Program-made: the position numbers and the translations under genes
DNA from: a virus
Taxonomy: Duplodnaviria; Caudoviricetes
IMG/VR virus record: IMGVR_UViG_3300020362_000006
Span: 1 to 54,055 of that record
Length of the DNA: 54,055 nucleotides
Strand: one strand, 5' to 3'
Shown: one piece after another, positions 1-54,055 of the stretch
How positions within the stretch are numbered: position 1 is the first letter of the stretch
Layout of the letters: each line of letters opens with the position of its first letter
Notes under the pieces: generated by a model
The model's database searches: none
Seen by the model: the letters and a program-made list of their open reading frames with translations, nothing else
Told to the model about the DNA's origin: nothing

Positions 1-78
1 ACAGGACCAGCTAAAGTAAAGTGGTCTGTTACTGCATCAGGTAGAAAAAGGAAGAAAAGTGGCACCAAGAAAGCGTGA
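1..78 (+). CDS. 3' end of small basic protein (partial)
   Basis: Open frame from base 1: TGPAKVKWSVTASGRKRKKSGTKKA-stop; overlaps next start. Confidence 0.5.
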   Translation, partial: TGPAKVKWSVTASGRKRKKSGTKKA

Positions 79-346
79 CAACATGCCAGCCCGTAACAAG
101 AAGAACTTCCGTCCTACGAAGTCTGGTGCGGGTATGACTAAGGCTGGGGTAGCAGCGTATCGTCGCAAGAACCCCGGAAGCAAACTCAAGACTGCTGTGA
201 CAGGCAAGGTAAAGCCGGGAAGCAAAGATGCCAAGCGTCGTAAGTCTTTCTGTGCACGGTCTGCCGGACAAATGAAGAAGTTTCCGAAAGCAGCCAAGAA
301 TCCTAACAGCCGCTTGAGACAAGCAAGGAAGCGTTGGAAATGCTAA
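59..346 (+). CDS. Small Lys/Arg-rich phage protein
   Basis: 95 aa, highly basic, RRKSFCARS motif typical of marine phage basic proteins. Confidence 0.75.
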   Translation: MAPRKRDNMPARNKKNFRPTKSGAGMTKAGVAAYRRKNPGSKLKTAVTGKVKPGSKDAKRRKSFCARSAGQMKKFPKAAKNPNSRLRQARKRWKC

Positions 347-723
347 ACCTACTGGTCGGACCAATTGCAGACTTAGCCGGAACTTGGTTGAACGGCAAGG
401 TCGAAGAGAAGAAAGCCCAAGCAAAGACACGGGTAGCCAAAGCAGAGGCAGAGGCTGTCGTAATGCAGAAAAAAGCCACAGGTGAAATAGACTGGGATTT
501 GAAGATGGCTGATGCTTCAGCATCCTCGTGGAAAGACGAATGGCTTGTAATTTTGTTCAGCATACCCTTAATTTTAGCTTTTATACCGGGAATGGAAGAC
601 ATTGTATCTCGTGGATTTCAACAATTGGAGCAAATGCCTCAATGGTACCAGTACAGCTTGGGCACGATTGTTGCTGCAAGCTTTGGAACACGAGCGGCAA
701 CGAAGTTCTTTGGAAAGAAATAG
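340..723 (+). CDS. Holin-like membrane protein (3TM holin-like)
   Basis: SWKDEW motif followed by two hydrophobic segments; next to lysozyme; start at 340 preferred over 334. Confidence 0.6.
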   Translation: MLNLLVGPIADLAGTWLNGKVEEKKAQAKTRVAKAEAEAVVMQKKATGEIDWDLKMADASASSWKDEWLVILFSIPLILAFIPGMEDIVSRGFQQLEQMPQWYQYSLGTIVAASFGTRAATKFFGKK

Positions 724-930
724 ATGACCTACACTATGGAAAAAATCCTAGCTTGGAAGATATTGCCTAGAGCAATGATGCTGGCTATGACTATCATGGC
801 TTATCAAGTCGTGCAGTGGTTCATGGACTTGGGACCAGCAGCCACCACACAGCAAACAGCCTTTGTATCTACTGTAGTTGGTGCTATGACAGGTGCCTTT
901 GCTGTTTGGATGGGACACGAACAGAAATGA
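724..930 (+). CDS. Small two-TM membrane protein (possible holin/antiholin)
   Basis: 68 aa, two hydrophobic helices, lysis cluster. Confidence 0.6.
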   Translation: MTYTMEKILAWKILPRAMMLAMTIMAYQVVQWFMDLGPAATTQQTAFVSTVVGAMTGAFAVWMGHEQK

Positions 931-1121
931 ACGTAATCATCTGGTCATTGGTTTTGACTGTTTGTACATCCGGTGGTCAATGTTTCAATCAGACTGTGCA
1001 GTGGTTCGACAAAGAAAACGAATGCTTGCGATACAAAGAAATATACGAAGATATTCCAAAAGATAATTCTTGGGCATCTGTCGAATACAAGTGCGGAATC
1101 ATAGGGGCTATGGAAATATGA
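927..1121 (+). CDS. Small Cys-containing protein
   Basis: ATGA overlap at both ends; hydrophobic N-terminus, 4 Cys. Confidence 0.6.
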   Translation: MNVIIWSLVLTVCTSGGQCFNQTVQWFDKENECLRYKEIYEDIPKDNSWASVEYKCGIIGAMEI

Positions 1122-1603
1122 AGTACAACACCTCGCATTTTTTAGATAAGCTTATTGAACACGAAGGTATGGTCCTTGAAGTCTATCAGGACACACTTGG
1201 TATCGATACAATTGGTATTGGTCGTAACTTAAAAGACAGAGGTATTACTAAAGAAGAACTAGACTATATGGACATACCCAATATAGATGTGGTATACGAA
1301 CATGGTATAACAGAAGCTGATGCAAGATACCTCGCCATGAACGACATTAGGATTGTAGAAAACGAACTGTGTAAAGTTCATCCGTGCGTAGAGGATTTGG
1401 ATGCGGTTCGCCAACTCATACTCATGGACATGGCGTTTAATATGGGAGTCCCCCGCTTGTGTAAATTTAAAAAGATGTGGGCTGCTATAGAAGAACATAG
1501 GTTCGATATTGCAAGTATAGAGATGATGGATTCGCGTTGGGCACGGCAGGTAGGTAGACGGGCTGTTATACTTTCAGATGCGATGAAAGCAGGTGAATTT
1601 TGA
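1118..1603 (+). CDS. Endolysin, T4-type (GH24) lysozyme
   Basis: E-x8-D-x5-T triad in HEGMVLEVYQDTLGIDTIGIG; MAFNMG and SRWARQV motifs. Confidence 0.9.
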   Translation: MKYNTSHFLDKLIEHEGMVLEVYQDTLGIDTIGIGRNLKDRGITKEELDYMDIPNIDVVYEHGITEADARYLAMNDIRIVENELCKVHPCVEDLDAVRQLILMDMAFNMGVPRLCKFKKMWAAIEEHRFDIASIEMMDSRWARQVGRRAVILSDAMKAGEF

Positions 1604-1782
1604 AAGTAGCCATGTTCTGCATCATCCTTACTGCTGAACCATCAGTATGGGAGATGGATGCCAAAGTTGTTTCAATGCATAATGTCATATCATCCTGCCA
1701 CATGGCTCTTACCGAACACGGCTTTGAGAAACCAAATGATAAATGTTTTTGTGTAGAAGCCGATGCCAACGAAACTCAATGA
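1600..1782 (+). CDS. Small Cys-containing protein
   Basis: 60 aa, overlapping start/stop with neighbours. Confidence 0.5.
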   Translation: MKVAMFCIILTAEPSVWEMDAKVVSMHNVISSCHMALTEHGFEKPNDKCFCVEADANETQ

Positions 1783-2158
1783 GAATACAGAGGTTGCATT
1801 ACCTCTACGTAATATTATAAGTATGGTTGCTGCCGCATCTGTGGCAACATGGGCATACTTCGGTATTATAGAAAGGCTAAATCAACTAGAAACTAATATC
1901 ACCATGATGAAGGCCGACTTGGAACAGAACACAGAGTTCCGTATAAAGTGGCCTCGTGGTGAGATGGGTAGCTTGCCAGCCGACAGTGAGCAGTTTATGC
2001 TGATTGAACATCTAGCTAGTGAACTAGAAAAATTGCAAACAGATATTGAGGGCGGCAAAGCACCATACGACCAACAGCAAAAGCTAACGCTAGAGTTTTA
2101 CGAAAAGCGTATTACAAACCTAGAAGAGAATATAGAGAAGTTAAGAAACGGTGGTTGA
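1763..2158 (+). CDS. Membrane-anchored coiled-coil protein
   Basis: N-terminal TM helix, heptad-rich remainder. Confidence 0.7.
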   Translation: MPTKLNENTEVALPLRNIISMVAAASVATWAYFGIIERLNQLETNITMMKADLEQNTEFRIKWPRGEMGSLPADSEQFMLIEHLASELEKLQTDIEGGKAPYDQQQKLTLEFYEKRITNLEENIEKLRNGG

Positions 2159-2357
2159 ACTTACTTTTGTATTATTGTTAGTGATGGGTGGAGAGAAGGT
2201 AGAGTATACGCCATATCAGTCTTTATCTGAGTGCCTATCAGTACGGCGTAAGATAAAGCGCAATGTAGGTCCAACCAATAACTTTGACCAAAAGTGGTCT
2301 TGTAAAGAGTTAAAAGTCAAAATAAAAGACGGTAATATATTGGAGTTTGTAGAGTAG
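2151..2357 (+). CDS. Small Cys-containing protein
   Basis: Hydrophobic N-terminus, YQSLSEC and WSC motifs. Confidence 0.6.
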   Translation: MVELTFVLLLVMGGEKVEYTPYQSLSECLSVRRKIKRNVGPTNNFDQKWSCKELKVKIKDGNILEFVE

Positions 2358-2360
2358 CCC

Positions 2361-3446
2361 ATGCCCCCACGTAATCATAAAGACTGGATAAAGAAACCTA
2401 AAATAGAGTATGTAAACTCTTTGATATATTCTGACCGTAGTTTATATGAACAAGAACAAGAAAACATATTTTCCAAAGTTTGGGTGCCTATGTGTCACAT
2501 CAGCGAAATGCGGAACAAAGGTGACTACAGGACCACACAAATTGCTGGCAAAAGAGTTATTGCAATTAACATAGACGGTAAGAATGTTAAGGCTTATTAT
2601 AATACTAATGATATTGACTATCGTACACCTGCTGGAACTATTACCTATGATGGTTGGGCAACAACAGAAAAACCCCTACATTGTGAAGTAAAACATGGGG
2701 GTATGGTCTGGGTGACACTAGACCCCAATCCAACACAGAGTGTAGAAGAATGGACGTGTGGTGCATTTGACTGTATTGCAGATGCAATCGACACAGAAGA
2801 ACTAGAGGTATTTCACTATCACAAAGCTATCATAGATACTAATTACAAGTTGTGGCACGATACTAACTCAGAGTTTTACCACGACTTTATGCATTACTTT
2901 AATCGTGTGTCAGGATTTAATGATGAGTACTTTGCTAGAAAAAATATTCCATTCGATAACGGACATGTCAACGTCAGTAGCTTTACAGTTAACTACGAAG
3001 AGTACGATGGTTTTGAAGACAGAGGAGAACTTAGTTTCCCTAACCTTCCGCCTAACCAATGGTATATGGTAGACTTGTTTCCCGGCTACAACTTTAATCT
3101 ACGTGGCAGTGCCTATCGTAGTGACAGTGTAACACCACTAGGACCAAACAAAGTTCTTATTGAGTTTCGGGGCTACGGTTTGCGTAGGGACACAGAAGAA
3201 GAAAGACAGACTCGTATCAAACATCACAACTCTATATGGGGACCGTTTGGTCGGAACCTACATGAAGACCTAATTGGTGTTGCAGGTCAAGGCACAACAA
3301 TGCGAGAAGGCACCGAACCACGAAACATTTTACACGGACGACACGAAAACAGTACAATCCACGATGAAGTAGGTATGCGCCATTATTATGCAGAATGGTC
3401 GAAATGGATGCAAGTGGATGCTAGTAATCCTGCACTGGCAGCGTAA
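2361..3446 (+). CDS. msmA: Rieske non-heme oxygenase alpha-subunit homologue, methanesulfonate monooxygenase MsmA-like, lacking Rieske ligands
   Basis: IYSD..YEQEQENIFSKVW..CHISE..GDY N-terminus, NYKLW..NSEFYHDFMH iron-site His pair, LFPGYNF, HEDL Asp; no CxH...CxxH. Confidence 0.75.
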   Translation: MPPRNHKDWIKKPKIEYVNSLIYSDRSLYEQEQENIFSKVWVPMCHISEMRNKGDYRTTQIAGKRVIAINIDGKNVKAYYNTNDIDYRTPAGTITYDGWATTEKPLHCEVKHGGMVWVTLDPNPTQSVEEWTCGAFDCIADAIDTEELEVFHYHKAIIDTNYKLWHDTNSEFYHDFMHYFNRVSGFNDEYFARKNIPFDNGHVNVSSFTVNYEEYDGFEDRGELSFPNLPPNQWYMVDLFPGYNFNLRGSAYRSDSVTPLGPNKVLIEFRGYGLRRDTEEERQTRIKHHNSIWGPFGRNLHEDLIGVAGQGTTMREGTEPRNILHGRHENSTIHDEVGMRHYYAEWSKWMQVDASNPALAA

Positions 3447-3480
3447 ACGATGATTATCAACCGACCAACGAGGAACAAAG

Positions 3481-3960
3481 ATGATTGCAGAAACCCTTGC
3501 GGGTATCGCACTGGTGAAGAGTGCCGTAGACGGTATTAAATCTGCAATTGGAACAGCCAAAGATGTTGGTGAAATTGCAGGGCATATTGATAACCTGCTA
3601 ACTGGTGAAAAGCAAGTACAGGAACAACGGGCACGTAAATCTGGTGTTAGCTTGGGTGACCAGTTCGGTATCAAGTCAGTTGCACAAGAAGTGATAGATG
3701 CACGGCTTGCACAAGAAAGCCTAAACGAAATGCGTACAATGGTGGACCTACGCTTTGGTCCCGGTACTTGGCAATCTATAGTTGACGAACGTGCACGTCG
3801 CATAAAAGAAGCAAAAGAAGCAGAGCGTCAAGCCAGAATTCAAGCCCAACGCGAACATGATGAGTTCATGGAAGGTTTGAAACAATCCGCTTTGGTTAGC
3901 TTAGTTGTAGCAGTAGCAATAGGTTTATTCTTTGCATTCATTATCCTACTTCCAAAATAA
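3481..3960 (+). CDS. Hypothetical protein with C-terminal TM helix
   Basis: 159 aa, SD GAGGA, coiled coil plus TM. Confidence 0.75.
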   Translation: MIAETLAGIALVKSAVDGIKSAIGTAKDVGEIAGHIDNLLTGEKQVQEQRARKSGVSLGDQFGIKSVAQEVIDARLAQESLNEMRTMVDLRFGPGTWQSIVDERARRIKEAKEAERQARIQAQREHDEFMEGLKQSALVSLVVAVAIGLFFAFIILLPK

Positions 3961-3961
3961 C

Positions 3962-3990
3962 TTGACTAAATTAAATTTTTAGTCTATAAT
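3962..3990 (+). promoter_or_regulatory. Sigma70-type promoter with palindrome in spacer
   Basis: TTGACT-17-TATAAT; inverted repeat GACTAAA-N7-TTTAGTC at 3964-3984. Confidence 0.75.
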
Positions 3991-4009
3991 AAGTTCGAAG
4001 GGGACTATT

Positions 4010-4234
4010 ATGAAAAAACTTGCTATAGACGCATTGAGGCACAGGTATGAAGCTGAGAAAAAAAGTGCAGAATACACTATCGTTAATTACTTCAACAATC
4101 CAGCAGCGATTGGGGAGCATCCCGACTTGCTTGCAGAAATTGATAAGGCTCTTGAAAGTTGGGATTCAGCGCAAGGTAAGCTTGAAGCCTTGGAAGCACA
4201 CGAAGATAACAGTTATCAAACGTTGTTTGATTAA
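4010..4234 (+). CDS. Hypothetical helical protein
   Basis: 74 aa, SD GGGG, IGEHPD motif, directly after promoter. Confidence 0.75.
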   Translation: MKKLAIDALRHRYEAEKKSAEYTIVNYFNNPAAIGEHPDLLAEIDKALESWDSAQGKLEALEAHEDNSYQTLFD

Positions 4235-4343
4235 GTATTTTGGCTTGGGACTTCTATACGCAGGTAGACCTTTTACAAAGATAGGTGATTGGTTTTGGAA
4301 AAAGCACAGGGCAGTATTAGACTTATTAAATCCCAACTCTTAA
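4227..4343 (+). CDS. Possible 38-aa peptide
   Basis: TTG start overlapping previous stop; aromatic-rich GRPFTKIGDWFWKKH. Confidence 0.3.
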   Translation: MIKYFGLGLLYAGRPFTKIGDWFWKKHRAVLDLLNPNS

Positions 4344-4442
4344 AACCTCAACACCTGAGACGCACATCCCCACCTGCTGTGTTGAAAAGTAAAGATTTAA
4401 AACAGGTTGGTAAAAACCGCTACGTTATAGTGAAGGCAACTG

Positions 4443-5105
4443 ATGACATTTCTTGAACTTATAAATGCCGTTCTACGTGAAGTAAACGAAGTTGAACTTA
4501 CGACTCTTGCTTCTAGTAGAGGCATACAGACTTCTGTAAAAGACTTTATAAATAAGTCACAAAGAGATATTATCAATTCTGAGGTTGAGTGGCCTTTTAC
4601 AATTGTGTCTACCTCTTTTACAACTACAGCAAGTACAGCGGAGTACACACCCCCCGCAGCCGTAAAGACCATAGATTTCGATACATTTACCGTTCAAGAA
4701 TCTGCAACAACAGCCGAAAAAAGTTTAAGTTACTTATCGTTCAACGAATACATAGAGCATTACAACGAGGTAGACACTAATCCTAACGGAGACAGCGAAG
4801 GACTACCTCGTTACGTCTATTTTACACCGGACGAAAAGATAGGATTGTCACCTGTACCTGATGTTGCTACATACACTGTAAGATATTACTATTATGCAAC
4901 TCATTCTGATATGGTTGCAGCAACAGATACGCCTGCTATACCAGAACGATTCCATGATGTTATAGTGAACCGTGCACGTTACTACACACATATGCTACGC
5001 TCTGATACTCAGTTCTCTCAGCTTGCGCTACGAGATTACGAACAAGGTTTGAATCGTATGCGTGTCGAACTTATCAACCGTAAGGATTACATGAGGGCCG
5101 TATAA
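4443..5105 (+). CDS. Head-tail adaptor / tail tubular protein A-like
   Basis: MTFLELINAVLRE start, WPF, LSPVPD, PAIPERFHDVIV motifs; position before nozzle. Confidence 0.75.
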   Translation: MTFLELINAVLREVNEVELTTLASSRGIQTSVKDFINKSQRDIINSEVEWPFTIVSTSFTTTASTAEYTPPAAVKTIDFDTFTVQESATTAEKSLSYLSFNEYIEHYNEVDTNPNGDSEGLPRYVYFTPDEKIGLSPVPDVATYTVRYYYYATHSDMVAATDTPAIPERFHDVIVNRARYYTHMLRSDTQFSQLALRDYEQGLNRMRVELINRKDYMRAV

Positions 5106-6610
5106 TGCCAGATACCTCGCTACTCAGTCCATTCGTAGTTCGTTTAGGTGGTGGATTGGTTCTGGACAAAGATACTTTTTCACAGCCACCGGGTTCTGCA
5201 GTGCAGCTAAAAAATTTTGAGCCTGATATTAACGGTGGGTATCGCCGTATCAACGGGTTTGATGAGTTTGATACAAACCAAATAGGCGGTTCATCAGGCA
5301 CGGTTCTAGGTGTACACATTTACAAAGACCAAGTCATTGCTGCAAAAGGAACCTCTGTGTTTAAAAGCACAGGCAGTGGTTACACTAGCATCGACACTGG
5401 GCGAACCAGTGCAGGACGATACAACTTTGTAAATTTTAACTTTGATGGCACCGACAAAATGATTATGGTTGATGGTGCCAATCTTGCGTCAGTGTTCAAC
5501 AACACAACAGTAACTGACGTAAGTGCATCTGGCAGACCTGCAGACCCAAAGTTTGTAGAGATATTTAGAAGCCACGCATTCTACGCTGGCATGTCTGCAA
5601 GTCCTCAAGAACTTATATTTAGTGTACCGTTTGATGAAGATAATTTCAGTGCAGCAGACGGTGCGGGTTCGATAAAGGTAGACGGTGTTATTGTAGGTAT
5701 CAAAGTCTTCCGTGAAAACTTGTTCGTTTTTTGTGAAGATTCTATATTCAAAATAACAGGTTCAAGCCTATCTGATTTTGCAGTAGTCCCTGTTACCAGA
5801 AAGATTGGCTGTGTAGACGGTTTTAGCATACAGGAGATATCTGGTGATATCGTGTACCTTGCCCCTGACGGTTTGCGAACAATTGCTGGTACTGAAAGAA
5901 TCGGGGACGTGGAACTTGGCACCATATCCAAACAGATACAGCCTCGCCTAGACAATGTTACAACTGACAGAATATCATCCCTTGTAATCAGAAGCAAAAG
6001 TCAATACCGTTTGTTTTTTCCGGGGGACTCTCAGGCAGAAGCTGCCGCTGCAGGAATTATTGGCGTAATTAAAGCAGGAGTGGATGGCGGAGTAGGCTGG
6101 GAATATGCGGACATTGTAGGTATAAAAGCTGCATGTTGTGCATCTGGATTTATTAGCGGCGTTGAAACTGTCATTCATGGTGGATATGACGGGTACGTAT
6201 ACAAGCAAGAAACTGGTAAAACATTCAACAGTACAAACATATCAGCTTTGTATGAGTCCCCTGCATATACTATGGGAGATGTCGGCGTCAGGAAGATGAT
6301 GCAAAGAATTATCTGGAACTATAACAACGAAGGCCCAGTGGATTCAGACTTCCGTATTAGATATGATTTTGGTTCTACAAGCATACCCCAACCTGCAGCT
6401 TATCCTCTTACTATAGGTGGCTCATCTGCTATTTACGGAACAAATACATATGGCACAGCCGTATACGGTTCATCAGGTGAACCAATTGTTAGACAGAGTA
6501 TAGAGGGTAGCGGGTTTACAGTTTCGGTTCGTTTAGATGACGCAGACGGAGCCGACCCCATTTCAATTAAAGGATACCAACTGGAATTTACACCGGGTGG
6601 AAGGAGATAA
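5105..6610 (+). CDS. Tail nozzle / tubular protein B-like (beta-propeller)
   Basis: 501 aa beta-rich, IGCVDGFSIQE and YLAPDGLR motifs. Confidence 0.7.
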   Translation: MPDTSLLSPFVVRLGGGLVLDKDTFSQPPGSAVQLKNFEPDINGGYRRINGFDEFDTNQIGGSSGTVLGVHIYKDQVIAAKGTSVFKSTGSGYTSIDTGRTSAGRYNFVNFNFDGTDKMIMVDGANLASVFNNTTVTDVSASGRPADPKFVEIFRSHAFYAGMSASPQELIFSVPFDEDNFSAADGAGSIKVDGVIVGIKVFRENLFVFCEDSIFKITGSSLSDFAVVPVTRKIGCVDGFSIQEISGDIVYLAPDGLRTIAGTERIGDVELGTISKQIQPRLDNVTTDRISSLVIRSKSQYRLFFPGDSQAEAAAAGIIGVIKAGVDGGVGWEYADIVGIKAACCASGFISGVETVIHGGYDGYVYKQETGKTFNSTNISALYESPAYTMGDVGVRKMMQRIIWNYNNEGPVDSDFRIRYDFGSTSIPQPAAYPLTIGGSSAIYGTNTYGTAVYGSSGEPIVRQSIEGSGFTVSVRLDDADGADPISIKGYQLEFTPGGRR

Positions 6611-6613
6611 AAT

Positions 6614-8518
6614 ATGGCAGGATATACCCGTCAATCGACATTTACAGATGGCGACGTTATCACCGCCGCACATTCCAATGACGAATTCAATCAAGTTTTA
6701 GCGGCGTTTAACAACACAACAGGTCACAAGCATGATGGCACGGCGGCAGAGGGTCCGGTCATTGGCTTGATTGGTGACCCCGGCATTGCCACACCTCTCA
6801 ATAAGGTCGTAGTAGATGATGGTAACAATCAAGTTGAGTTCAACATTGATGTGTCAGGAGTATCTACTGAACAGTTTGTTGTAAAAGACGGTGTAATCGA
6901 ACCGACAACGAACAACGATATAGACTTGGGTTCGTCTAGTAAACAGTTTAAAGATTTGCATTTGGATGGCACGGCTAACGTTGACGGACTGGCTTTGCCC
7001 ACCACAACAATCACTGACATTCTTGATGAAGACAACATGTCTTCCGACAGTGCCACAGCCCTTGCTACTCAGCAATCTATCAAAGCATACGTTGATACTC
7101 AGCTTACTGCTGAAGACTTGGATTTCCAAGCAGATACAGGTGGTGCACTCAGTATAGACCTTGATAGTGAAACACTTACATTTACTGGTGGCACAGGTAT
7201 TGATACCAGCGGTTCTGGCAACGCTGTTACGTTTGCTATTGACAGCACTGTAACGACCCTGACAGGTTCGCAAACTTTAACCAACAAAACTCTCACAACT
7301 CCAATCATTGCTGAGATTGATTCAGGTGCAGCTATCACCCTTGATGCTACAACTGATATTGTTCTGGATGCAGATGGCGGTGACATCACATTAAAGGATG
7401 GCGGAACAACATTTGGTAATCTAAACAACTCATCCGGCGAACTAGTTATTCAAAGCGGTAGCACTCCTACAACTGCCATCACTATGAGTGGTGCAGATGT
7501 AACTATTGCAGGTGACCTAACAATATCCGGCGATGATTTGACTATGGGTACGAACACCTCTGGTCACATCATGGTTGCTGATGGAAGTAACTTTAACCCT
7601 GTTGCAGTATCCGGGGATGTAACTATCAGTAGTGCAGGTGCAGTGACTATTGCAAACAATGCTGTTGAAACTGCAATGGTTAACGCTAACGTCATCACAG
7701 GCCAAACTGCAGAAACATCTGTAGACGCAACCAACGACTTAGTTTTAGTGTATGATAACGATGCAACGGCATTACGCAAAATGACCGTTGGTAATCTTGT
7801 AGCGGGTGTTAGCGGCGGTATTAGTGATGTTGTTTCTGATACAACCCCACAGCTTGGCGGTGACCTTGATGTAAACGGTAACGACATTGTATCTACATCT
7901 AACGGTAATATTGACATCTTACCTAACGGGACTGGTGTTGTAAATCTTGATGGTGACGGTTCAACAGGCGGTGTGTCTATATCTGATGGTCTTGTGGATA
8001 TTCGTACGGGCACAGGCACACGTTCTCAAGTTAAATTCTACTGTGAATCTAGCAACGCCCACGCACAAACTGTTCAACCACAGCCTCACTCTGCTGGTGT
8101 AACAAATACACTTACGTTACCTGCAGGGGGTAATCAGGAGATTGTGGGTACAACAGCTACACAGACTCTGACTAACAAGACTATCGATGCTGCCCAGCTA
8201 TCTGGCACGATTGCAAATGCACGACTTGATGCACAATTACAGGACGTAGCAGGATTAGCAACCACAGACGGTGGATTTATCGTAGGCGATGGTTCTAACT
8301 TTGTCCTTGAGACAGGCGCAACTGTTCGAACATCTCTTGGATTAGGAACGGCAGCAGTTGCAGATACAGGTACATCTGCAAGTAATGTCGTAGTGCTTGA
8401 CGGTTCCGCAAGACTACCAGCCGTAGATGGTTCACAATTAACTAACTTACCATCATCAGGAATTACGCAAGCAGACGCAGATGCTGGTGCAACTGCATTA
8501 GCTATAGCACTAGGATAG
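6614..8518 (+). CDS. Tail fibre protein
   Basis: 634 aa G/T/D/S-rich, LATQQSIKAYVD, QTLTNKT repeats, TPQLGGDLDVNG, LPAVDGSQLTNL. Confidence 0.85.
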   Translation: MAGYTRQSTFTDGDVITAAHSNDEFNQVLAAFNNTTGHKHDGTAAEGPVIGLIGDPGIATPLNKVVVDDGNNQVEFNIDVSGVSTEQFVVKDGVIEPTTNNDIDLGSSSKQFKDLHLDGTANVDGLALPTTTITDILDEDNMSSDSATALATQQSIKAYVDTQLTAEDLDFQADTGGALSIDLDSETLTFTGGTGIDTSGSGNAVTFAIDSTVTTLTGSQTLTNKTLTTPIIAEIDSGAAITLDATTDIVLDADGGDITLKDGGTTFGNLNNSSGELVIQSGSTPTTAITMSGADVTIAGDLTISGDDLTMGTNTSGHIMVADGSNFNPVAVSGDVTISSAGAVTIANNAVETAMVNANVITGQTAETSVDATNDLVLVYDNDATALRKMTVGNLVAGVSGGISDVVSDTTPQLGGDLDVNGNDIVSTSNGNIDILPNGTGVVNLDGDGSTGGVSISDGLVDIRTGTGTRSQVKFYCESSNAHAQTVQPQPHSAGVTNTLTLPAGGNQEIVGTTATQTLTNKTIDAAQLSGTIANARLDAQLQDVAGLATTDGGFIVGDGSNFVLETGATVRTSLGLGTAAVADTGTSASNVVVLDGSARLPAVDGSQLTNLPSSGITQADADAGATALAIALG

Positions 8519-8547
8519 TTGACAAACCCGAATAAACAATGTATAAT
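8519..8547 (+). promoter_or_regulatory. Consensus sigma70 promoter
   Basis: TTGACA-17-TATAAT exact, upstream of SD AGGAG and the fibre-accessory cluster. Confidence 0.85.
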
Positions 8548-8573
8548 ATACTTTAAAGCAAGGAGACTAACAA

Positions 8574-9023
8574 ATGGCGGACGATGCCTCAGTAACCGTA
8601 CAGGCAACGGTATTGCCTGATGAAATTGCCAAAACTATATCTGGCAGCATGACAATAACACCCGCAGATGCGAATGACAAGTGGTATTACAAGCTGACTA
8701 GCGTATCAAACTCTAGCACAGACTTGATGGCTGGTAACTTTATTGACTACACAGCCGTAGATGACGATACAGCACCTACAGCTATTGCAACTGGTGATAA
8801 AGTCAACTTTTTGTTTATCAAAAACACAGATTCAAGCAACGATGTGTACATTGTTTTAGACGCAGGAACTGCATCAACAAGTGCAACAGACGCAATTAAA
8901 ATTGCTGCTGGGCATTCTTGGTATGCAAATCTTCCTAACACAACCGTTGCAGACATCCATGCAATATCTTCTGCAAGCACAGTAACTTGTGTAGTGGCAG
9001 CATTGCTAGATGATGTAGCGTAA
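8574..9023 (+). CDS. Putative virion structural protein
   Basis: 149 aa beta-rich, SD AAGGAG. Confidence 0.7.
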   Translation: MADDASVTVQATVLPDEIAKTISGSMTITPADANDKWYYKLTSVSNSSTDLMAGNFIDYTAVDDDTAPTAIATGDKVNFLFIKNTDSSNDVYIVLDAGTASTSATDAIKIAAGHSWYANLPNTTVADIHAISSASTVTCVVAALLDDVA

Positions 9024-9033
9024 GGAGTGGGTT

Positions 9034-9363
9034 ATGGCTAATACCTTCAAAGTAAAGACGTTTGATGGGTCTAGCACTGCAGCTAATGCAGCGATGAATA
9101 TTTATACCGTTCCTGCGTCTACAACGACTGTGGTTATTGGCCTGACCATTGCTAATACTACGTCAAGCCAAATCACAGTAGATATAAAGCTAAGTGCAGC
9201 ATCTACTGTGTTCTTGGCTAAAAATATACCAATACCTGCAGGTGGTGCATTTGAATATATGGCAGGTAACAAAATCGTGATGGAAACTACCCATACAATT
9301 AGTGTAGTTTCGGACACTGCCAATAGTGCTGATTCTACCTTGAGTATTATGGAGATAACCTAA
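9034..9363 (+). CDS. Putative tail-associated protein
   Basis: 109 aa, MANTFK...YTVPASTT...LSIMEIT. Confidence 0.7.
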   Translation: MANTFKVKTFDGSSTAANAAMNIYTVPASTTTVVIGLTIANTTSSQITVDIKLSAASTVFLAKNIPIPAGGAFEYMAGNKIVMETTHTISVVSDTANSADSTLSIMEIT

Positions 9364-9812
9364 TGCCCTTTTTAGGCAACTTACCTAACGCCAGTTTTCA
9401 GTCACGTCCAGCAAAACAGGAGTTTAATGGTGATGGGTCAACAACAGTGTTTACCCTTAACCAAACTTCTCGTGCAGAAGACCTTATCGTATCTGTAGAT
9501 GGCGTGGTCCAAGAGCCAACTGACTCTTACACTGTACCGAATGGAACAGCTTTAACATTTAGTGAAGCACCTTCTAGCGGCACTGGTAATATCTTTGTTA
9601 TGTACATGGGTACGTCTGCTGGGTCTATTTCACCTGCCGCAGAAAACAGAGGCAATTTTAAGGCTGGCGGTATCTTCCGCACAAACAATCAGACACTCAA
9701 CACAGACACTACTATCCTAGCCACAGAGAACGCCAACGTAACTGGTCCGTTTACTGTGGCTTCTGGTGTAACTCTTACAGTCGAATCTGGCGGGACGTTG
9801 GTGACGCTATGA
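9363..9812 (+). CDS. Tail-fibre adaptor-like protein, cassette A head gene
   Basis: FNGDGSTTVFTL and VSVDGVVQEP motifs; paralogue of 12694-13152. Confidence 0.7.
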   Translation: MPFLGNLPNASFQSRPAKQEFNGDGSTTVFTLNQTSRAEDLIVSVDGVVQEPTDSYTVPNGTALTFSEAPSSGTGNIFVMYMGTSAGSISPAAENRGNFKAGGIFRTNNQTLNTDTTILATENANVTGPFTVASGVTLTVESGGTLVTL

Positions 9813-10195
9813 GTACATTAAAAGCAGATACCATACAAAGCACAGGCGGCGGTGCAGCTACGCTGACTAAACAGAGTGCGTCAAAAGCAAGAATAGAAAA
9901 AACTGGTGACAACTCTACGATTAACGAAAGTTTTAATGTAAGCAGTCTTGATGATGATGCTACTGGAAAGTGCGGGGTAAACATGACATCTGCTTTTTCA
10001 ACAGCACGTTATGTTCCTGCTGGTGCAAGTGCATACACAACTGATTCTAGCGACTATAGGCAATACTTAGGTAGTAATTTGCATAATAACTTAGATGAAA
10101 CCCGAACAACTACTGCTTGTCATCACGGTGTTTGGGAAGGTAGTTACGTTGATGCTGGTTCTCAGGGCATAGTGTATTTTGGAGACTTAGCATGA
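9809..10195 (+). CDS. Fibre-tip-like paralogue P1
   Basis: MSTLKADTI..SKA..SFNVSSLDDDATG..GDLA. Confidence 0.75.
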   Translation: MSTLKADTIQSTGGGAATLTKQSASKARIEKTGDNSTINESFNVSSLDDDATGKCGVNMTSAFSTARYVPAGASAYTTDSSDYRQYLGSNLHNNLDETRTTTACHHGVWEGSYVDAGSQGIVYFGDLA

Positions 10196-10605
10196 GTGAG
10201 ATAAAAACAGACAAGCTCACTGGCGTAAGCACCGCTGGGTCTATCCTTGTAACAGGTGAAGGTAATAGCACAACGACTAACTTGCAGCAGGGATTGGCGA
10301 AGGCGTGGGTTACTTACACGGATGTAAGTTGGACTATTGGTGACTCGTTAAATTGCAGTTCAGCAACTGACCACACTACTGCAGATTTTTCTACTAATTT
10401 CACTAATAATTTTGGAAGCAATAATATTGTAAGTGCAGGTACATCTACTTACGGAGCGTACTTTTCGTATTATGAATCTAGTGGAAACTCACACACAACA
10501 TCTTCTGTTAGATACTATGGGTTGACCACCGCTGGGTCTGCTACAGACCCCAATTATTCATACGGTTCTAGTTCAGGGTGGAATTATCAGGGAGACTTAG
10601 CGTAA
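10192..10605 (+). CDS. Fibre-tip-like paralogue P2
   Basis: MSEIKTDKL..AKAWV..SLNCSSATD..GDLA. Confidence 0.75.
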   Translation: MSEIKTDKLTGVSTAGSILVTGEGNSTTTNLQQGLAKAWVTYTDVSWTIGDSLNCSSATDHTTADFSTNFTNNFGSNNIVSAGTSTYGAYFSYYESSGNSHTTSSVRYYGLTTAGSATDPNYSYGSSSGWNYQGDLA

Positions 10606-10982
10606 TGGCACTAGGAAAAATCAAAGCAGATACCCTAGAACACAGCACTTCCGGCTCTGTAGATACGAAATATGTTGTTGAGGGTAGTGCTAAGGCGTGG
10701 GTGAGTATGGATGCTGGAGAAACAATAAATGATAGTCTGAACACAGCATCCCTTACCGATAACGCGACAGGAGACCACACCGCTAACTGGACAAACGCAT
10801 TATCACTTGCAAATTATGCGGTGGCAACATTTAGCAGAGCAACAACAACTTACATGCAAATTGCCACTCCAGAAGGACCGTTTACCACAACTACCGTTAC
10901 TATAAATACACATCAGTCTAACAGCCTAACTAAAGGCGATAAGACAGAGAATGGTATAATGGTTCAAGGAGAATTAGCATAA
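10605..10982 (+). CDS. Fibre-tip-like paralogue P3
   Basis: TAATG overlap; MALGKIKADTL..AKAWV..SLNTASLTDNATG..GELA. Confidence 0.75.
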   Translation: MALGKIKADTLEHSTSGSVDTKYVVEGSAKAWVSMDAGETINDSLNTASLTDNATGDHTANWTNALSLANYAVATFSRATTTYMQIATPEGPFTTTTVTINTHQSNSLTKGDKTENGIMVQGELA

Positions 10983-11455
10983 TGCAGACACCAGAGTTTC
11001 AAGGCACACACCTGTTTGACCGTCTGTGCTGGGCAAAAGAAAACTTAGAAGGTTATCAGTCAGACTATCGTGTAGTCTACGAAGACAACATAGATGAATG
11101 TGCAAAGATACTTGTGCCTGACCCAAACTGGATGGCAGCAGCCCTACAAGGTGGCATCTTACCACCTGTGTGGGTCTATTGGGAACTAGCTAAAGATGAA
11201 GCACAACCTGACTTTAAGAAGCACACTCGTGGTTACTTGCTTCACAACACAAAGCCTGTCGAAGCTATGACAGAAGAACAGGCAATAGAATACTTAATTA
11301 TGAAAGATTGCCCACAGCATGTATGGCGCAATTGGAACGAGGGCAACAAACCTAAACTGGTTATCTGCCGTAAAGAACAGCTTCCGGGTACACGTGAGTG
11401 GCGCAATGCTTGGAAGATTACTGAAGAACTGAGCGTCACTGAATTGGCTGCATAA
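10982..11455 (+). CDS. Hypothetical protein of tail-fibre cluster
   Basis: 157 aa, coupled start, REWRNAW motif. Confidence 0.75.
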   Translation: MQTPEFQGTHLFDRLCWAKENLEGYQSDYRVVYEDNIDECAKILVPDPNWMAAALQGGILPPVWVYWELAKDEAQPDFKKHTRGYLLHNTKPVEAMTEEQAIEYLIMKDCPQHVWRNWNEGNKPKLVICRKEQLPGTREWRNAWKITEELSVTELAA

Positions 11456-11466
11456 GGAGAAAATTA

Positions 11467-11841
11467 ATGGCACCAACAACATACATCGTAGACAAGGACG
11501 GGAATCAGATTGATGCTTCAACCGCAACCGTTCCTTCTGACCGTCACTTTCGTGGTGCATGGTCATTAAGTGGCAACGTCATTTCAGAAGACTTGGACGC
11601 TGCTAAAGTTATCTTCAAGGACAAAATCCGTGAAGTTCGCGCACCACTGCTAGAGGCAGAGGATGTCGTGTATATGAAGGCTCTTGAAGCTGATGACGCA
11701 GACGCTAAAGCAGCATCAGTAACCAAGAAGACTAACCTTCGTAATGCCCCAGCCGCATCTGCAATTACAAATGCATCAAGCATTTCTGCACTGAAAGCAG
11801 CTTGGGACACTGATTTGCTGGGTGACAGCCCTTACGCATAA
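11467..11841 (+). CDS. Tail-fibre assembly-like protein
   Basis: DRHFRGAW, KIREVRAPLL, KTNLRNAP motifs; SD AAGGAG. Confidence 0.6.
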   Translation: MAPTTYIVDKDGNQIDASTATVPSDRHFRGAWSLSGNVISEDLDAAKVIFKDKIREVRAPLLEAEDVVYMKALEADDADAKAASVTKKTNLRNAPAASAITNASSISALKAAWDTDLLGDSPYA

Positions 11842-11851
11842 GGATAAATAG

Positions 11852-12364
11852 ATGCCTTTAACTACAATATTATCAGGCGGTCTTGGCACAGGTGTAGGTG
11901 GTAAGGTATTGCAAGTTAAAAGAACTGAAAGCAGTTCTACTATATCAAGTTCGTCAACAATACCTTATGACGACACAGACCCTACTTCTTCAGAAGGTGT
12001 AGAAATTTTATCGCTGTCATTTACGCCAATTAGTGCAACTGCTGACTTGCATTTATTTTTTACTATTTTTGCAAATGAAAATGCAAATGTAGGAGATAGA
12101 ATAGCATTGCCTGTTTTCAAAGGCACAACTTTAATTGGCGTAGGTTATCAAAATGCGACCTACGGTAGTTCATCAACTAACTGGATAGTAAACAACTTTT
12201 CAATTAAGCACTCACCAGCAAGCACCTCTGCCGCAACCTACAGTGTCCGTGGTGGAGTAAATGCTGGAACTTTTGAAAGTCTTGGTTCGATGACGTACAT
12301 GGAAAACGCAAAATATGGCGCAAACATTGTAAATAGTATGACCATTATGGAGATTGAGCCGTGA
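11852..12364 (+). CDS. Tail-associated beta protein X1
   Basis: GKVLQV...TP...MEIEP; paralogue of 14325-14858. Confidence 0.7.
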   Translation: MPLTTILSGGLGTGVGGKVLQVKRTESSSTISSSSTIPYDDTDPTSSEGVEILSLSFTPISATADLHLFFTIFANENANVGDRIALPVFKGTTLIGVGYQNATYGSSSTNWIVNNFSIKHSPASTSAATYSVRGGVNAGTFESLGSMTYMENAKYGANIVNSMTIMEIEP

Positions 12365-12684
12365 GCAGTTTTACAAAAGCTATGAACGATTTAGCCCCAA
12401 ATGCTATCTGGTCAGCAAGAGATAATGTAATTATTGAATGGCTTTCTGATGACATTGACCAGCCATCAGCAGAAGATATCGCCGCAAAGGTAGCAGAGTT
12501 TGATGCTCAAATTCCAATGAATCAGCTTAGAGATAAAAGAAACAAAAAGCTGGCTGAAACTGATTGGTGGGCTGGCTCTGACATTACTATGACAGATGCA
12601 CAGGCAGCTTACCGTCAGGCTTTGCGTGACATTACCGACACCTATAGCAACCTAGACGATGTGGTCTGGCCTACAAAACCCTAA
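12361..12684 (+). CDS. Phage tail-fibre assembly chaperone
   Basis: LRDKRNKKLAETDWW...YRQALRDIT...WPTKP signature. Confidence 0.8.
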   Translation: MSSFTKAMNDLAPNAIWSARDNVIIEWLSDDIDQPSAEDIAAKVAEFDAQIPMNQLRDKRNKKLAETDWWAGSDITMTDAQAAYRQALRDITDTYSNLDDVVWPTKP

Positions 12685-12693
12685 GGAATAACG

Positions 12694-13152
12694 ATGCCCT
12701 ACATAGGAAAATCCCCAGAGTTTGGTGTTCGCAACCGCTTCGTATATCAAGCCACAGCTAGTCAAACGACATTCAGTGGCAGCGATGCAGATGCAAAAAC
12801 ATTAAGCTATACAGATAGCCTGTACATGGATGTGTATCAGAATGGTGTGCTTCTAAAGCCGGGTACTGACTATGCAGCCACAACAGGCACAAGCGTTGTG
12901 TTAGTCACAGCCGCCAGCCTGAATGACATTGTTGAGATGGTGGTGTACGACACCTTTGCTGTAGCAAGTAGCTACACTAAAACAGAAAGTGACACACGCT
13001 ATCCATTCAAGGGTAACAACAGCATCATCCGCTTGAATGGGCAGACCATCTCTGCTGACATCACGATTGACAGCGATGAGAATGGCGTGTCGGCTGGTCC
13101 GATTACACAGAACGCCACAGTCACTGTTAATGGCTATTGGAGTATCGTATGA
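12694..13152 (+). CDS. Tail-fibre adaptor-like protein, cassette B head gene
   Basis: MPYIGKSP, ATASQTTF, VYQNGVLL..DY, C-terminal NGQTISADITI..AGPIT. Confidence 0.7.
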   Translation: MPYIGKSPEFGVRNRFVYQATASQTTFSGSDADAKTLSYTDSLYMDVYQNGVLLKPGTDYAATTGTSVVLVTAASLNDIVEMVVYDTFAVASSYTKTESDTRYPFKGNNSIIRLNGQTISADITIDSDENGVSAGPITQNATVTVNGYWSIV

Positions 13153-13514
13153 CCAGCGTATTAAATGTAGATACTATTGCTGACAAGGCTGGCACTGGTC
13201 CTGTTGCGTTAACTAAGCAACATGCTGCGAAGGCATGGGCACATTTTGATGGTAGTACACCCAGTTTAGATGCTAACTTTAACTTTTCAAGCCTCACAGA
13301 TAACGGCACCGGAGATTATAACCCGAACCTGACCAACAACATGTCCTCTGTTTCTTATGCTTGCGCTGGTTCAAGTAATCATACATCAAGTAATCGTGGT
13401 GCTTTTAGGGTATTAACCTATACCACAAGCACAGTTAATATAAGAATTTACGGAAATGGAAGTGCATCAGACGCTTCAGATGTTTCTGTTAATTTTCACG
13501 GAGACCTTGCGTAA
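13149..13514 (+). CDS. Fibre-tip-like paralogue P4
   Basis: MTSVLNVDTI..AKAWA..NFSSLTDNGTG..GDLA. Confidence 0.75.
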   Translation: MTSVLNVDTIADKAGTGPVALTKQHAAKAWAHFDGSTPSLDANFNFSSLTDNGTGDYNPNLTNNMSSVSYACAGSSNHTSSNRGAFRVLTYTTSTVNIRIYGNGSASDASDVSVNFHGDLA

Positions 13515-13924
13515 TGGCTAGTATTCTTAAAGTAGATGACCTGAGAGGTAACACAACGGCTAACGATATTACTGTTACTGTTGGTACATCTGCAACTATG
13601 AACCTCTTAATTGGTATAGTGAAAATGTATGCTCAGTCTAATAATATTACACCAGCAGTAGCAGATTCACTCAACACCGCTTCTTTAACAGATAATGCAA
13701 CAGGTTCATTTACATATAATTTTACCACAAATATGTCTAATGCAACCTATGGTTACGGAGAATGTTCTGGAGAAGAAAGCGGCGCTAGTGGAAATTCAAG
13801 CACTAGAACCGTAAGTCATAGTCATAGAACTAGTTCCACATTTAGAACATCTAACAGAAATTCTAGCAACACTCTAACTGATGCTGGTGCGGCGTGTATC
13901 TCAACCTACGGGGAGTTAGCATAA
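13514..13924 (+). CDS. Fibre-tip-like paralogue P5
   Basis: MASILKVDDL..SLNTASLTDNATG..GELA. Confidence 0.75.
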   Translation: MASILKVDDLRGNTTANDITVTVGTSATMNLLIGIVKMYAQSNNITPAVADSLNTASLTDNATGSFTYNFTTNMSNATYGYGECSGEESGASGNSSTRTVSHSHRTSSTFRTSNRNSSNTLTDAGAACISTYGELA

Positions 13925-14328
13925 TGGCAAGCGAACTTAGAGTTAATACCTTAAAGGATGCCAGCGGTAATAATAGCATTGCTACTAGCTTTGTTGCAAA
14001 TGGTAGTGCAAAAGCATTTAATGTGTTTGAACCAGACGTTGCGGCAACGATAGCAAGTCTAAATATAAGCACATTGACGGACAATGGCACGGGTGATTTT
14101 TCACACGCATTTACGTCATCGTTTGGTGCAGCAAAACAATATACTGTTGCAGGTTCTTGCGGTAATAGTGCAGCTTCAACAAATGCTATAGAATATTGCA
14201 AACCTAGTGAAGAAGCAGTTATTTTAGCTTCTTCATTGCGTACATCAACTGGTTATGTAACACCTACAGCGGCTGCTCTATATGACTATCCTAATTCCAG
14301 CTTTGCATGTCAAGGAGACCTAGCATGA
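13924..14328 (+). CDS. Fibre-tip-like paralogue P6
   Basis: MASELRVNTL..AKAF..SLNISTLTDNGTG..GDLA. Confidence 0.75.
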   Translation: MASELRVNTLKDASGNNSIATSFVANGSAKAFNVFEPDVAATIASLNISTLTDNGTGDFSHAFTSSFGAAKQYTVAGSCGNSAASTNAIEYCKPSEEAVILASSLRTSTGYVTPTAAALYDYPNSSFACQGDLA

Positions 14329-14858
14329 GTAAAGCAGCAGAACTAGCGGCATTTATCGGAAGTGGTGGCACTGGTAAGGTATTGCAAGTTCAATACACTC
14401 AATACGATAGTACAAACACTCAGTCTATTTCAGCAAATACAGATACTGCAATCACTAATCTTTCAGTAAACATTACCCCTACAGCCACTAACTCTATAAT
14501 CAAACTAGAGTCGTTTTTATTTTGCGAATATGGCGCAGTTAACTGGATGGCAAATACCACGTTTTTCTTTTTAAGAGATAGTACAAAGTTATCGACGGCG
14601 GCGGCTGGTAGCAGACGTGTTGGTATAAGTTTTCCTAGCTCTGGATATCATACGTCAGATGCTGGTGGTACTCCTGATAGCGGTGCTACTGTCTATTTTG
14701 ATAGCACTCACAACACTACGTCACAAATCACATATCAATTAGCAATGAGTTCTCTTTATGCAAACACATTATATGTTAACAGGACTGTTACTGATAGTGA
14801 TAGCAATGAATACGAAAGAGGTGTTTCGTTTATTAGTGCAACAGAGATATCTGCCTAA
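14325..14858 (+). CDS. Tail-associated beta protein X2
   Basis: ATGA overlap; GKVLQV...ITPT...TEISA. Confidence 0.7.
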   Translation: MSKAAELAAFIGSGGTGKVLQVQYTQYDSTNTQSISANTDTAITNLSVNITPTATNSIIKLESFLFCEYGAVNWMANTTFFFLRDSTKLSTAAAGSRRVGISFPSSGYHTSDAGGTPDSGATVYFDSTHNTTSQITYQLAMSSLYANTLYVNRTVTDSDSNEYERGVSFISATEISA

Positions 14859-15088
14859 TGGAACTCTCAAGCATGATGTTCTGGAATATTATCTTGACGC
14901 TGGTAATTGCACCAGCGTTTTGGATGTTTAGGTCACTAATGGCTGAAGTGAAGCGCATAGATATATTACTGAACAGAACACGCGAAGACTACGCTACCAA
15001 AAACGAACTACGTGAAGATATGACACGAGTTATGGAAGCGTTGCACCGTGTCGAAGATAAACTCGACAGAGCGTTACAAAGGGACTAG
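14858..15088 (+). CDS. Small TM plus coiled-coil protein
   Basis: 76 aa, N-terminal TM, TREDYATK motif. Confidence 0.7.
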   Translation: MELSSMMFWNIILTLVIAPAFWMFRSLMAEVKRIDILLNRTREDYATKNELREDMTRVMEALHRVEDKLDRALQRD

Positions 15089-15091
15089 GGT

Positions 15092-16423
15092 ATGGCAATC
15101 AACATTGAACAAGAAATGGAACAACAGGCATTGGGTCAAACCCAACCGCCTCAAGTAACCCCCACCCTTATTCAAGAACAGCCCGGTGAAATAGCAACAA
15201 CCGCTGGTGTAACTCTGGGTGCTGCTCCTACTGTTACTACAGCCCAAGCCCCCACTGCTGGTATCACTACCACAGCCCCAACGGCTCCCGGTGCCGGGGT
15301 AGGCCAAGTCGCAGGTATCGCAGATGTAACCACAGACCTGCAGCAGTTAGGTCCAGCCCAAGCTGCACAGCTAACTCCTACCGGACCTTATGTCGATATG
15401 ACAGGTGTTCAAGCTGGACCATCGGCAGGTGCTATAGCTACCGCTGCTACCCAGCAACTTGACCCGCAAGCCACAACCCAATACCAACTAGGTCAGCTTA
15501 TGGCATCTCTGCAGTCAGGCGGACCAATGCCAGCGTGGGCTGCCCCAGCGGTTCGCAAAGTGAGTGCCGTTATGCAAGCCCGTGGTTTGGGTTCCAGTTC
15601 GATGGCGTCGGCTGCAATGACACAGGCCCTCATGGAGTCTGGCGTACAGATTGCCCAGCAAGACGCGAACAAGTATGCAGCCATTCAGCTACAGAACCTG
15701 AACAACCAGCAGCAAACTGCCCTTGCAAATGCTGCGACGTTCGCGGCAATGGACAAGGCGAACCTCAACGCACGTATGCAAGCTGCCGTTACCAACGCTC
15801 AGTCGTTCCTGTCCGTTGACTTAAAGAACCTTGACAACCAGCAAAAAAGCGACACTCTCACCTATCAAAGCTTGGTCCAAGGGCTGTTCAAAGATGCTGC
15901 TGAAGACAATGCCCGTCAACAGTTCAATGCCAAGAACGAACTGCAAGTTGAGGAGTTCTTTGCGGAACTGGGTGCACAGGTTGACACAGCGAACGCGAAC
16001 CGCTTGGCTGCTATGGAACAGTTCAATGTATCTGAAGAGAACGCCATGCAGCAGTTCAACGCATCTCTAACTGATGCACGGGACAGGTTCAATGCGAATA
16101 TGAAGTTTGCGGTTGACCAATCAAACGTCGTGTGGCGCAGAGAAATCAACACCGCGAACACGGCAATCCAGAACGAAACGAACCGGATTAATGTACAGAA
16201 TGCTTATGGTATGACCCAGAATGCTCTGAACAGTCTTTGGCAGTCTTATCGCGACAACGCAGCTTGGAATTTTCAAAAGAGCGAAAACGCACTGAATCGC
16301 CAACATGACATTGGCATGGTTGCTATGCAGTATGCGAACAGTAAAGACATGTACAAGACAGAACAGAAAGATGCCGTTCTTGAAGGTATCGGCAACTGGC
16401 TAGTAACTTGGGCAGCTTCTTAG
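15092..16423 (+). CDS. Internal virion / ejection protein (Q/A/N-rich)
   Basis: 443 aa, QQFNA-type repeats like DNA-pilot proteins, RGLGSSSMA. Confidence 0.6.
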   Translation: MAINIEQEMEQQALGQTQPPQVTPTLIQEQPGEIATTAGVTLGAAPTVTTAQAPTAGITTTAPTAPGAGVGQVAGIADVTTDLQQLGPAQAAQLTPTGPYVDMTGVQAGPSAGAIATAATQQLDPQATTQYQLGQLMASLQSGGPMPAWAAPAVRKVSAVMQARGLGSSSMASAAMTQALMESGVQIAQQDANKYAAIQLQNLNNQQQTALANAATFAAMDKANLNARMQAAVTNAQSFLSVDLKNLDNQQKSDTLTYQSLVQGLFKDAAEDNARQQFNAKNELQVEEFFAELGAQVDTANANRLAAMEQFNVSEENAMQQFNASLTDARDRFNANMKFAVDQSNVVWRREINTANTAIQNETNRINVQNAYGMTQNALNSLWQSYRDNAAWNFQKSENALNRQHDIGMVAMQYANSKDMYKTEQKDAVLEGIGNWLVTWAAS

Positions 16424-16433
16424 GGAGACAGTA

Positions 16434-16973
16434 GTGGATTTCTTAAAGGGTATAACAAATTTTGTAGAAGATGCCGTGGATTTTGGTTCTAACCTTTTTG
16501 GTGATTCTGACATCTTAGACCTTCCCGACGAACTTCAGTACACTCAAGGTATGTCTGGGAGTAGCTTTATCGGCAGTGTAGTTGATTATGGCAGCAGCTT
16601 TTTAAGTGGGGATTTGGGAAGCCTGATAAAAACAGGGGCGGGTATGTATCTAAAATCTCAAGATAAGCCTACTTTTACTAACCCTAAAATGCAAAGACCC
16701 GACATAGTCAGAGGAAGAATGCAACCTAGTCAAGTAACACCTTCAGCAGTTAGAAACCCAGTAGGTTTAAACAACGCACAGGTTCAGTCTGCAATGCGTC
16801 GTATGTCTCAGCGAACAAACATAAGTCCCCAGCTTCAACGTATTGTGGACGCAAACATGACTACACGTCAAGGCCGTAGAACTATAGGATTAGGGTCAAC
16901 TAGTATGCCTCGTGTTACCCCTGCGGCTCCTGCAGCGGTTCGCAAAACTACAACAACTAAAGAGGTCAGCTAA
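16434..16973 (+). CDS. Putative internal virion protein
   Basis: 179 aa, GTG start with SD GGGAG. Confidence 0.6.
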   Translation: MDFLKGITNFVEDAVDFGSNLFGDSDILDLPDELQYTQGMSGSSFIGSVVDYGSSFLSGDLGSLIKTGAGMYLKSQDKPTFTNPKMQRPDIVRGRMQPSQVTPSAVRNPVGLNNAQVQSAMRRMSQRTNISPQLQRIVDANMTTRQGRRTIGLGSTSMPRVTPAAPAAVRKTTTTKEVS

Positions 16974-17516
16974 ATGGCACAGCCCCCTACAAGAAAAACA
17001 GTTGGTGATAGATTCTCTGCAGCACCTCCGGGATATTCCCTTACGCTGGACAACGCTCAGTGGCCTTGGGGACAGCCTCCTAAGTATGCAGACCCAGACG
17101 CTGCATTAGAGGACTCTATAAAGAAGATTATGAAGCCTCGTAATAAAGAGGAGTTGTTCAAACTGCTTATGGTTGGGGTGTCCATAGAAGTCATAGTTGA
17201 AGGTATTGTGTTTCAAGGATTTCAAGATGGTATGTTTACCCCGGACGTAGGTATGCTTATGAAACCTTCACTAGGCTTAGTTATTGCCGACATGGCAGAA
17301 GAAGAAAACATACCGTACCGTCTGTTCGAAAACGACGACGCCGAAACTGAAGGTACTATGGATGATGAGACATTCCTACGTATGATGCAGCAAAATAATC
17401 CTCGCATGTTCAACATGATACGAGAACAGGCTAATGCTGCCTTTAGGGCGGGTAACACACCCCGCGAACCAGAACCAGAACGCGGCTTCCTCAGTGCTAA
17501 AGAAGAGGGTAAATAG
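16974..17516 (+). CDS. Putative virion protein
   Basis: PPGYSLT..WPWGQPP motif; in structural operon. Confidence 0.7.
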   Translation: MAQPPTRKTVGDRFSAAPPGYSLTLDNAQWPWGQPPKYADPDAALEDSIKKIMKPRNKEELFKLLMVGVSIEVIVEGIVFQGFQDGMFTPDVGMLMKPSLGLVIADMAEEENIPYRLFENDDAETEGTMDDETFLRMMQQNNPRMFNMIREQANAAFRAGNTPREPEPERGFLSAKEEGK

Positions 17517-19499
17517 ATGTCAATTTTTGCATTTGCCAGAGGTGTCATAAACGGACACACTGAGATTATGAGAGCAGAGGCGGAAGCCAAAAGAGAAAGC
17601 CAAAAGGCTAAAAAAGAAGCTGATGATAAGTTGGGTGAAACCGTTTTTGACCTTATTAAAAATGACAAGTTGACAGGGCCGGAAGGTGCTGCATTTCTAG
17701 GGTTACCGGACGACCAAAGAAATATGGCTAGATTAGCTAGTTTGGTAAGTCAAACAGCAGATGTTGCTACGACAAAACGCTACGGTAGTGGACCAAATGC
17801 CTTTAAGCTGAACCTTCTTTCTGAAATGAAATACGGTTCGGGAACCAGCAATTATGAAAGGTCACAGATATTCTGGGACAGTTGGCAAAATCAATTAGCT
17901 AATGAAAAAAACTACAACGCTGCTCTTAACTACTTTAAAGGCAACAAAGATGCGGCAGATGCTCTCCGTGCAGATGTGTTAAAGAACGAATACGAAATTC
18001 GTATGGGCAACATACTGCGTCAAAAGAAGCAGGGTGTAGAAGCTGTCGGTATGCAGTTCATCGACCTTGGTTCGGACTACAGCAATGCTGCACGTCTGTT
18101 TGATGAACTAGGTTTCCAGAGTGTGGAGCAAGATGCCATTAATCAGGCTGCAACCTATATTCAAGATTTAGATACAGAAACTCAAACTGCCTTTTGGATG
18201 AACACAAAAAACAAAGATGGCGGCGGTGTAGAACAAGCCGTGGCTATCTCTGTAGACAAGGCAACGGCGTCAATCTGGGAACAGATGGCTGCTGCTGGTG
18301 GGTTTGCTGACGCTCAAGAAATGATATTTAGCTATAACTATGACCCTTCCATTGTTCGCGAAGAAGGCGAGACAGACCAACAGTTCGCGGCAAGACAGAA
18401 CGCTTTACTATATAAAACAGCGCAGCTTGAAAAGAGTGGTAGCTGGGGAGCGTATCTTCGTAGCCCTGAAATATGGACTAAGGAAAAGAGTGCAAGACTA
18501 CTTACAGACCTTGAATCTCTATACGGTAAAAATAATAAGATGGAGCAAATACAGGCTTTGTCTCTTTTAAGTGGAACCCCCTCTGGCGTGTTTTCTAAGA
18601 CACGAAAGTATCGTTATCAGCGGGACAATAATCAAGGCGCGGTAGCCCAGATGAATGGGATGCAGTTTGTAGAAATGGTTACAGGCTTGAAAAAAGATGA
18701 TTTCGATACGGGGTTAAAGGCACAAGAAGACGCTGTCTCTTATATAGAAAGATTAGAGCAGCTTGAAGCGGAATTAGGCCAGCAGGTAGGTACAGGCTGG
18801 ATACGAGATTTTGCTGCTGGATTTAAGGCATTTGGAATTCAACTAAAACAAGGTGCAAACCTGATAGGTAATATATTCAATGACAACGCTGAACTGTTTC
18901 AGGGTGCGGACTTAGCTTCCATACAAGCTGCAGCAGAGGCTTCAGGTATAAAATTAGAAGCTGTATCTGAAGCAGAAGCAATCAGACTGACTCTGGCTGC
19001 AAAGATGGCCCGTGCTGTTGACCCGGCAGGTCGTTTGTCGAACCAAGACTTTGAGATACAGTTACGTAGATTGGGTTCTTATAATTTGTCAACACCACAA
19101 AGTATTGCGGCTGCTTTGAAAGTCGTAAAAAAAGAATTTATGGCAGACTTGGAATACAAACAGATGTTGGCCACTATATCTTCACAGACATCTCCTTTGA
19201 CTCGCCAACAAGCAAGACGGGTACAAGCCGCCATGTCGATTCGCAAACTGCAAGGTCAGGTATACGGCACAGGAAGGGTTACACAAAAACCGCCAACATC
19301 CGAACAGCCGGATAATCCTGAAGGCGGATTACCCCAAGGTGCAGTTCCTATGCCAGAAATGGTTGGACCTAATGGTGAAACCGTCTTCTATAAAGATGGT
19401 GTTTACTATGATAAAAATGGCAATGTAGTTACGGGCGTCAAAGAGAGAAGCGACCAACCGTCAGTAGCACCATCAGTAGCATCAGAACAGGTAATGTAA
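17517..19499 (+). CDS. Putative internal virion protein
   Basis: 660 aa helical; MARAVDPAGRLSNQDFE motif. Confidence 0.65.
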   Translation: MSIFAFARGVINGHTEIMRAEAEAKRESQKAKKEADDKLGETVFDLIKNDKLTGPEGAAFLGLPDDQRNMARLASLVSQTADVATTKRYGSGPNAFKLNLLSEMKYGSGTSNYERSQIFWDSWQNQLANEKNYNAALNYFKGNKDAADALRADVLKNEYEIRMGNILRQKKQGVEAVGMQFIDLGSDYSNAARLFDELGFQSVEQDAINQAATYIQDLDTETQTAFWMNTKNKDGGGVEQAVAISVDKATASIWEQMAAAGGFADAQEMIFSYNYDPSIVREEGETDQQFAARQNALLYKTAQLEKSGSWGAYLRSPEIWTKEKSARLLTDLESLYGKNNKMEQIQALSLLSGTPSGVFSKTRKYRYQRDNNQGAVAQMNGMQFVEMVTGLKKDDFDTGLKAQEDAVSYIERLEQLEAELGQQVGTGWIRDFAAGFKAFGIQLKQGANLIGNIFNDNAELFQGADLASIQAAAEASGIKLEAVSEAEAIRLTLAAKMARAVDPAGRLSNQDFEIQLRRLGSYNLSTPQSIAAALKVVKKEFMADLEYKQMLATISSQTSPLTRQQARRVQAAMSIRKLQGQVYGTGRVTQKPPTSEQPDNPEGGLPQGAVPMPEMVGPNGETVFYKDGVYYDKNGNVVTGVKERSDQPSVAPSVASEQVM

Positions 19500-22400
19500 T
19501 GGCTGAACCACTTCAAGTAAACGACGAAGAGCAGACAACAAACGACCCTGTGGTTTTAACACAGGACGAAATAGCTACACAAGCTGTTCCTGCAGATGAG
19601 CAGTTAGCGCAAGAAACTCAGAAGATAGAGGATTTGCCTACTACAAGTTCGGGCATTCCACGTCTTACTATTGCACCTGTAACCCCACAACCAAAAGCTG
19701 GAGTTGAGGACACAACAACAAGAGTCGATGTACAAAAACGACCACCATTTATTCGCACTGAAACAAAAGAATTAGAACCTAAAGTTCAAGAAGAATTAGA
19801 ACGTAAGGCAGAGGCTACTGAACCTCAGACTTACGAATCTGTAATGAAACGTCTTGAAGCTGGGGAGACTGTAACTCTAGGCAACAAGACTTATGTTGGT
19901 CGCCCTACTGCCAGAGTAATCAAGAACAACGCCCAAGAACGAGTCTTGTTAAAAGGCCAGATAGCCCAGTACGGTATGCCGGGAGAGGTTCGCGAAGACC
20001 AACCAACTATCGCGTTTACTGACCCGGCTGCATCAAGTGTAGTTCTGCCTCAAGACATGACTGACCCTGATGAACGTGACCTTGCCACCACCTATGCTCA
20101 AGGCCGTATTGCTGTGAACAGTATGTTACAACAGACAATACCCGATAGAAATGTTCGTCAAATAATAGTGGACAACTATGTAACTGGGGACTTTTTTGCA
20201 AACCTTCAGGAAAGATTAGCTGAACAAGGTAGAGGTTTTGTCGCCGGATTACCTTTGTTGGGCGTGGAAGCTTATGGTGCACTAGAGGCTTTAGAAGACT
20301 ACAGTATGCGGGGCATTCCTTTTATGGATGCATGGGAAGCCCGTCGTCCAGAGCGTGAACGTCAAAGACAGAAGTACCTAGAAGGGCTTGATAATGTTTT
20401 GTCTGGGCCTACCCTTGCAATGCACTTCAACAATGAAGTAAACAGGATTGCAAAGGAACGGTTTGAAAACGGTACCATAACAGAAGAGCAGTACAATGAC
20501 ATTGCCTTTGTAGAGGTGGGCGGTGAACTGGTTCCAAAACAACACTTCGATGAGGATACAGCTTATCAGTTGATGGACCTTGCATTTAATGAAATGCCTG
20601 AAATAGCACAAATAGGCGTAATGCTTTCAGAGAACGCTGTCACAGGTGGTTTCTTCGGGGGCAGTAAAGCAGCAAAGGCTGAAAAGGAACTCAAGAAGCT
20701 TAAAAGATTAATAGCCGCCGATAAGACATTACAGAATTTACCATATTCACAAGTGGTTCAGGTTCTAAAACGAAGAGATACAAACTTTAAAGTAAACGAA
20801 AAACTGCTGGACATAGGCATTGGTCAAGAGAAAGTAAGCGACCAGTTAAAGGCTTCCTATGCTAAAATACAAGAATCCAATTCAAAACTTGAACAGATGG
20901 CTCTTGACGGGCTTGAGAAAACCGCAGATTACAAAATAGAATTGTCAAAAAGAGATAACTTGATACGTATGAGGAATCGTGCGTTTGTATCAGGTAAAAC
21001 TAGACCTTACCTAATTGCAGGAGCACGAGATGCTGCAGTAGTGTCCATAGGTCAATTCTACGCTCGTGATATTTTAGGAGAGTCAATTGACCCCGGTGCG
21101 GCAGAGGCTGTAGGATTTTTGGCTATGAATATGGGGGCTAAAGACCTTAGTGTATTTGCAGGTAAAAAAATAGCTTCTGGGGCGACATCTTTACTAGGAT
21201 TTACAGGAAACCAAGCTCTTAGAGTCACCCCTGACTTTTTAGGAAGTGGTGTTAGTATGTTCGGTAGAGTCGCTAACAAAGTCATACCTCTAGGGGACAC
21301 TACAGTCAACGACTATGAAAGGTTAGTTTTCGAACCGTTAAATGGTAAAAAGATGAACTTAAAGGAACGGGCTGCGTTACGACGCACAGTTGAACAGGTT
21401 CAAAAACTGTCACCAGAAAACAAAGAACGGTTCCTAGAAGATATCAGCAGAGTGGCTGACTTAGAAGACATAATACTAAGTACAAAGGCCTTTCCTGATG
21501 AAGCATCAAGAATGAGGGCACACCAACTATTTCAAATGTCTGTAGGGCAGGCTGCTGGAATAAGTATAACAGCGGCTGCTAATGCAGCAACTAGCATAAA
21601 CTATAAGCAACTAAGGAAAGAAGGTCTGAACACTCTGTTTGATGGAAAGATGGTGCAGCGGGACCAAATTGAACAAACTAAAATCGCTCTTGAAGCTTTT
21701 GCAAAGCACATAGCTGAGTTTGGAGACATCAATAGAACAGCCCCTATACGTAGAATGTTACAGGGGATGCAGGATATGGTTAATAAGCAGGAAGTAGCAA
21801 TACAAAGAGACTTCAGCATCATCAATCAAAATCTGGATACCTTTATTACAGCTAGTGCTGCTAACATACTGGAACCTGTTGATGAAACATTCATAACAAG
21901 TATGCGAGACATGAAGGTTCGTTTACAAGGCGTACTTAATGAAACCATAGATGAAGAAAAAGCTTTGAAAGAAGCGAATGCAGCTTGGGCAAAAGGTACG
22001 TCTCAAAAGATAGATGAAATAGAAGCATTAAGAAGAGACACATTACGGCACCGTAACGGATTGTCCAGATTACTAGAGCAACTTGCTTTAGGAAGGCTAG
22101 AGCAGCTAACTGCTCGTGGAGATGCAGCGTACGCCCGTCTTAATACATATATAAATACCACAGACAGACCCCCTATTGACATTGCAGAAGCAGTTCAAGA
22201 CATGATGAATATTGCTGGAGAGAGCGATATAATGTACATGTTTGGACGGGATGGTCTGTTTTTTACTTCAGCCGTTGGTAGAAAAGCCCAGCTTACTTTT
22301 AACAATATGGCCCAGAGAGCCTTTGATTCTATTGACCCTGAATTTAAAGAGTTTTTAGAAGCGAAGATAATAGAAAAGGGAATTGCAACCGCTGAACAAT

Positions 22401-24142
22401 TGCAAGCCATGAATAAGGTGGACTTTGCTTTGCTGGCCCACAGCACAGGTGCAATGAACATATTCGGAAATGTAACGTTGACTGAAGCTGATACCATGAG
22501 ACGTGCGTTCAGAGACTACGGCTACAAAGTAAAAAACAGTAATCCAGCCGTGGGGTCAAGGTTCAAAGAGTTTGCTGAGAAGTTAGACAATCTGATTGAA
22601 AGCCAAGACGAGGAAGGGTTCCAAGAGCTTCTTAAAGCTAGAGATGAGTACGCAGCCGCCGTAGGAGACACTATGCGTGAGGGGGGCACCTTTTACAAAC
22701 TAAAGCAATCTCGCGTAGGTGGTGAGAAAAAGAATCTGGCTTTGAACGCACCTACCACGTATTTCTATCGCACTTTTCAACCTACAGACTTGTTTGAAGA
22801 TGTGACAGATGGTGTTGACCGTCTTATGAGAAATCTTAATGACCGTAAAAAACTGGACGTTGCAGATGATTTAAATAGAGCCATTGCAGAACTTCAACAA
22901 GCTTTTGGTGACCCCGTTGATGGAAACATCATATTTGATTTAACGGATGAAGCAGTCTTAGAGAATTTTAATTTAATTCGCAGAGCTGTAACAGAGTCCT
23001 TACAGGACAGATGGTTTTCAGACTATATAAAGGCGGTTCGTAGCCCACGTGTTGGTGCTAAGATTAAGCCTGAAGAAACTTATAATTTTCAAAGGTCTAC
23101 TGACTTAGAATTCGTAAACCAAAATACCCAAGTATTGGTTAAACGATTTAATTCTAAAGGTGAAGTAGAAACTGTCCCGGTGCCCTTTCTAGATTTAGAT
23201 AGCCTATATAAAACAGAACGTTTGGAACTGGACCGTTTAGAAGAGGGCACTAAACTAGCACAAGGGTTCAAAGACTTCCAGACACGAGCTTCTACAACTA
23301 TGACCAGAATAAAGGCTGACGAAGCCCTTGTTAGTATGGAGAGAGGTCAGTCCTTAGAAACTATAAAGATACTTTCTAACTCTGATGACGGTGTGAAGTT
23401 CTTTGAAAAGTACATAGCAGGAACAGGAGAAGATATCAGCGTATTGAAAAATCGCTTTGTGTCAATTGCGACACAGCAAGGTAAAAGTAAAGCCCAAGCT
23501 GAAAAGACATTTGATGAGGGTGTTAAAGCTTTGACATTCCAAGGTCTGCTTGCTCGTGGTGGTTACAGAGCGAACGATGCTTTAGATACAGCCCTTGATG
23601 GTAGTGAATACGCTGGTAAGACATTCCATGATTCACTTAGCCTAGTCGAGACTCTTAAAAACCCCGATGTTCAAGAGAACATGTTGGAGGTATTTGACCC
23701 CGAACACATAGAATACATAAATGCTATTGCAGCCTACGTGCATATACAGTCTGCTCGTGCTCTTGTTTTAAGCGGTGGTGTCAGAGGAATATCAACAACA
23801 GAAGCTTTGAGCCGCGCTTACAATATTGCAAGGGAAATGGTTAGCCCTCTGTATGTAGGCTCTGAAATTGCAGTTCGTATAATGCAAGAGATGGGAGCAG
23901 AAACCCTGATGATGGCATTAGACAGTAAAGATGCCGGACGTATTATGCGAAACATTTTAGAGTTCCCAGAGTTAGTGACCCCACAAGACCTGAAAAAGTT
24001 TGACACTTATCTAATTCAATTTATGATAACTCATGCTACGCGAACCGGGCAGGAAGCCGTGGTTCGTAAATACCTAGACATAGACCCTTTTGATGGAGAT
24101 GAAGATGAACAAGAAACTGAAACCAGTCCCAGCGGACAATAA
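19499..24142 (+). CDS. Large internal virion (ejection) protein
   Basis: 1547 aa helical, last large gene of structural operon as in T7-like podoviruses. Confidence 0.65.
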   Translation: MAEPLQVNDEEQTTNDPVVLTQDEIATQAVPADEQLAQETQKIEDLPTTSSGIPRLTIAPVTPQPKAGVEDTTTRVDVQKRPPFIRTETKELEPKVQEELERKAEATEPQTYESVMKRLEAGETVTLGNKTYVGRPTARVIKNNAQERVLLKGQIAQYGMPGEVREDQPTIAFTDPAASSVVLPQDMTDPDERDLATTYAQGRIAVNSMLQQTIPDRNVRQIIVDNYVTGDFFANLQERLAEQGRGFVAGLPLLGVEAYGALEALEDYSMRGIPFMDAWEARRPERERQRQKYLEGLDNVLSGPTLAMHFNNEVNRIAKERFENGTITEEQYNDIAFVEVGGELVPKQHFDEDTAYQLMDLAFNEMPEIAQIGVMLSENAVTGGFFGGSKAAKAEKELKKLKRLIAADKTLQNLPYSQVVQVLKRRDTNFKVNEKLLDIGIGQEKVSDQLKASYAKIQESNSKLEQMALDGLEKTADYKIELSKRDNLIRMRNRAFVSGKTRPYLIAGARDAAVVSIGQFYARDILGESIDPGAAEAVGFLAMNMGAKDLSVFAGKKIASGATSLLGFTGNQALRVTPDFLGSGVSMFGRVANKVIPLGDTTVNDYERLVFEPLNGKKMNLKERAALRRTVEQVQKLSPENKERFLEDISRVADLEDIILSTKAFPDEASRMRAHQLFQMSVGQAAGISITAAANAATSINYKQLRKEGLNTLFDGKMVQRDQIEQTKIALEAFAKHIAEFGDINRTAPIRRMLQGMQDMVNKQEVAIQRDFSIINQNLDTFITASAANILEPVDETFITSMRDMKVRLQGVLNETIDEEKALKEANAAWAKGTSQKIDEIEALRRDTLRHRNGLSRLLEQLALGRLEQLTARGDAAYARLNTYINTTDRPPIDIAEAVQDMMNIAGESDIMYMFGRDGLFFTSAVGRKAQLTFNNMAQRAFDSIDPEFKEFLEAKIIEKGIATAEQLQAMNKVDFALLAHSTGAMNIFGNVTLTEADTMRRAFRDYGYKVKNSNPAVGSRFKEFAEKLDNLIESQDEEGFQELLKARDEYAAAVGDTMREGGTFYKLKQSRVGGEKKNLALNAPTTYFYRTFQPTDLFEDVTDGVDRLMRNLNDRKKLDVADDLNRAIAELQQAFGDPVDGNIIFDLTDEAVLENFNLIRRAVTESLQDRWFSDYIKAVRSPRVGAKIKPEETYNFQRSTDLEFVNQNTQVLVKRFNSKGEVETVPVPFLDLDSLYKTERLELDRLEEGTKLAQGFKDFQTRASTTMTRIKADEALVSMERGQSLETIKILSNSDDGVKFFEKYIAGTGEDISVLKNRFVSIATQQGKSKAQAEKTFDEGVKALTFQGLLARGGYRANDALDTALDGSEYAGKTFHDSLSLVETLKNPDVQENMLEVFDPEHIEYINAIAAYVHIQSARALVLSGGVRGISTTEALSRAYNIAREMVSPLYVGSEIAVRIMQEMGAETLMMALDSKDAGRIMRNILEFPELVTPQDLKKFDTYLIQFMITHATRTGQEAVVRKYLDIDPFDGDEDEQETETSPSGQ

Positions 24143-24368
24143 AGGCTTGGGCAAACTGCCTACAAAGGTACGCAACAATATGGGCTACATGGCCTACGGC
24201 GGCAAGACCAAGAAGAAGGGCTATGCTTATGGCTCAATGGTTCGCAGCCCTATGACATCTGAAAACAAGATGCGGAGTGATATGAATCCTATGGAGCCTC
24301 GTCAACAGCAAGGCGGTATGCAGACAGCTATGGGTATGCCAAAGATGCGCTACGGCGGTAAAAGCTAG
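24105..24368 (+). CDS. Small basic protein with YGGK motifs
   Basis: SD GGAGA; NKGLGKLP..VRNNMGYMAYGGK. Confidence 0.7.
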   Translation: MNKKLKPVPADNKGLGKLPTKVRNNMGYMAYGGKTKKKGYAYGSMVRSPMTSENKMRSDMNPMEPRQQQGGMQTAMGMPKMRYGGKS

Positions 24369-24589
24369 ATATACCTACTAGACTTCTCTATCATCTCATC
24401 TCCCATAGATTTCAAGTAACGAAGAAGACTTGCCACCTTGAAGGTTCCTTCATATTCTGGCAGGTCTTTTTCCATTACGGAAACGAACTGGTCAGGGTTC
24501 ACTGAATCCATATCCAATTCCACATTTCCTTTGTCGTTTAGTGTAGCTGTTAATTTGAACAGTTCAGCTTTAGGACGCTTGTTGCTCAT
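24365..24589 (-). CDS. Hypothetical protein
   Basis: 74 aa, last gene of leftward operon, convergent stop overlap. Confidence 0.7.
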   Translation of the reverse strand: MSNKRPKAELFKLTATLNDKGNVELDMDSVNPDQFVSVMEKDLPEYEGTFKVASLLRYLKSMGDEMIEKSSRYI

Positions 24590-24995
24590 TCTTGTACGCC
24601 TTGATTACATCTGATGAAAACAACTTCTGTATGTTCAGAAGGTACATCCGTGAAGCGTTGTGGTCACCACCGCTCACGGTTTTTTTATAGTCTAGATTAT
24701 CTATGATGCGTTTCAATGACGGTACGTCGAACACGAGGGTTGCAAAAGTCTCATCCCCGATACAAAGGTTGTGGAACCAGTAGTCTGCTTCTGTAGCAGC
24801 GATGCCGCTGGGCTTGCCATAGGATTCGTATTCGATGGCTATGTTGCCTGTTCGAATCCACATGTCCCGTTCTGACTTCACTTCTACCTTCTTGTCTGTC
24901 AACATGTCGGCAACCCGCTGTTCGCGAACCTTGCCATATGCTAAATCCAAATCAAACTTCTTGCGGTCGCAAACCGCTGGTTCCATGCTGGACAT
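24570..24995 (-). CDS. Conserved phage protein, possible PD-(D/E)xK fold
   Basis: VEVKSERD..TGNIAIEY..PSGI motif. Confidence 0.65.
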   Translation of the reverse strand: MSSMEPAVCDRKKFDLDLAYGKVREQRVADMLTDKKVEVKSERDMWIRTGNIAIEYESYGKPSGIAATEADYWFHNLCIGDETFATLVFDVPSLKRIIDNLDYKKTVSGGDHNASRMYLLNIQKLFSSDVIKAYKNEQQAS

Positions 24996-25004
24996 TCCTA
25001 CCCC

Positions 25005-26933
25005 CTATGCCGCACTTAAATCTACAACTTCACAGACGCCAGCCGTACAGGCCAGTTCCCGCGAACCACTAGTATTATCTTCTTTTTCGAACTCTGTCAA
25101 CTTGTTCCAGTCAATGTGAACATGTTTGTACATCTGCTCCCACTCAAGGTATTCGTCAGGTTCGATATCCTGATAAGGAGCCTGTTGATAGGTGTGGTCA
25201 CTATGCGGAAGGAACGATACACCAGAGGCAACGTCAAAGTTCTCATAGACCCAAGCACCCACATCCATCCACTCATGTTCCTTTACAGTCACAGTAATAG
25301 ATGGCTTGTGCTCACACCAGTGAATCGCGTAGGTCTTCCACAACTCTAGCTGTTCAATAGCAGTCATCTGAGTTCGCGTGACGGCACCTTTTGGTGATTT
25401 CATAGGGAAGCTGAACACGGTTGTTGAATCCGGCTTCATCATATCACGCTCATTGTGAACACCTTCGTTAATCAGAAACTGTGTTAGCGGGTCTTTATTA
25501 TCCCCGCGAACGGTTCTGATGAAGTGGTCGTTGTGTCTTGCATGTATCCCGCTTGCTGCGTCCACCAGTTGCGACACAGTACCCGACGGCTTTACACAGG
25601 TGATTGCAGTGCTCTGCGGGATTCCAAGCATGTTCGCAAACTTCTTGTTTGTGTCCACTGCGGTTTGTCGCATTTCTTCTAGCCAACGCTTGCTGTCTAC
25701 ATTTTTGGATAAAACGGGATGGTCCATGATACCAGTCAAGGACACACCTAACAAACGCTCTTCCTCTGTGTTGTCTTTCCATATCTTCCTCAAGTATTTG
25801 AAGTCAGTCAAAGTAGATTGAAGAGTCCCAAGAATTGTAGCTAGACGAACTTTACGATTCAAGTCATCCAGTGAGTCTGTTTCACGAACAACAACCTCTG
25901 ACAGATTACAGAACTGATAGCCACGAAGAATAATCTCCGAACACGGATTAGTTCCCCACATATGACCCTTCTCACGGCGTCCGTTGCGGCCCACTTGTTT
26001 GTCTGCCGCCTCACGGTTGAACATGCCACGCTCACCAGACTTACTGTCATACAGCGCAAGCCATTCTCGCATGAACGTACCCATCTCAGGCTTCTGCTTA
26101 TAGGCTACAGAGTTGTTCGCCAACGCACGTTGTGGCTCTGTTTCCCACCACATACCTGACTTAGCGTGTGCCATTTGGTCATCGTTTAGGTTCGACAAGC
26201 TAATCAAAGCAGAGCGGCGAACCCCGCCCACAACTACAATCTCACCAATCTTACACATAAGGTCGTGGCATTCGATAGGGAACAGCCTACGGCCTTTTGC
26301 CTTTTTAAACGTTTCAACAGTAAAGTTAAACAGGTCTGCAAGAGGTTGTGGGCCGCTTGCACGTCCACCCATAATCTTCAGACGCTCACCTGCTGGGCGA
26401 ACATTGGACATATCCCAAGTAGGAATTTGACCTGCGTACAGTAACGCAATCAGTTCGCGGAGTGCCTTTGCCCACCCCGGCTTGCTATCGCCTACGGTTA
26501 TAACGATGTCAGAATCCCCAAAATTGTCAGATACCACAGGAAGTCTATCAACATTTTCTCTCTCCACACTAAACCCAACACCAGTACCACACATCAAAAT
26601 ATACATACACTCATCGAACGCACGAGGACTATCGACAGGTATGTAGCTACAATTATAACCACAGATATTGTCACGGGCTAATGCTGACCCTGCAGTCATC
26701 ATGGCTCTCATGCTAGGCATAACCTCTAAACTCAGGATACCATCCCGAATCTGTTCGACTACTTTCTTATCTAACTTAACATTGCACTTGCCTTGAATCT
26801 GGTTTTCCATAAAGCCGACATAGCGGTCTACAGTCTCATCCCAATTCTCACGGCGACCTTCATCGTCTAGCCAACGAGCATAACGCGACTTATGGATGAA
26901 TTGTTGATATACGGTAGGTAGGTGGTTGTTCAT
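25005..26933 (-). CDS. nrdJ: Class II (adenosylcobalamin) ribonucleotide reductase
   Basis: YNCSY, GGVRRSA, TNPCSEI, KPSGTVS, C-terminal CTAGVC; no beta subunit gene. Confidence 0.9.
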   Translation of the reverse strand: MNNHLPTVYQQFIHKSRYARWLDDEGRRENWDETVDRYVGFMENQIQGKCNVKLDKKVVEQIRDGILSLEVMPSMRAMMTAGSALARDNICGYNCSYIPVDSPRAFDECMYILMCGTGVGFSVERENVDRLPVVSDNFGDSDIVITVGDSKPGWAKALRELIALLYAGQIPTWDMSNVRPAGERLKIMGGRASGPQPLADLFNFTVETFKKAKGRRLFPIECHDLMCKIGEIVVVGGVRRSALISLSNLNDDQMAHAKSGMWWETEPQRALANNSVAYKQKPEMGTFMREWLALYDSKSGERGMFNREAADKQVGRNGRREKGHMWGTNPCSEIILRGYQFCNLSEVVVRETDSLDDLNRKVRLATILGTLQSTLTDFKYLRKIWKDNTEEERLLGVSLTGIMDHPVLSKNVDSKRWLEEMRQTAVDTNKKFANMLGIPQSTAITCVKPSGTVSQLVDAASGIHARHNDHFIRTVRGDNKDPLTQFLINEGVHNERDMMKPDSTTVFSFPMKSPKGAVTRTQMTAIEQLELWKTYAIHWCEHKPSITVTVKEHEWMDVGAWVYENFDVASGVSFLPHSDHTYQQAPYQDIEPDEYLEWEQMYKHVHIDWNKLTEFEKEDNTSGSRELACTAGVCEVVDLSAA

Positions 26934-27205
26934 TCGTCGTCTCCTCTGACCTCAATTAGTTTGTCAAGATACCATCTTGCTTTTAGTAAATCTTCCGAAC
27001 CGTTCTTATAGCGGTATCTCCAAAGATATTTAAGTATGTTTCCTTGAAGGTAATATTCGAACCCTTCATCAGTAGCAGCTTGTATTGCATCAACGCACTC
27101 AATGCCTGTTTGATTGTAGTGCGGTGGGCTGTTGACCATATCTACATTGCCGTAGGCTTCTTTCCCAGCCTGCTCCATCTGTCTCATGTATTCTTCATGT
27201 CTCAT
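26930..27205 (-). CDS. DUF3310 / T7 gp1.7-like protein
   Basis: VNSPPHY..IECVDAI..GNILKYLWRY..EDLLKARWYL. Confidence 0.85.
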   Translation of the reverse strand: MRHEEYMRQMEQAGKEAYGNVDMVNSPPHYNQTGIECVDAIQAATDEGFEYYLQGNILKYLWRYRYKNGSEDLLKARWYLDKLIEVRGDDE

Positions 27206-27531
27206 CTGTCGTCTCCATCACCAGACAACTTGCCACGTTCTTTACGGCTTTGCAACTTTTTTAAATTGGTTTCAGCTATAGTTTCAAGGTCTGTTTCCAG
27301 AACCTCTGCCATAGCTGCAACGTACCACAAAACATCCCCAAGTTCTGCACGAACCTCGTTTAGCTTGTATGGCAATTGTTCTTTAGTGTATCCATCTCTG
27401 ACAAACTTTTTAACCTTGTTTGCTATCTCTCCGGCCTCACCTGACAAGCCTAACGCTGTGTAGATGTAGCCATCTCTGGTGGGAAATATTGCAGTCTGCA
27501 TTGCCTGTTTTTGATAATCGTTTAGTTTCAT
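27202..27531 (-). CDS. mazG: MazG-like NTP pyrophosphohydrolase
   Basis: GLSGEAGEIANKVKK and ELGDVLWY motifs. Confidence 0.9.
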   Translation of the reverse strand: MKLNDYQKQAMQTAIFPTRDGYIYTALGLSGEAGEIANKVKKFVRDGYTKEQLPYKLNEVRAELGDVLWYVAAMAEVLETDLETIAETNLKKLQSRKERGKLSGDGDDR

Positions 27532-27884
27532 TGCTTTGTTCCAAAATCTACTTTAACTACGTTTTCGTCACGGCCTGTGATTCGGTCACGAGGTTCTATC
27601 TCTATGCCTTCGTCTTCCAACTCTTCCAGTATGTCTTCTTTCATACTGTTGAAATGTATACGGGCCAAGCCAGCCTGTAACAATCTTTCGAAATCATTCT
27701 CCAACAATTCGATTATGCCCTGCTGTGCTACGAACCCTGCATCAATGTAGTCTTCGTTATCTGGTGCAGGGCGGGTTGTATCATAGGCGGTCATCCTAAA
27801 ATTGTCATCATCTACTTTATTAAGTATGATGTACCACCGTTCAGGTAAAAGGCTGGCTACTTCATAATCACGTTCATCAGTCAT
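27528..27884 (-). CDS. Hypothetical acidic protein
   Basis: Start MTDERDY with SD GAGGAG; C-terminal NVVKVDF. Confidence 0.7.
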   Translation of the reverse strand: MTDERDYEVASLLPERWYIILNKVDDDNFRMTAYDTTRPAPDNEDYIDAGFVAQQGIIELLENDFERLLQAGLARIHFNSMKEDILEELEDEGIEIEPRDRITGRDENVVKVDFGTKQ

Positions 27885-28248
27885 CTTTAAACCACTCCTC
27901 TGGTATACCGCCCTCTGCCCAAGGAAAGCCATAGCGGTTCGCCCAGTCTGCGTAGGTGGTTTTGCTACCCCGATATATCTTGTTACGGGCACGTTGGAAT
28001 ACAAAGCGTATGTCAAGTTCGGGATGCTGTTGCTTGATTAACTGCATCTTAACACGGTCACCTTTGTCTAGGTTACCTTTGGCTTCTATGTAGATGTCTT
28101 GTTCAGGTAAATAAAAATCAGGAGTGTAGGTTCGCGGCTTGGGTATGTAAGTAAATTTTGCATTCTCATATTCAAACGCAATATTTTTTTCAGAAAGAGA
28201 CTTGGCTAACCCAATCTCAAAGTGTGACCTGTACTTTGTACCCCTCAT
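27877..28248 (-). CDS. Endonuclease I / Holliday-junction resolvase (T7 gp3-like)
   Basis: YRSHFE..FEYE..YTPDF..IEAKG; ATGA-coupled start at 28248. Confidence 0.9.
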   Translation of the reverse strand: MRGTKYRSHFEIGLAKSLSEKNIAFEYENAKFTYIPKPRTYTPDFYLPEQDIYIEAKGNLDKGDRVKMQLIKQQHPELDIRFVFQRARNKIYRGSKTTYADWANRYGFPWAEGGIPEEWFKDD

Positions 28249-28640
28249 AATCCTTGCAACGGAAACCCCGCCTTTACCCCTTCTAGCCTTTTCAATAGAT
28301 ACTGTTCTACTTTTGGTGATTGCTTTTTTAGCTGTTCTAGTTCTTGGGACAACGCTAATGTCGGTAGACATACAGTTACCCCCTGCCGTAAATGATGAAC
28401 AATATTCTGAAACTCCTCTTCAATAAGGCGGATGTCTCGCGCTTCGGTTCGCGAATCCAAAGAACCGTCTGATGAAAAATTATTACGTAAAGTAAGAGGT
28501 AGGCTAATTTCTAACTGACGAACCCGTACAGTAGAACGACCACCCCCACGACGCTCATGTGATTCTACGAACACACAACGCAACTCTGGATTGAGTTCGA
28601 ATAGTTCGTGGGGGTACTCTCTTGTGTAGACTACAGGCAT
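28245..28640 (-). CDS. Hypothetical protein
   Basis: 131 aa, overlapping start/stop on both sides. Confidence 0.65.
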   Translation of the reverse strand: MPVVYTREYPHELFELNPELRCVFVESHERRGGGRSTVRVRQLEISLPLTLRNNFSSDGSLDSRTEARDIRLIEEEFQNIVHHLRQGVTVCLPTLALSQELEQLKKQSPKVEQYLLKRLEGVKAGFPLQGL

Positions 28641-29533
28641 CAGGCCACGTCTTTCTTGACCAGCTTAGTGTACCATACATGTGGTTTAAACTTAGCTTTG
28701 GATGTAGCTTTTGGCGCATAGACAGCGTTCTTCCAACACATCTCTTTGAACGAACAGAACGAACAGGTTTTGGGCATGAGACGGTTGCCTGTCTCCACTT
28801 TTTGCCTGTCGATAGTAACGTATTCAGGTTCAGACTGAAACGGCACCTTAAACGGCGCGTCCTCTGCAATAGCCTTAACACGCTTGTTCGCATCTTCCAG
28901 ATACGCCTTGCGGTCTTCGCTCTGTTCCTCTGGTGCCTCGACAAAGTCCCATTCACCAGTTGACTTGTTAATTACAATCCAACCACCGAACCGTTTCTTT
29001 TCAGATTCACCATAGAGATGACCTTGCATGACGTAACCAAACGGGTCATCCTCTTTGATTACATCATAACCACCACGCCCAGAGAACTTGTTTTCGAACG
29101 ACCATGGGCTGGCAGTCTTGATATCCCAGACCTCTTCCTCTCCGTCTATGTCAAGGATTACGTCCAGTGTACCGTTGACGGTTTGCCCAGCAAGTTCAAG
29201 GGAACACTTCTTCTGTTCGTCAACTACCTTTAGCCCTGCCGCTTTCATAACAAGCACAGCAAAAGCTTCTAGCAAGTCTCCAGTTGCGAACCGCACGATA
29301 TCATTGTAGGCAACGTCTTGAGTGTGGCCCTGCTTCTCTAGCTGTTGCTGACAAAGCGGACGACCTACACCTGACATCCTGATACGATAGTCACCACGGT
29401 CTGAGAATTGTTTACGCATAGCCGCCTTACAATCCTCACCGAACTGTTCTATCAAAGGTTCAAGGCGGGAAGAGTCTATCTCCCCCCGCCCTGCTCTCTG
29501 AAGGAAGTTTTGTACTTCAATGAGAGGTAGCAT
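28640..29533 (-). CDS. PD-(D/E)xK exonuclease (Cas4-like Cys pattern)
   Basis: RMSGVGRPLC, GTLDV..WDIKT, Q..Y, C-terminal CSFC..C. Confidence 0.8.
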   Translation of the reverse strand: MLPLIEVQNFLQRAGRGEIDSSRLEPLIEQFGEDCKAAMRKQFSDRGDYRIRMSGVGRPLCQQQLEKQGHTQDVAYNDIVRFATGDLLEAFAVLVMKAAGLKVVDEQKKCSLELAGQTVNGTLDVILDIDGEEEVWDIKTASPWSFENKFSGRGGYDVIKEDDPFGYVMQGHLYGESEKKRFGGWIVINKSTGEWDFVEAPEEQSEDRKAYLEDANKRVKAIAEDAPFKVPFQSEPEYVTIDRQKVETGNRLMPKTCSFCSFKEMCWKNAVYAPKATSKAKFKPHVWYTKLVKKDVA

Positions 29534-29535
29534 GA

Positions 29536-30390
29536 CTAGCCAGCCAAACGAGCCGACAGGTCAACATCATCTGAAGAGGCAGTTGCCTTTTGGGATGCCT
29601 TGTACTCATTGAATACAGTTTCGTTGTGGCCTTTTACAGTGTCCTTAAACTGTTCGTAAAGAGCCTCATCATCCTTGGTGAACTCAACTTCTTTGACCAA
29701 AGCCAGAGTTGGAGTCCAGTAGATAACGCCACCATTCTTCTGCTTCTCTGTACCTAGTTCAATCACCACGTTGTGCATCAGCTTCTTTTTAGCTGTGAGC
29801 GTCTTCTGAATGAAGTCACTAACAGGGCGGAAGCCTGACCGCTTGAAGTAGGCAACGAATGGCATACCCTCAATAGGGGCGGCTGTACCGTCCGCAAGAG
29901 TGGCTTCAGGAGAATCGATGATACCATAGATTACCTGATTACAATTCACAGAGCGGCTCAAAAGAGTTCGTGGGTCATCTGCACCAAAGGCCTCTTCCTC
30001 TTGTTTAGAGAGGCGTCCACACTTGTTACCACCAGCCGTGTCAGGAAAGTCACCTGCCAGCTTGGTTTTCTGTACAGACTTGCAAGAGAACTTACCTTCT
30101 TCTTGGTCCCATACAGACCATTCGTAGGTACGCAGCAGTGGGCGAATCTGTACTTTATCTGAATAGGTCACGGCAGAACCGTTCCAGATACGCCACGAAC
30201 CACGTCGTAGCTGTACACCTTCATCAGTCTCTGTGTCATAGTTAATAGTCAGACGGGGCAACCCAAGCTTTGGTTTGTTGTCTGAATCTGCCTGACCAGT
30301 CATTTCCATAATGGCATCGACGTTACCACTTTGCATAGCGGTCAGCATATTATCAAGGTCATCATTTATCATTTGTAATTCATTGCTCAT
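29536..30390 (-). CDS. Probable single-stranded DNA-binding protein
   Basis: LPRLTIN motif, acidic tail, position between polymerase and exonuclease. Confidence 0.55.
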   Translation of the reverse strand: MSNELQMINDDLDNMLTAMQSGNVDAIMEMTGQADSDNKPKLGLPRLTINYDTETDEGVQLRRGSWRIWNGSAVTYSDKVQIRPLLRTYEWSVWDQEEGKFSCKSVQKTKLAGDFPDTAGGNKCGRLSKQEEEAFGADDPRTLLSRSVNCNQVIYGIIDSPEATLADGTAAPIEGMPFVAYFKRSGFRPVSDFIQKTLTAKKKLMHNVVIELGTEKQKNGGVIYWTPTLALVKEVEFTKDDEALYEQFKDTVKGHNETVFNEYKASQKATASSDDVDLSARLAG

Positions 30391-30427
30391 GTCGTTTCTC
30401 CTTATATGAGCGTTAAGCGTACATGGA

Positions 30428-31972
30428 TTATACAGTCAAGACTTCTTCCAAGTCAAGCCAATTTTTACCTATTTTTAATTCTATTCCAACAGGCATGTTA
30501 TATTCGAACCCATAGCGGTTCAAAGTCTCAGTAGGTATAGCCAGCATACAATCAGCTAACAGATTGATGCAAGCCTCTTTTTCATCAGGGTGCACGTCCA
30601 ACACGATTGAATCGTGGACAGTGTTGCAAATTACAGAAAGCATATTTCTGGTCCGCATCATCCTGCTTAATCGAACCAGAGCAGTTGGCAACAGGTCAGC
30701 AGTGGCAAAACCCTGAACCGGATAGTTACATATTGCGGTTCGCTCAGTGGCTGTGCCCCATTCTGTCCATCTAGCCTTGGGAAAAGCGTACTGGCGTCCC
30801 GATGGCAGTTCTATGTACTTCTTGGTTACGGCGTCTTTTTGCAATCGTTCGTGCCACTTGGTGACATTGTTGTACTTTTCTTTGAACGCATTGTAATAAC
30901 GCTTCTGGTCCTCTGTACCAGATACCCCACCATAGAGCGGTTTGAACGTGTGTGCTTTCGCGTCTTGTCGTGAACATCCGATAACACTAGCAGTATAGCT
31001 GTGAACATCTGTACCTGCCTCTACATCATCTCGTATAGCAGGGTCATCAGCAAGAAAGCCAGCAACCCTAAACTCAAGTTGGGCGTAGTCTCCTTCAAGT
31101 ATGTACCCACCTTCGAACCTGCTTTCGACAGCCTTACGTATAATAAAGGTAGAACCCCGTGGCATATTTTGGAAGTTCGGATTCCTAGACGAAAGGCGAC
31201 CCGTCGCCGTAACACACTGCATGAATTCTGTATGGATGAAACCGTTCGCATCCACGTTGTTTTCCATGCCTTCAACAAACGAACGCAGGTATGTTCGAAC
31301 CGCACTATAACGTATATAAGCTTCTGCAAACTCACGAGCCTCTCCTCTCAATGACGTAAACATACTTTCAAGTGTTTCTTTATCTGTCTTGAATCCTGCC
31401 GCCGCTACATCGTAGGGGTCACGAGGGATAAGCTTAAAGCCTGCCACTTGGTTCGTAGGTATATAGAGCACCCCCTTGCCCTGACAAGGCTTACAGATTC
31501 GGACAGCTTTACCTAGTGTGCCATCCTTCTTACGGGCTGTATAACGACCCATGCCGCCGCAATCGGTGCACTGGCTACCTCTTGTTTTGTACAATACCTC
31601 AGTCTCGTTGACAACGGTTCGCCGGAAGTCCGCACGACTCATACGAGTACGCCGCTTTGGTTTCTTTCCCGCACCACGTATCTCGTGACCAAGATTGAAC
31701 ACACCAGCCCATCTGTTCTTGTCCAACACACGGCACGAATAGAAAAGCTTGGAACGGTCATCAGGACTGTCGAGGTTCACGGGAGTGTCGCCCATAGCCT
31801 CTGCCGCAAGTTCGTTGAGCCGCCGCTCTAACGTGAACAGTTCCTCTTCGTACTCGCTACGAATGTCGGCTAACGTCTCTCTGTTTATCTTTAGCCCGTT
31901 CTGCTCCATACGAGCTAGAACGTCAGTCATCTCAAGCGACAGTCTTAGTGTCGGTAGTAAAGTCCGCTGCAT
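30428..31972 (-). CDS. polA: Family A DNA polymerase, polymerase part with DnaJ-type Zn insert
   Basis: TATGRLSS, GDYAQLE (A), KAHTFKPLYG (B), VHDS (C); CTDCGGMG and CKPCQGKG; own SD GAGGA 8 nt before ATG 31972. Confidence 0.9.
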   Translation of the reverse strand: MQRTLLPTLRLSLEMTDVLARMEQNGLKINRETLADIRSEYEEELFTLERRLNELAAEAMGDTPVNLDSPDDRSKLFYSCRVLDKNRWAGVFNLGHEIRGAGKKPKRRTRMSRADFRRTVVNETEVLYKTRGSQCTDCGGMGRYTARKKDGTLGKAVRICKPCQGKGVLYIPTNQVAGFKLIPRDPYDVAAAGFKTDKETLESMFTSLRGEAREFAEAYIRYSAVRTYLRSFVEGMENNVDANGFIHTEFMQCVTATGRLSSRNPNFQNMPRGSTFIIRKAVESRFEGGYILEGDYAQLEFRVAGFLADDPAIRDDVEAGTDVHSYTASVIGCSRQDAKAHTFKPLYGGVSGTEDQKRYYNAFKEKYNNVTKWHERLQKDAVTKKYIELPSGRQYAFPKARWTEWGTATERTAICNYPVQGFATADLLPTALVRLSRMMRTRNMLSVICNTVHDSIVLDVHPDEKEACINLLADCMLAIPTETLNRYGFEYNMPVGIELKIGKNWLDLEEVLTV

Positions 31973-32516
31973 TGTAAAATTCCTCAAATGTAGTGCCAAA
32001 GGCCTCTAGCTGTTTTAGTGCTATCTCTTCTGTAGCTTGTACGTCAGCTTTACCGTACTCTTCTACTATCTCCCACGGGATGTCATAGAACGTCTTGCCC
32101 GATTTAAGATACGGTTCCACAAGGTCCTTCTCCTTGCGGGTAACGTCATACTTTTCTGCAAGAGAAGCAAGTCCAAGAGGCCAACGCTGTGCCTTCGCAA
32201 GAATATATTCCGCCACCATCGTATCGTAGATATCACCATCATAAACAAATCCACACTCCCGTATCCAAGATAAATCAAACTTGATGTTTTGTCCCACAAC
32301 CATGTCCGCTTCGTCAAGTGCATCTTGAAACAGTTCCGGTGCAAAGTCGTGAGGCTCTCTCTCAGAATGATAATAACAATGGTAATGTATATAAGGAGAT
32401 GTAAGCCGCTTGTAACCTATTGAAACTAAAGAGTTTCCAAAGTACGGCAACGCAGTTGTCGAACCGTTGGGCTTATGCTTGTGGGTAGTCTCCACATCAA
32501 AAGTAAGTACGTTCAT
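31932..32516 (-). CDS. 3'-5' exonuclease domain of DNA polymerase, separate ORF
   Basis: ExoI FDVET, ExoII QNIKFD, ExoIII YGKAD. Confidence 0.85.
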   Translation of the reverse strand: MNVLTFDVETTHKHKPNGSTTALPYFGNSLVSIGYKRLTSPYIHYHCYYHSEREPHDFAPELFQDALDEADMVVGQNIKFDLSWIRECGFVYDGDIYDTMVAEYILAKAQRWPLGLASLAEKYDVTRKEKDLVEPYLKSGKTFYDIPWEIVEEYGKADVQATEEIALKQLEAFGTTFEEFYNAADFTTDTKTVA

Positions 32517-33757
32517 TAGTAATACAGCCCCCGTTGTACATCAATGTGACTGGTGAACATACCGTGCCAACCATTCAGTTTGTTCTTGGAAATACAGATG
32601 TGACGTGTGGTGTTCTCCTCTTCGGACGTGCCCGTCTTACCAATGCCAATGATGACATCAGCTTCACCTGCCTTACCTGTTCGCGAACCGTCAAGCATAG
32701 CATAGTCAATAAACTGACGGTCATGTGCCTCAAAGCTGGCTTGGCTAACTGACCACACCAGCAGTTTGTTACGCTTGGCTATCTCACGGGCAACGACATA
32801 AGTTTCCTTTAGCCGTTCATCACCCCTGTTAAACTCACCAGCAACGCGAAACTTGTCTAGCTGGTCACAGAACATGACATCAGGTTCGTTGAGTTGGGCG
32901 TAGTCATTCAACTCTTCCATAGATGTGCCAACCGAATCCATCACAATTAGGTAGGGTTCTATCTCTTCACGATAGCGTTGTGACAAAGCATCCGCGCCTT
33001 GTGACATCTCCTCACGAGTCAGACCAAAAAAACTCTGTATTATCCGTAACTTAATCTTTTCGGCAGGTTCCTCGTTTGCCCAATAAACTACTTTGTGTTT
33101 TTGTTTGATGTAGCTTGCGGCAACGAACGCACAGAAGGTGGTCTTGCCGACCTCTGGACGCGCAAAGATAATACCTAGATTACCCCTGTCCATACCCGCT
33201 AAATGTTCGTTAAGTAAATCCCAAGTGAACGGGAAGTCAGGTTCGCCAACCTCTTCTTCCATAAGTTGTACAAAGTCTTTGTCCATCTCACTGTAGGTAG
33301 TCTTGTCGGACATACGCCCGTCCTCTACCATATCTATCAGCGTCTTCAATTCACCAAAGTGTTCCGATTCGCCAGTAAATATTGATATGGCTTTTTCACC
33401 AATCTGCCGCGCCTTGTCACGAACCCAGAAGTTCTTTACTATATCCGCCTCTAAATCGCCAGCATCCGACATATGTTCAGATAAGTTGGATATTATGTCG
33501 AACACCTCTTGCCGCGCACTATGCGGCATGGCAGGATTCCTGTCCATGAACAGTGAATCCAACTGGTCACGTGACAAATCCGTCTCGTAATTCTTGTGTG
33601 CATAGGATATCGTATCGAACAGGGTGACATAGCGTCCTTCGAACATGTCACGGGTCACGATGTTCTTTACCTTGTCATAGAATTTTCTGTTAAGCAGAAA
33701 CCCTAATACCTGTATTTCAATCGATGTATTTCTGGAAGGTGTGTCTTCGTTCATCAT
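32516..33757 (-). CDS. DnaB-like (SF4) replicative helicase
   Basis: Walker A ARPEVGKT, Walker B MFCDQLD, VSQA, ISKNKL. Confidence 0.9.
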   Translation of the reverse strand: MMNEDTPSRNTSIEIQVLGFLLNRKFYDKVKNIVTRDMFEGRYVTLFDTISYAHKNYETDLSRDQLDSLFMDRNPAMPHSARQEVFDIISNLSEHMSDAGDLEADIVKNFWVRDKARQIGEKAISIFTGESEHFGELKTLIDMVEDGRMSDKTTYSEMDKDFVQLMEEEVGEPDFPFTWDLLNEHLAGMDRGNLGIIFARPEVGKTTFCAFVAASYIKQKHKVVYWANEEPAEKIKLRIIQSFFGLTREEMSQGADALSQRYREEIEPYLIVMDSVGTSMEELNDYAQLNEPDVMFCDQLDKFRVAGEFNRGDERLKETYVVAREIAKRNKLLVWSVSQASFEAHDRQFIDYAMLDGSRTGKAGEADVIIGIGKTGTSEEENTTRHICISKNKLNGWHGMFTSHIDVQRGLYY

Positions 33758-34511
33758 CTGTCATATCTTTCACATCTTTGTTTAAAACAACTAAACTTGT
33801 AGGCCTGTGGGCCTGTAACTGCCGGACAAGCTGAAACGCTTTTTGTGTTGCGTCCTTATCCAACGCAACCAGCAGTCTATCATAACGCCGCAAGAACGGC
33901 AAGTGACTGTCTTGCAGGTTTGTGCCAAGCAATGCTATCCCCGAAAGAATATTAGATACACTGCAAGCAGAAGCACAGTCTTCCAAAATAACACCGATGC
34001 GGCTGGTACCGCAAACGAAAGGATTACCTGACTTTCCATATCTCCACCACTTTGGTTTGATGTTAGCTAAACTACGACCTGCCGCATCAACAGTCCTGCG
34101 TCCATCTTTTATTAGATAAACAACACGGTTCATTCGGAAGTCATAACGAATATCGACACGACCAGACAGGTACGCATCGTAAGCATTGACCCGCTTGACA
34201 TAAGATTCAGCGGCGGGTTCGCGGGAGAGAGCCACGAAAGTTTCAGGTAATTCAAAGACTTGTTCGTCATCTGGTTTGCGAACAGGTTGCACCTTCTTTA
34301 GTAAAGGATGGTAGGGTGCATCTTTGCGAACCCTGAATCCTGTTCGTCCACGAACCCCACAGTCTGCATGAAAGCAGAACCACAGCCGTTCACCGCCAGT
34401 GTCACTAACACTGAACGTGTTCTTCTTACCACACGCAGGACAGTCCATCCGTAGACGACCCTCTGGTGCAATTGTCAATCCTTCAACGTAATCTTTTAAC
34501 CAAGCTGTCAT
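33717..34511 (-). CDS. DNA primase (Zn ribbon plus TOPRIM)
   Basis: CPAC..CFHADC, LEDCASA, ALLGT, LDKDA. Confidence 0.85.
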   Translation of the reverse strand: MTAWLKDYVEGLTIAPEGRLRMDCPACGKKNTFSVSDTGGERLWFCFHADCGVRGRTGFRVRKDAPYHPLLKKVQPVRKPDDEQVFELPETFVALSREPAAESYVKRVNAYDAYLSGRVDIRYDFRMNRVVYLIKDGRRTVDAAGRSLANIKPKWWRYGKSGNPFVCGTSRIGVILEDCASACSVSNILSGIALLGTNLQDSHLPFLRRYDRLLVALDKDATQKAFQLVRQLQAHRPTSLVVLNKDVKDMTDDERRHTFQKYID

Positions 34512-34531
34512 GGCTACTCCTATGACTGCGA

Positions 34532-34560
34532 CAAATACGCCACAATAAAATCCGTGTCAA
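34532..34560 (-). promoter_or_regulatory. Promoter of leftward replication operon
   Basis: TTGACA-17-TATTTG on minus strand, SD AGGAG before primase. Confidence 0.55.
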
Positions 34561-34636
34561 CTACATTTTTTGGTTGACGAACCGTTGACAAGCGTGATAC
34601 GCAATAAGAACAGTAACCCTATAGGGAACCCATACT

Positions 34637-34786
34637 ATGAAAATAACTAATAAAATAAACCCTATAGCTAAACTATTAAGGGACAAACAGTACACCAAAC
34701 AGGTTGTCCCCAACAAGAAAAAAACCAAACTAGATAAACTTGCAAAGAAGGAACTGAGGGATGGCAAGACCAGCCAAGATACCTGA
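34637..34786 (+). CDS. 49-aa basic peptide, ArfA-like N-terminal motif
   Basis: Below the ORF-track size cut-off; MKITNKINPIAKLLRDKQYTKQVVPNKKK; SD-like AGGGA. Confidence 0.55.
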   Translation: MKITNKINPIAKLLRDKQYTKQVVPNKKKTKLDKLAKKELRDGKTSQDT

Positions 34787-34970
34787 ACCAACTAAGACAT
34801 ACAGTCTGCTATTATCTGTAGAACAATACGATAGATTAGCAGTCCATGCAAAGAAGCTAGATAAGAAAAGCTATGAACAGGTCAGTGTTGGTGACCTAAT
34901 TCGTGACGGTATTGAATTATATCTTGAAGCGTTAGATGAGGAGAATGACCCTGATGTCTCTAAAGACTAA
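34761..34970 (+). CDS. Ribbon-helix-helix DNA-binding protein
   Basis: KTYSLLL strand, helix, SVGDLIRDGIELYL helix. Confidence 0.7.
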   Translation: MARPAKIPEPTKTYSLLLSVEQYDRLAVHAKKLDKKSYEQVSVGDLIRDGIELYLEALDEENDPDVSKD

Positions 34971-35205
34971 GAAGCTTGAAATAGAAATTGTTGAACGGCC
35001 CGACTATAAGTGGGCTTTGTTTGTTCCGGCATCATCTGTTCGAATTGGTGAGACAAGCCGCGAACTTGTCAAATCAAAGGACTGTGTAGACTATTTGCGT
35101 CACGTCATGCTTTTTGTCGGAAAAAGTCGCTATGAATGCAAAAAGTGGCTTGACACTAACAAACAGGCGGTGCTAAGACTAGGGATACCTTACGAGGTGT
35201 CGTGA
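34936..35205 (+). CDS. Hypothetical protein
   Basis: ORF overlapping RHH gene end; true start may be a downstream ATG. Confidence 0.6.
   Translation: MRRMTLMSLKTKKLEIEIVERPDYKWALFVPASSVRIGETSRELVKSKDCVDYLRHVMLFVGKSRYECKKWLDTNKQAVLRLGIPYEVS
35150..35179 (+). promoter_or_regulatory. Internal promoter for candidate sRNA-1
   Basis: cTTGACA-18-TAAGAC (gcTAAGAC), alphaproteobacterial-style -10. Confidence 0.45.
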
Positions 35206-35268
35206 GGTTGTTTCGTTCGTTGGTTGGGGAGCGGGGCTGGATTAATTTCTGGCCCCGTTTCTTTTTTT
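35184..35268 (+). ncRNA. Candidate trans-acting sRNA-1 (G/U seed)
   Basis: 5' hairpin ACCTTACGA/TCGTGAGGT, unpaired GTTTCGTTCGTTGGTT, terminator. Confidence 0.45.
35230..35268 (+). terminator. Intrinsic terminator
   Basis: AGCGGGGCTGGA/TCTGGCCCCGTT stem followed by T7. Confidence 0.85.
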
Positions 35269-35269
35269 G

Positions 35270-35298
35270 TTGACAGACTGTCTGGTTATCGATATTGG
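35270..35298 (+). promoter_or_regulatory. Early promoter
   Basis: TTGACA-17-TATTGG directly after terminator. Confidence 0.55.
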
Positions 35299-35305
35299 TA
35301 AAGAC

Positions 35306-35536
35306 ATGAATATAGCCAGACCAAAAGAAGCAACGTGGGACAACGCCAAACTATATCGCGTTGATTTCTACGATTTGCGGCTACCAGTATCCGGCACACG
35401 GCTCGTGTGGGCTGTTGTCGGACGCAAGTGGGTTCGTATTTGCACACCCGTACAAAACAAAAAGTTTCGTATGCGGCGTGGCGAATGGGACAAAATGTCA
35501 ACACAATTAGTTGAGGAAACGAACGATGTGGAGTAG
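35306..35536 (+). CDS. Early hypothetical protein
   Basis: MNIARPKE..SGTRLVWAVVGRKWV; start close to predicted TSS (near-leaderless). Confidence 0.6.
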   Translation: MNIARPKEATWDNAKLYRVDFYDLRLPVSGTRLVWAVVGRKWVRICTPVQNKKFRMRRGEWDKMSTQLVEETNDVE

Positions 35537-35654
35537 ACAAGAATTTTTTGAATGGTTGAATACCTGCCCTGAACACAGTTGGTATGTGGTGCATGATGAT
35601 GAAGGTCATGTAAGGATTTTGTTTTGGTTTGATGAGGAAACCAGCGATGACTGA
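35526..35654 (+). CDS. 42-aa early peptide
   Basis: SD GAGGA; MWSRQEFFEWLNTCP... Confidence 0.6.
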   Translation: MWSRQEFFEWLNTCPEHSWYVVHDDEGHVRILFWFDEETSDD

Positions 35655-35949
35655 TAATTACGACAGTGGCTTTGACCTTGTGTTATCTGATGATGAACGT
35701 AAAGAATTGAATTACTATTACTACGGTACCTGTTTGCCACAATACCTAGATGACAAAGAGGAAGACTTGTGGTACGGCATACAAATAGGTGACAGGATGT
35801 TTGACCTAAACGTATGGTATGACGAAGAACGCTACAAGATTGTTTGTAATGTCTATGAGTGCGATTGGGTGCGTGACAACTGGCAGACCAACTACCGCCA
35901 TGACTGGATGTTGACAGAGGAGACAAGCAATGAACGTGCCGACATTTAA
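35647..35949 (+). CDS. Early acidic hypothetical protein
   Basis: SD GAGGA, start MTDNYDSG. Confidence 0.7.
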   Translation: MTDNYDSGFDLVLSDDERKELNYYYYGTCLPQYLDDKEEDLWYGIQIGDRMFDLNVWYDEERYKIVCNVYECDWVRDNWQTNYRHDWMLTEETSNERADI

Positions 35950-36100
35950 AGAACTAAAGCGGGATTTACAAATACTAGAGATTGAGCCAGAGTATGACCG
36001 CATGGGACGAATCAAGCTGACAGGTAATCGTCCGGTAAATGATGTAACTGCTCAACTGATGATGAAGGAAACGAACAATGAGACGAAAATTCATGGTTGA
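35930..36100 (+). CDS. 56-aa early peptide
   Basis: SD GAGGAG; MNVPTFKELKRDL... Confidence 0.55.
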   Translation: MNVPTFKELKRDLQILEIEPEYDRMGRIKLTGNRPVNDVTAQLMMKETNNETKIHG

Positions 36101-36257
36101 CATCACCGCGTCAGTCTCTAAACAAATACCTGTCAGCGCATATACACAGGCTGAAGCAGAAGAACAGGCACATCAGATATTCGCAGACTATTGGAACAGT
36201 CTTGAAGGTGTGCCAGAAATATTCGAACAAGACACATACGACATAGGCGAGGTGTAA
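36078..36257 (+). CDS. 59-aa early peptide
   Basis: SD AAGGA; VSAYTQAEAEEQA motif. Confidence 0.6.
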   Translation: MRRKFMVDITASVSKQIPVSAYTQAEAEEQAHQIFADYWNSLEGVPEIFEQDTYDIGEV

Positions 36258-36259
36258 CG

Positions 36260-36463
36260 ATGGGAAAAGTTAAAGAAATGGCAATGGACAACGAAGACAA
36301 ATGGTTCGACATTGCAGGTTCGAAAATTGGTGGTTGCGAAACTATAGCTGAGTTTATGATAGCGATGGAACCACACCGTGATTTGATGGCGCACTTTACA
36401 GACAGGGAACTTGACGAACTGCAATGTGACGCATGGGATAACTTCTGGGCTGAAAAGCGATGA
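36260..36463 (+). CDS. Early hypothetical protein
   Basis: SD GAGGTG; MGKVKEMAMD. Confidence 0.7.
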   Translation: MGKVKEMAMDNEDKWFDIAGSKIGGCETIAEFMIAMEPHRDLMAHFTDRELDELQCDAWDNFWAEKR

Positions 36464-36663
36464 GCATGTACATTGACCCCGTCTACCCTGACAAGGCAAG
36501 TGACCCACGCTTGACAAACGTGGCTGACAAATGGCGAACGCTAAACAGACAAATCAGTGACGCTGACTGGCATGGCAAACCCGTGACAAAAGCGCAACGT
36601 GACAAATTATCCACGCTAAGACAAATGGTGCGACATGGCAAATTATTCACGCCAAATTTCTAA
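36460..36663 (+). CDS. Early hypothetical protein
   Basis: ATGA coupling, 67 aa. Confidence 0.6.
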   Translation: MSMYIDPVYPDKASDPRLTNVADKWRTLNRQISDADWHGKPVTKAQRDKLSTLRQMVRHGKLFTPNF

Positions 36664-36820
36664 TGACAAACGAACCACGCTAAACCCCAATTTTAAATGC
36701 CACAAGTGTGGCGAACCTGCGGCGGTTTATGTAGATAAGTGGCTTTATTGTCCGGCTTGTTATCTAAAAGAACAAGGCGCGAAAATAAAACCGCTTGACC
36801 ATACCGGATTTTATCCTTAA
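36635..36820 (+). CDS. Small Zn-finger protein
   Basis: CHKC..x..CPAC. Confidence 0.55.
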   Translation: MANYSRQISNDKRTTLNPNFKCHKCGEPAAVYVDKWLYCPACYLKEQGAKIKPLDHTGFYP

Positions 36821-36823
36821 CGT
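36795..36823 (+). promoter_or_regulatory. Early promoter
   Basis: cTTGACC-17-TAACGT, then short C/A-rich leader. Confidence 0.45.
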
Positions 36824-36855
36824 TTGCGAACCAACAACGAAAAGGAACCAACGAT

Positions 36856-37113
36856 ATGAAAAAACGAATTCACATAAACCAGCACGTCATCCGTGCAAAT
36901 AAAAAGAACGGGACAAACGACCCCGTCATCACCGTTAAAACTAGTCAGCGCAATGTATATGCCGACCGCGTCGAGATTCGCGGCCCGTCTAACGTTGTTT
37001 ATTCACCTGATAAACCGTTGTCATGCGGTGCCCGTGTTTGGATTGAAACTGAGGCCCCGATAGCGTGTGAGAATAACGGCAAGGTAACATTGTTTAGCGG
37101 GGTGTATAGCTAA
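36856..37113 (+). CDS. Conserved phage hypothetical protein
   Basis: IHINQHVIRAN..PVITVK..YSPDKPLSCGARVWIET. Confidence 0.8.
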   Translation: MKKRIHINQHVIRANKKNGTNDPVITVKTSQRNVYADRVEIRGPSNVVYSPDKPLSCGARVWIETEAPIACENNGKVTLFSGVYS

Positions 37114-37796
37114 TGAAAAAAGCAGACATAAACAAGCCAGCCGCGACCATGTACCCAAAGAGCCGCCGCGCTGTTGCCGATTGCAAATCCGTTTTGAAAC
37201 AGTCCAACAATAAAAAACTAAGCAAAGATAAACTGCCCGTAATCAAAAAAGGCAAGTTTAAAGGCTACGTTATTTATACCTTGACGCTTGAAGAACGGGC
37301 AACATGTCCCCGCTATTGCTATCATTGGGATAATTGCTACGGCAATAACATGATGTTCGGGCACCGTATCCAGCACGGGCCGGAACTAGAAGCCGCATTG
37401 CAAAAAGAAGTTGCCGAACTTTGCGCGACCTATCGCGGGGTGATTATTCGGTTACATGTGCTGGGTGATTTTTATTCGGTGGACTATGTCGAACTATGGC
37501 AACACTTACTAACCAAATTTGATAACCTAGCTATTTGGGGTTTCACCGGATACAAGCCAACAAGCGATATTGGTTTAGCTATTCGGGCCGTGCGGGGTTC
37601 GTTTGGTGAGCGGTTCGCGGTTCGGTTCAGCAATGCACCGGACTGGCAATTCAGCGCGAACAGTGCCGACCTATTCGAACAGGTAAAAAACAAATCGGTA
37701 ATCTGTCCCGAACAAACGGGGCAAACCGAATCGTGCGCCACCTGTACGATATGCTGGGCGGCAAAAGACATGCAAGTTTTGTTTCAAACCCACTAA
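37113..37796 (+). CDS. Cys-rich GP88-like protein (putative Fe-S)
   Basis: TCP..C....CY, RLHVLGDF, CPEQ..CATCTIC. Confidence 0.65.
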   Translation: MKKADINKPAATMYPKSRRAVADCKSVLKQSNNKKLSKDKLPVIKKGKFKGYVIYTLTLEERATCPRYCYHWDNCYGNNMMFGHRIQHGPELEAALQKEVAELCATYRGVIIRLHVLGDFYSVDYVELWQHLLTKFDNLAIWGFTGYKPTSDIGLAIRAVRGSFGERFAVRFSNAPDWQFSANSADLFEQVKNKSVICPEQTGQTESCATCTICWAAKDMQVLFQTH

Positions 37797-37884
37797 TGGC
37801 AAACGGGCCACGCTAACATTTTTTGGGGCTTGTATGCGCTTGCGGTTTCTGGGTTGTTGGGGGACTGGGCGCGGTACAGGTAGC

Positions 37885-37924
37885 GGGGTGTCGCGAGACG
37901 CGGGGCGGCATCCCATTTTTTTTA
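37885..37924 (+). terminator. Intrinsic terminator
   Basis: GGGGTGTCGC/GCGGCATCCC stem followed by T run. Confidence 0.65.
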
Positions 37925-38017
37925 TCTGAATTTTTTTTTGGGAATTGGGTTACCATCCGGTCAAAACCGTGTATAGTTATGTTATTGTTTAATCAAACGA
38001 CGAAAGGAACGAAACGA

Positions 38018-39031
38018 ATGTTTGATTTAATCCAGCCCGAATATAAGCGCGAGGGCAGCGCAACTTACTACCACCACAATGACGTATCAGATACCCAGCT
38101 TTTCAAAGATATGGGTTCGGTGCGTCGGGTGCCAATTGAAGCCGTAACCAGTCAAGATTATTCTGATGTGGAATTATGCGAATCAACGCCAATGCCGAAT
38201 TACTCAGCTTTGCAGAATATAGCAACGGGTGAATTACTGGACACGCGGCCTGTCGGTGCCAGCTATAAGCTTGTGCCGCATGATGAACTATTCGCCAACC
38301 ACGCTGAAATTTTGGCGGGTTCAGATTTGCCAGTCGGCAACGTCAAGGTGCTGGACCGCATTTATGATGATGGTTTGCGTGCCCATCGCACCGTTCATTT
38401 CATGGACCTGCAACACGCAGTCGGTGATAAGCAGGACAATGTTGTTTGCCGCATGGATATTTTTAACAGCATCGATATGAGTTGGGCTTTCCAAATATTC
38501 AGCGGGGCATATCGTGACTTGTGCCGCAATACGTTGGTGTTTGGCGGTGAGAAAGCGTATCACCAGAAATCAAAACATACAAAGAACCTTGAGCCAGCCG
38601 CGTTGATTAGTAAGGCGGCAATGGGTTTGAATATGTGGGAAAGCCAGCTTGACTTGATGAACCGTTGGCGGGGTGCCCGTCTATCTGACGAACAATTTGG
38701 GCAGATACTGGCGGAAACAGTTTGCCACAAATCCGGCAAGGCGGCGGAACTAGGCCACGCCAAGCCAGTGAATGAGCGGCTCTTTAATTACCTGATGCAT
38801 CAATTCAATGCGGAAAAGCAGGAATTAGGCGCGACCATGTGGGCGGGATATAATGCTCTGACCCATTGGGCAACACACACCAATGTCACATGGCAGGATG
38901 AAAAAGGAACCGAACGGCAGACTGGCAAAAGCACAGCCAGCCAGCATATGGTGCAACGAACCCGCAACGATAAGGTGCGCGACGTTATAACCAGCCCGTC
39001 ATGGCAGTATTTGGAAAGTGTCGCCGCCTGA
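38018..39031 (+). CDS. DUF932-family protein
   Basis: YKLVPH, FNSIDMSW, YRDLCRN, HTK, WAGYNALTHWATH; SD AAAGGA before ATG 38018. Confidence 0.75.
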   Translation: MFDLIQPEYKREGSATYYHHNDVSDTQLFKDMGSVRRVPIEAVTSQDYSDVELCESTPMPNYSALQNIATGELLDTRPVGASYKLVPHDELFANHAEILAGSDLPVGNVKVLDRIYDDGLRAHRTVHFMDLQHAVGDKQDNVVCRMDIFNSIDMSWAFQIFSGAYRDLCRNTLVFGGEKAYHQKSKHTKNLEPAALISKAAMGLNMWESQLDLMNRWRGARLSDEQFGQILAETVCHKSGKAAELGHAKPVNERLFNYLMHQFNAEKQELGATMWAGYNALTHWATHTNVTWQDEKGTERQTGKSTASQHMVQRTRNDKVRDVITSPSWQYLESVAA

Positions 39032-39111
39032 TGGAAGCTTTATACGTTATTTATCGTAGTCTGACCGTGCTACTGATAATTATGATAATTTATGCGGTCT
39101 TTGTTCAATAA
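39031..39111 (+). CDS. 26-aa single-TM peptide
   Basis: TGATG coupling; MEALYVIYRSLTVLLIIMIIYAVFVQ. Confidence 0.45.
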   Translation: MEALYVIYRSLTVLLIIMIIYAVFVQ

Positions 39112-39132
39112 CTGGAAAAAGGAACCAGAACT

Positions 39133-39525
39133 ATGACAACCAACAACACACACATAACCGAACTCTGTGACCAGCTTGTATCGGCAGTCCGGCAGGATAT
39201 CCGGCAGGAATTGACCGAAAAATTCCGGCAGGAATTCGGCACGGGTGTCGCTACTGGTATGCATGGCGAACCGTTAACAACCACGCGGCGGCGCGGCGAA
39301 CGGGGTGCGGACAAGCGGCCATTCCGTCCGAATTCATCACTTGCCAAGCTTTACCGGGTTTTGGCTAGTCGTAAGACTGGGGTGAATATCCAGACACTGG
39401 CGCGTGAAACCGGGCTGACGAAAAAGGCGGTTCACATGGCGGTTTATAAGCTTCGCAAACATGGCTATCAGATTGTGGTGAAGCGCGAAGGCTACCAGCG
39501 GCCTAAATATAAGCTTGCCAGCTAG
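39133..39525 (+). CDS. Winged helix-turn-helix DNA-binding protein
   Basis: NIQTLARETGLTKKAVHMAVYKLRKHGYQI. Confidence 0.75.
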   Translation: MTTNNTHITELCDQLVSAVRQDIRQELTEKFRQEFGTGVATGMHGEPLTTTRRRGERGADKRPFRPNSSLAKLYRVLASRKTGVNIQTLARETGLTKKAVHMAVYKLRKHGYQIVVKREGYQRPKYKLAS

Positions 39526-39545
39526 GGCAAAACGAACTAATAATG

Positions 39546-39573
39546 AACGGGCAGGGCAATCTTGCCCGTTTTT
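39546..39573 (+). terminator. Stem-loop, possible terminator or processing site
   Basis: AACGGGCAGG-GCAAT-CTTGCCCGTT then TTT. Confidence 0.5.
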
Positions 39574-39593
39574 CAATGAAGGGAACCAACGTT

Positions 39594-39836
39594 ATGAAAA
39601 GCACAATATCTATCGAAAAAGATAATTTCGACAGCGACGCAAAGCGGATGATTGTTTTAACCACAACTGAAGCGGCGTTAATCTTGCAGTCTATCGAAGC
39701 ATTGGAAACACAGGCGGCGGCGGTTAAATCTTTGTTGCGGTCATTGGGCTTCGACCACTACACCCATGCAACCGATAACCCGCGAACCATTGCGCGGCTT
39801 AACCTGACCGTAAAGGGCCAGTCTGATGCTAGTTAG
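39594..39836 (+). CDS. Early hypothetical protein
   Basis: SD AAGGGA, start MKSTISI. Confidence 0.65.
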   Translation: MKSTISIEKDNFDSDAKRMIVLTTTEAALILQSIEALETQAAAVKSLLRSLGFDHYTHATDNPRTIARLNLTVKGQSDAS

Positions 39837-39936
39837 TCACATCATCATGCTAGTGTTGCTGGCTTGGATTGTTATTGCTTGCTGGTGTTTGTTTGCGGCA
39901 TTGTGGAATTTAGCAAAGGAAGATATGCGGCAGTAA
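39826..39936 (+). CDS. 36-aa single-TM peptide
   Basis: MLVSHIIMLVLLAWIVIACWCLFAALWNLAKEDMRQ; last gene before terminator. Confidence 0.5.
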   Translation: MLVSHIIMLVLLAWIVIACWCLFAALWNLAKEDMRQ

Positions 39937-39984
39937 GTTTGCGAACCGTTGGGGGGAATCCTCCGGCCCTCTGATGGGAACCTT

Positions 39985-40020
39985 GGCCCCGCTTGGCTAG
40001 TCCGGCGGGGTTCTTTTTTT
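39985..40020 (+). terminator. Intrinsic terminator ending early region
   Basis: GGCCCCGCT/GGCGGGGTT stem then T7. Confidence 0.8.
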
Positions 40021-40400
40021 GTCCGGCATGTTTAATGCGGCTATGGGTTTGTAAAGCTTGCGGATATCCGGCTTTGGGTTTGTGGCGGTTTGTGTGTATT
40101 TCGTAGACCGAAAGGCCGCCCCCATGGTTACCAACTTGGCAAATTATAGACGCGCGGGTGTGCGGGTGCGAGCGTGTTTGCTGGTTTTGATATGTGTTCG
40201 CGGGGTTTGGGTGTGTGTTCGCGGGGTTGCCGTTTCGGCGAAGTGACTAAATGTAAATAAATTTGACCCGTGTGCGGGTGCGCGAGGGCCACCCCACCCC
40301 CCCGGCATTTGCTATGCAATCCCGACATCATTTTTATATTTTTTAGGTTATCGATATGGTTTATTTGCGAACCGTTAGGGAACCCCTACGAAACTTGAGG
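40021..40400. repeat. Non-coding strand-skewed repeat region, probable genome end/packaging or origin site
   Basis: G/T-rich + strand; GTGTGCGGGTGCG x2 (40158, 40270), TGTGTTCGCGGGG x2 (40193, 40214), C-run near 40292-40303, AT tract. Confidence 0.55.
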
Positions 40401-40401
40401 C

Positions 40402-40504
40402 AAAAAAAGACCCCACCGGGGAACCAGCGGGGTGGAGTTTGCGAACCTCTAGGGGGGAGTTTGGGTAGCCGGGGGGGATATAGGGTTTACCCCCGGCAGG
40501 CTTA
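40402..40504 (-). ncRNA. Candidate sRNA-2 (C-rich, anti-SD-like)
   Basis: Promoter at 40538-40510, 8-bp 5' hairpin, AAACUCC motifs, 10-bp terminator plus U7. Confidence 0.55.
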
Positions 40505-40509
40505 AAGCT

Positions 40510-40538
40510 ATTGTATAGTTCAGATTCAGTTTTGTCAA
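40510..40538 (-). promoter_or_regulatory. Leftward sigma70 promoter
   Basis: TTGACA-17-TACAAT on minus strand. Confidence 0.75.
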
Positions 40539-40577
40539 GAAAAATCGACAAACTTACCCAAAAAACCAACTAAACAG

Positions 40578-40606
40578 TTGACAACGGTTCGAAAACTCGC
40601 CATAAT
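40578..40606 (+). promoter_or_regulatory. Rightward sigma70 promoter of packaging module
   Basis: TTGACA-17-CATAAT, divergent from 40538 promoter. Confidence 0.7.
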
Positions 40607-40641
40607 AGAGGCATGTTGCCTAATTTTAAAGGATATATCCT

Positions 40642-40905
40642 GTGTTCGAATCTTGGATTCTTGTTTGTTTGTCTGCTGTGCCTAATATGTGCACAGAAAT
40701 TCGTGACACATTAGGCCCATATCCCACAGAAGAAGAATGTTCAGTTCGAAATGACGAAATGGCACAATATGCCTTCTCAAATCAGCTATTCGAAGTGACA
40801 ATACGCAGTCGTTGTAAGGTAATTGACGATGAATCTACTACCCCAGACCCAGAAAAAGAAGGAACTGACAGCCCAACAGGAACAGTTCTTGGAACTTCTA
40901 CTTGA
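40642..40905 (+). CDS. Small Cys-containing protein
   Basis: GTG start, SD AAAGGA; WILVC..C..GPYPTEEEC..RC. Confidence 0.65.
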   Translation: MFESWILVCLSAVPNMCTEIRDTLGPYPTEEECSVRNDEMAQYAFSNQLFEVTIRSRCKVIDDESTTPDPEKEGTDSPTGTVLGTST

Positions 40906-41230
40906 AAATGGGGGCAATGTTCGCCAAGCGGCAGAACTTGCCGGATATGCGTCCGGTTCAGTAGCTTGGTTAAAAGAACGTCTAGCTGACGAAATCGTGG
41001 AACGCACCAAAACCATGCTTGCCAGCCAATCTTTGCAAGCCGCGAACAAGTTAGCGAATCTCGTGACTGCCGTAGACATCGAACGAGGTGATGATTTGCG
41101 TTTACGGGCAGCAGAATCTATCTTGAACCGTGTTGGTATAGCCAAACAAGAAACAATGAATCACAATGTACAGGCAATTCACGGCGTAGTCCTATTGCCA
41201 CCAAAGAAAGAAACAATCATAGAAGGGTAG
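40829..41230 (+). CDS. terS: Terminase small subunit (probable)
   Basis: LTAQQEQFL..NVRQAAELAGY HTH, AAESILNRVG, VVLLPPK; upstream of TerL. Confidence 0.7.
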   Translation: MNLLPQTQKKKELTAQQEQFLELLLENGGNVRQAAELAGYASGSVAWLKERLADEIVERTKTMLASQSLQAANKLANLVTAVDIERGDDLRLRAAESILNRVGIAKQETMNHNVQAIHGVVLLPPKKETIIEG

Positions 41231-41238
41231 GATTAGTC

Positions 41239-41403
41239 ATGGAATACGCTGACTTGTACAAAGAGGCAATGGAAGCTTATAAAAATCCAGAAACCCGTTT
41301 GTCTAGCAATATAAAGGTGCATAGAGATAGATATATTATGCGTCATAAGGCTAAAGGACGTAAAGCTGAAGCTTCAGCGGAAACAGAGAAGGAAGGAAAC
41401 TAG
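41239..41403 (+). CDS. 54-aa peptide
   Basis: SD AGGA; fills gap between TerS and next ORF. Confidence 0.45.
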   Translation: MEYADLYKEAMEAYKNPETRLSSNIKVHRDRYIMRHKAKGRKAEASAETEKEGN

Positions 41404-41406
41404 CTG

Positions 41407-41676
41407 ATGGAAATGGCCCGTAACGTAATTCGTTCACGAATTCAAGGTATGAGCGATTCCGAATACAACGCATATGTTCGTGATTTGGTTCGCACAGCAA
41501 AGAATGACGCTGAAGCTGCTCAAATAAAAACCATGTACGACAATATGAGAGCAGCCGGAGAATCAGCCCCTTCTACTACGGTTCGCAAAAAGGCTCGTGG
41601 TGGTAAAGCTAAAGGCTACAAGTACGGCGGCAAAGCCTGTTCGCCGCGTGGTCGCAAAGCAATCTATAAGGTATAG
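41407..41676 (+). CDS. Small protein with basic GG tail
   Basis: KKARGGKAKGYKYGGK. Confidence 0.65.
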   Translation: MEMARNVIRSRIQGMSDSEYNAYVRDLVRTAKNDAEAAQIKTMYDNMRAAGESAPSTTVRKKARGGKAKGYKYGGKACSPRGRKAIYKV

Positions 41677-41679
41677 AGC

Positions 41680-43401
41680 GTGGCTCCTCGCAAACGTGTC
41701 CTAGTCCCCCGCAACCCAGAGGACTTAGGTAAAGTCGGTAGACCAAAGAAACGTCCCGGCGAATCTAAGACTGAATATAAGCTTTCGCCCCGCGAACGGG
41801 CGAGGCGTTCCGTACAGATGCGTTTGCGAAATGCAAAGAAGCAACAGCAAAAAGAAGAAGTCAAAGTTGTTCGCAAAAGAAAAAAGGTCAAAGACCTAAC
41901 TGCTGCTGCACAAAACATAGAGAATGCCCTGAAAGGTGACAAAACACGTGTTGTTGACGAAGGGGACTTAGATAAACTACCTCCTGCAGTTTCGGAACTC
42001 GTAGACGATGCACCTGTTATATTCAAACCAAATGAGGGACCACAAGAAGAGTTCCTGTCCGCTAGTGAACAAGATGTCCTTTATGGGGGAGCGGCTGGCG
42101 GTGGCAAGTCGTTTGCTTTACTTGCTGACCCCTTACGCTATTGCCATAATCCCAATCATAGAGGTTTGCTCTTACGTCGTACACTCGACGAACTAACCGA
42201 ACTGATTGACAAGTCCAAACAGCTTTACCCCAAGGCATTTCCCGGTGCACACTTCCGTGAATCAAAATCAACTTGGGTCTTTCCATCTGGTGCAACCATG
42301 TGGTTCACCTATCTCGACAGAGATAAAGATGTAACCCGTTTCCAAGGTCAGGCTTTTAACTGGATTGGTGTAGACGAAATAACCCAATATCCCAGCAGTT
42401 ATGTCTGGGACTACCTTCGTTCCCGTCTTCGTTCTACTGACCCTGAACTACAACAGAATCTAAACATGCGCTGCACAGCCAACCCCGGTGGTGTCGGCGG
42501 CTGGTGGGTCAAGAAGATGTACATTGACCGCCACGAAGAAAACAAACCGTTTCCAGCGTACGACCCAGAGACTGGTCGTGCGTTTGTCTGGCCTGAGAAT
42601 CATCCAAAAGCAGGTCAGCCGTTGTTCTACCGCAAGTTTGTTCCAGCACGGCTGACTGACAATCCCTACCTCATGGCAGATGGTCAATACGAGGCCATGT
42701 TGAGGTCGCTCCCCGAAGTCGAGCGTAGACGGCTTCTAGAAGGTGATTGGGATGTGGCAGAGGGAGCGGCCTTCCCAGAATTTTCAAGGATACGTCACGT
42801 TGTCGAACCTTTCGATTTACCTACCAATTGGCCTCGCATTAGAGCAGCGGACTACGGGTACTCTAGCCCGTCCTGTGTGCTATGGGGTGCTATTGATTGG
42901 GATAATAATATTTGGGTTTATCGTGAACTTTACGTAAAACACTTGACAGCAGAGCAACTAGCTGATAAAATATTAGAAGCAGAAGAGTTAGACCCACTTC
43001 CACATTACACAGTTCTAGACTCTTCTTGCTGGAATAAGACAGGCTTTGGCCCTTCCATAGCGGAGACTATGATGAGGGCTGGCGTTAGGTGGACTCCCTC
43101 AGACCGCAACCGTCTCCAAGGTAAAATGGAAATTCACAGGCGGCTTGCTGACGACCCCTACTCTAACGAACCTCGTCTTAGAATATTCTCCAACTGTAAG
43201 CATATTACTGCACAGCTATCGGGCATACCTCTCTCCAAAACCAATAGTGAAGATGTAGACACAAAGGCAGAGGACCATGCCTACGATGCGTTGCGGTATA
43301 TGGTTATGACACGAACCTCTGGTTACCAGTCAATACACAAAACCCTTCAAGGGATAAAAGAACAAGCATTCCAACCTTTCGATAATACCTTCGGATACTG
43401 A
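41680..43401 (+). CDS. terL: Terminase large subunit
   Basis: Walker A YGGAAGGGKS, Walker B IGVDE, TANPGG, nuclease DYG, DHAYDALRY. Confidence 0.95.
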   Translation: MAPRKRVLVPRNPEDLGKVGRPKKRPGESKTEYKLSPRERARRSVQMRLRNAKKQQQKEEVKVVRKRKKVKDLTAAAQNIENALKGDKTRVVDEGDLDKLPPAVSELVDDAPVIFKPNEGPQEEFLSASEQDVLYGGAAGGGKSFALLADPLRYCHNPNHRGLLLRRTLDELTELIDKSKQLYPKAFPGAHFRESKSTWVFPSGATMWFTYLDRDKDVTRFQGQAFNWIGVDEITQYPSSYVWDYLRSRLRSTDPELQQNLNMRCTANPGGVGGWWVKKMYIDRHEENKPFPAYDPETGRAFVWPENHPKAGQPLFYRKFVPARLTDNPYLMADGQYEAMLRSLPEVERRRLLEGDWDVAEGAAFPEFSRIRHVVEPFDLPTNWPRIRAADYGYSSPSCVLWGAIDWDNNIWVYRELYVKHLTAEQLADKILEAEELDPLPHYTVLDSSCWNKTGFGPSIAETMMRAGVRWTPSDRNRLQGKMEIHRRLADDPYSNEPRLRIFSNCKHITAQLSGIPLSKTNSEDVDTKAEDHAYDALRYMVMTRTSGYQSIHKTLQGIKEQAFQPFDNTFGY

Positions 43402-45017
43402 TGGCAGACTTAGACCCTAAAACCGCAACTCTTCGTGAGGTTGCAGAAGCATACGCCGATAAGTCAGGACGTGGCAAGACATTTATGGGGCCAGCCCTTC
43501 AGTATTTTCGCAACATAGCTGATGAACCCGGTTCTGCTATTCGCCTGTTCGAAAAGGATGCAGAAGGAAACACCCTTCTTTCAAAAACATTTAAGGGTAC
43601 TGAAGATACGTCTACAGTCAAGACGGCGATGCAAAATCTTCGCCAAGTCGGGCTTACTCTTAAAGAGATGGTTGGTCCCGACACTCCTGAATACAAGCTT
43701 CTTCCAGACAAAGCCCCAAACACAGATTTAAACAATCGTATCTTTGGACGTAGTGAACCAGCTAAAGCTGTATCTGTTGTAGCTATCAATCCTGATAAAG
43801 CTAAGATGAGCGAACTGTTCGCAGGTGTTTCAAAGTATCTTGATGACCCCAAGACACGTCCTATAGCCCAAGCAATTATATTTAATCTTAACACTGGTCT
43901 TCGTCCTAATGCTGCTGCTGGTCTTCAGGTAAACGCCTATAAGCCAGACAGTGGTGCCATTTATATTGAGGCAGAAACCAAAGGTGCCAAAGGTCGCGCC
44001 GTAAACATTCCCTTGAATCCTATTGCAGACAGCATATTACAGGAAAATTTAGCTGCTGGCAACAAGGAAAACTTCTTTGTAAAGCCTAACGGTAAGGTCG
44101 TTACATCTAACGATATGACAGACCTTCTAAAAGATGTTAAGGTAAAGGACATTGCCTTTGATGCAGCCACAGGTAAATACTTTGATAGCCTAGCACCTGC
44201 AGGTTTTTCTGGTAAGAAGGGTTCGGCTCTTCTTCGTAACATCCACGCTACCGTAGGACAATCGATTGGTATTGACCAAGACCGTCTAGCTTATTTGCAA
44301 GGACGTAGCTTAAAGTCTGCTGGTAAAAGCAGCACAGGTGAACTGACAACCTATCAACAAGCATTTCCGGGTGCTGTAGGTGAAGTTGACCGTCAAAATG
44401 CAAACATGTTCGCTCAATTCTGGGGTGATGCTGCTCAAGAAGCAGGGTTTGATATCCAAACCAAAATACCTATGCCCGAAACCCGCATCACAACCCAGAC
44501 TGCAGGTTACGAAGGGTACTTTGACCTTCCGGTTCGCGAAGAAGTACCCGCTGCCTCTCAACCTACAACAGCCCCCGCTTCTGTAGACGAAGCATATCCG
44601 GGGATGGCAGAGAAGGCTGCAGCCAAGGGGGTTGACCTTGATAAATTATTAAATGGTATAGCAGATAGACTACCGGGGCCAGTTAAAAAAGCATTTGGTC
44701 CTTTAATGATAGGAGCTACTACAGCAGCGGCTGTTGCAACTCAAACAAAAGTCAGTGATGCTGCAGAACAAGTAGGTGTTCCTAAACCGTTGGCAGAGGC
44801 TGCAGGAACTGTAGCAGGAGCTAGTGAGTTTGCTCCTGTCACGTATAGTGACGTAGAAGCTATGGCTAAAGGCCGCCAAGACCCAGACGTATTTGGAGTA
44901 ACACCTGCATCTCGTATAGCTGCAGAAGAAGAAATGAATCCCGGCTCTACCGGATTCGTAGAACAGGGGGTTCCTGAAGCCGCCCCTGCTGAACAACAAG
45001 GCTTTTTATCTAGATAA
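43401..45017 (+). CDS. Tyrosine-recombinase-fold protein with long C-terminal extension
   Basis: NLNTGLRP (R), TKGAKGR.V.IPL (K), LLRNIHAT, YLQGR, TTY. Confidence 0.65.
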   Translation: MADLDPKTATLREVAEAYADKSGRGKTFMGPALQYFRNIADEPGSAIRLFEKDAEGNTLLSKTFKGTEDTSTVKTAMQNLRQVGLTLKEMVGPDTPEYKLLPDKAPNTDLNNRIFGRSEPAKAVSVVAINPDKAKMSELFAGVSKYLDDPKTRPIAQAIIFNLNTGLRPNAAAGLQVNAYKPDSGAIYIEAETKGAKGRAVNIPLNPIADSILQENLAAGNKENFFVKPNGKVVTSNDMTDLLKDVKVKDIAFDAATGKYFDSLAPAGFSGKKGSALLRNIHATVGQSIGIDQDRLAYLQGRSLKSAGKSSTGELTTYQQAFPGAVGEVDRQNANMFAQFWGDAAQEAGFDIQTKIPMPETRITTQTAGYEGYFDLPVREEVPAASQPTTAPASVDEAYPGMAEKAAAKGVDLDKLLNGIADRLPGPVKKAFGPLMIGATTAAAVATQTKVSDAAEQVGVPKPLAEAAGTVAGASEFAPVTYSDVEAMAKGRQDPDVFGVTPASRIAAEEEMNPGSTGFVEQGVPEAAPAEQQGFLSR

Positions 45018-45028
45018 GGAGACGGACC

Positions 45029-45235
45029 ATGAAGGATATGGGCACCGCTTACATTATGAACTCTGACAAAACTTCTGTCGATGACCAAGGTGGCGCAGCA
45101 AAGCTGTACCGTGAAGGTCTTGAGTTCGATACAATGGCAAAGCAGGGCGTTCTGACTGAAGACATGCCGAAGAAGATGACTAAAAAGGCAGTTGACCCTT
45201 CAGTAATGAAAATGGCTGAAGAACGCGACTACTAA
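45029..45235 (+). CDS. Small hypothetical protein
   Basis: SD AAGGAG, 68 aa. Confidence 0.7.
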   Translation: MKDMGTAYIMNSDKTSVDDQGGAAKLYREGLEFDTMAKQGVLTEDMPKKMTKKAVDPSVMKMAEERDY

Positions 45236-45241
45236 AATCAG

Positions 45242-47365
45242 ATGTCAGAAGATAATTTTCTCCAACCCGCAGACGACACCGCAGTAGCTGTTCAGTCACC
45301 TGAAGAGCAGATGCCGGGTCTTGCGGCGTATGTGCAATCGAAGTTCGAAGATGCTGAGAACGGGCGTTACGCTCACGAACAGCGTTGGCTCCAAGCCTAC
45401 AAGAACTTTCGGGGCATCTACGATTCGACCACACAATACCGCGATTCAGAACGGTCAAAGGTATTTGTTCGCATAACCAAAACTAAGGTTCTTGCGGCAT
45501 TCGGTCAAATCATAGACATCCTGTTCGCAAACAAGAAGTTCCCAATTGTTGTCGAACCAACTCCGATACCTGAAGGTATTGCAGAGTTCGCACATATGCA
45601 AACGCCACTTGACCAGATGCAAGAAGACCCATATGGGTTTGCAGGTGATGGACGCGAATTGGCACCCGGAGCTTTACAGGCCAAGCCAAGTGGGCATTTT
45701 CTTGGCGGTTTGAAAAAGGAAATGGGGGACTTGCCCCTTGCACCCGGACCAGCAAAGATGGGCGAACCACAAATTAGCCCTGCTCAAAAAGCTGCTTTGC
45801 GTATGGAGAAGACTATCCACGACCAGCTTACGGACACGAATGCAGTCAATGTGATGCGTAACTCAGTGTTCGAATCTTGCCTTTTAGGTACTGGAGTTGT
45901 AAAAGGACCATTTAATTTTTACAAGCGTGTCCATAAATGGGAGCGTGATGAAGATGGTAACCGTAGTTACAGCCCTTTTGAAAAGACCGTTCCACGGATT
46001 GAGATGGTATCTCTTTGGGATTTTCATCCTGACCCATCAGCTACTAGCATAGATGACTGTGAATATGTTATTCAGCGTCACCGCATGAATCGTCAACAGC
46101 TTCGTTCACTTATCAAGCGTCCGTACTTTGATGCAATGGCTATTGAAGAATGTCTTGCCAAAGGTCCAAACTACGAAGATAAATACTACGAAGACACCAT
46201 TCGTGAGGACGAAACTGAGCCATACTACCAAGGCAACCGCTACGAAGTTTTAGAGTATTGGGGTGTTCTTGATTCCAAAATGGCTCAAGAGGCTGGACTA
46301 CCGGAAGCTGACGAAATGTCAGAGTTCGACGAACTGCAAGTAAACGTGTGGGTTTGCGGCACCATGGTTATTCGTTGTGTGCTAAATCCCTTTGTGCCAG
46401 CCCGTATTCCATTCCAAGTATTTCCATACGAAGTCAACCCATACCAGCTTTGGGGCGTTGGCGTAGCAGAAAACATGGAAGATGCCCAGAAGCTAATGAA
46501 CGGTCACGTTCGTATGGCAATCGACAACCTTGCTCTTGCAGGTAACTTGGTGTTCGATGTTGACGAAGCAAGCTTGGTTCCGGGCCAAAACATGGACATC
46601 TTCCCCGGTAAGATATTCCGTCGTCAGTCGGGAGTCACAGGCACAGCTATCAATGGCCTAAAGTTCCCAAACACGGCTGGCGAAAACATACAGATGTATG
46701 AGATTAGTCGCCGCCTAGCTGACGAAGAAACAGGCATTCCGTCAATCATGCACGGGCAAACAGGCGTTAGTGGAACGGGACGAACCGCTGCAGGGTTGTC
46801 TATGCTGATGGGTTCAGCCGGATTGTCTATGAAGACGGTAATCAAGAATATCGACGACATGCTTTTGAAGCCTCTTGGTGAAGCTTACTTCCAATGGAAC
46901 ATGCAGTTCAACGAGGAATCAGAAGACATTGAAGGCGACCTTGAAATTAAACCACGCGGCGTTGCAGCCGTGATGCAAAAAGAGGTTCGCACACAGCGGT
47001 TAACATCTCTGTTGCAAACCGTGTCCAACCCTATGTTGGCACCCTTTATTAAGATACCCAACCTCATGCGTGAACTAGCTATCGCACAAGATATTGACCC
47101 TGATAGCCTAGTCAACGACCAGAACGAAGCCCAACTCTACGCACAAATGCTGAAAGGAATGATGGCAAATGTACAGCAAGGAGCAGGCGAAGCTGCTGGG
47201 GCCGCTGCTGGCGAAGCCCAAGATATGGCAGGGGCTGGAGGAGTATCTCCTTCTCCTGAAGGAACAGACGTACAGGGGTCTGGTAACGGCACAATCGGAG
47301 TCGGAACTGCGCCAACTGCAGGGGAAAGCGGCTTTACTGGAAACGCTCCTCAAGTTGAAGGATAG
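45242..47365 (+). CDS. Portal protein
   Basis: RSKVFVRITKTKV, GTGVVKGPF, DFHPDP, WGVGV, RTAAGLSML; position after TerL. Confidence 0.85.
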   Translation: MSEDNFLQPADDTAVAVQSPEEQMPGLAAYVQSKFEDAENGRYAHEQRWLQAYKNFRGIYDSTTQYRDSERSKVFVRITKTKVLAAFGQIIDILFANKKFPIVVEPTPIPEGIAEFAHMQTPLDQMQEDPYGFAGDGRELAPGALQAKPSGHFLGGLKKEMGDLPLAPGPAKMGEPQISPAQKAALRMEKTIHDQLTDTNAVNVMRNSVFESCLLGTGVVKGPFNFYKRVHKWERDEDGNRSYSPFEKTVPRIEMVSLWDFHPDPSATSIDDCEYVIQRHRMNRQQLRSLIKRPYFDAMAIEECLAKGPNYEDKYYEDTIREDETEPYYQGNRYEVLEYWGVLDSKMAQEAGLPEADEMSEFDELQVNVWVCGTMVIRCVLNPFVPARIPFQVFPYEVNPYQLWGVGVAENMEDAQKLMNGHVRMAIDNLALAGNLVFDVDEASLVPGQNMDIFPGKIFRRQSGVTGTAINGLKFPNTAGENIQMYEISRRLADEETGIPSIMHGQTGVSGTGRTAAGLSMLMGSAGLSMKTVIKNIDDMLLKPLGEAYFQWNMQFNEESEDIEGDLEIKPRGVAAVMQKEVRTQRLTSLLQTVSNPMLAPFIKIPNLMRELAIAQDIDPDSLVNDQNEAQLYAQMLKGMMANVQQGAGEAAGAAAGEAQDMAGAGGVSPSPEGTDVQGSGNGTIGVGTAPTAGESGFTGNAPQVEG

Positions 47366-47399
47366 CCACGCAGCTATTGTAAAGGAATCGAATGGTTGA
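47169..47399 (+). CDS. Small helical protein overprinted on portal C-terminus
   Basis: SD AAAGGA; ELRQLQGKA..LLKLK motif typical of post-portal podovirus genes; stop overlaps next start. Confidence 0.6.
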   Translation: MYSKEQAKLLGPLLAKPKIWQGLEEYLLLLKEQTYRGLVTAQSESELRQLQGKAALLETLLKLKDSHAAIVKESNG

Positions 47400-50300
47400 C
47401 CGTATTGACATATTTGATGATGGAACTGATGTAGCGGAACCAGAAGTTCCGACATTTCTTGGCGTCGAACAAGAAAAGTTGGGACGACAGGACTACACCA
47501 GTAACTTTGTCAACTTTTTTAGTCAATACTATGGTATGGATTCTCTAGGTTCAGGTCTTGGTGACATAGGTATCGGGATAGACGAACCCGAAGACATAAC
47601 AGAGTTATCAACACCCGAAGTACGGGAACCTACGGGCGATGATAAAAGCATGGGGACTTTTGAGTCGTCGTTTCCGGGTGTGGATATTGGAGAAGTCTCA
47701 TACGACTACTCTGGTGGTAGTAATCCCTTTGACAGCTATTCCGATTATCTAGGTAGCACTGCAGAATATAAAGACCGGGTTCCCGGCATGGAATTTTTTA
47801 CAGAACCTCTTGTTACAGGTAACTTTGAGGGTATAGATTTGTCTAAAGCTTTTTTTGGAGAGTACGAAGCTACAAAAACAGATATAAAAGAGGCTCCCGG
47901 AACATTGGGTGAAATTCTTAAAGGCAATATTACAGAAGACCAAAAAAGAAAATTAGCTTCGGGCCTTTTTGCAGGAATAGGGGGTGGAAGTTTATTTGGT
48001 GCAACTATAGGCTCCATAACTGGCGGGGATGTTGTAAAAAACGCATTTGGTAATAACAGTATGCGTCCGAATGGTCTACTAGGACTTGCTGCTGATATTA
48101 CCCATGCTGTTCAGTACAGCGACATGGCACAGATTAGAGCGGCTCACGCGGCCAATGCCGCTCTTGGAAAAAAATCCTTTGATAGTGGTGCTCTTCCTGA
48201 TGAATTAACGACAGGTGCGTCTTCTTTTACACCCACAGGGTTTGCCATGGAATTTAGCACGGGATTTGGTGTTACCCGTCGCCCCGGCTCTATTTATTAC
48301 AATGGCAATACCATGGGTATGTCTCGTAGCCAACTTGAAGCTATGGAAGCTGTACAAAGAGGCTATGTTCCAAAATCATTTGATGTAAAGACGGAAACGG
48401 GCACTACCTTTGCGGCTGCAGGATGGTTGGCAACGGGAAACACTGGTAAAGATGGAGCACCGGGTGAAGGTCAGGGTTTTTACACCGACACAGGTTCTTT
48501 TTACAGCCCTAGCACGAACAGCTACTCAGCCTATGGTCGAAAGGAGAGTGCTATAGCTGCAGCAGTCAAAGCCGGGATTAGTCTCGACGAGTTTAACAGA
48601 GCACTAGCGGATGCTCGTAACGGAAAGGGCAAGCTGTCCGATAACGTTAATAAGATAAGACAAGACAATCTCAACAAAGCAGAGGCAGCTAGAAAAGCAG
48701 AGGAAGCTAGAAAAGAAGCAGAGGCTCAAGCAAAGAGAGATGCAGAAATTAGAAGTCAACGATTTGACCATTACGGCAGTGGCGGCGGCAGTGGCCCTGA
48801 TGACCCACATGGATTTGGTACTGCTTCTGATGAAATAGGGGGACTCAGCCACGCACGAGGCGGTAAAGTCGGCTACGCTCTTGGAACCCCATCAGAGGGC
48901 GTTCAGCAGCCTAGCGGCTTCATAGACGCTCCGCCATCACAGGTTGCCGATGGTCAAAAGGTTGCCGACAACCGCGACATGGAAGTCAAAGAGGGCACCT
49001 ACGTTCTTAATGCGGCTGCTGTCGAGTTCGCGGGAGAACAAGACATTCGTAAGATGATTATGGATGCCCAGAAGGAAGCGATTCGCAGAGGATTGTCCAC
49101 TGAAGACTTTGAGAGGCACTCTGACCTTATTGACATAGCTGTGTCTAGCGGCGAAGTAACCATAGCCCCACATCTAGTAAAGATTATTGGCGAAGACCGC
49201 CTAGAAAAGATTAATAACAGAGGATTACGTAAAACCGAAGAGCGTATTCAAAGGGCAGAAGCAGACAGGCCACAGGCAGACCGTCCAGTGCCCGTTAGTC
49301 GAGGCGGGTTTTTGTATCATGCAGGCGGAGAGGTTCACTCCCATGCCAAGGCTGCTCAATCTTCTGAAAGTTCTGAAAGAGATAACTTTTATGAAGAAAT
49401 GGACGAGTTGAGAAAAAGACAAGATGAACAGGCTAGAAGACAATCACAAACTCCTAGTTTAAACACAGGGGGTGAGAAATTAAGGTACAGGCAGGGCATA
49501 GAGTTTGGGGACATCGAGGTCTACGCAGACATATTAGGTAAAACAAACTACAATAGTTTGATACAAGCTGCAGCTAGAGATACCCGAACTTTAAGTGATT
49601 ATGTAACTACTTTGAAAAAAGATGAAGAAGTAGCATCCTTTATTGGAAACCCTTTAGGGCAATATAGTAGAAGCGCATATAGTGAGGATATACTTAATGT
49701 AGGCCCTTATGAATCTGGCATTACAATGAAAAACCCTTCGTTTTTCTTAAATCCTGATACGAGTAATACAAAAGGATATACAGCAGTATTAGCACACGAG
49801 CTTATGCATAAAGGTGCAGACACGTTAGCAAACGACCCCAATTTCAAACCTAGTGAAGCACTAGTAAAAATGCAGCAGAAATATTCTGAAATACCTAGTA
49901 TTACGGATGAAGGCGGTAGTAAAGCAGCAGGACAAAGAGTCAGTCAGGGGGACGCCGAACATAGATATATTGCAGCAGTTATAGGTCAAGCTTACCTAAA
50001 AAGAGATATGGAAAGTCTGACAGGTACGATGCAAAAGCTTAAAAAAGAGGGCATAAAAATAACTGATTACGAGGCAAAATTTACTACAAAAAAAGACGGT
50101 ACTGTGGATTATGATTTAGTTGCCTTTTACAGAGCCGTTGACAAAAAGGACATTTCACTTGAAAGAAAATTTGCTGTTAGAAATGAAATAAGACGTGTGT
50201 ACAGTCTATATTTAACAGATGAGAACAGAAATCAATTTATTGATGAAAACAAAACTATGTTCGAAGAAGATTATGGTTTACCCATGAATCTTGATTCAAT

Positions 50301-50523
50301 AGAGGATATTCCGTATTCAGCCCTTCTTAAATCATATGCATCAATTAACAGAATTATGGCAGAGGATTACATGACTCAGTTATTTGAAGGGGCAGTAGCA
50401 AATAAGCCTGTTGATATTCCGCGTATGGAAAAACAGCCTACCCCTGAAATAGACCTGCCACCTGAACAAAAATATGAACGCGGCTTCTTAGATAAAATGC
50501 TAGGTGTAACACCCGCGTACTAA
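47392..50523 (+). CDS. Large multidomain virion protein with zincin HExxH motif
   Basis: 1043 aa; G-rich TM-like patch, ARGG motif, duplicated D..GEyVl motif, VLAHELMH. Confidence 0.65.
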   Translation: MVDRIDIFDDGTDVAEPEVPTFLGVEQEKLGRQDYTSNFVNFFSQYYGMDSLGSGLGDIGIGIDEPEDITELSTPEVREPTGDDKSMGTFESSFPGVDIGEVSYDYSGGSNPFDSYSDYLGSTAEYKDRVPGMEFFTEPLVTGNFEGIDLSKAFFGEYEATKTDIKEAPGTLGEILKGNITEDQKRKLASGLFAGIGGGSLFGATIGSITGGDVVKNAFGNNSMRPNGLLGLAADITHAVQYSDMAQIRAAHAANAALGKKSFDSGALPDELTTGASSFTPTGFAMEFSTGFGVTRRPGSIYYNGNTMGMSRSQLEAMEAVQRGYVPKSFDVKTETGTTFAAAGWLATGNTGKDGAPGEGQGFYTDTGSFYSPSTNSYSAYGRKESAIAAAVKAGISLDEFNRALADARNGKGKLSDNVNKIRQDNLNKAEAARKAEEARKEAEAQAKRDAEIRSQRFDHYGSGGGSGPDDPHGFGTASDEIGGLSHARGGKVGYALGTPSEGVQQPSGFIDAPPSQVADGQKVADNRDMEVKEGTYVLNAAAVEFAGEQDIRKMIMDAQKEAIRRGLSTEDFERHSDLIDIAVSSGEVTIAPHLVKIIGEDRLEKINNRGLRKTEERIQRAEADRPQADRPVPVSRGGFLYHAGGEVHSHAKAAQSSESSERDNFYEEMDELRKRQDEQARRQSQTPSLNTGGEKLRYRQGIEFGDIEVYADILGKTNYNSLIQAAARDTRTLSDYVTTLKKDEEVASFIGNPLGQYSRSAYSEDILNVGPYESGITMKNPSFFLNPDTSNTKGYTAVLAHELMHKGADTLANDPNFKPSEALVKMQQKYSEIPSITDEGGSKAAGQRVSQGDAEHRYIAAVIGQAYLKRDMESLTGTMQKLKKEGIKITDYEAKFTTKKDGTVDYDLVAFYRAVDKKDISLERKFAVRNEIRRVYSLYLTDENRNQFIDENKTMFEEDYGLPMNLDSIEDIPYSALLKSYASINRIMAEDYMTQLFEGAVANKPVDIPRMEKQPTPEIDLPPEQKYERGFLDKMLGVTPAY

Positions 50524-50526
50524 TCC

Positions 50527-50593
50527 GCTGGCTACCCACAAACTTGTGGCCCCAGCACAACCGGAGCGGCTACCCACAGCCATGTGGCCCCGC
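50527..50593 (+). promoter_or_regulatory. Tandem RNA hairpins in scaffold leader
   Basis: GGCTACCCACA-N4-TGTGGCCCC twice, each closing a stem with identical internal loop. Confidence 0.65.
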
Positions 50594-50609
50594 AAGTGAG
50601 GTAAACAAA

Positions 50610-51512
50610 ATGGCAAAAGCAAGAGGCCACCGTGCCAACAAAGCAAACGACTCGTTTGGAACCGTAAACAACGAAGGACTGTATCGCGGCAAATATCGCG
50701 ATGAAGTTTATCAAGAGGACGAAGAAGGACAAGTCGAAGCCCAAGAGGCTGACCCCGCAGACCAACAGGAAGCGGCTACTCAGCAAGAAGAAACGGGCGA
50801 TAGTTTCGTGGAAGCAAAGAAGGATACTTCAGAAAACCACGATTACAAAAAACGGTATGATGATTTGAAACGTCATTACGATGAGAAGGTAGGCGAGTTC
50901 AAAGGAGAAATCGAATCCCTTCGCAAAACAATGACAGAACGGGCAGCGGAAATGCCACGCGGCGTTACCCCACCAAAGACACAGGAAGAACTGGAAGAGT
51001 TCAAAGAACGGTACCCAGATGTGTTCGAAGTGGTCCAGACAGTTTCAAGTATGCAAACCGAATCACAGGTTGCAAAACTACGTGAAGAACTAGGCACTAT
51101 TAAGGAACGTGAAAAGGAACTGGAAAAGCAGAAAGCCTACGAGGAACTGCTAAGACTCCAGCCAGAGTTCGCGGAACTTAAAACAGATGAAAAGTTCCTT
51201 GCATGGTTAGAAGAACAACCAGCCTCTATCGCAGATGGTATTTACAAAAATAACACAGATGCGAGATGGGCGGCACGGGTCGTAGACCTCTACAAAGCTG
51301 ACACTGGTTCAGCAAAGAAGAAAACCAAGTCTGCGTCAGCAGCAGAAGCCGTAACCAAAAGCCCTGCGAGGGAAGTACGGACAGATGCTACCGATGGTAA
51401 AAAGATTTGGAAAGCTTCACAAATCGGCAAGATGAAACCGTGGGAGTTTGAGAAGATGGAAGCAGAACTCGACGCCGCACGGGCTGAAGGCCGAATCGAT
51501 TACAACTCTTAA
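50610..51512 (+). CDS. Capsid scaffolding protein
   Basis: SD GAGGT; acidic coiled coil, YKKRYDDLKRH, C-terminal ARAEGRI. Confidence 0.75.
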   Translation: MAKARGHRANKANDSFGTVNNEGLYRGKYRDEVYQEDEEGQVEAQEADPADQQEAATQQEETGDSFVEAKKDTSENHDYKKRYDDLKRHYDEKVGEFKGEIESLRKTMTERAAEMPRGVTPPKTQEELEEFKERYPDVFEVVQTVSSMQTESQVAKLREELGTIKEREKELEKQKAYEELLRLQPEFAELKTDEKFLAWLEEQPASIADGIYKNNTDARWAARVVDLYKADTGSAKKKTKSASAAEAVTKSPAREVRTDATDGKKIWKASQIGKMKPWEFEKMEAELDAARAEGRIDYNS

Positions 51513-51538
51513 ACCTCAAATGAGGAAGGAAAAGACCA

Positions 51539-52519
51539 ATGGCTTTTGATAGAGCATCAGGTTATAATAACCTGCCTTCCGGTAACTTTACACCGGAAAT
51601 TTTTAGCCAAAAAGTTCTTAAATTCTTCCGTCGCGCTTCGGTTGCCGAAGATATTACGAATACCGATTACGCGGGGGAAATTGAAAACTTTGGCGACACC
51701 GTTCGCATCATCAAGGAACCAACAATTACGGTTTCTTCATATGCGCGTGGTTCCGTAGTTAACCCTCAAGACTTGTCCGACGACCAAACAACTATGGTTG
51801 TTGACCAAGCCAACGCATTTGCGTTCAAGATTGACGATATCGAAGAGCGTCAGTCTCACGTAAACTTTGAAGCACTGGCAACTTCATCAGGTGCCTATTC
51901 ATTGAAGCGTAAGTACGATGCCAACATCTTGCAAGCTATCTCTGATGGCGCAGGTCTTGCTGGTGCCGACGATGCCTCATTGACAGGTGGCTTGACTACT
52001 ACCAATACTTCTCTTGGTACGGCTGCTGCCCCAATCGATGTTGCTGGTACGAAAGACAACGGCATCAACTTGATGCTTCTGATGGCACGTGTTCTGGACG
52101 ACCAGAGTGTTCCTGAAGAAAATCGTTGGTTTGTTGCTCCACCAGCATTCTACGAGAATCTGTTTAGTGCAGGTGCGAAGTTTGCCGAAGTTCAGGTAAC
52201 TGGCGACGGTACTTCACCGCTGCGTAACGGTCTTGTTATGCAGGGCAACATTGCTGGCTTTAACTGCTACAAGTCAACTGCCTTGAATTCAACAGGCGGT
52301 ACAGACCAAGTCACTATGACTGGTTTGGCGACTGATGGCTCAGAGAACATCGTTCTTGCAGGTCACATGTCATCAACTGCAACTGCTTCGCACATTGCGA
52401 AGACTGAAGTTGTACGTTCAACTGAAACCTTTAGCGATATCATTCGTGGATTGCATGTATTCGGACGCAAAGTATTACGTCCAGAAGCCATCGTTCGCGG
52501 CGTTATCGACTTTGCATAA
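51539..52519 (+). CDS. Major capsid protein
   Basis: NFTPEIFS, ITNTDYAGEI, GDTVRI, RGLHVFGRKVLRPEA; SD AAGGA. Confidence 0.9.
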   Translation: MAFDRASGYNNLPSGNFTPEIFSQKVLKFFRRASVAEDITNTDYAGEIENFGDTVRIIKEPTITVSSYARGSVVNPQDLSDDQTTMVVDQANAFAFKIDDIEERQSHVNFEALATSSGAYSLKRKYDANILQAISDGAGLAGADDASLTGGLTTTNTSLGTAAAPIDVAGTKDNGINLMLLMARVLDDQSVPEENRWFVAPPAFYENLFSAGAKFAEVQVTGDGTSPLRNGLVMQGNIAGFNCYKSTALNSTGGTDQVTMTGLATDGSENIVLAGHMSSTATASHIAKTEVVRSTETFSDIIRGLHVFGRKVLRPEAIVRGVIDFA

Positions 52520-52532
52520 GGGGGACTGAGAT

Positions 52533-52979
52533 ATGCCTTTTCAAATTGCAAATGCTGGTACTACTGGCTATAGCGCAAAGGGTCCAAACGTCAAAGTCCT
52601 GAGTCAAGTCGTTGATTTGACAGATTCTGATTTCGGAACCCTTGCTGCAGCCGATACGATTGAGGTTCTTTCAGTACCTGCTGGCACTGTCGTGCTTTCT
52701 GCAGGTTATGAAATCCTTACCGTAGGAACAGGTTCAGGTACACTGTCACTGGGTGATGGCGGAGACGTAGACCGTTACGTTGCTGCTGTTGCACAGACTG
52801 CTGCTGGTCAAAAGACAGCACTGGCAACAAACGTGCCTCATCTGTACACTGCTGCAGACACAATCGACCTGAAGAGTGCAACTGCTGTTTGTAACTCAAA
52901 GGTTAATGTGTGGGCAGTTATCTGTGACTGTAATAACGTCGAAGACGCTATGCACGTTACTTATAACGACAATACATAA
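52533..52979 (+). CDS. Putative capsid decoration/minor capsid protein
   Basis: 148 aa beta-rich directly after MCP. Confidence 0.55.
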   Translation: MPFQIANAGTTGYSAKGPNVKVLSQVVDLTDSDFGTLAAADTIEVLSVPAGTVVLSAGYEILTVGTGSGTLSLGDGGDVDRYVAAVAQTAAGQKTALATNVPHLYTAADTIDLKSATAVCNSKVNVWAVICDCNNVEDAMHVTYNDNT

Positions 52980-52989
52980 CTTACTGTCT

Positions 52990-53013
52990 GGGGGCAGGGC
53001 AACTTGCCCCCTT
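52990..53013 (+). terminator. Stem-loop after capsid genes
   Basis: GGGGGCAGG-GCAA-CTTGCCCCC, weak T tail. Confidence 0.55.
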
Positions 53014-53040
53014 GACAACCCGGCAACGACGTGATATAAG
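53012..53040 (+). promoter_or_regulatory. Sigma70-type promoter
   Basis: TTGACA-17-TATAAG with TGn extension. Confidence 0.6.
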
Positions 53041-53066
53041 CGTGTAAACCTGCCGGGAGATATACC

Positions 53067-53756
53067 ATGAATTATATTACAAGCAACATTCCATACTTTA
53101 AAGCTTGGGTACGTAGAGAATACACAACTAATTTTGACCGATATCATGGAGAGTTCCTTCATGCAATGGTCATAGCAGTAACCACCTTACCAATGAAAAC
53201 CCTGTCGTTTCAGGTTTTGTTCACAGGGTGTGATGAAGAAGAAAATATACACGGTGGGGCAATGTGGGCACGAATGCCTTTGACAGCCCTTGTAGGTGAC
53301 ACACCATTTGAAGAGTGGCCTACACCAATGCCAACATATCTGGCTCAACCGTGGGATTGCCAATCTCATCATCATTCGGTTTTTGTTTTGAACAGAGCAA
53401 CACCGTGTCCGTGGTTAGCTAAAATTGATGGGGACTTTTTCCCTGCTAAATATTACTTCACAATTGATTACACAAACACTGAAGTAGCAGATGACCCAGC
53501 CCAACACAAACAAAGCCATGTGCTAGAATTGATGGATGCTGGTGAGTGGACAGGCAACATAGTTGCACTGCCAAATAATAGAGTAAGGGTGACGAACCCT
53601 GCTTGGTTTGTAACGGGCGATGGCCCACCGGACTTCACTCCTAGTCAGTGGGTTCACCATTCTAAACAAGACCCAAACTATGTAGAAGATACAGCACGGG
53701 TGTTTAACAATCTTTACGCGGAGAGCGATTATGAAAAAGACGATGATGAAGAGTAA
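53067..53756 (+). CDS. Conserved marine-phage hypothetical protein
   Basis: HGGAMWARMP..QPWDC..HKQSH..ALPNNRV; SD GGGAG. Confidence 0.8.
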   Translation: MNYITSNIPYFKAWVRREYTTNFDRYHGEFLHAMVIAVTTLPMKTLSFQVLFTGCDEEENIHGGAMWARMPLTALVGDTPFEEWPTPMPTYLAQPWDCQSHHHSVFVLNRATPCPWLAKIDGDFFPAKYYFTIDYTNTEVADDPAQHKQSHVLELMDAGEWTGNIVALPNNRVRVTNPAWFVTGDGPPDFTPSQWVHHSKQDPNYVEDTARVFNNLYAESDYEKDDDEE

Positions 53757-53946
53757 AGGCATGAAGCGTGGCGGCAAAATGAAATCAAAAGGCTATGCAA
53801 AAGGTGGTAAAACACGTATGGCTATGAAATCAAAAGGCTATGCAAAGGGCGGTAAAGCTAAAGGTTCAGCAAAAGGTGGGGCAATGACTCTTGCTTCCCT
53901 ACGTGCTGCAGCTAAGAAAAAGGGTTATAAGTTAGTAAAGGCTTAA
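53731..53946 (+). CDS. Lys/Gly-rich repeat protein
   Basis: MKSKGYAKGGK repeats; SD GGAG. Confidence 0.7.
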   Translation: MKKTMMKSKGMKRGGKMKSKGYAKGGKTRMAMKSKGYAKGGKAKGSAKGGAMTLASLRAAAKKKGYKLVKA

Positions 53947-53948
53947 TC

Positions 53949-54055
53949 ATGGCACCCAGAAAAAAATCCACACCTAAAAAGAAATCAAGCAAAAGCCCTA
54001 CCCCTAAGAACAAGGCACTTTATGCAAGGGTGAAGGCAGAGGCTAAACGTAAGTT
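53949..54055 (+). CDS. Basic protein, truncated by window end
   Basis: MAPRKKSTPKK..PKNKALYARVKAEAKRK open to end. Confidence 0.6.
   Translation, partial: MAPRKKSTPKKKSSKSPTPKNKALYARVKAEAKRK

What the first reader, a model, noticed from the sequence alone, without database searches (positions are those of the whole stretch)
35150..35268. Candidate phage sRNA whose G/U seed matches the translation-start regions of early genes
Seen: promoter inside the 3' end of an ORF (TTGACA 35150, gcTAAGAC 35172-79), a 9-bp hairpin (35187-35208), an unpaired GTTTCGTTCGTTGGTT (35210-25) and a strong terminator, giving about 85 nt. The seed's reverse complement AACCAACGAACGAAAC recurs at early-gene starts: AACGAACGA (35518-26), AACGAAC (36070-76), AACCAAC-AACGAAA with one bulge (36829-42) plus AACCAACGA (36846-54), GAACGAAAC (38007-15), AACCAACG (39584-91), and ACCAACGA (3464-71). 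Most sites lie between SD and ATG. Known: GcvB uses a G/U seed against C/A-rich translational enhancers. Inference: one phage sRNA could co-repress an early regulon as a timing switch.
Basis: partly seen in the sequence, partly recalled or inferred. Interest (0 to 1): 0.85.

Follow-up and report, generated by a model that had tools for sequence, protein, structure and literature searches.

The report
Conserved small RNA in marine phage
A group of ocean phages carries a small, highly conserved RNA gene whose exposed G/U-rich stretch matches, and changes together with, the ribosome-landing sites of the phage's own early genes, so it probably dampens their translation.

Summary
The window is a complete 54-kb phage distantly related to HMO-2011-type phages.

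About 156 uncultured relatives carry one copy of the element, always just after the same 89-aa ORF. The parts are:
- a TTGACA-N18-TAARAC promoter inside that ORF's 3' end, kept even at synonymous codon positions
- a 5' hairpin
- an unpaired G/U tract
- a covarying intrinsic terminator

This is very likely a roughly 83-nt sRNA gene (35186-35268).

The tract comes in sequence types (GGUUGG versus GUUGUG classes). The leaders of three orthologous early genes switch between CCAACC and CACAAC in step with it. These genes are 36856, the DUF932 gene at 38018 and the HTH gene at 39133. This favours direct pairing at start regions, a GcvB-like logic aimed at the phage's own early genes.

Exact-match enrichment at start regions is significant: 5 of 84 starts, P about 0.002 against shuffled seeds.

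Caveats:
- Duplex-energy counts are no better than for shuffled G/U seeds.
- The covariation rests on few independent events.
- No RNA data exist, and the host is unknown.

Repression and a timing role are inferred. The element is not in Rfam, and no paper was found. I rate it a new member of a known kind.

The parts
34936..35205 (+). ORF89. It has no known family and always precedes the element. Its last 56 nt overlap the sRNA promoter and the 5' hairpin, and its stop codon lies in the hairpin's 3' arm.
   Evidence: ORF listing. No Pfam or PHROG hit. 156 relatives in IMG/VR. AF2 model has pLDDT 70, and Foldseek found no PDB match at E<=0.001.
35150..35155 (+). -35 hexamer TTGACA of the proposed sRNA promoter
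   Evidence: TTGAC is present in 62 of 62 unique ORF89 homologues (51-98% aa identity). This includes two synonymous third positions with entropy 0, whereas other Asp codons in the same ORF split T33/C29 and C28/T23.
35174..35179 (+). -10 hexamer TAAGAC (TAAAAC in many relatives), 18 nt after the -35
   Evidence: Third-position entropy is 0.21/0/0.21 at codons 35170-35178. The spacer codons (35155-35169) and discriminator codons (35179-35184) vary. It lacks T at position 6 and was not listed by the simple scan.
35186..35268 (+). Predicted sRNA of about 83 nt. The start is inferred from the -10, the end from the T run.
   Evidence: Fold. Covariance model R1 matches once in the window and once in each of 72 relative loci, always at this place. 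No Rfam family matches.
35187..35208 (+). 5' hairpin (9 bp, loop GGUG)
   Evidence: In 14 short-form relatives there are 8 consensus pairs, one with a double change (C-G to U-A in 2 sequences). The stop-codon variants TGA, TAG and TAA all keep pairing.
35209..35225 (+). Unpaired G/U-rich tract (seed) UGUUUCGUUCGUUGGUU
   Evidence: Unpaired in the MFE and centroid folds and in both consensus folds. In 18 unique type-A relatives found by protein search, 22 of 23 columns of 35209-35231 are invariant, against 80 of 143 in upstream ORF89.
35226..35268 (+). Intrinsic terminator (core stem 35232-35262) with its T run
   Evidence: In some searches, 6 of 16 pairs in the short-form set and 3 of 15 in the long-form set carry compensatory double changes.
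35270..35298 (+). Next promoter P2: TTGACA-N17-TATTGG. It lies directly after the terminator and drives the downstream early genes.
   Evidence: Conserved in relatives.
35518..35526 (+). Seed complement AACGAACGA between the SD and ATG 35526 (42-aa ORF)
   Evidence: Duplex energy -12.6 kcal/mol.
36070..36076 (+). Seed complement AACGAAC before ATG 36078 (59-aa ORF)
   Evidence: Duplex energy -13.6 kcal/mol.
36795..36823 (+). Promoter P3: TTGACC-N17-TAACGT. Its transcript would begin at the C/A-rich leader of gene 36856.
   Evidence: A conserved CTTGACC-N17-TA promoter stands before this gene in all tract types.
36829..36854 (+). C/A-rich leader of gene 36856-37113 (PHROG 8676), followed by a GP88-family gene at 37113-37796. 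It holds two seed complements flanking the SD and is the best-supported target.
   Evidence: Duplex energy -16.6 kcal/mol over -11..+7. The leader co-varies with the tract type.
38007..38015 (+). Seed complement GAACGAAAC before ATG 38018 (DUF932 protein)
   Evidence: Orthologous start regions co-vary with the tract type. Perfect matches reach 12 nt in type D, 13 nt in type B and, in one type-H2 locus (L237), 13 nt.
39584..39591 (+). Seed complement AACCAACG before ATG 39594 (80-aa ORF)
   Evidence: Duplex energy -14.9 kcal/mol.
3464..3471 (+). Seed complement ACCAACGA upstream of the SD of gene 3481-3960. It lies outside the early cluster and is the weakest candidate.
   Evidence: Duplex energy -17.5 kcal/mol. 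No comparative test was done.

Best explanation
Coordinates 35186-35268 are a phage gene for a small regulatory RNA. A host-type sigma-70 promoter embedded in the last codons of ORF89 starts transcription at about 35186. The RNA folds into a 5' hairpin, a 17-nt unpaired G/U-rich seed, and an intrinsic terminator with a U tail.

The seed base-pairs with C/A-rich sequences around the Shine-Dalgarno and start codon of several genes in the early cluster directly downstream. The clearest target is the 5' leader of gene 36856 (operon with 37113). Others are the DUF932 gene at 38018, the orthologues of the HTH gene at 39133, and probably the genes starting at 35526, 36078 and 39594. Pairing there should block 30S binding and lower translation.

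What is shown is the anatomy, its conservation, nucleotide-level constraint on the promoter, structural covariation, and seed/leader co-variation. What is inferred is that the RNA is made, that pairing occurs in vivo, that the effect is repression, and any role as a timer that shuts off early proteins as the stable RNA accumulates.
For: 1. Gene-like anatomy is conserved across a large family.
   - ORF89 relatives number 156 in IMG/VR, of which 80 were kept.
   - Model R1 matches once in the window and once in each of the 72 relative loci searched, always directly after ORF89.

2. The promoter is under nucleotide-level constraint.
   - In 62 unique ORF89 homologues, third-codon-position entropy is 0 at TGG-CTT-GAC and 0.21/0/0.21 at the -10 codons.
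   - The spacer and discriminator codons vary, with entropy 0.7-1.8.
   - The phage has other TTGACA/TTGACC-N17-TA promoters at intergenic sites: 8519, 35270, 53012, 34560(-) and 40538(-). One more lies at 36795, inside the 3' end of ORF 36635-36820.

3. The RNA structure holds.
   - For the window RNA, z = -6.25.
   - The hairpins and terminator keep pairing through compensatory changes, and the tract stays unpaired.

4. The tract is the most conserved segment. 22 of 23 columns are invariant in 18 unique type-A relatives whose ORF89 DNA has mean column identity 0.87.

5. Exact complementarity is enriched at start regions.
   - The seed hits 5 of 84 starts at k=8, against a shuffled-seed mean of 0.40 (P = 0.002). 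None of 2000 random-CDS sets reaches that count.
   - In relatives, the own tract exceeds the shuffled mean in 22 of 24 loci, with P<=0.05 in 10 of 24.

6. Seed and leaders co-vary.
   - Tracts fall into a GGUUGG class (types A, B, D, E, E2, F) and a GUUGUG class (G, H, H2).
   - The leaders of the orthologues of 36856, 38018 and 39133 carry CCAACC-type or CACAAC-type strings accordingly.
   - Own-type pairing beats permuted type assignments. For the 36856 leader, P = 0.0016 with duplex energies on the 20-nt core and P = 0.011 on the full 25 nt.
   - For the longest Watson-Crick match, P = 0.0021 (DUF932), 0.015 (36856 leader) and 0.082 (HTH).
   - Types D and E have UUUCCUUU in the tract, which is complementary to AAAGGAAA, an SD-containing string in their leaders.

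7. In type-A genomes L186 and L190, both leader copies read AACCGAC instead of AACCAAC while the tract is unchanged. An RNA duplex tolerates this as a G-U pair.
Against: - There is no transcript evidence of any kind. No RNA run was listed, and the phage and its host are uncultured.
- With duplex energies that allow G-U pairs and bulges, the seed hits no more of the 84 start regions than shuffled seeds of the same composition (P 0.23-0.85 at -10 to -13 kcal/mol). Many G/U-rich strings would 'target' these A/C-rich start regions.
- Over all called early start regions, minimum energies do not single out the own tract in several types (D, E2 and F).
- The co-variation rests on few independent events. 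The ORF89 tree is poorly resolved, and G, H and H2 are three deep branches that could reflect one to three switches.
- The own type is not the best partner in many rows. Type I does not fit (rank 8-9 of 10 by energy).
- The -10 hexamer lacks the usual final T and the spacer is 18 nt. The simple scan did not list the promoter.
- Promoter conservation is entangled with a conserved protein C-terminus.
- Gene starts come from my own heuristic caller, and some are wrong.
Confidence: 0.55

Rival explanations
1. The sRNA is real, but its main job lies elsewhere. It might pair with host mRNAs, for example mimicking a host G/U-seed regulator of C/A-rich transporter leaders. Or it might bind or titrate an RNA-binding protein. 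On this view the match to phage start regions is a by-product of both being low-complexity.
For: - G/U-rich shuffles pair with the phage start regions about as well by energy.
- Distant relatives carry a second hairpin whose loop (G)AGUGGUUA / CUGGUUA is conserved while its stem covaries. That looks like a second recognition site.
- The review passages read describe phage sRNAs that mainly hit host genes (PreS, VpdS).
Against: - Class-level co-variation between the tract and three orthologous phage leaders is not expected if the phage leaders are irrelevant.
- The host is unknown, so no host target could be examined. No bacterial genome in the 185,579-species set holds the tract or an ORF89 relative.
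Confidence: 0.2
2. There is no separate sRNA. The hairpin, tract and terminator are the 3' UTR and terminator of the first early operon. Alternatively they form an attenuator read from the embedded promoter, acting in cis through mRNA 3'-end stability or regulated read-through into the next operon.
For: - The element sits at the end of the two-gene operon 34761-35205 and directly before promoter P2. This layout is reminiscent of cro-nutR-tR1 in lambda (recalled).
- Terminators and 3' hairpins are conserved for their own sake.
Against: - Synonymous-site invariance is confined to the -35 and -10 positions, with a variable spacer. That points to a promoter 30 nt upstream of the hairpin.
- A cis terminator does not need an invariant unpaired 17-23-nt tract, nor one that co-varies with leaders 1.6-4 kb away.
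- No alternative antiterminator pairing appears in the folds.
Confidence: 0.12
3. The shared string is a double-stranded DNA site for a phage DNA-binding protein, for example the HTH protein at 39133. Copies at leaders and at 35210 would then co-vary with the protein's specificity.
For: - A DNA motif read in either orientation would also give co-variation between the 'tract' and the 'leaders'.
- The best leader (36829-36854) lies just downstream of promoter P3, and the tract lies about 45 nt upstream of P2.
- An HTH protein is encoded in the cluster.
Against: - In the window's early cluster, the complement of the tract appears on the plus (mRNA) strand at the sites listed. Several lie in the SD-ATG spacer of genes inside operons, far from any promoter. 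The G/U-strand version appears as a long match only once, set between two covarying RNA hairpins.
- Leader variants AACCGAC coexist with an unchanged tract. That suits G-U pairing, not one protein specificity.
- The tract is not palindromic.
Confidence: 0.08

Closest known systems
GcvB (enterobacterial Hfq-dependent sRNA, Rfam RF00022)
   Same: An unpaired G/U-rich seed pairs with C/A-rich sequences at or just upstream of the SD of many mRNAs and lowers translation. The C/A (ACA) motifs are themselves translation enhancers. For PMC3879156 I saw only the search listing and the start of the abstract. The rest is recalled.
   Different: - No sequence or structure match: Rfam gave nothing for the window at gathering thresholds, and GcvB was not among the sub-threshold rows.
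- It is phage-encoded and about 83 nt, not about 200 nt.
- The candidate targets are the phage's own early genes, not host transporter genes.
DapZ / MicL-type sRNAs made from a promoter inside the 3' end of a coding gene and sharing its terminator
   Same: The gene layout is the same: promoter within the upstream ORF, and an sRNA that ends at that ORF's terminator. DapZ also has a GcvB-like G/U seed (recalled).
   Different: The only link found is a chance-level sub-threshold Rfam row for DapZ: 14.8 bits against a gathering score of 56, E = 3.2. This element is not a member. It is phage-borne.
Phage RNA repressors of the phage's own genes: P1/P7 c4 RNA and P4 CI RNA (recalled)
   Same: A small phage RNA pairs with short complementary boxes in phage transcripts of the same region to block translation or transcription of downstream genes.
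   Different: Those RNAs are processed from the operon leader, act in immunity of temperate elements and have one or two target boxes. Here there is an own promoter, a phage with no integrase or repressor found in the genes scanned, and a multi-gene target set. No Rfam match was found.
Trans-acting phage sRNAs PreS (lambda) and VpdS (VP882)
   Same: They are phage-encoded, Hfq-associated, base-pairing sRNAs that act during lytic growth. I saw the abstract and outline of bioRxiv 10.1101/2024.10.31.621285 and review passages from PMC12197685.
   Different: Those come from temperate phages of enterics and Vibrio. PreS targets host genes, while the review passage describes VpdS as influencing both phage and host mRNA levels. 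This one comes from an uncultured marine phage group and appears to co-evolve with phage leaders.

Membership tests
Trans-acting base-pairing sRNA (Hfq-type architecture) | Own transcription start, by promoter or defined processing site | tested here: inconclusive
   A TTGACA-N18-TAARAC promoter is conserved at synonymous sites in 62 of 62 homologues. No 5'-end data exist, and the -10 lacks its final T.
Trans-acting base-pairing sRNA (Hfq-type architecture) | Rho-independent terminator with a U tail at the 3' end | tested here: met
   Compensatory changes in the stem across relatives.
Trans-acting base-pairing sRNA (Hfq-type architecture) | Conserved single-stranded seed | tested here: met
   The tract is unpaired in all folds. 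22 of 23 columns are invariant within type A.
Trans-acting base-pairing sRNA (Hfq-type architecture) | Seed-target complementarity kept through evolution | tested here: inconclusive
   Class-level co-variation was seen at three orthologous leaders: P = 0.0016-0.029 for the 36856 leader depending on the measure, and 0.0021, 0.015 and 0.082 for the three genes. However, the independent events are few, and energy counts do not beat shuffles.
Trans-acting base-pairing sRNA (Hfq-type architecture) | Binding to Hfq or another chaperone, and regulation in vivo | not testable with these tools
   The host is unknown. No RNA run was listed.
GcvB family (RF00022) | Match to the family covariance model | tested here: not met
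   No Rfam match at gathering thresholds in the whole window. GcvB is absent from the E<=10 list for 35100-35320.
DapZ (RF02551) | Match to the family covariance model | tested here: not met
   14.8 bits against a gathering score of 56, E = 3.2.
HMO-2011-type phages (genome context) | Shared core proteins with HMO-2011, HTVC033P and the CRP phages | tested here: inconclusive
   - The 501-aa protein 5105-6610 is 53% identical to HTVC033P and 49% to HMO-2011.
- The primase is 36%/32.5% identical.
- Gene order differs: the replication module is on the opposite strand here.
- ORF89 and the sRNA were not found in any isolate. Only the first 9 kb of two isolates were searched with the model.

The most novel reading that the evidence does not exclude
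A whole lineage of abundant uncultured marine phages runs a self-contained RNA regulon. One stable sRNA is made from the moment of entry. It reads a C/A-rich 'leader code' written into the start regions of the early genes, and seed and code co-evolve as a unit (GGUUGG/CCAACC versus GUUGUG/CACAAC dialects). This would give a protein-free timer that shuts off early translation. It might also isolate related phages from each other's regulation, or let the RNA hijack host mRNAs with similar enhancers.
Probability: 0.35. Interest if true: 0.8.

Novelty: new member of a known kind. Interest (0 to 1): 0.62.

Why it matters
The phage sRNAs covered in the review passages and preprint I read come mostly from temperate phages of enteric bacteria and Vibrio. 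Here the comparative signal points to a conserved, independently transcribed sRNA in a large family of uncultured marine phages distantly related to HMO-2011, with no integrase or repressor found among the genes scanned. Its candidate targets are the phage's own early genes.

If true, post-transcriptional control by a multi-target sRNA is part of the basic early programme of an ocean phage group. It would also provide a natural set of seed and leader 'dialects' for studying how an sRNA regulon co-evolves.

The prediction is directly testable with reporter fusions in a surrogate host and with existing marine metatranscriptomes. The library search found no paper holding both 'HMO-2011' and 'small RNA', and Rfam 15 has no such family.

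Tried and rejected
- **Rfam.** The whole window at gathering thresholds gave 0 matches. At E<=10 around the element in the window and in L157, only chance-level rows appeared: L20_leader at 21.6 and 18.6 bits against 58.7, and DapZ at 14.8 against 56.
- **blastn against phage records.** A 1.5-kb query around the element found no match among 50,697 records. tblastn with ORF89 against the same set found nothing either.
- **RNA sequencing runs.** No RNA holder was listed for 34400-37400.
- **Energy-based target test.** RNA.duplexfold of the 17-nt seed against -35..+10 of 84 called starts, compared with 1000 shuffled seeds, gave no enrichment in counts. The cross matrix of minimum energies over all early start regions was noisy, and the own tract was not best in types D, E2 and F. 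The conclusion therefore rests on orthologous leaders and exact matches.
- **ORF89 as an RNA chaperone or binder.** The AF2 model has mean pLDDT 70. Foldseek against the PDB found nothing at E<=0.001. The top rows, including levivirus coat proteins, have E>0.6 and mean nothing. The idea was dropped.
- **Host identification.** The 25-nt tract string is absent from the 185,579-species genome set. No ORF89 relative was found there either: 18 pattern hits, none confirmed.
- **Isolates.** Model R1 found nothing in the first 9 kb of HTVC033P or HMO-2011. The rest of those genomes was not searched.
- **Bias control.** The exact 16-mer scan of IMG/VR is biased by construction. It was used only to discover relatives and was replaced by protein-anchored sets. 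Many of its 93 stretches are an unrelated coding sequence in other phages.
- **Tree.** The ORF89 tree has only 89 columns and is poorly resolved. It cannot fix the number of tract-type switches.
- **Supplements.** Supplementary files of papers were not consulted. They might list further phage sRNAs.
Full report
**What the window is**

The window is one complete IMG/VR virus record of 54,055 bp, rated 100% complete by CheckV. Its layout is as follows.
- Packaging and structural genes lie on the + strand from about 40.8 kb through the record's end to about 24.4 kb. They include the small terminase at 40829, large terminase at 41680, portal at 45242 and capsid at 51539.
- A replication and nucleotide module lies on the - strand at 24.5-34.5 kb. 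It holds a ribonucleotide reductase, a DnaB-like helicase at 32516-33757 and a primase at 33717-34511.
- A cluster of small + strand genes runs from 34.6 to 39.9 kb. It diverges from the primase promoter region and is the plausible early region.

A 501-aa protein (5105-6610) is 53% identical to Pelagibacter phage HTVC033P and 49% to Puniceispirillum phage HMO-2011. The primase is 36%/32.5% identical. The phage is therefore a distant relative of the HMO-2011-type marine phages. No isolate has ORF89. No tRNA gene was found, and no copy exists in 185,579 bacterial and archaeal species genomes. The host is unknown.

**Observation check**

- ORF 34936-35205 (89 aa, here ORF89) ends with a TGA that lies in the 3' arm of a 9-bp hairpin at 35187-35208.
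- Next comes GTTTCGTTCGTTGGTT at 35210-35225.
- Then a strong terminator at 35226-35263, with a T run ending at 35268.
- Directly after it stands a second promoter, TTGACA-N17-TATTGG, at 35270-35298.

Folded alone, 35186-35268 gives a hairpin, 17 unpaired nucleotides and a terminator. The MFE is -38.7 kcal/mol and z = -6.25, and 0 of 200 shuffles fold as well. All seven listed reverse-complement matches are present. Five lie between an SD-like GGA and an ATG.

**Relatives**

An exact scan for the 16-mer in IMG/VR returned 93 stretches. A third or so proved to be real relatives with 70-90% identical flanks. The rest are an unrelated coding sequence. Because that set is biased by construction, I re-collected relatives by protein.
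- ORF89 alone gave 49 loci.
- An ORF89 alignment gave 156 relatives, of which the best 80 were kept. They range down to 51% amino-acid identity.

In every locus whose sequence reaches far enough, ORF89 is followed by the same arrangement. The parts are a hairpin holding or following the stop codon, a G/U-rich unpaired tract, a terminator, and then a TTGACA promoter. More distant groups carry a second hairpin before the tract.

A covariance model built from 14 short-form sequences matches exactly once per locus, in the window and in 72 of 72 relative loci. It found nothing in the first 9 kb of HTVC033P or HMO-2011.

**Is it a gene with its own promoter?**

I aligned 62 unique ORF89 homologues by codon and measured third-position entropy. 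Most codons have 0.8-1.9 bits.
- At TGG-CTT-GAC (35146-35154) the third positions are invariant in 62 of 62. Other Asp codons in the same ORF split T33/C29 and C28/T23.
- At GTG-CTA-AGA (35170-35178) the values are 0.21, 0 and 0.21.
- The spacer codons (35155-35169) and the discriminator codons (35179-35184) vary freely.

This pattern is constrained -35, free spacer, constrained -10, free discriminator, then a constrained hairpin. It is what an embedded promoter predicts. It places the start at about 35186, one base before the hairpin.

The phage clearly uses host-type promoters. TTGACA or TTGACC with N17 and TA... occurs at intergenic positions 8519, 35270, 53012, 34560(-) and 40538(-). A further copy sits at 36795, inside the 3' end of ORF 36635-36820.

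The weak points are an 18-nt spacer and a -10 (TAAGAC or TAAAAC) without the final T. The simple scan therefore did not list it.

**RNA structure**

Consensus folding of 14 short-form and 9 long-form sequences keeps hairpin 1, hairpin 2 where present, and the terminator. Compensatory double changes occur in 7 of 24 and 4 of 23 pairs respectively. The tract stays unpaired.

The stop codon of ORF89 varies among TGA, TAG and TAA, and all three keep the pairing. In one group the C-G pair next to it has become U-A.

Hairpin 2 has a conserved loop, (G)AGUGGUUA or CUGGUUA, over stems that differ between groups. I cannot explain this loop.

Within 18 unique type-A relatives, 22 of 23 columns of 35209-35231 are invariant. 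In the upstream part of ORF89 the figure is 80 of 143.

**Does the tract pair with early start regions?**

*Enrichment in the window.*
- Exact complementarity of 8 nt or more occurs at 5 of 84 called start regions, 4 of them among the 22 early ones.
- Shuffled seeds of the same composition give a mean of 0.40 (P = 0.002).
- Random CDS windows never reach 5 in 2000 trials.
- Only 0.13% of all genome 16-mers do as well. Most of the 80 I printed carry anti-SD-like C/T-rich strings.

P is 0.23-0.85 for counts at -10 to -13 kcal/mol. Only the top-five mean is better, at P = 0.026. G/U 17-mers pair promiscuously with these A/C-rich regions, so enrichment alone is not convincing.

*Tract types.* The tract comes in types.
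- Type A: GUUUCGUUCGUUGGUUGG
- Types B and F: CUUUCGUUGGUUGG(UUG)
- Types D and E: UUUCCUU(U)GGUUGGUUG
- Type G: CUUUCAUGUUGUUGUGUGG
- Type H: CUUUCGUUGUUGUGG
- Type H2: CUUUCGUUGUUGUGUGUGG
- Type I is a divergent type.

*The gene at 36856.* This gene (PHROG 8676, followed by a GP88-family gene) is preceded in all types by a conserved CTTGACC-N17-TA promoter. From the predicted start to the ATG, its leader is C/A-rich.
- In types A-F the leader carries AACCAAC or AACCGAAC strings.
- In types G, H and H2 it carries CACAACAA or ACACACGACA strings.

A cross matrix of tract types against leaders shows two blocks. The mean own-type energy is better than permuted assignments: P = 0.0016 for the 20-nt core and 0.011 for 25 nt. 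For the longest helix, P = 0.009 (Watson-Crick only) and 0.029 (with G-U).

*Two further orthologous genes behave the same way.*
- The DUF932 gene (38018) has CAACGAAAGG before its SD in types A and F.
- In type D it has AACCAAAGGAAAGG, a 12-nt perfect match to the D tract.
- In type H2 locus L237 it has CACACAACAACAACGAAAGG, a 13-nt perfect match.
- The HTH gene (39133 orthologues) has AAACCAACCA between SD and ATG in types D, E and F. It has (A)CACACAAC in type H2 and CCACAACA in type H.
- Longest Watson-Crick matches to the own type beat permuted assignments with P = 0.0021 (DUF932, 8 types), 0.015 (36856 leader, 10 types) and 0.082 (HTH, 7 types).

*Relatives, own tract against own early start regions.* The own tract exceeds its shuffled mean in 22 of 24 loci, with P<=0.05 in 10 of 24.

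*Limits.*
- Types are clades on a poorly resolved 89-column tree, so the number of independent switches is small.
- The own type is often not the single best partner.
- Type I does not fit.
- Start sites come from a heuristic caller.

**Mechanism proposed**

A stable sRNA with a 5' hairpin and a terminator is made from a host-type promoter. It pairs through its unpaired tract with the SD-to-AUG region of early mRNAs.
- At 36856 the predicted duplex spans -11 to +7, at -16.6 kcal/mol.
- In types D and E the tract contains UUUCCUUU, complementary to AAAGGAAA, which includes the SD-like AGGA.

Pairing there would block initiation. The sign of the effect and any timer role are inference.

The layout, with a promoter inside the upstream ORF and a shared terminator, resembles DapZ and MicL. 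The seed logic resembles GcvB. Regulation of the phage's own genes by a small RNA resembles P1 c4 and P4 CI. All of these resemblances are recalled from memory. None is a family relationship: Rfam gave no match.

**Rivals**

- The sRNA is real but aimed at host RNAs or a protein (0.2).
- It is a cis-acting 3' UTR, terminator or attenuator (0.12).
- The shared string is a double-stranded DNA operator for a phage protein (0.08).

The operator rival would also give co-variation. It fits poorly with sites in SD-ATG spacers inside operons and with the single G/U-strand copy set between RNA hairpins. It also fits poorly with AACCGAC leader variants that coexist with an unchanged tract.

**Novelty**

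No Rfam family matches. The library search found no paper holding both 'HMO-2011' and 'small RNA'. The phage sRNAs in the review passages and preprint I read come from temperate enteric or Vibrio phages. I rate this a new member of a known kind, a phage-encoded base-pairing sRNA. Its seed/leader co-evolution across an abundant marine phage lineage is the interesting part.

Noticed in passing
window 7265, 15550, 16937, 41580 (- strand); 34323, 36823, 39938, 40364, 40438 (+ strand): The 10-mer TTTGCGAACC occurs 9 times against 0.13 expected (0 of 100 shuffles reach 9). It is often extended to TTTGCGAACCG(C/T)T. One copy abuts the C/A leader of gene 36856, and three sit in the non-coding stretch near 40 kb. 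The function is unknown.
   Followed up: partly
window 39900-40800: A stretch of about 0.9 kb has no convincing ORF. It holds several direct and inverted repeats, a terminator-like hairpin near 39985-40011, and a minus-strand TTGACA-N17-TACAAT at 40538. It might be an origin, a packaging site or further RNA genes.
   Followed up: partly
relatives, e.g. L157:1772-1888, L143:1026-1139, L152:3250-3363: Distant relatives carry a second hairpin between hairpin 1 and the tract. Its loop (G)AGUGGUUA / CUGGUUA is conserved while its stem covaries (GAGAGG/CCUCUU, CAGGGGG/CCCCUUG, CAUGGG/CCCAUG). The window's type lacks it.
   Followed up: partly
window 9809-14325: Structural genes share a different start-region motif, GGAGAnnTAGC(A)TAATG, with stop-start overlaps. 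It is distinct from the AAGGAAC(C/G)AAC motif of the early genes.
   Followed up: no
window 35270-35308; relatives L130-L154: In type-A relatives, different first genes after promoter P2 share one 5' UTR ending ...AAGGGAACGAACGATG, which contains a seed complement. The window lacks this UTR. Its -10 (35293-35298) is only 7 nt from ATG 35306, so that mRNA would be almost leaderless.
   Followed up: partly
window 2361-3446: This ORF has a Ring_hydroxyl_A domain (ring-hydroxylating oxygenase alpha subunit, E = 5.5e-7). It is a possible auxiliary metabolic gene.
   Followed up: no
relatives, upstream of DUF932 and HTH orthologues (listing): Short G+C hairpins (gcggggttgtcccgc; gggcattgccc) stand directly before the start regions of these genes in many relatives. 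They might be processing or stability elements, or weak terminators.
   Followed up: no
window 35119-35127: GGAAAAAGT inside ORF89 is also nearly invariant at synonymous positions (third-position entropy 0.40/0/0.35). It lies 23-31 nt upstream of the -35 and might be an UP-like element.
   Followed up: no
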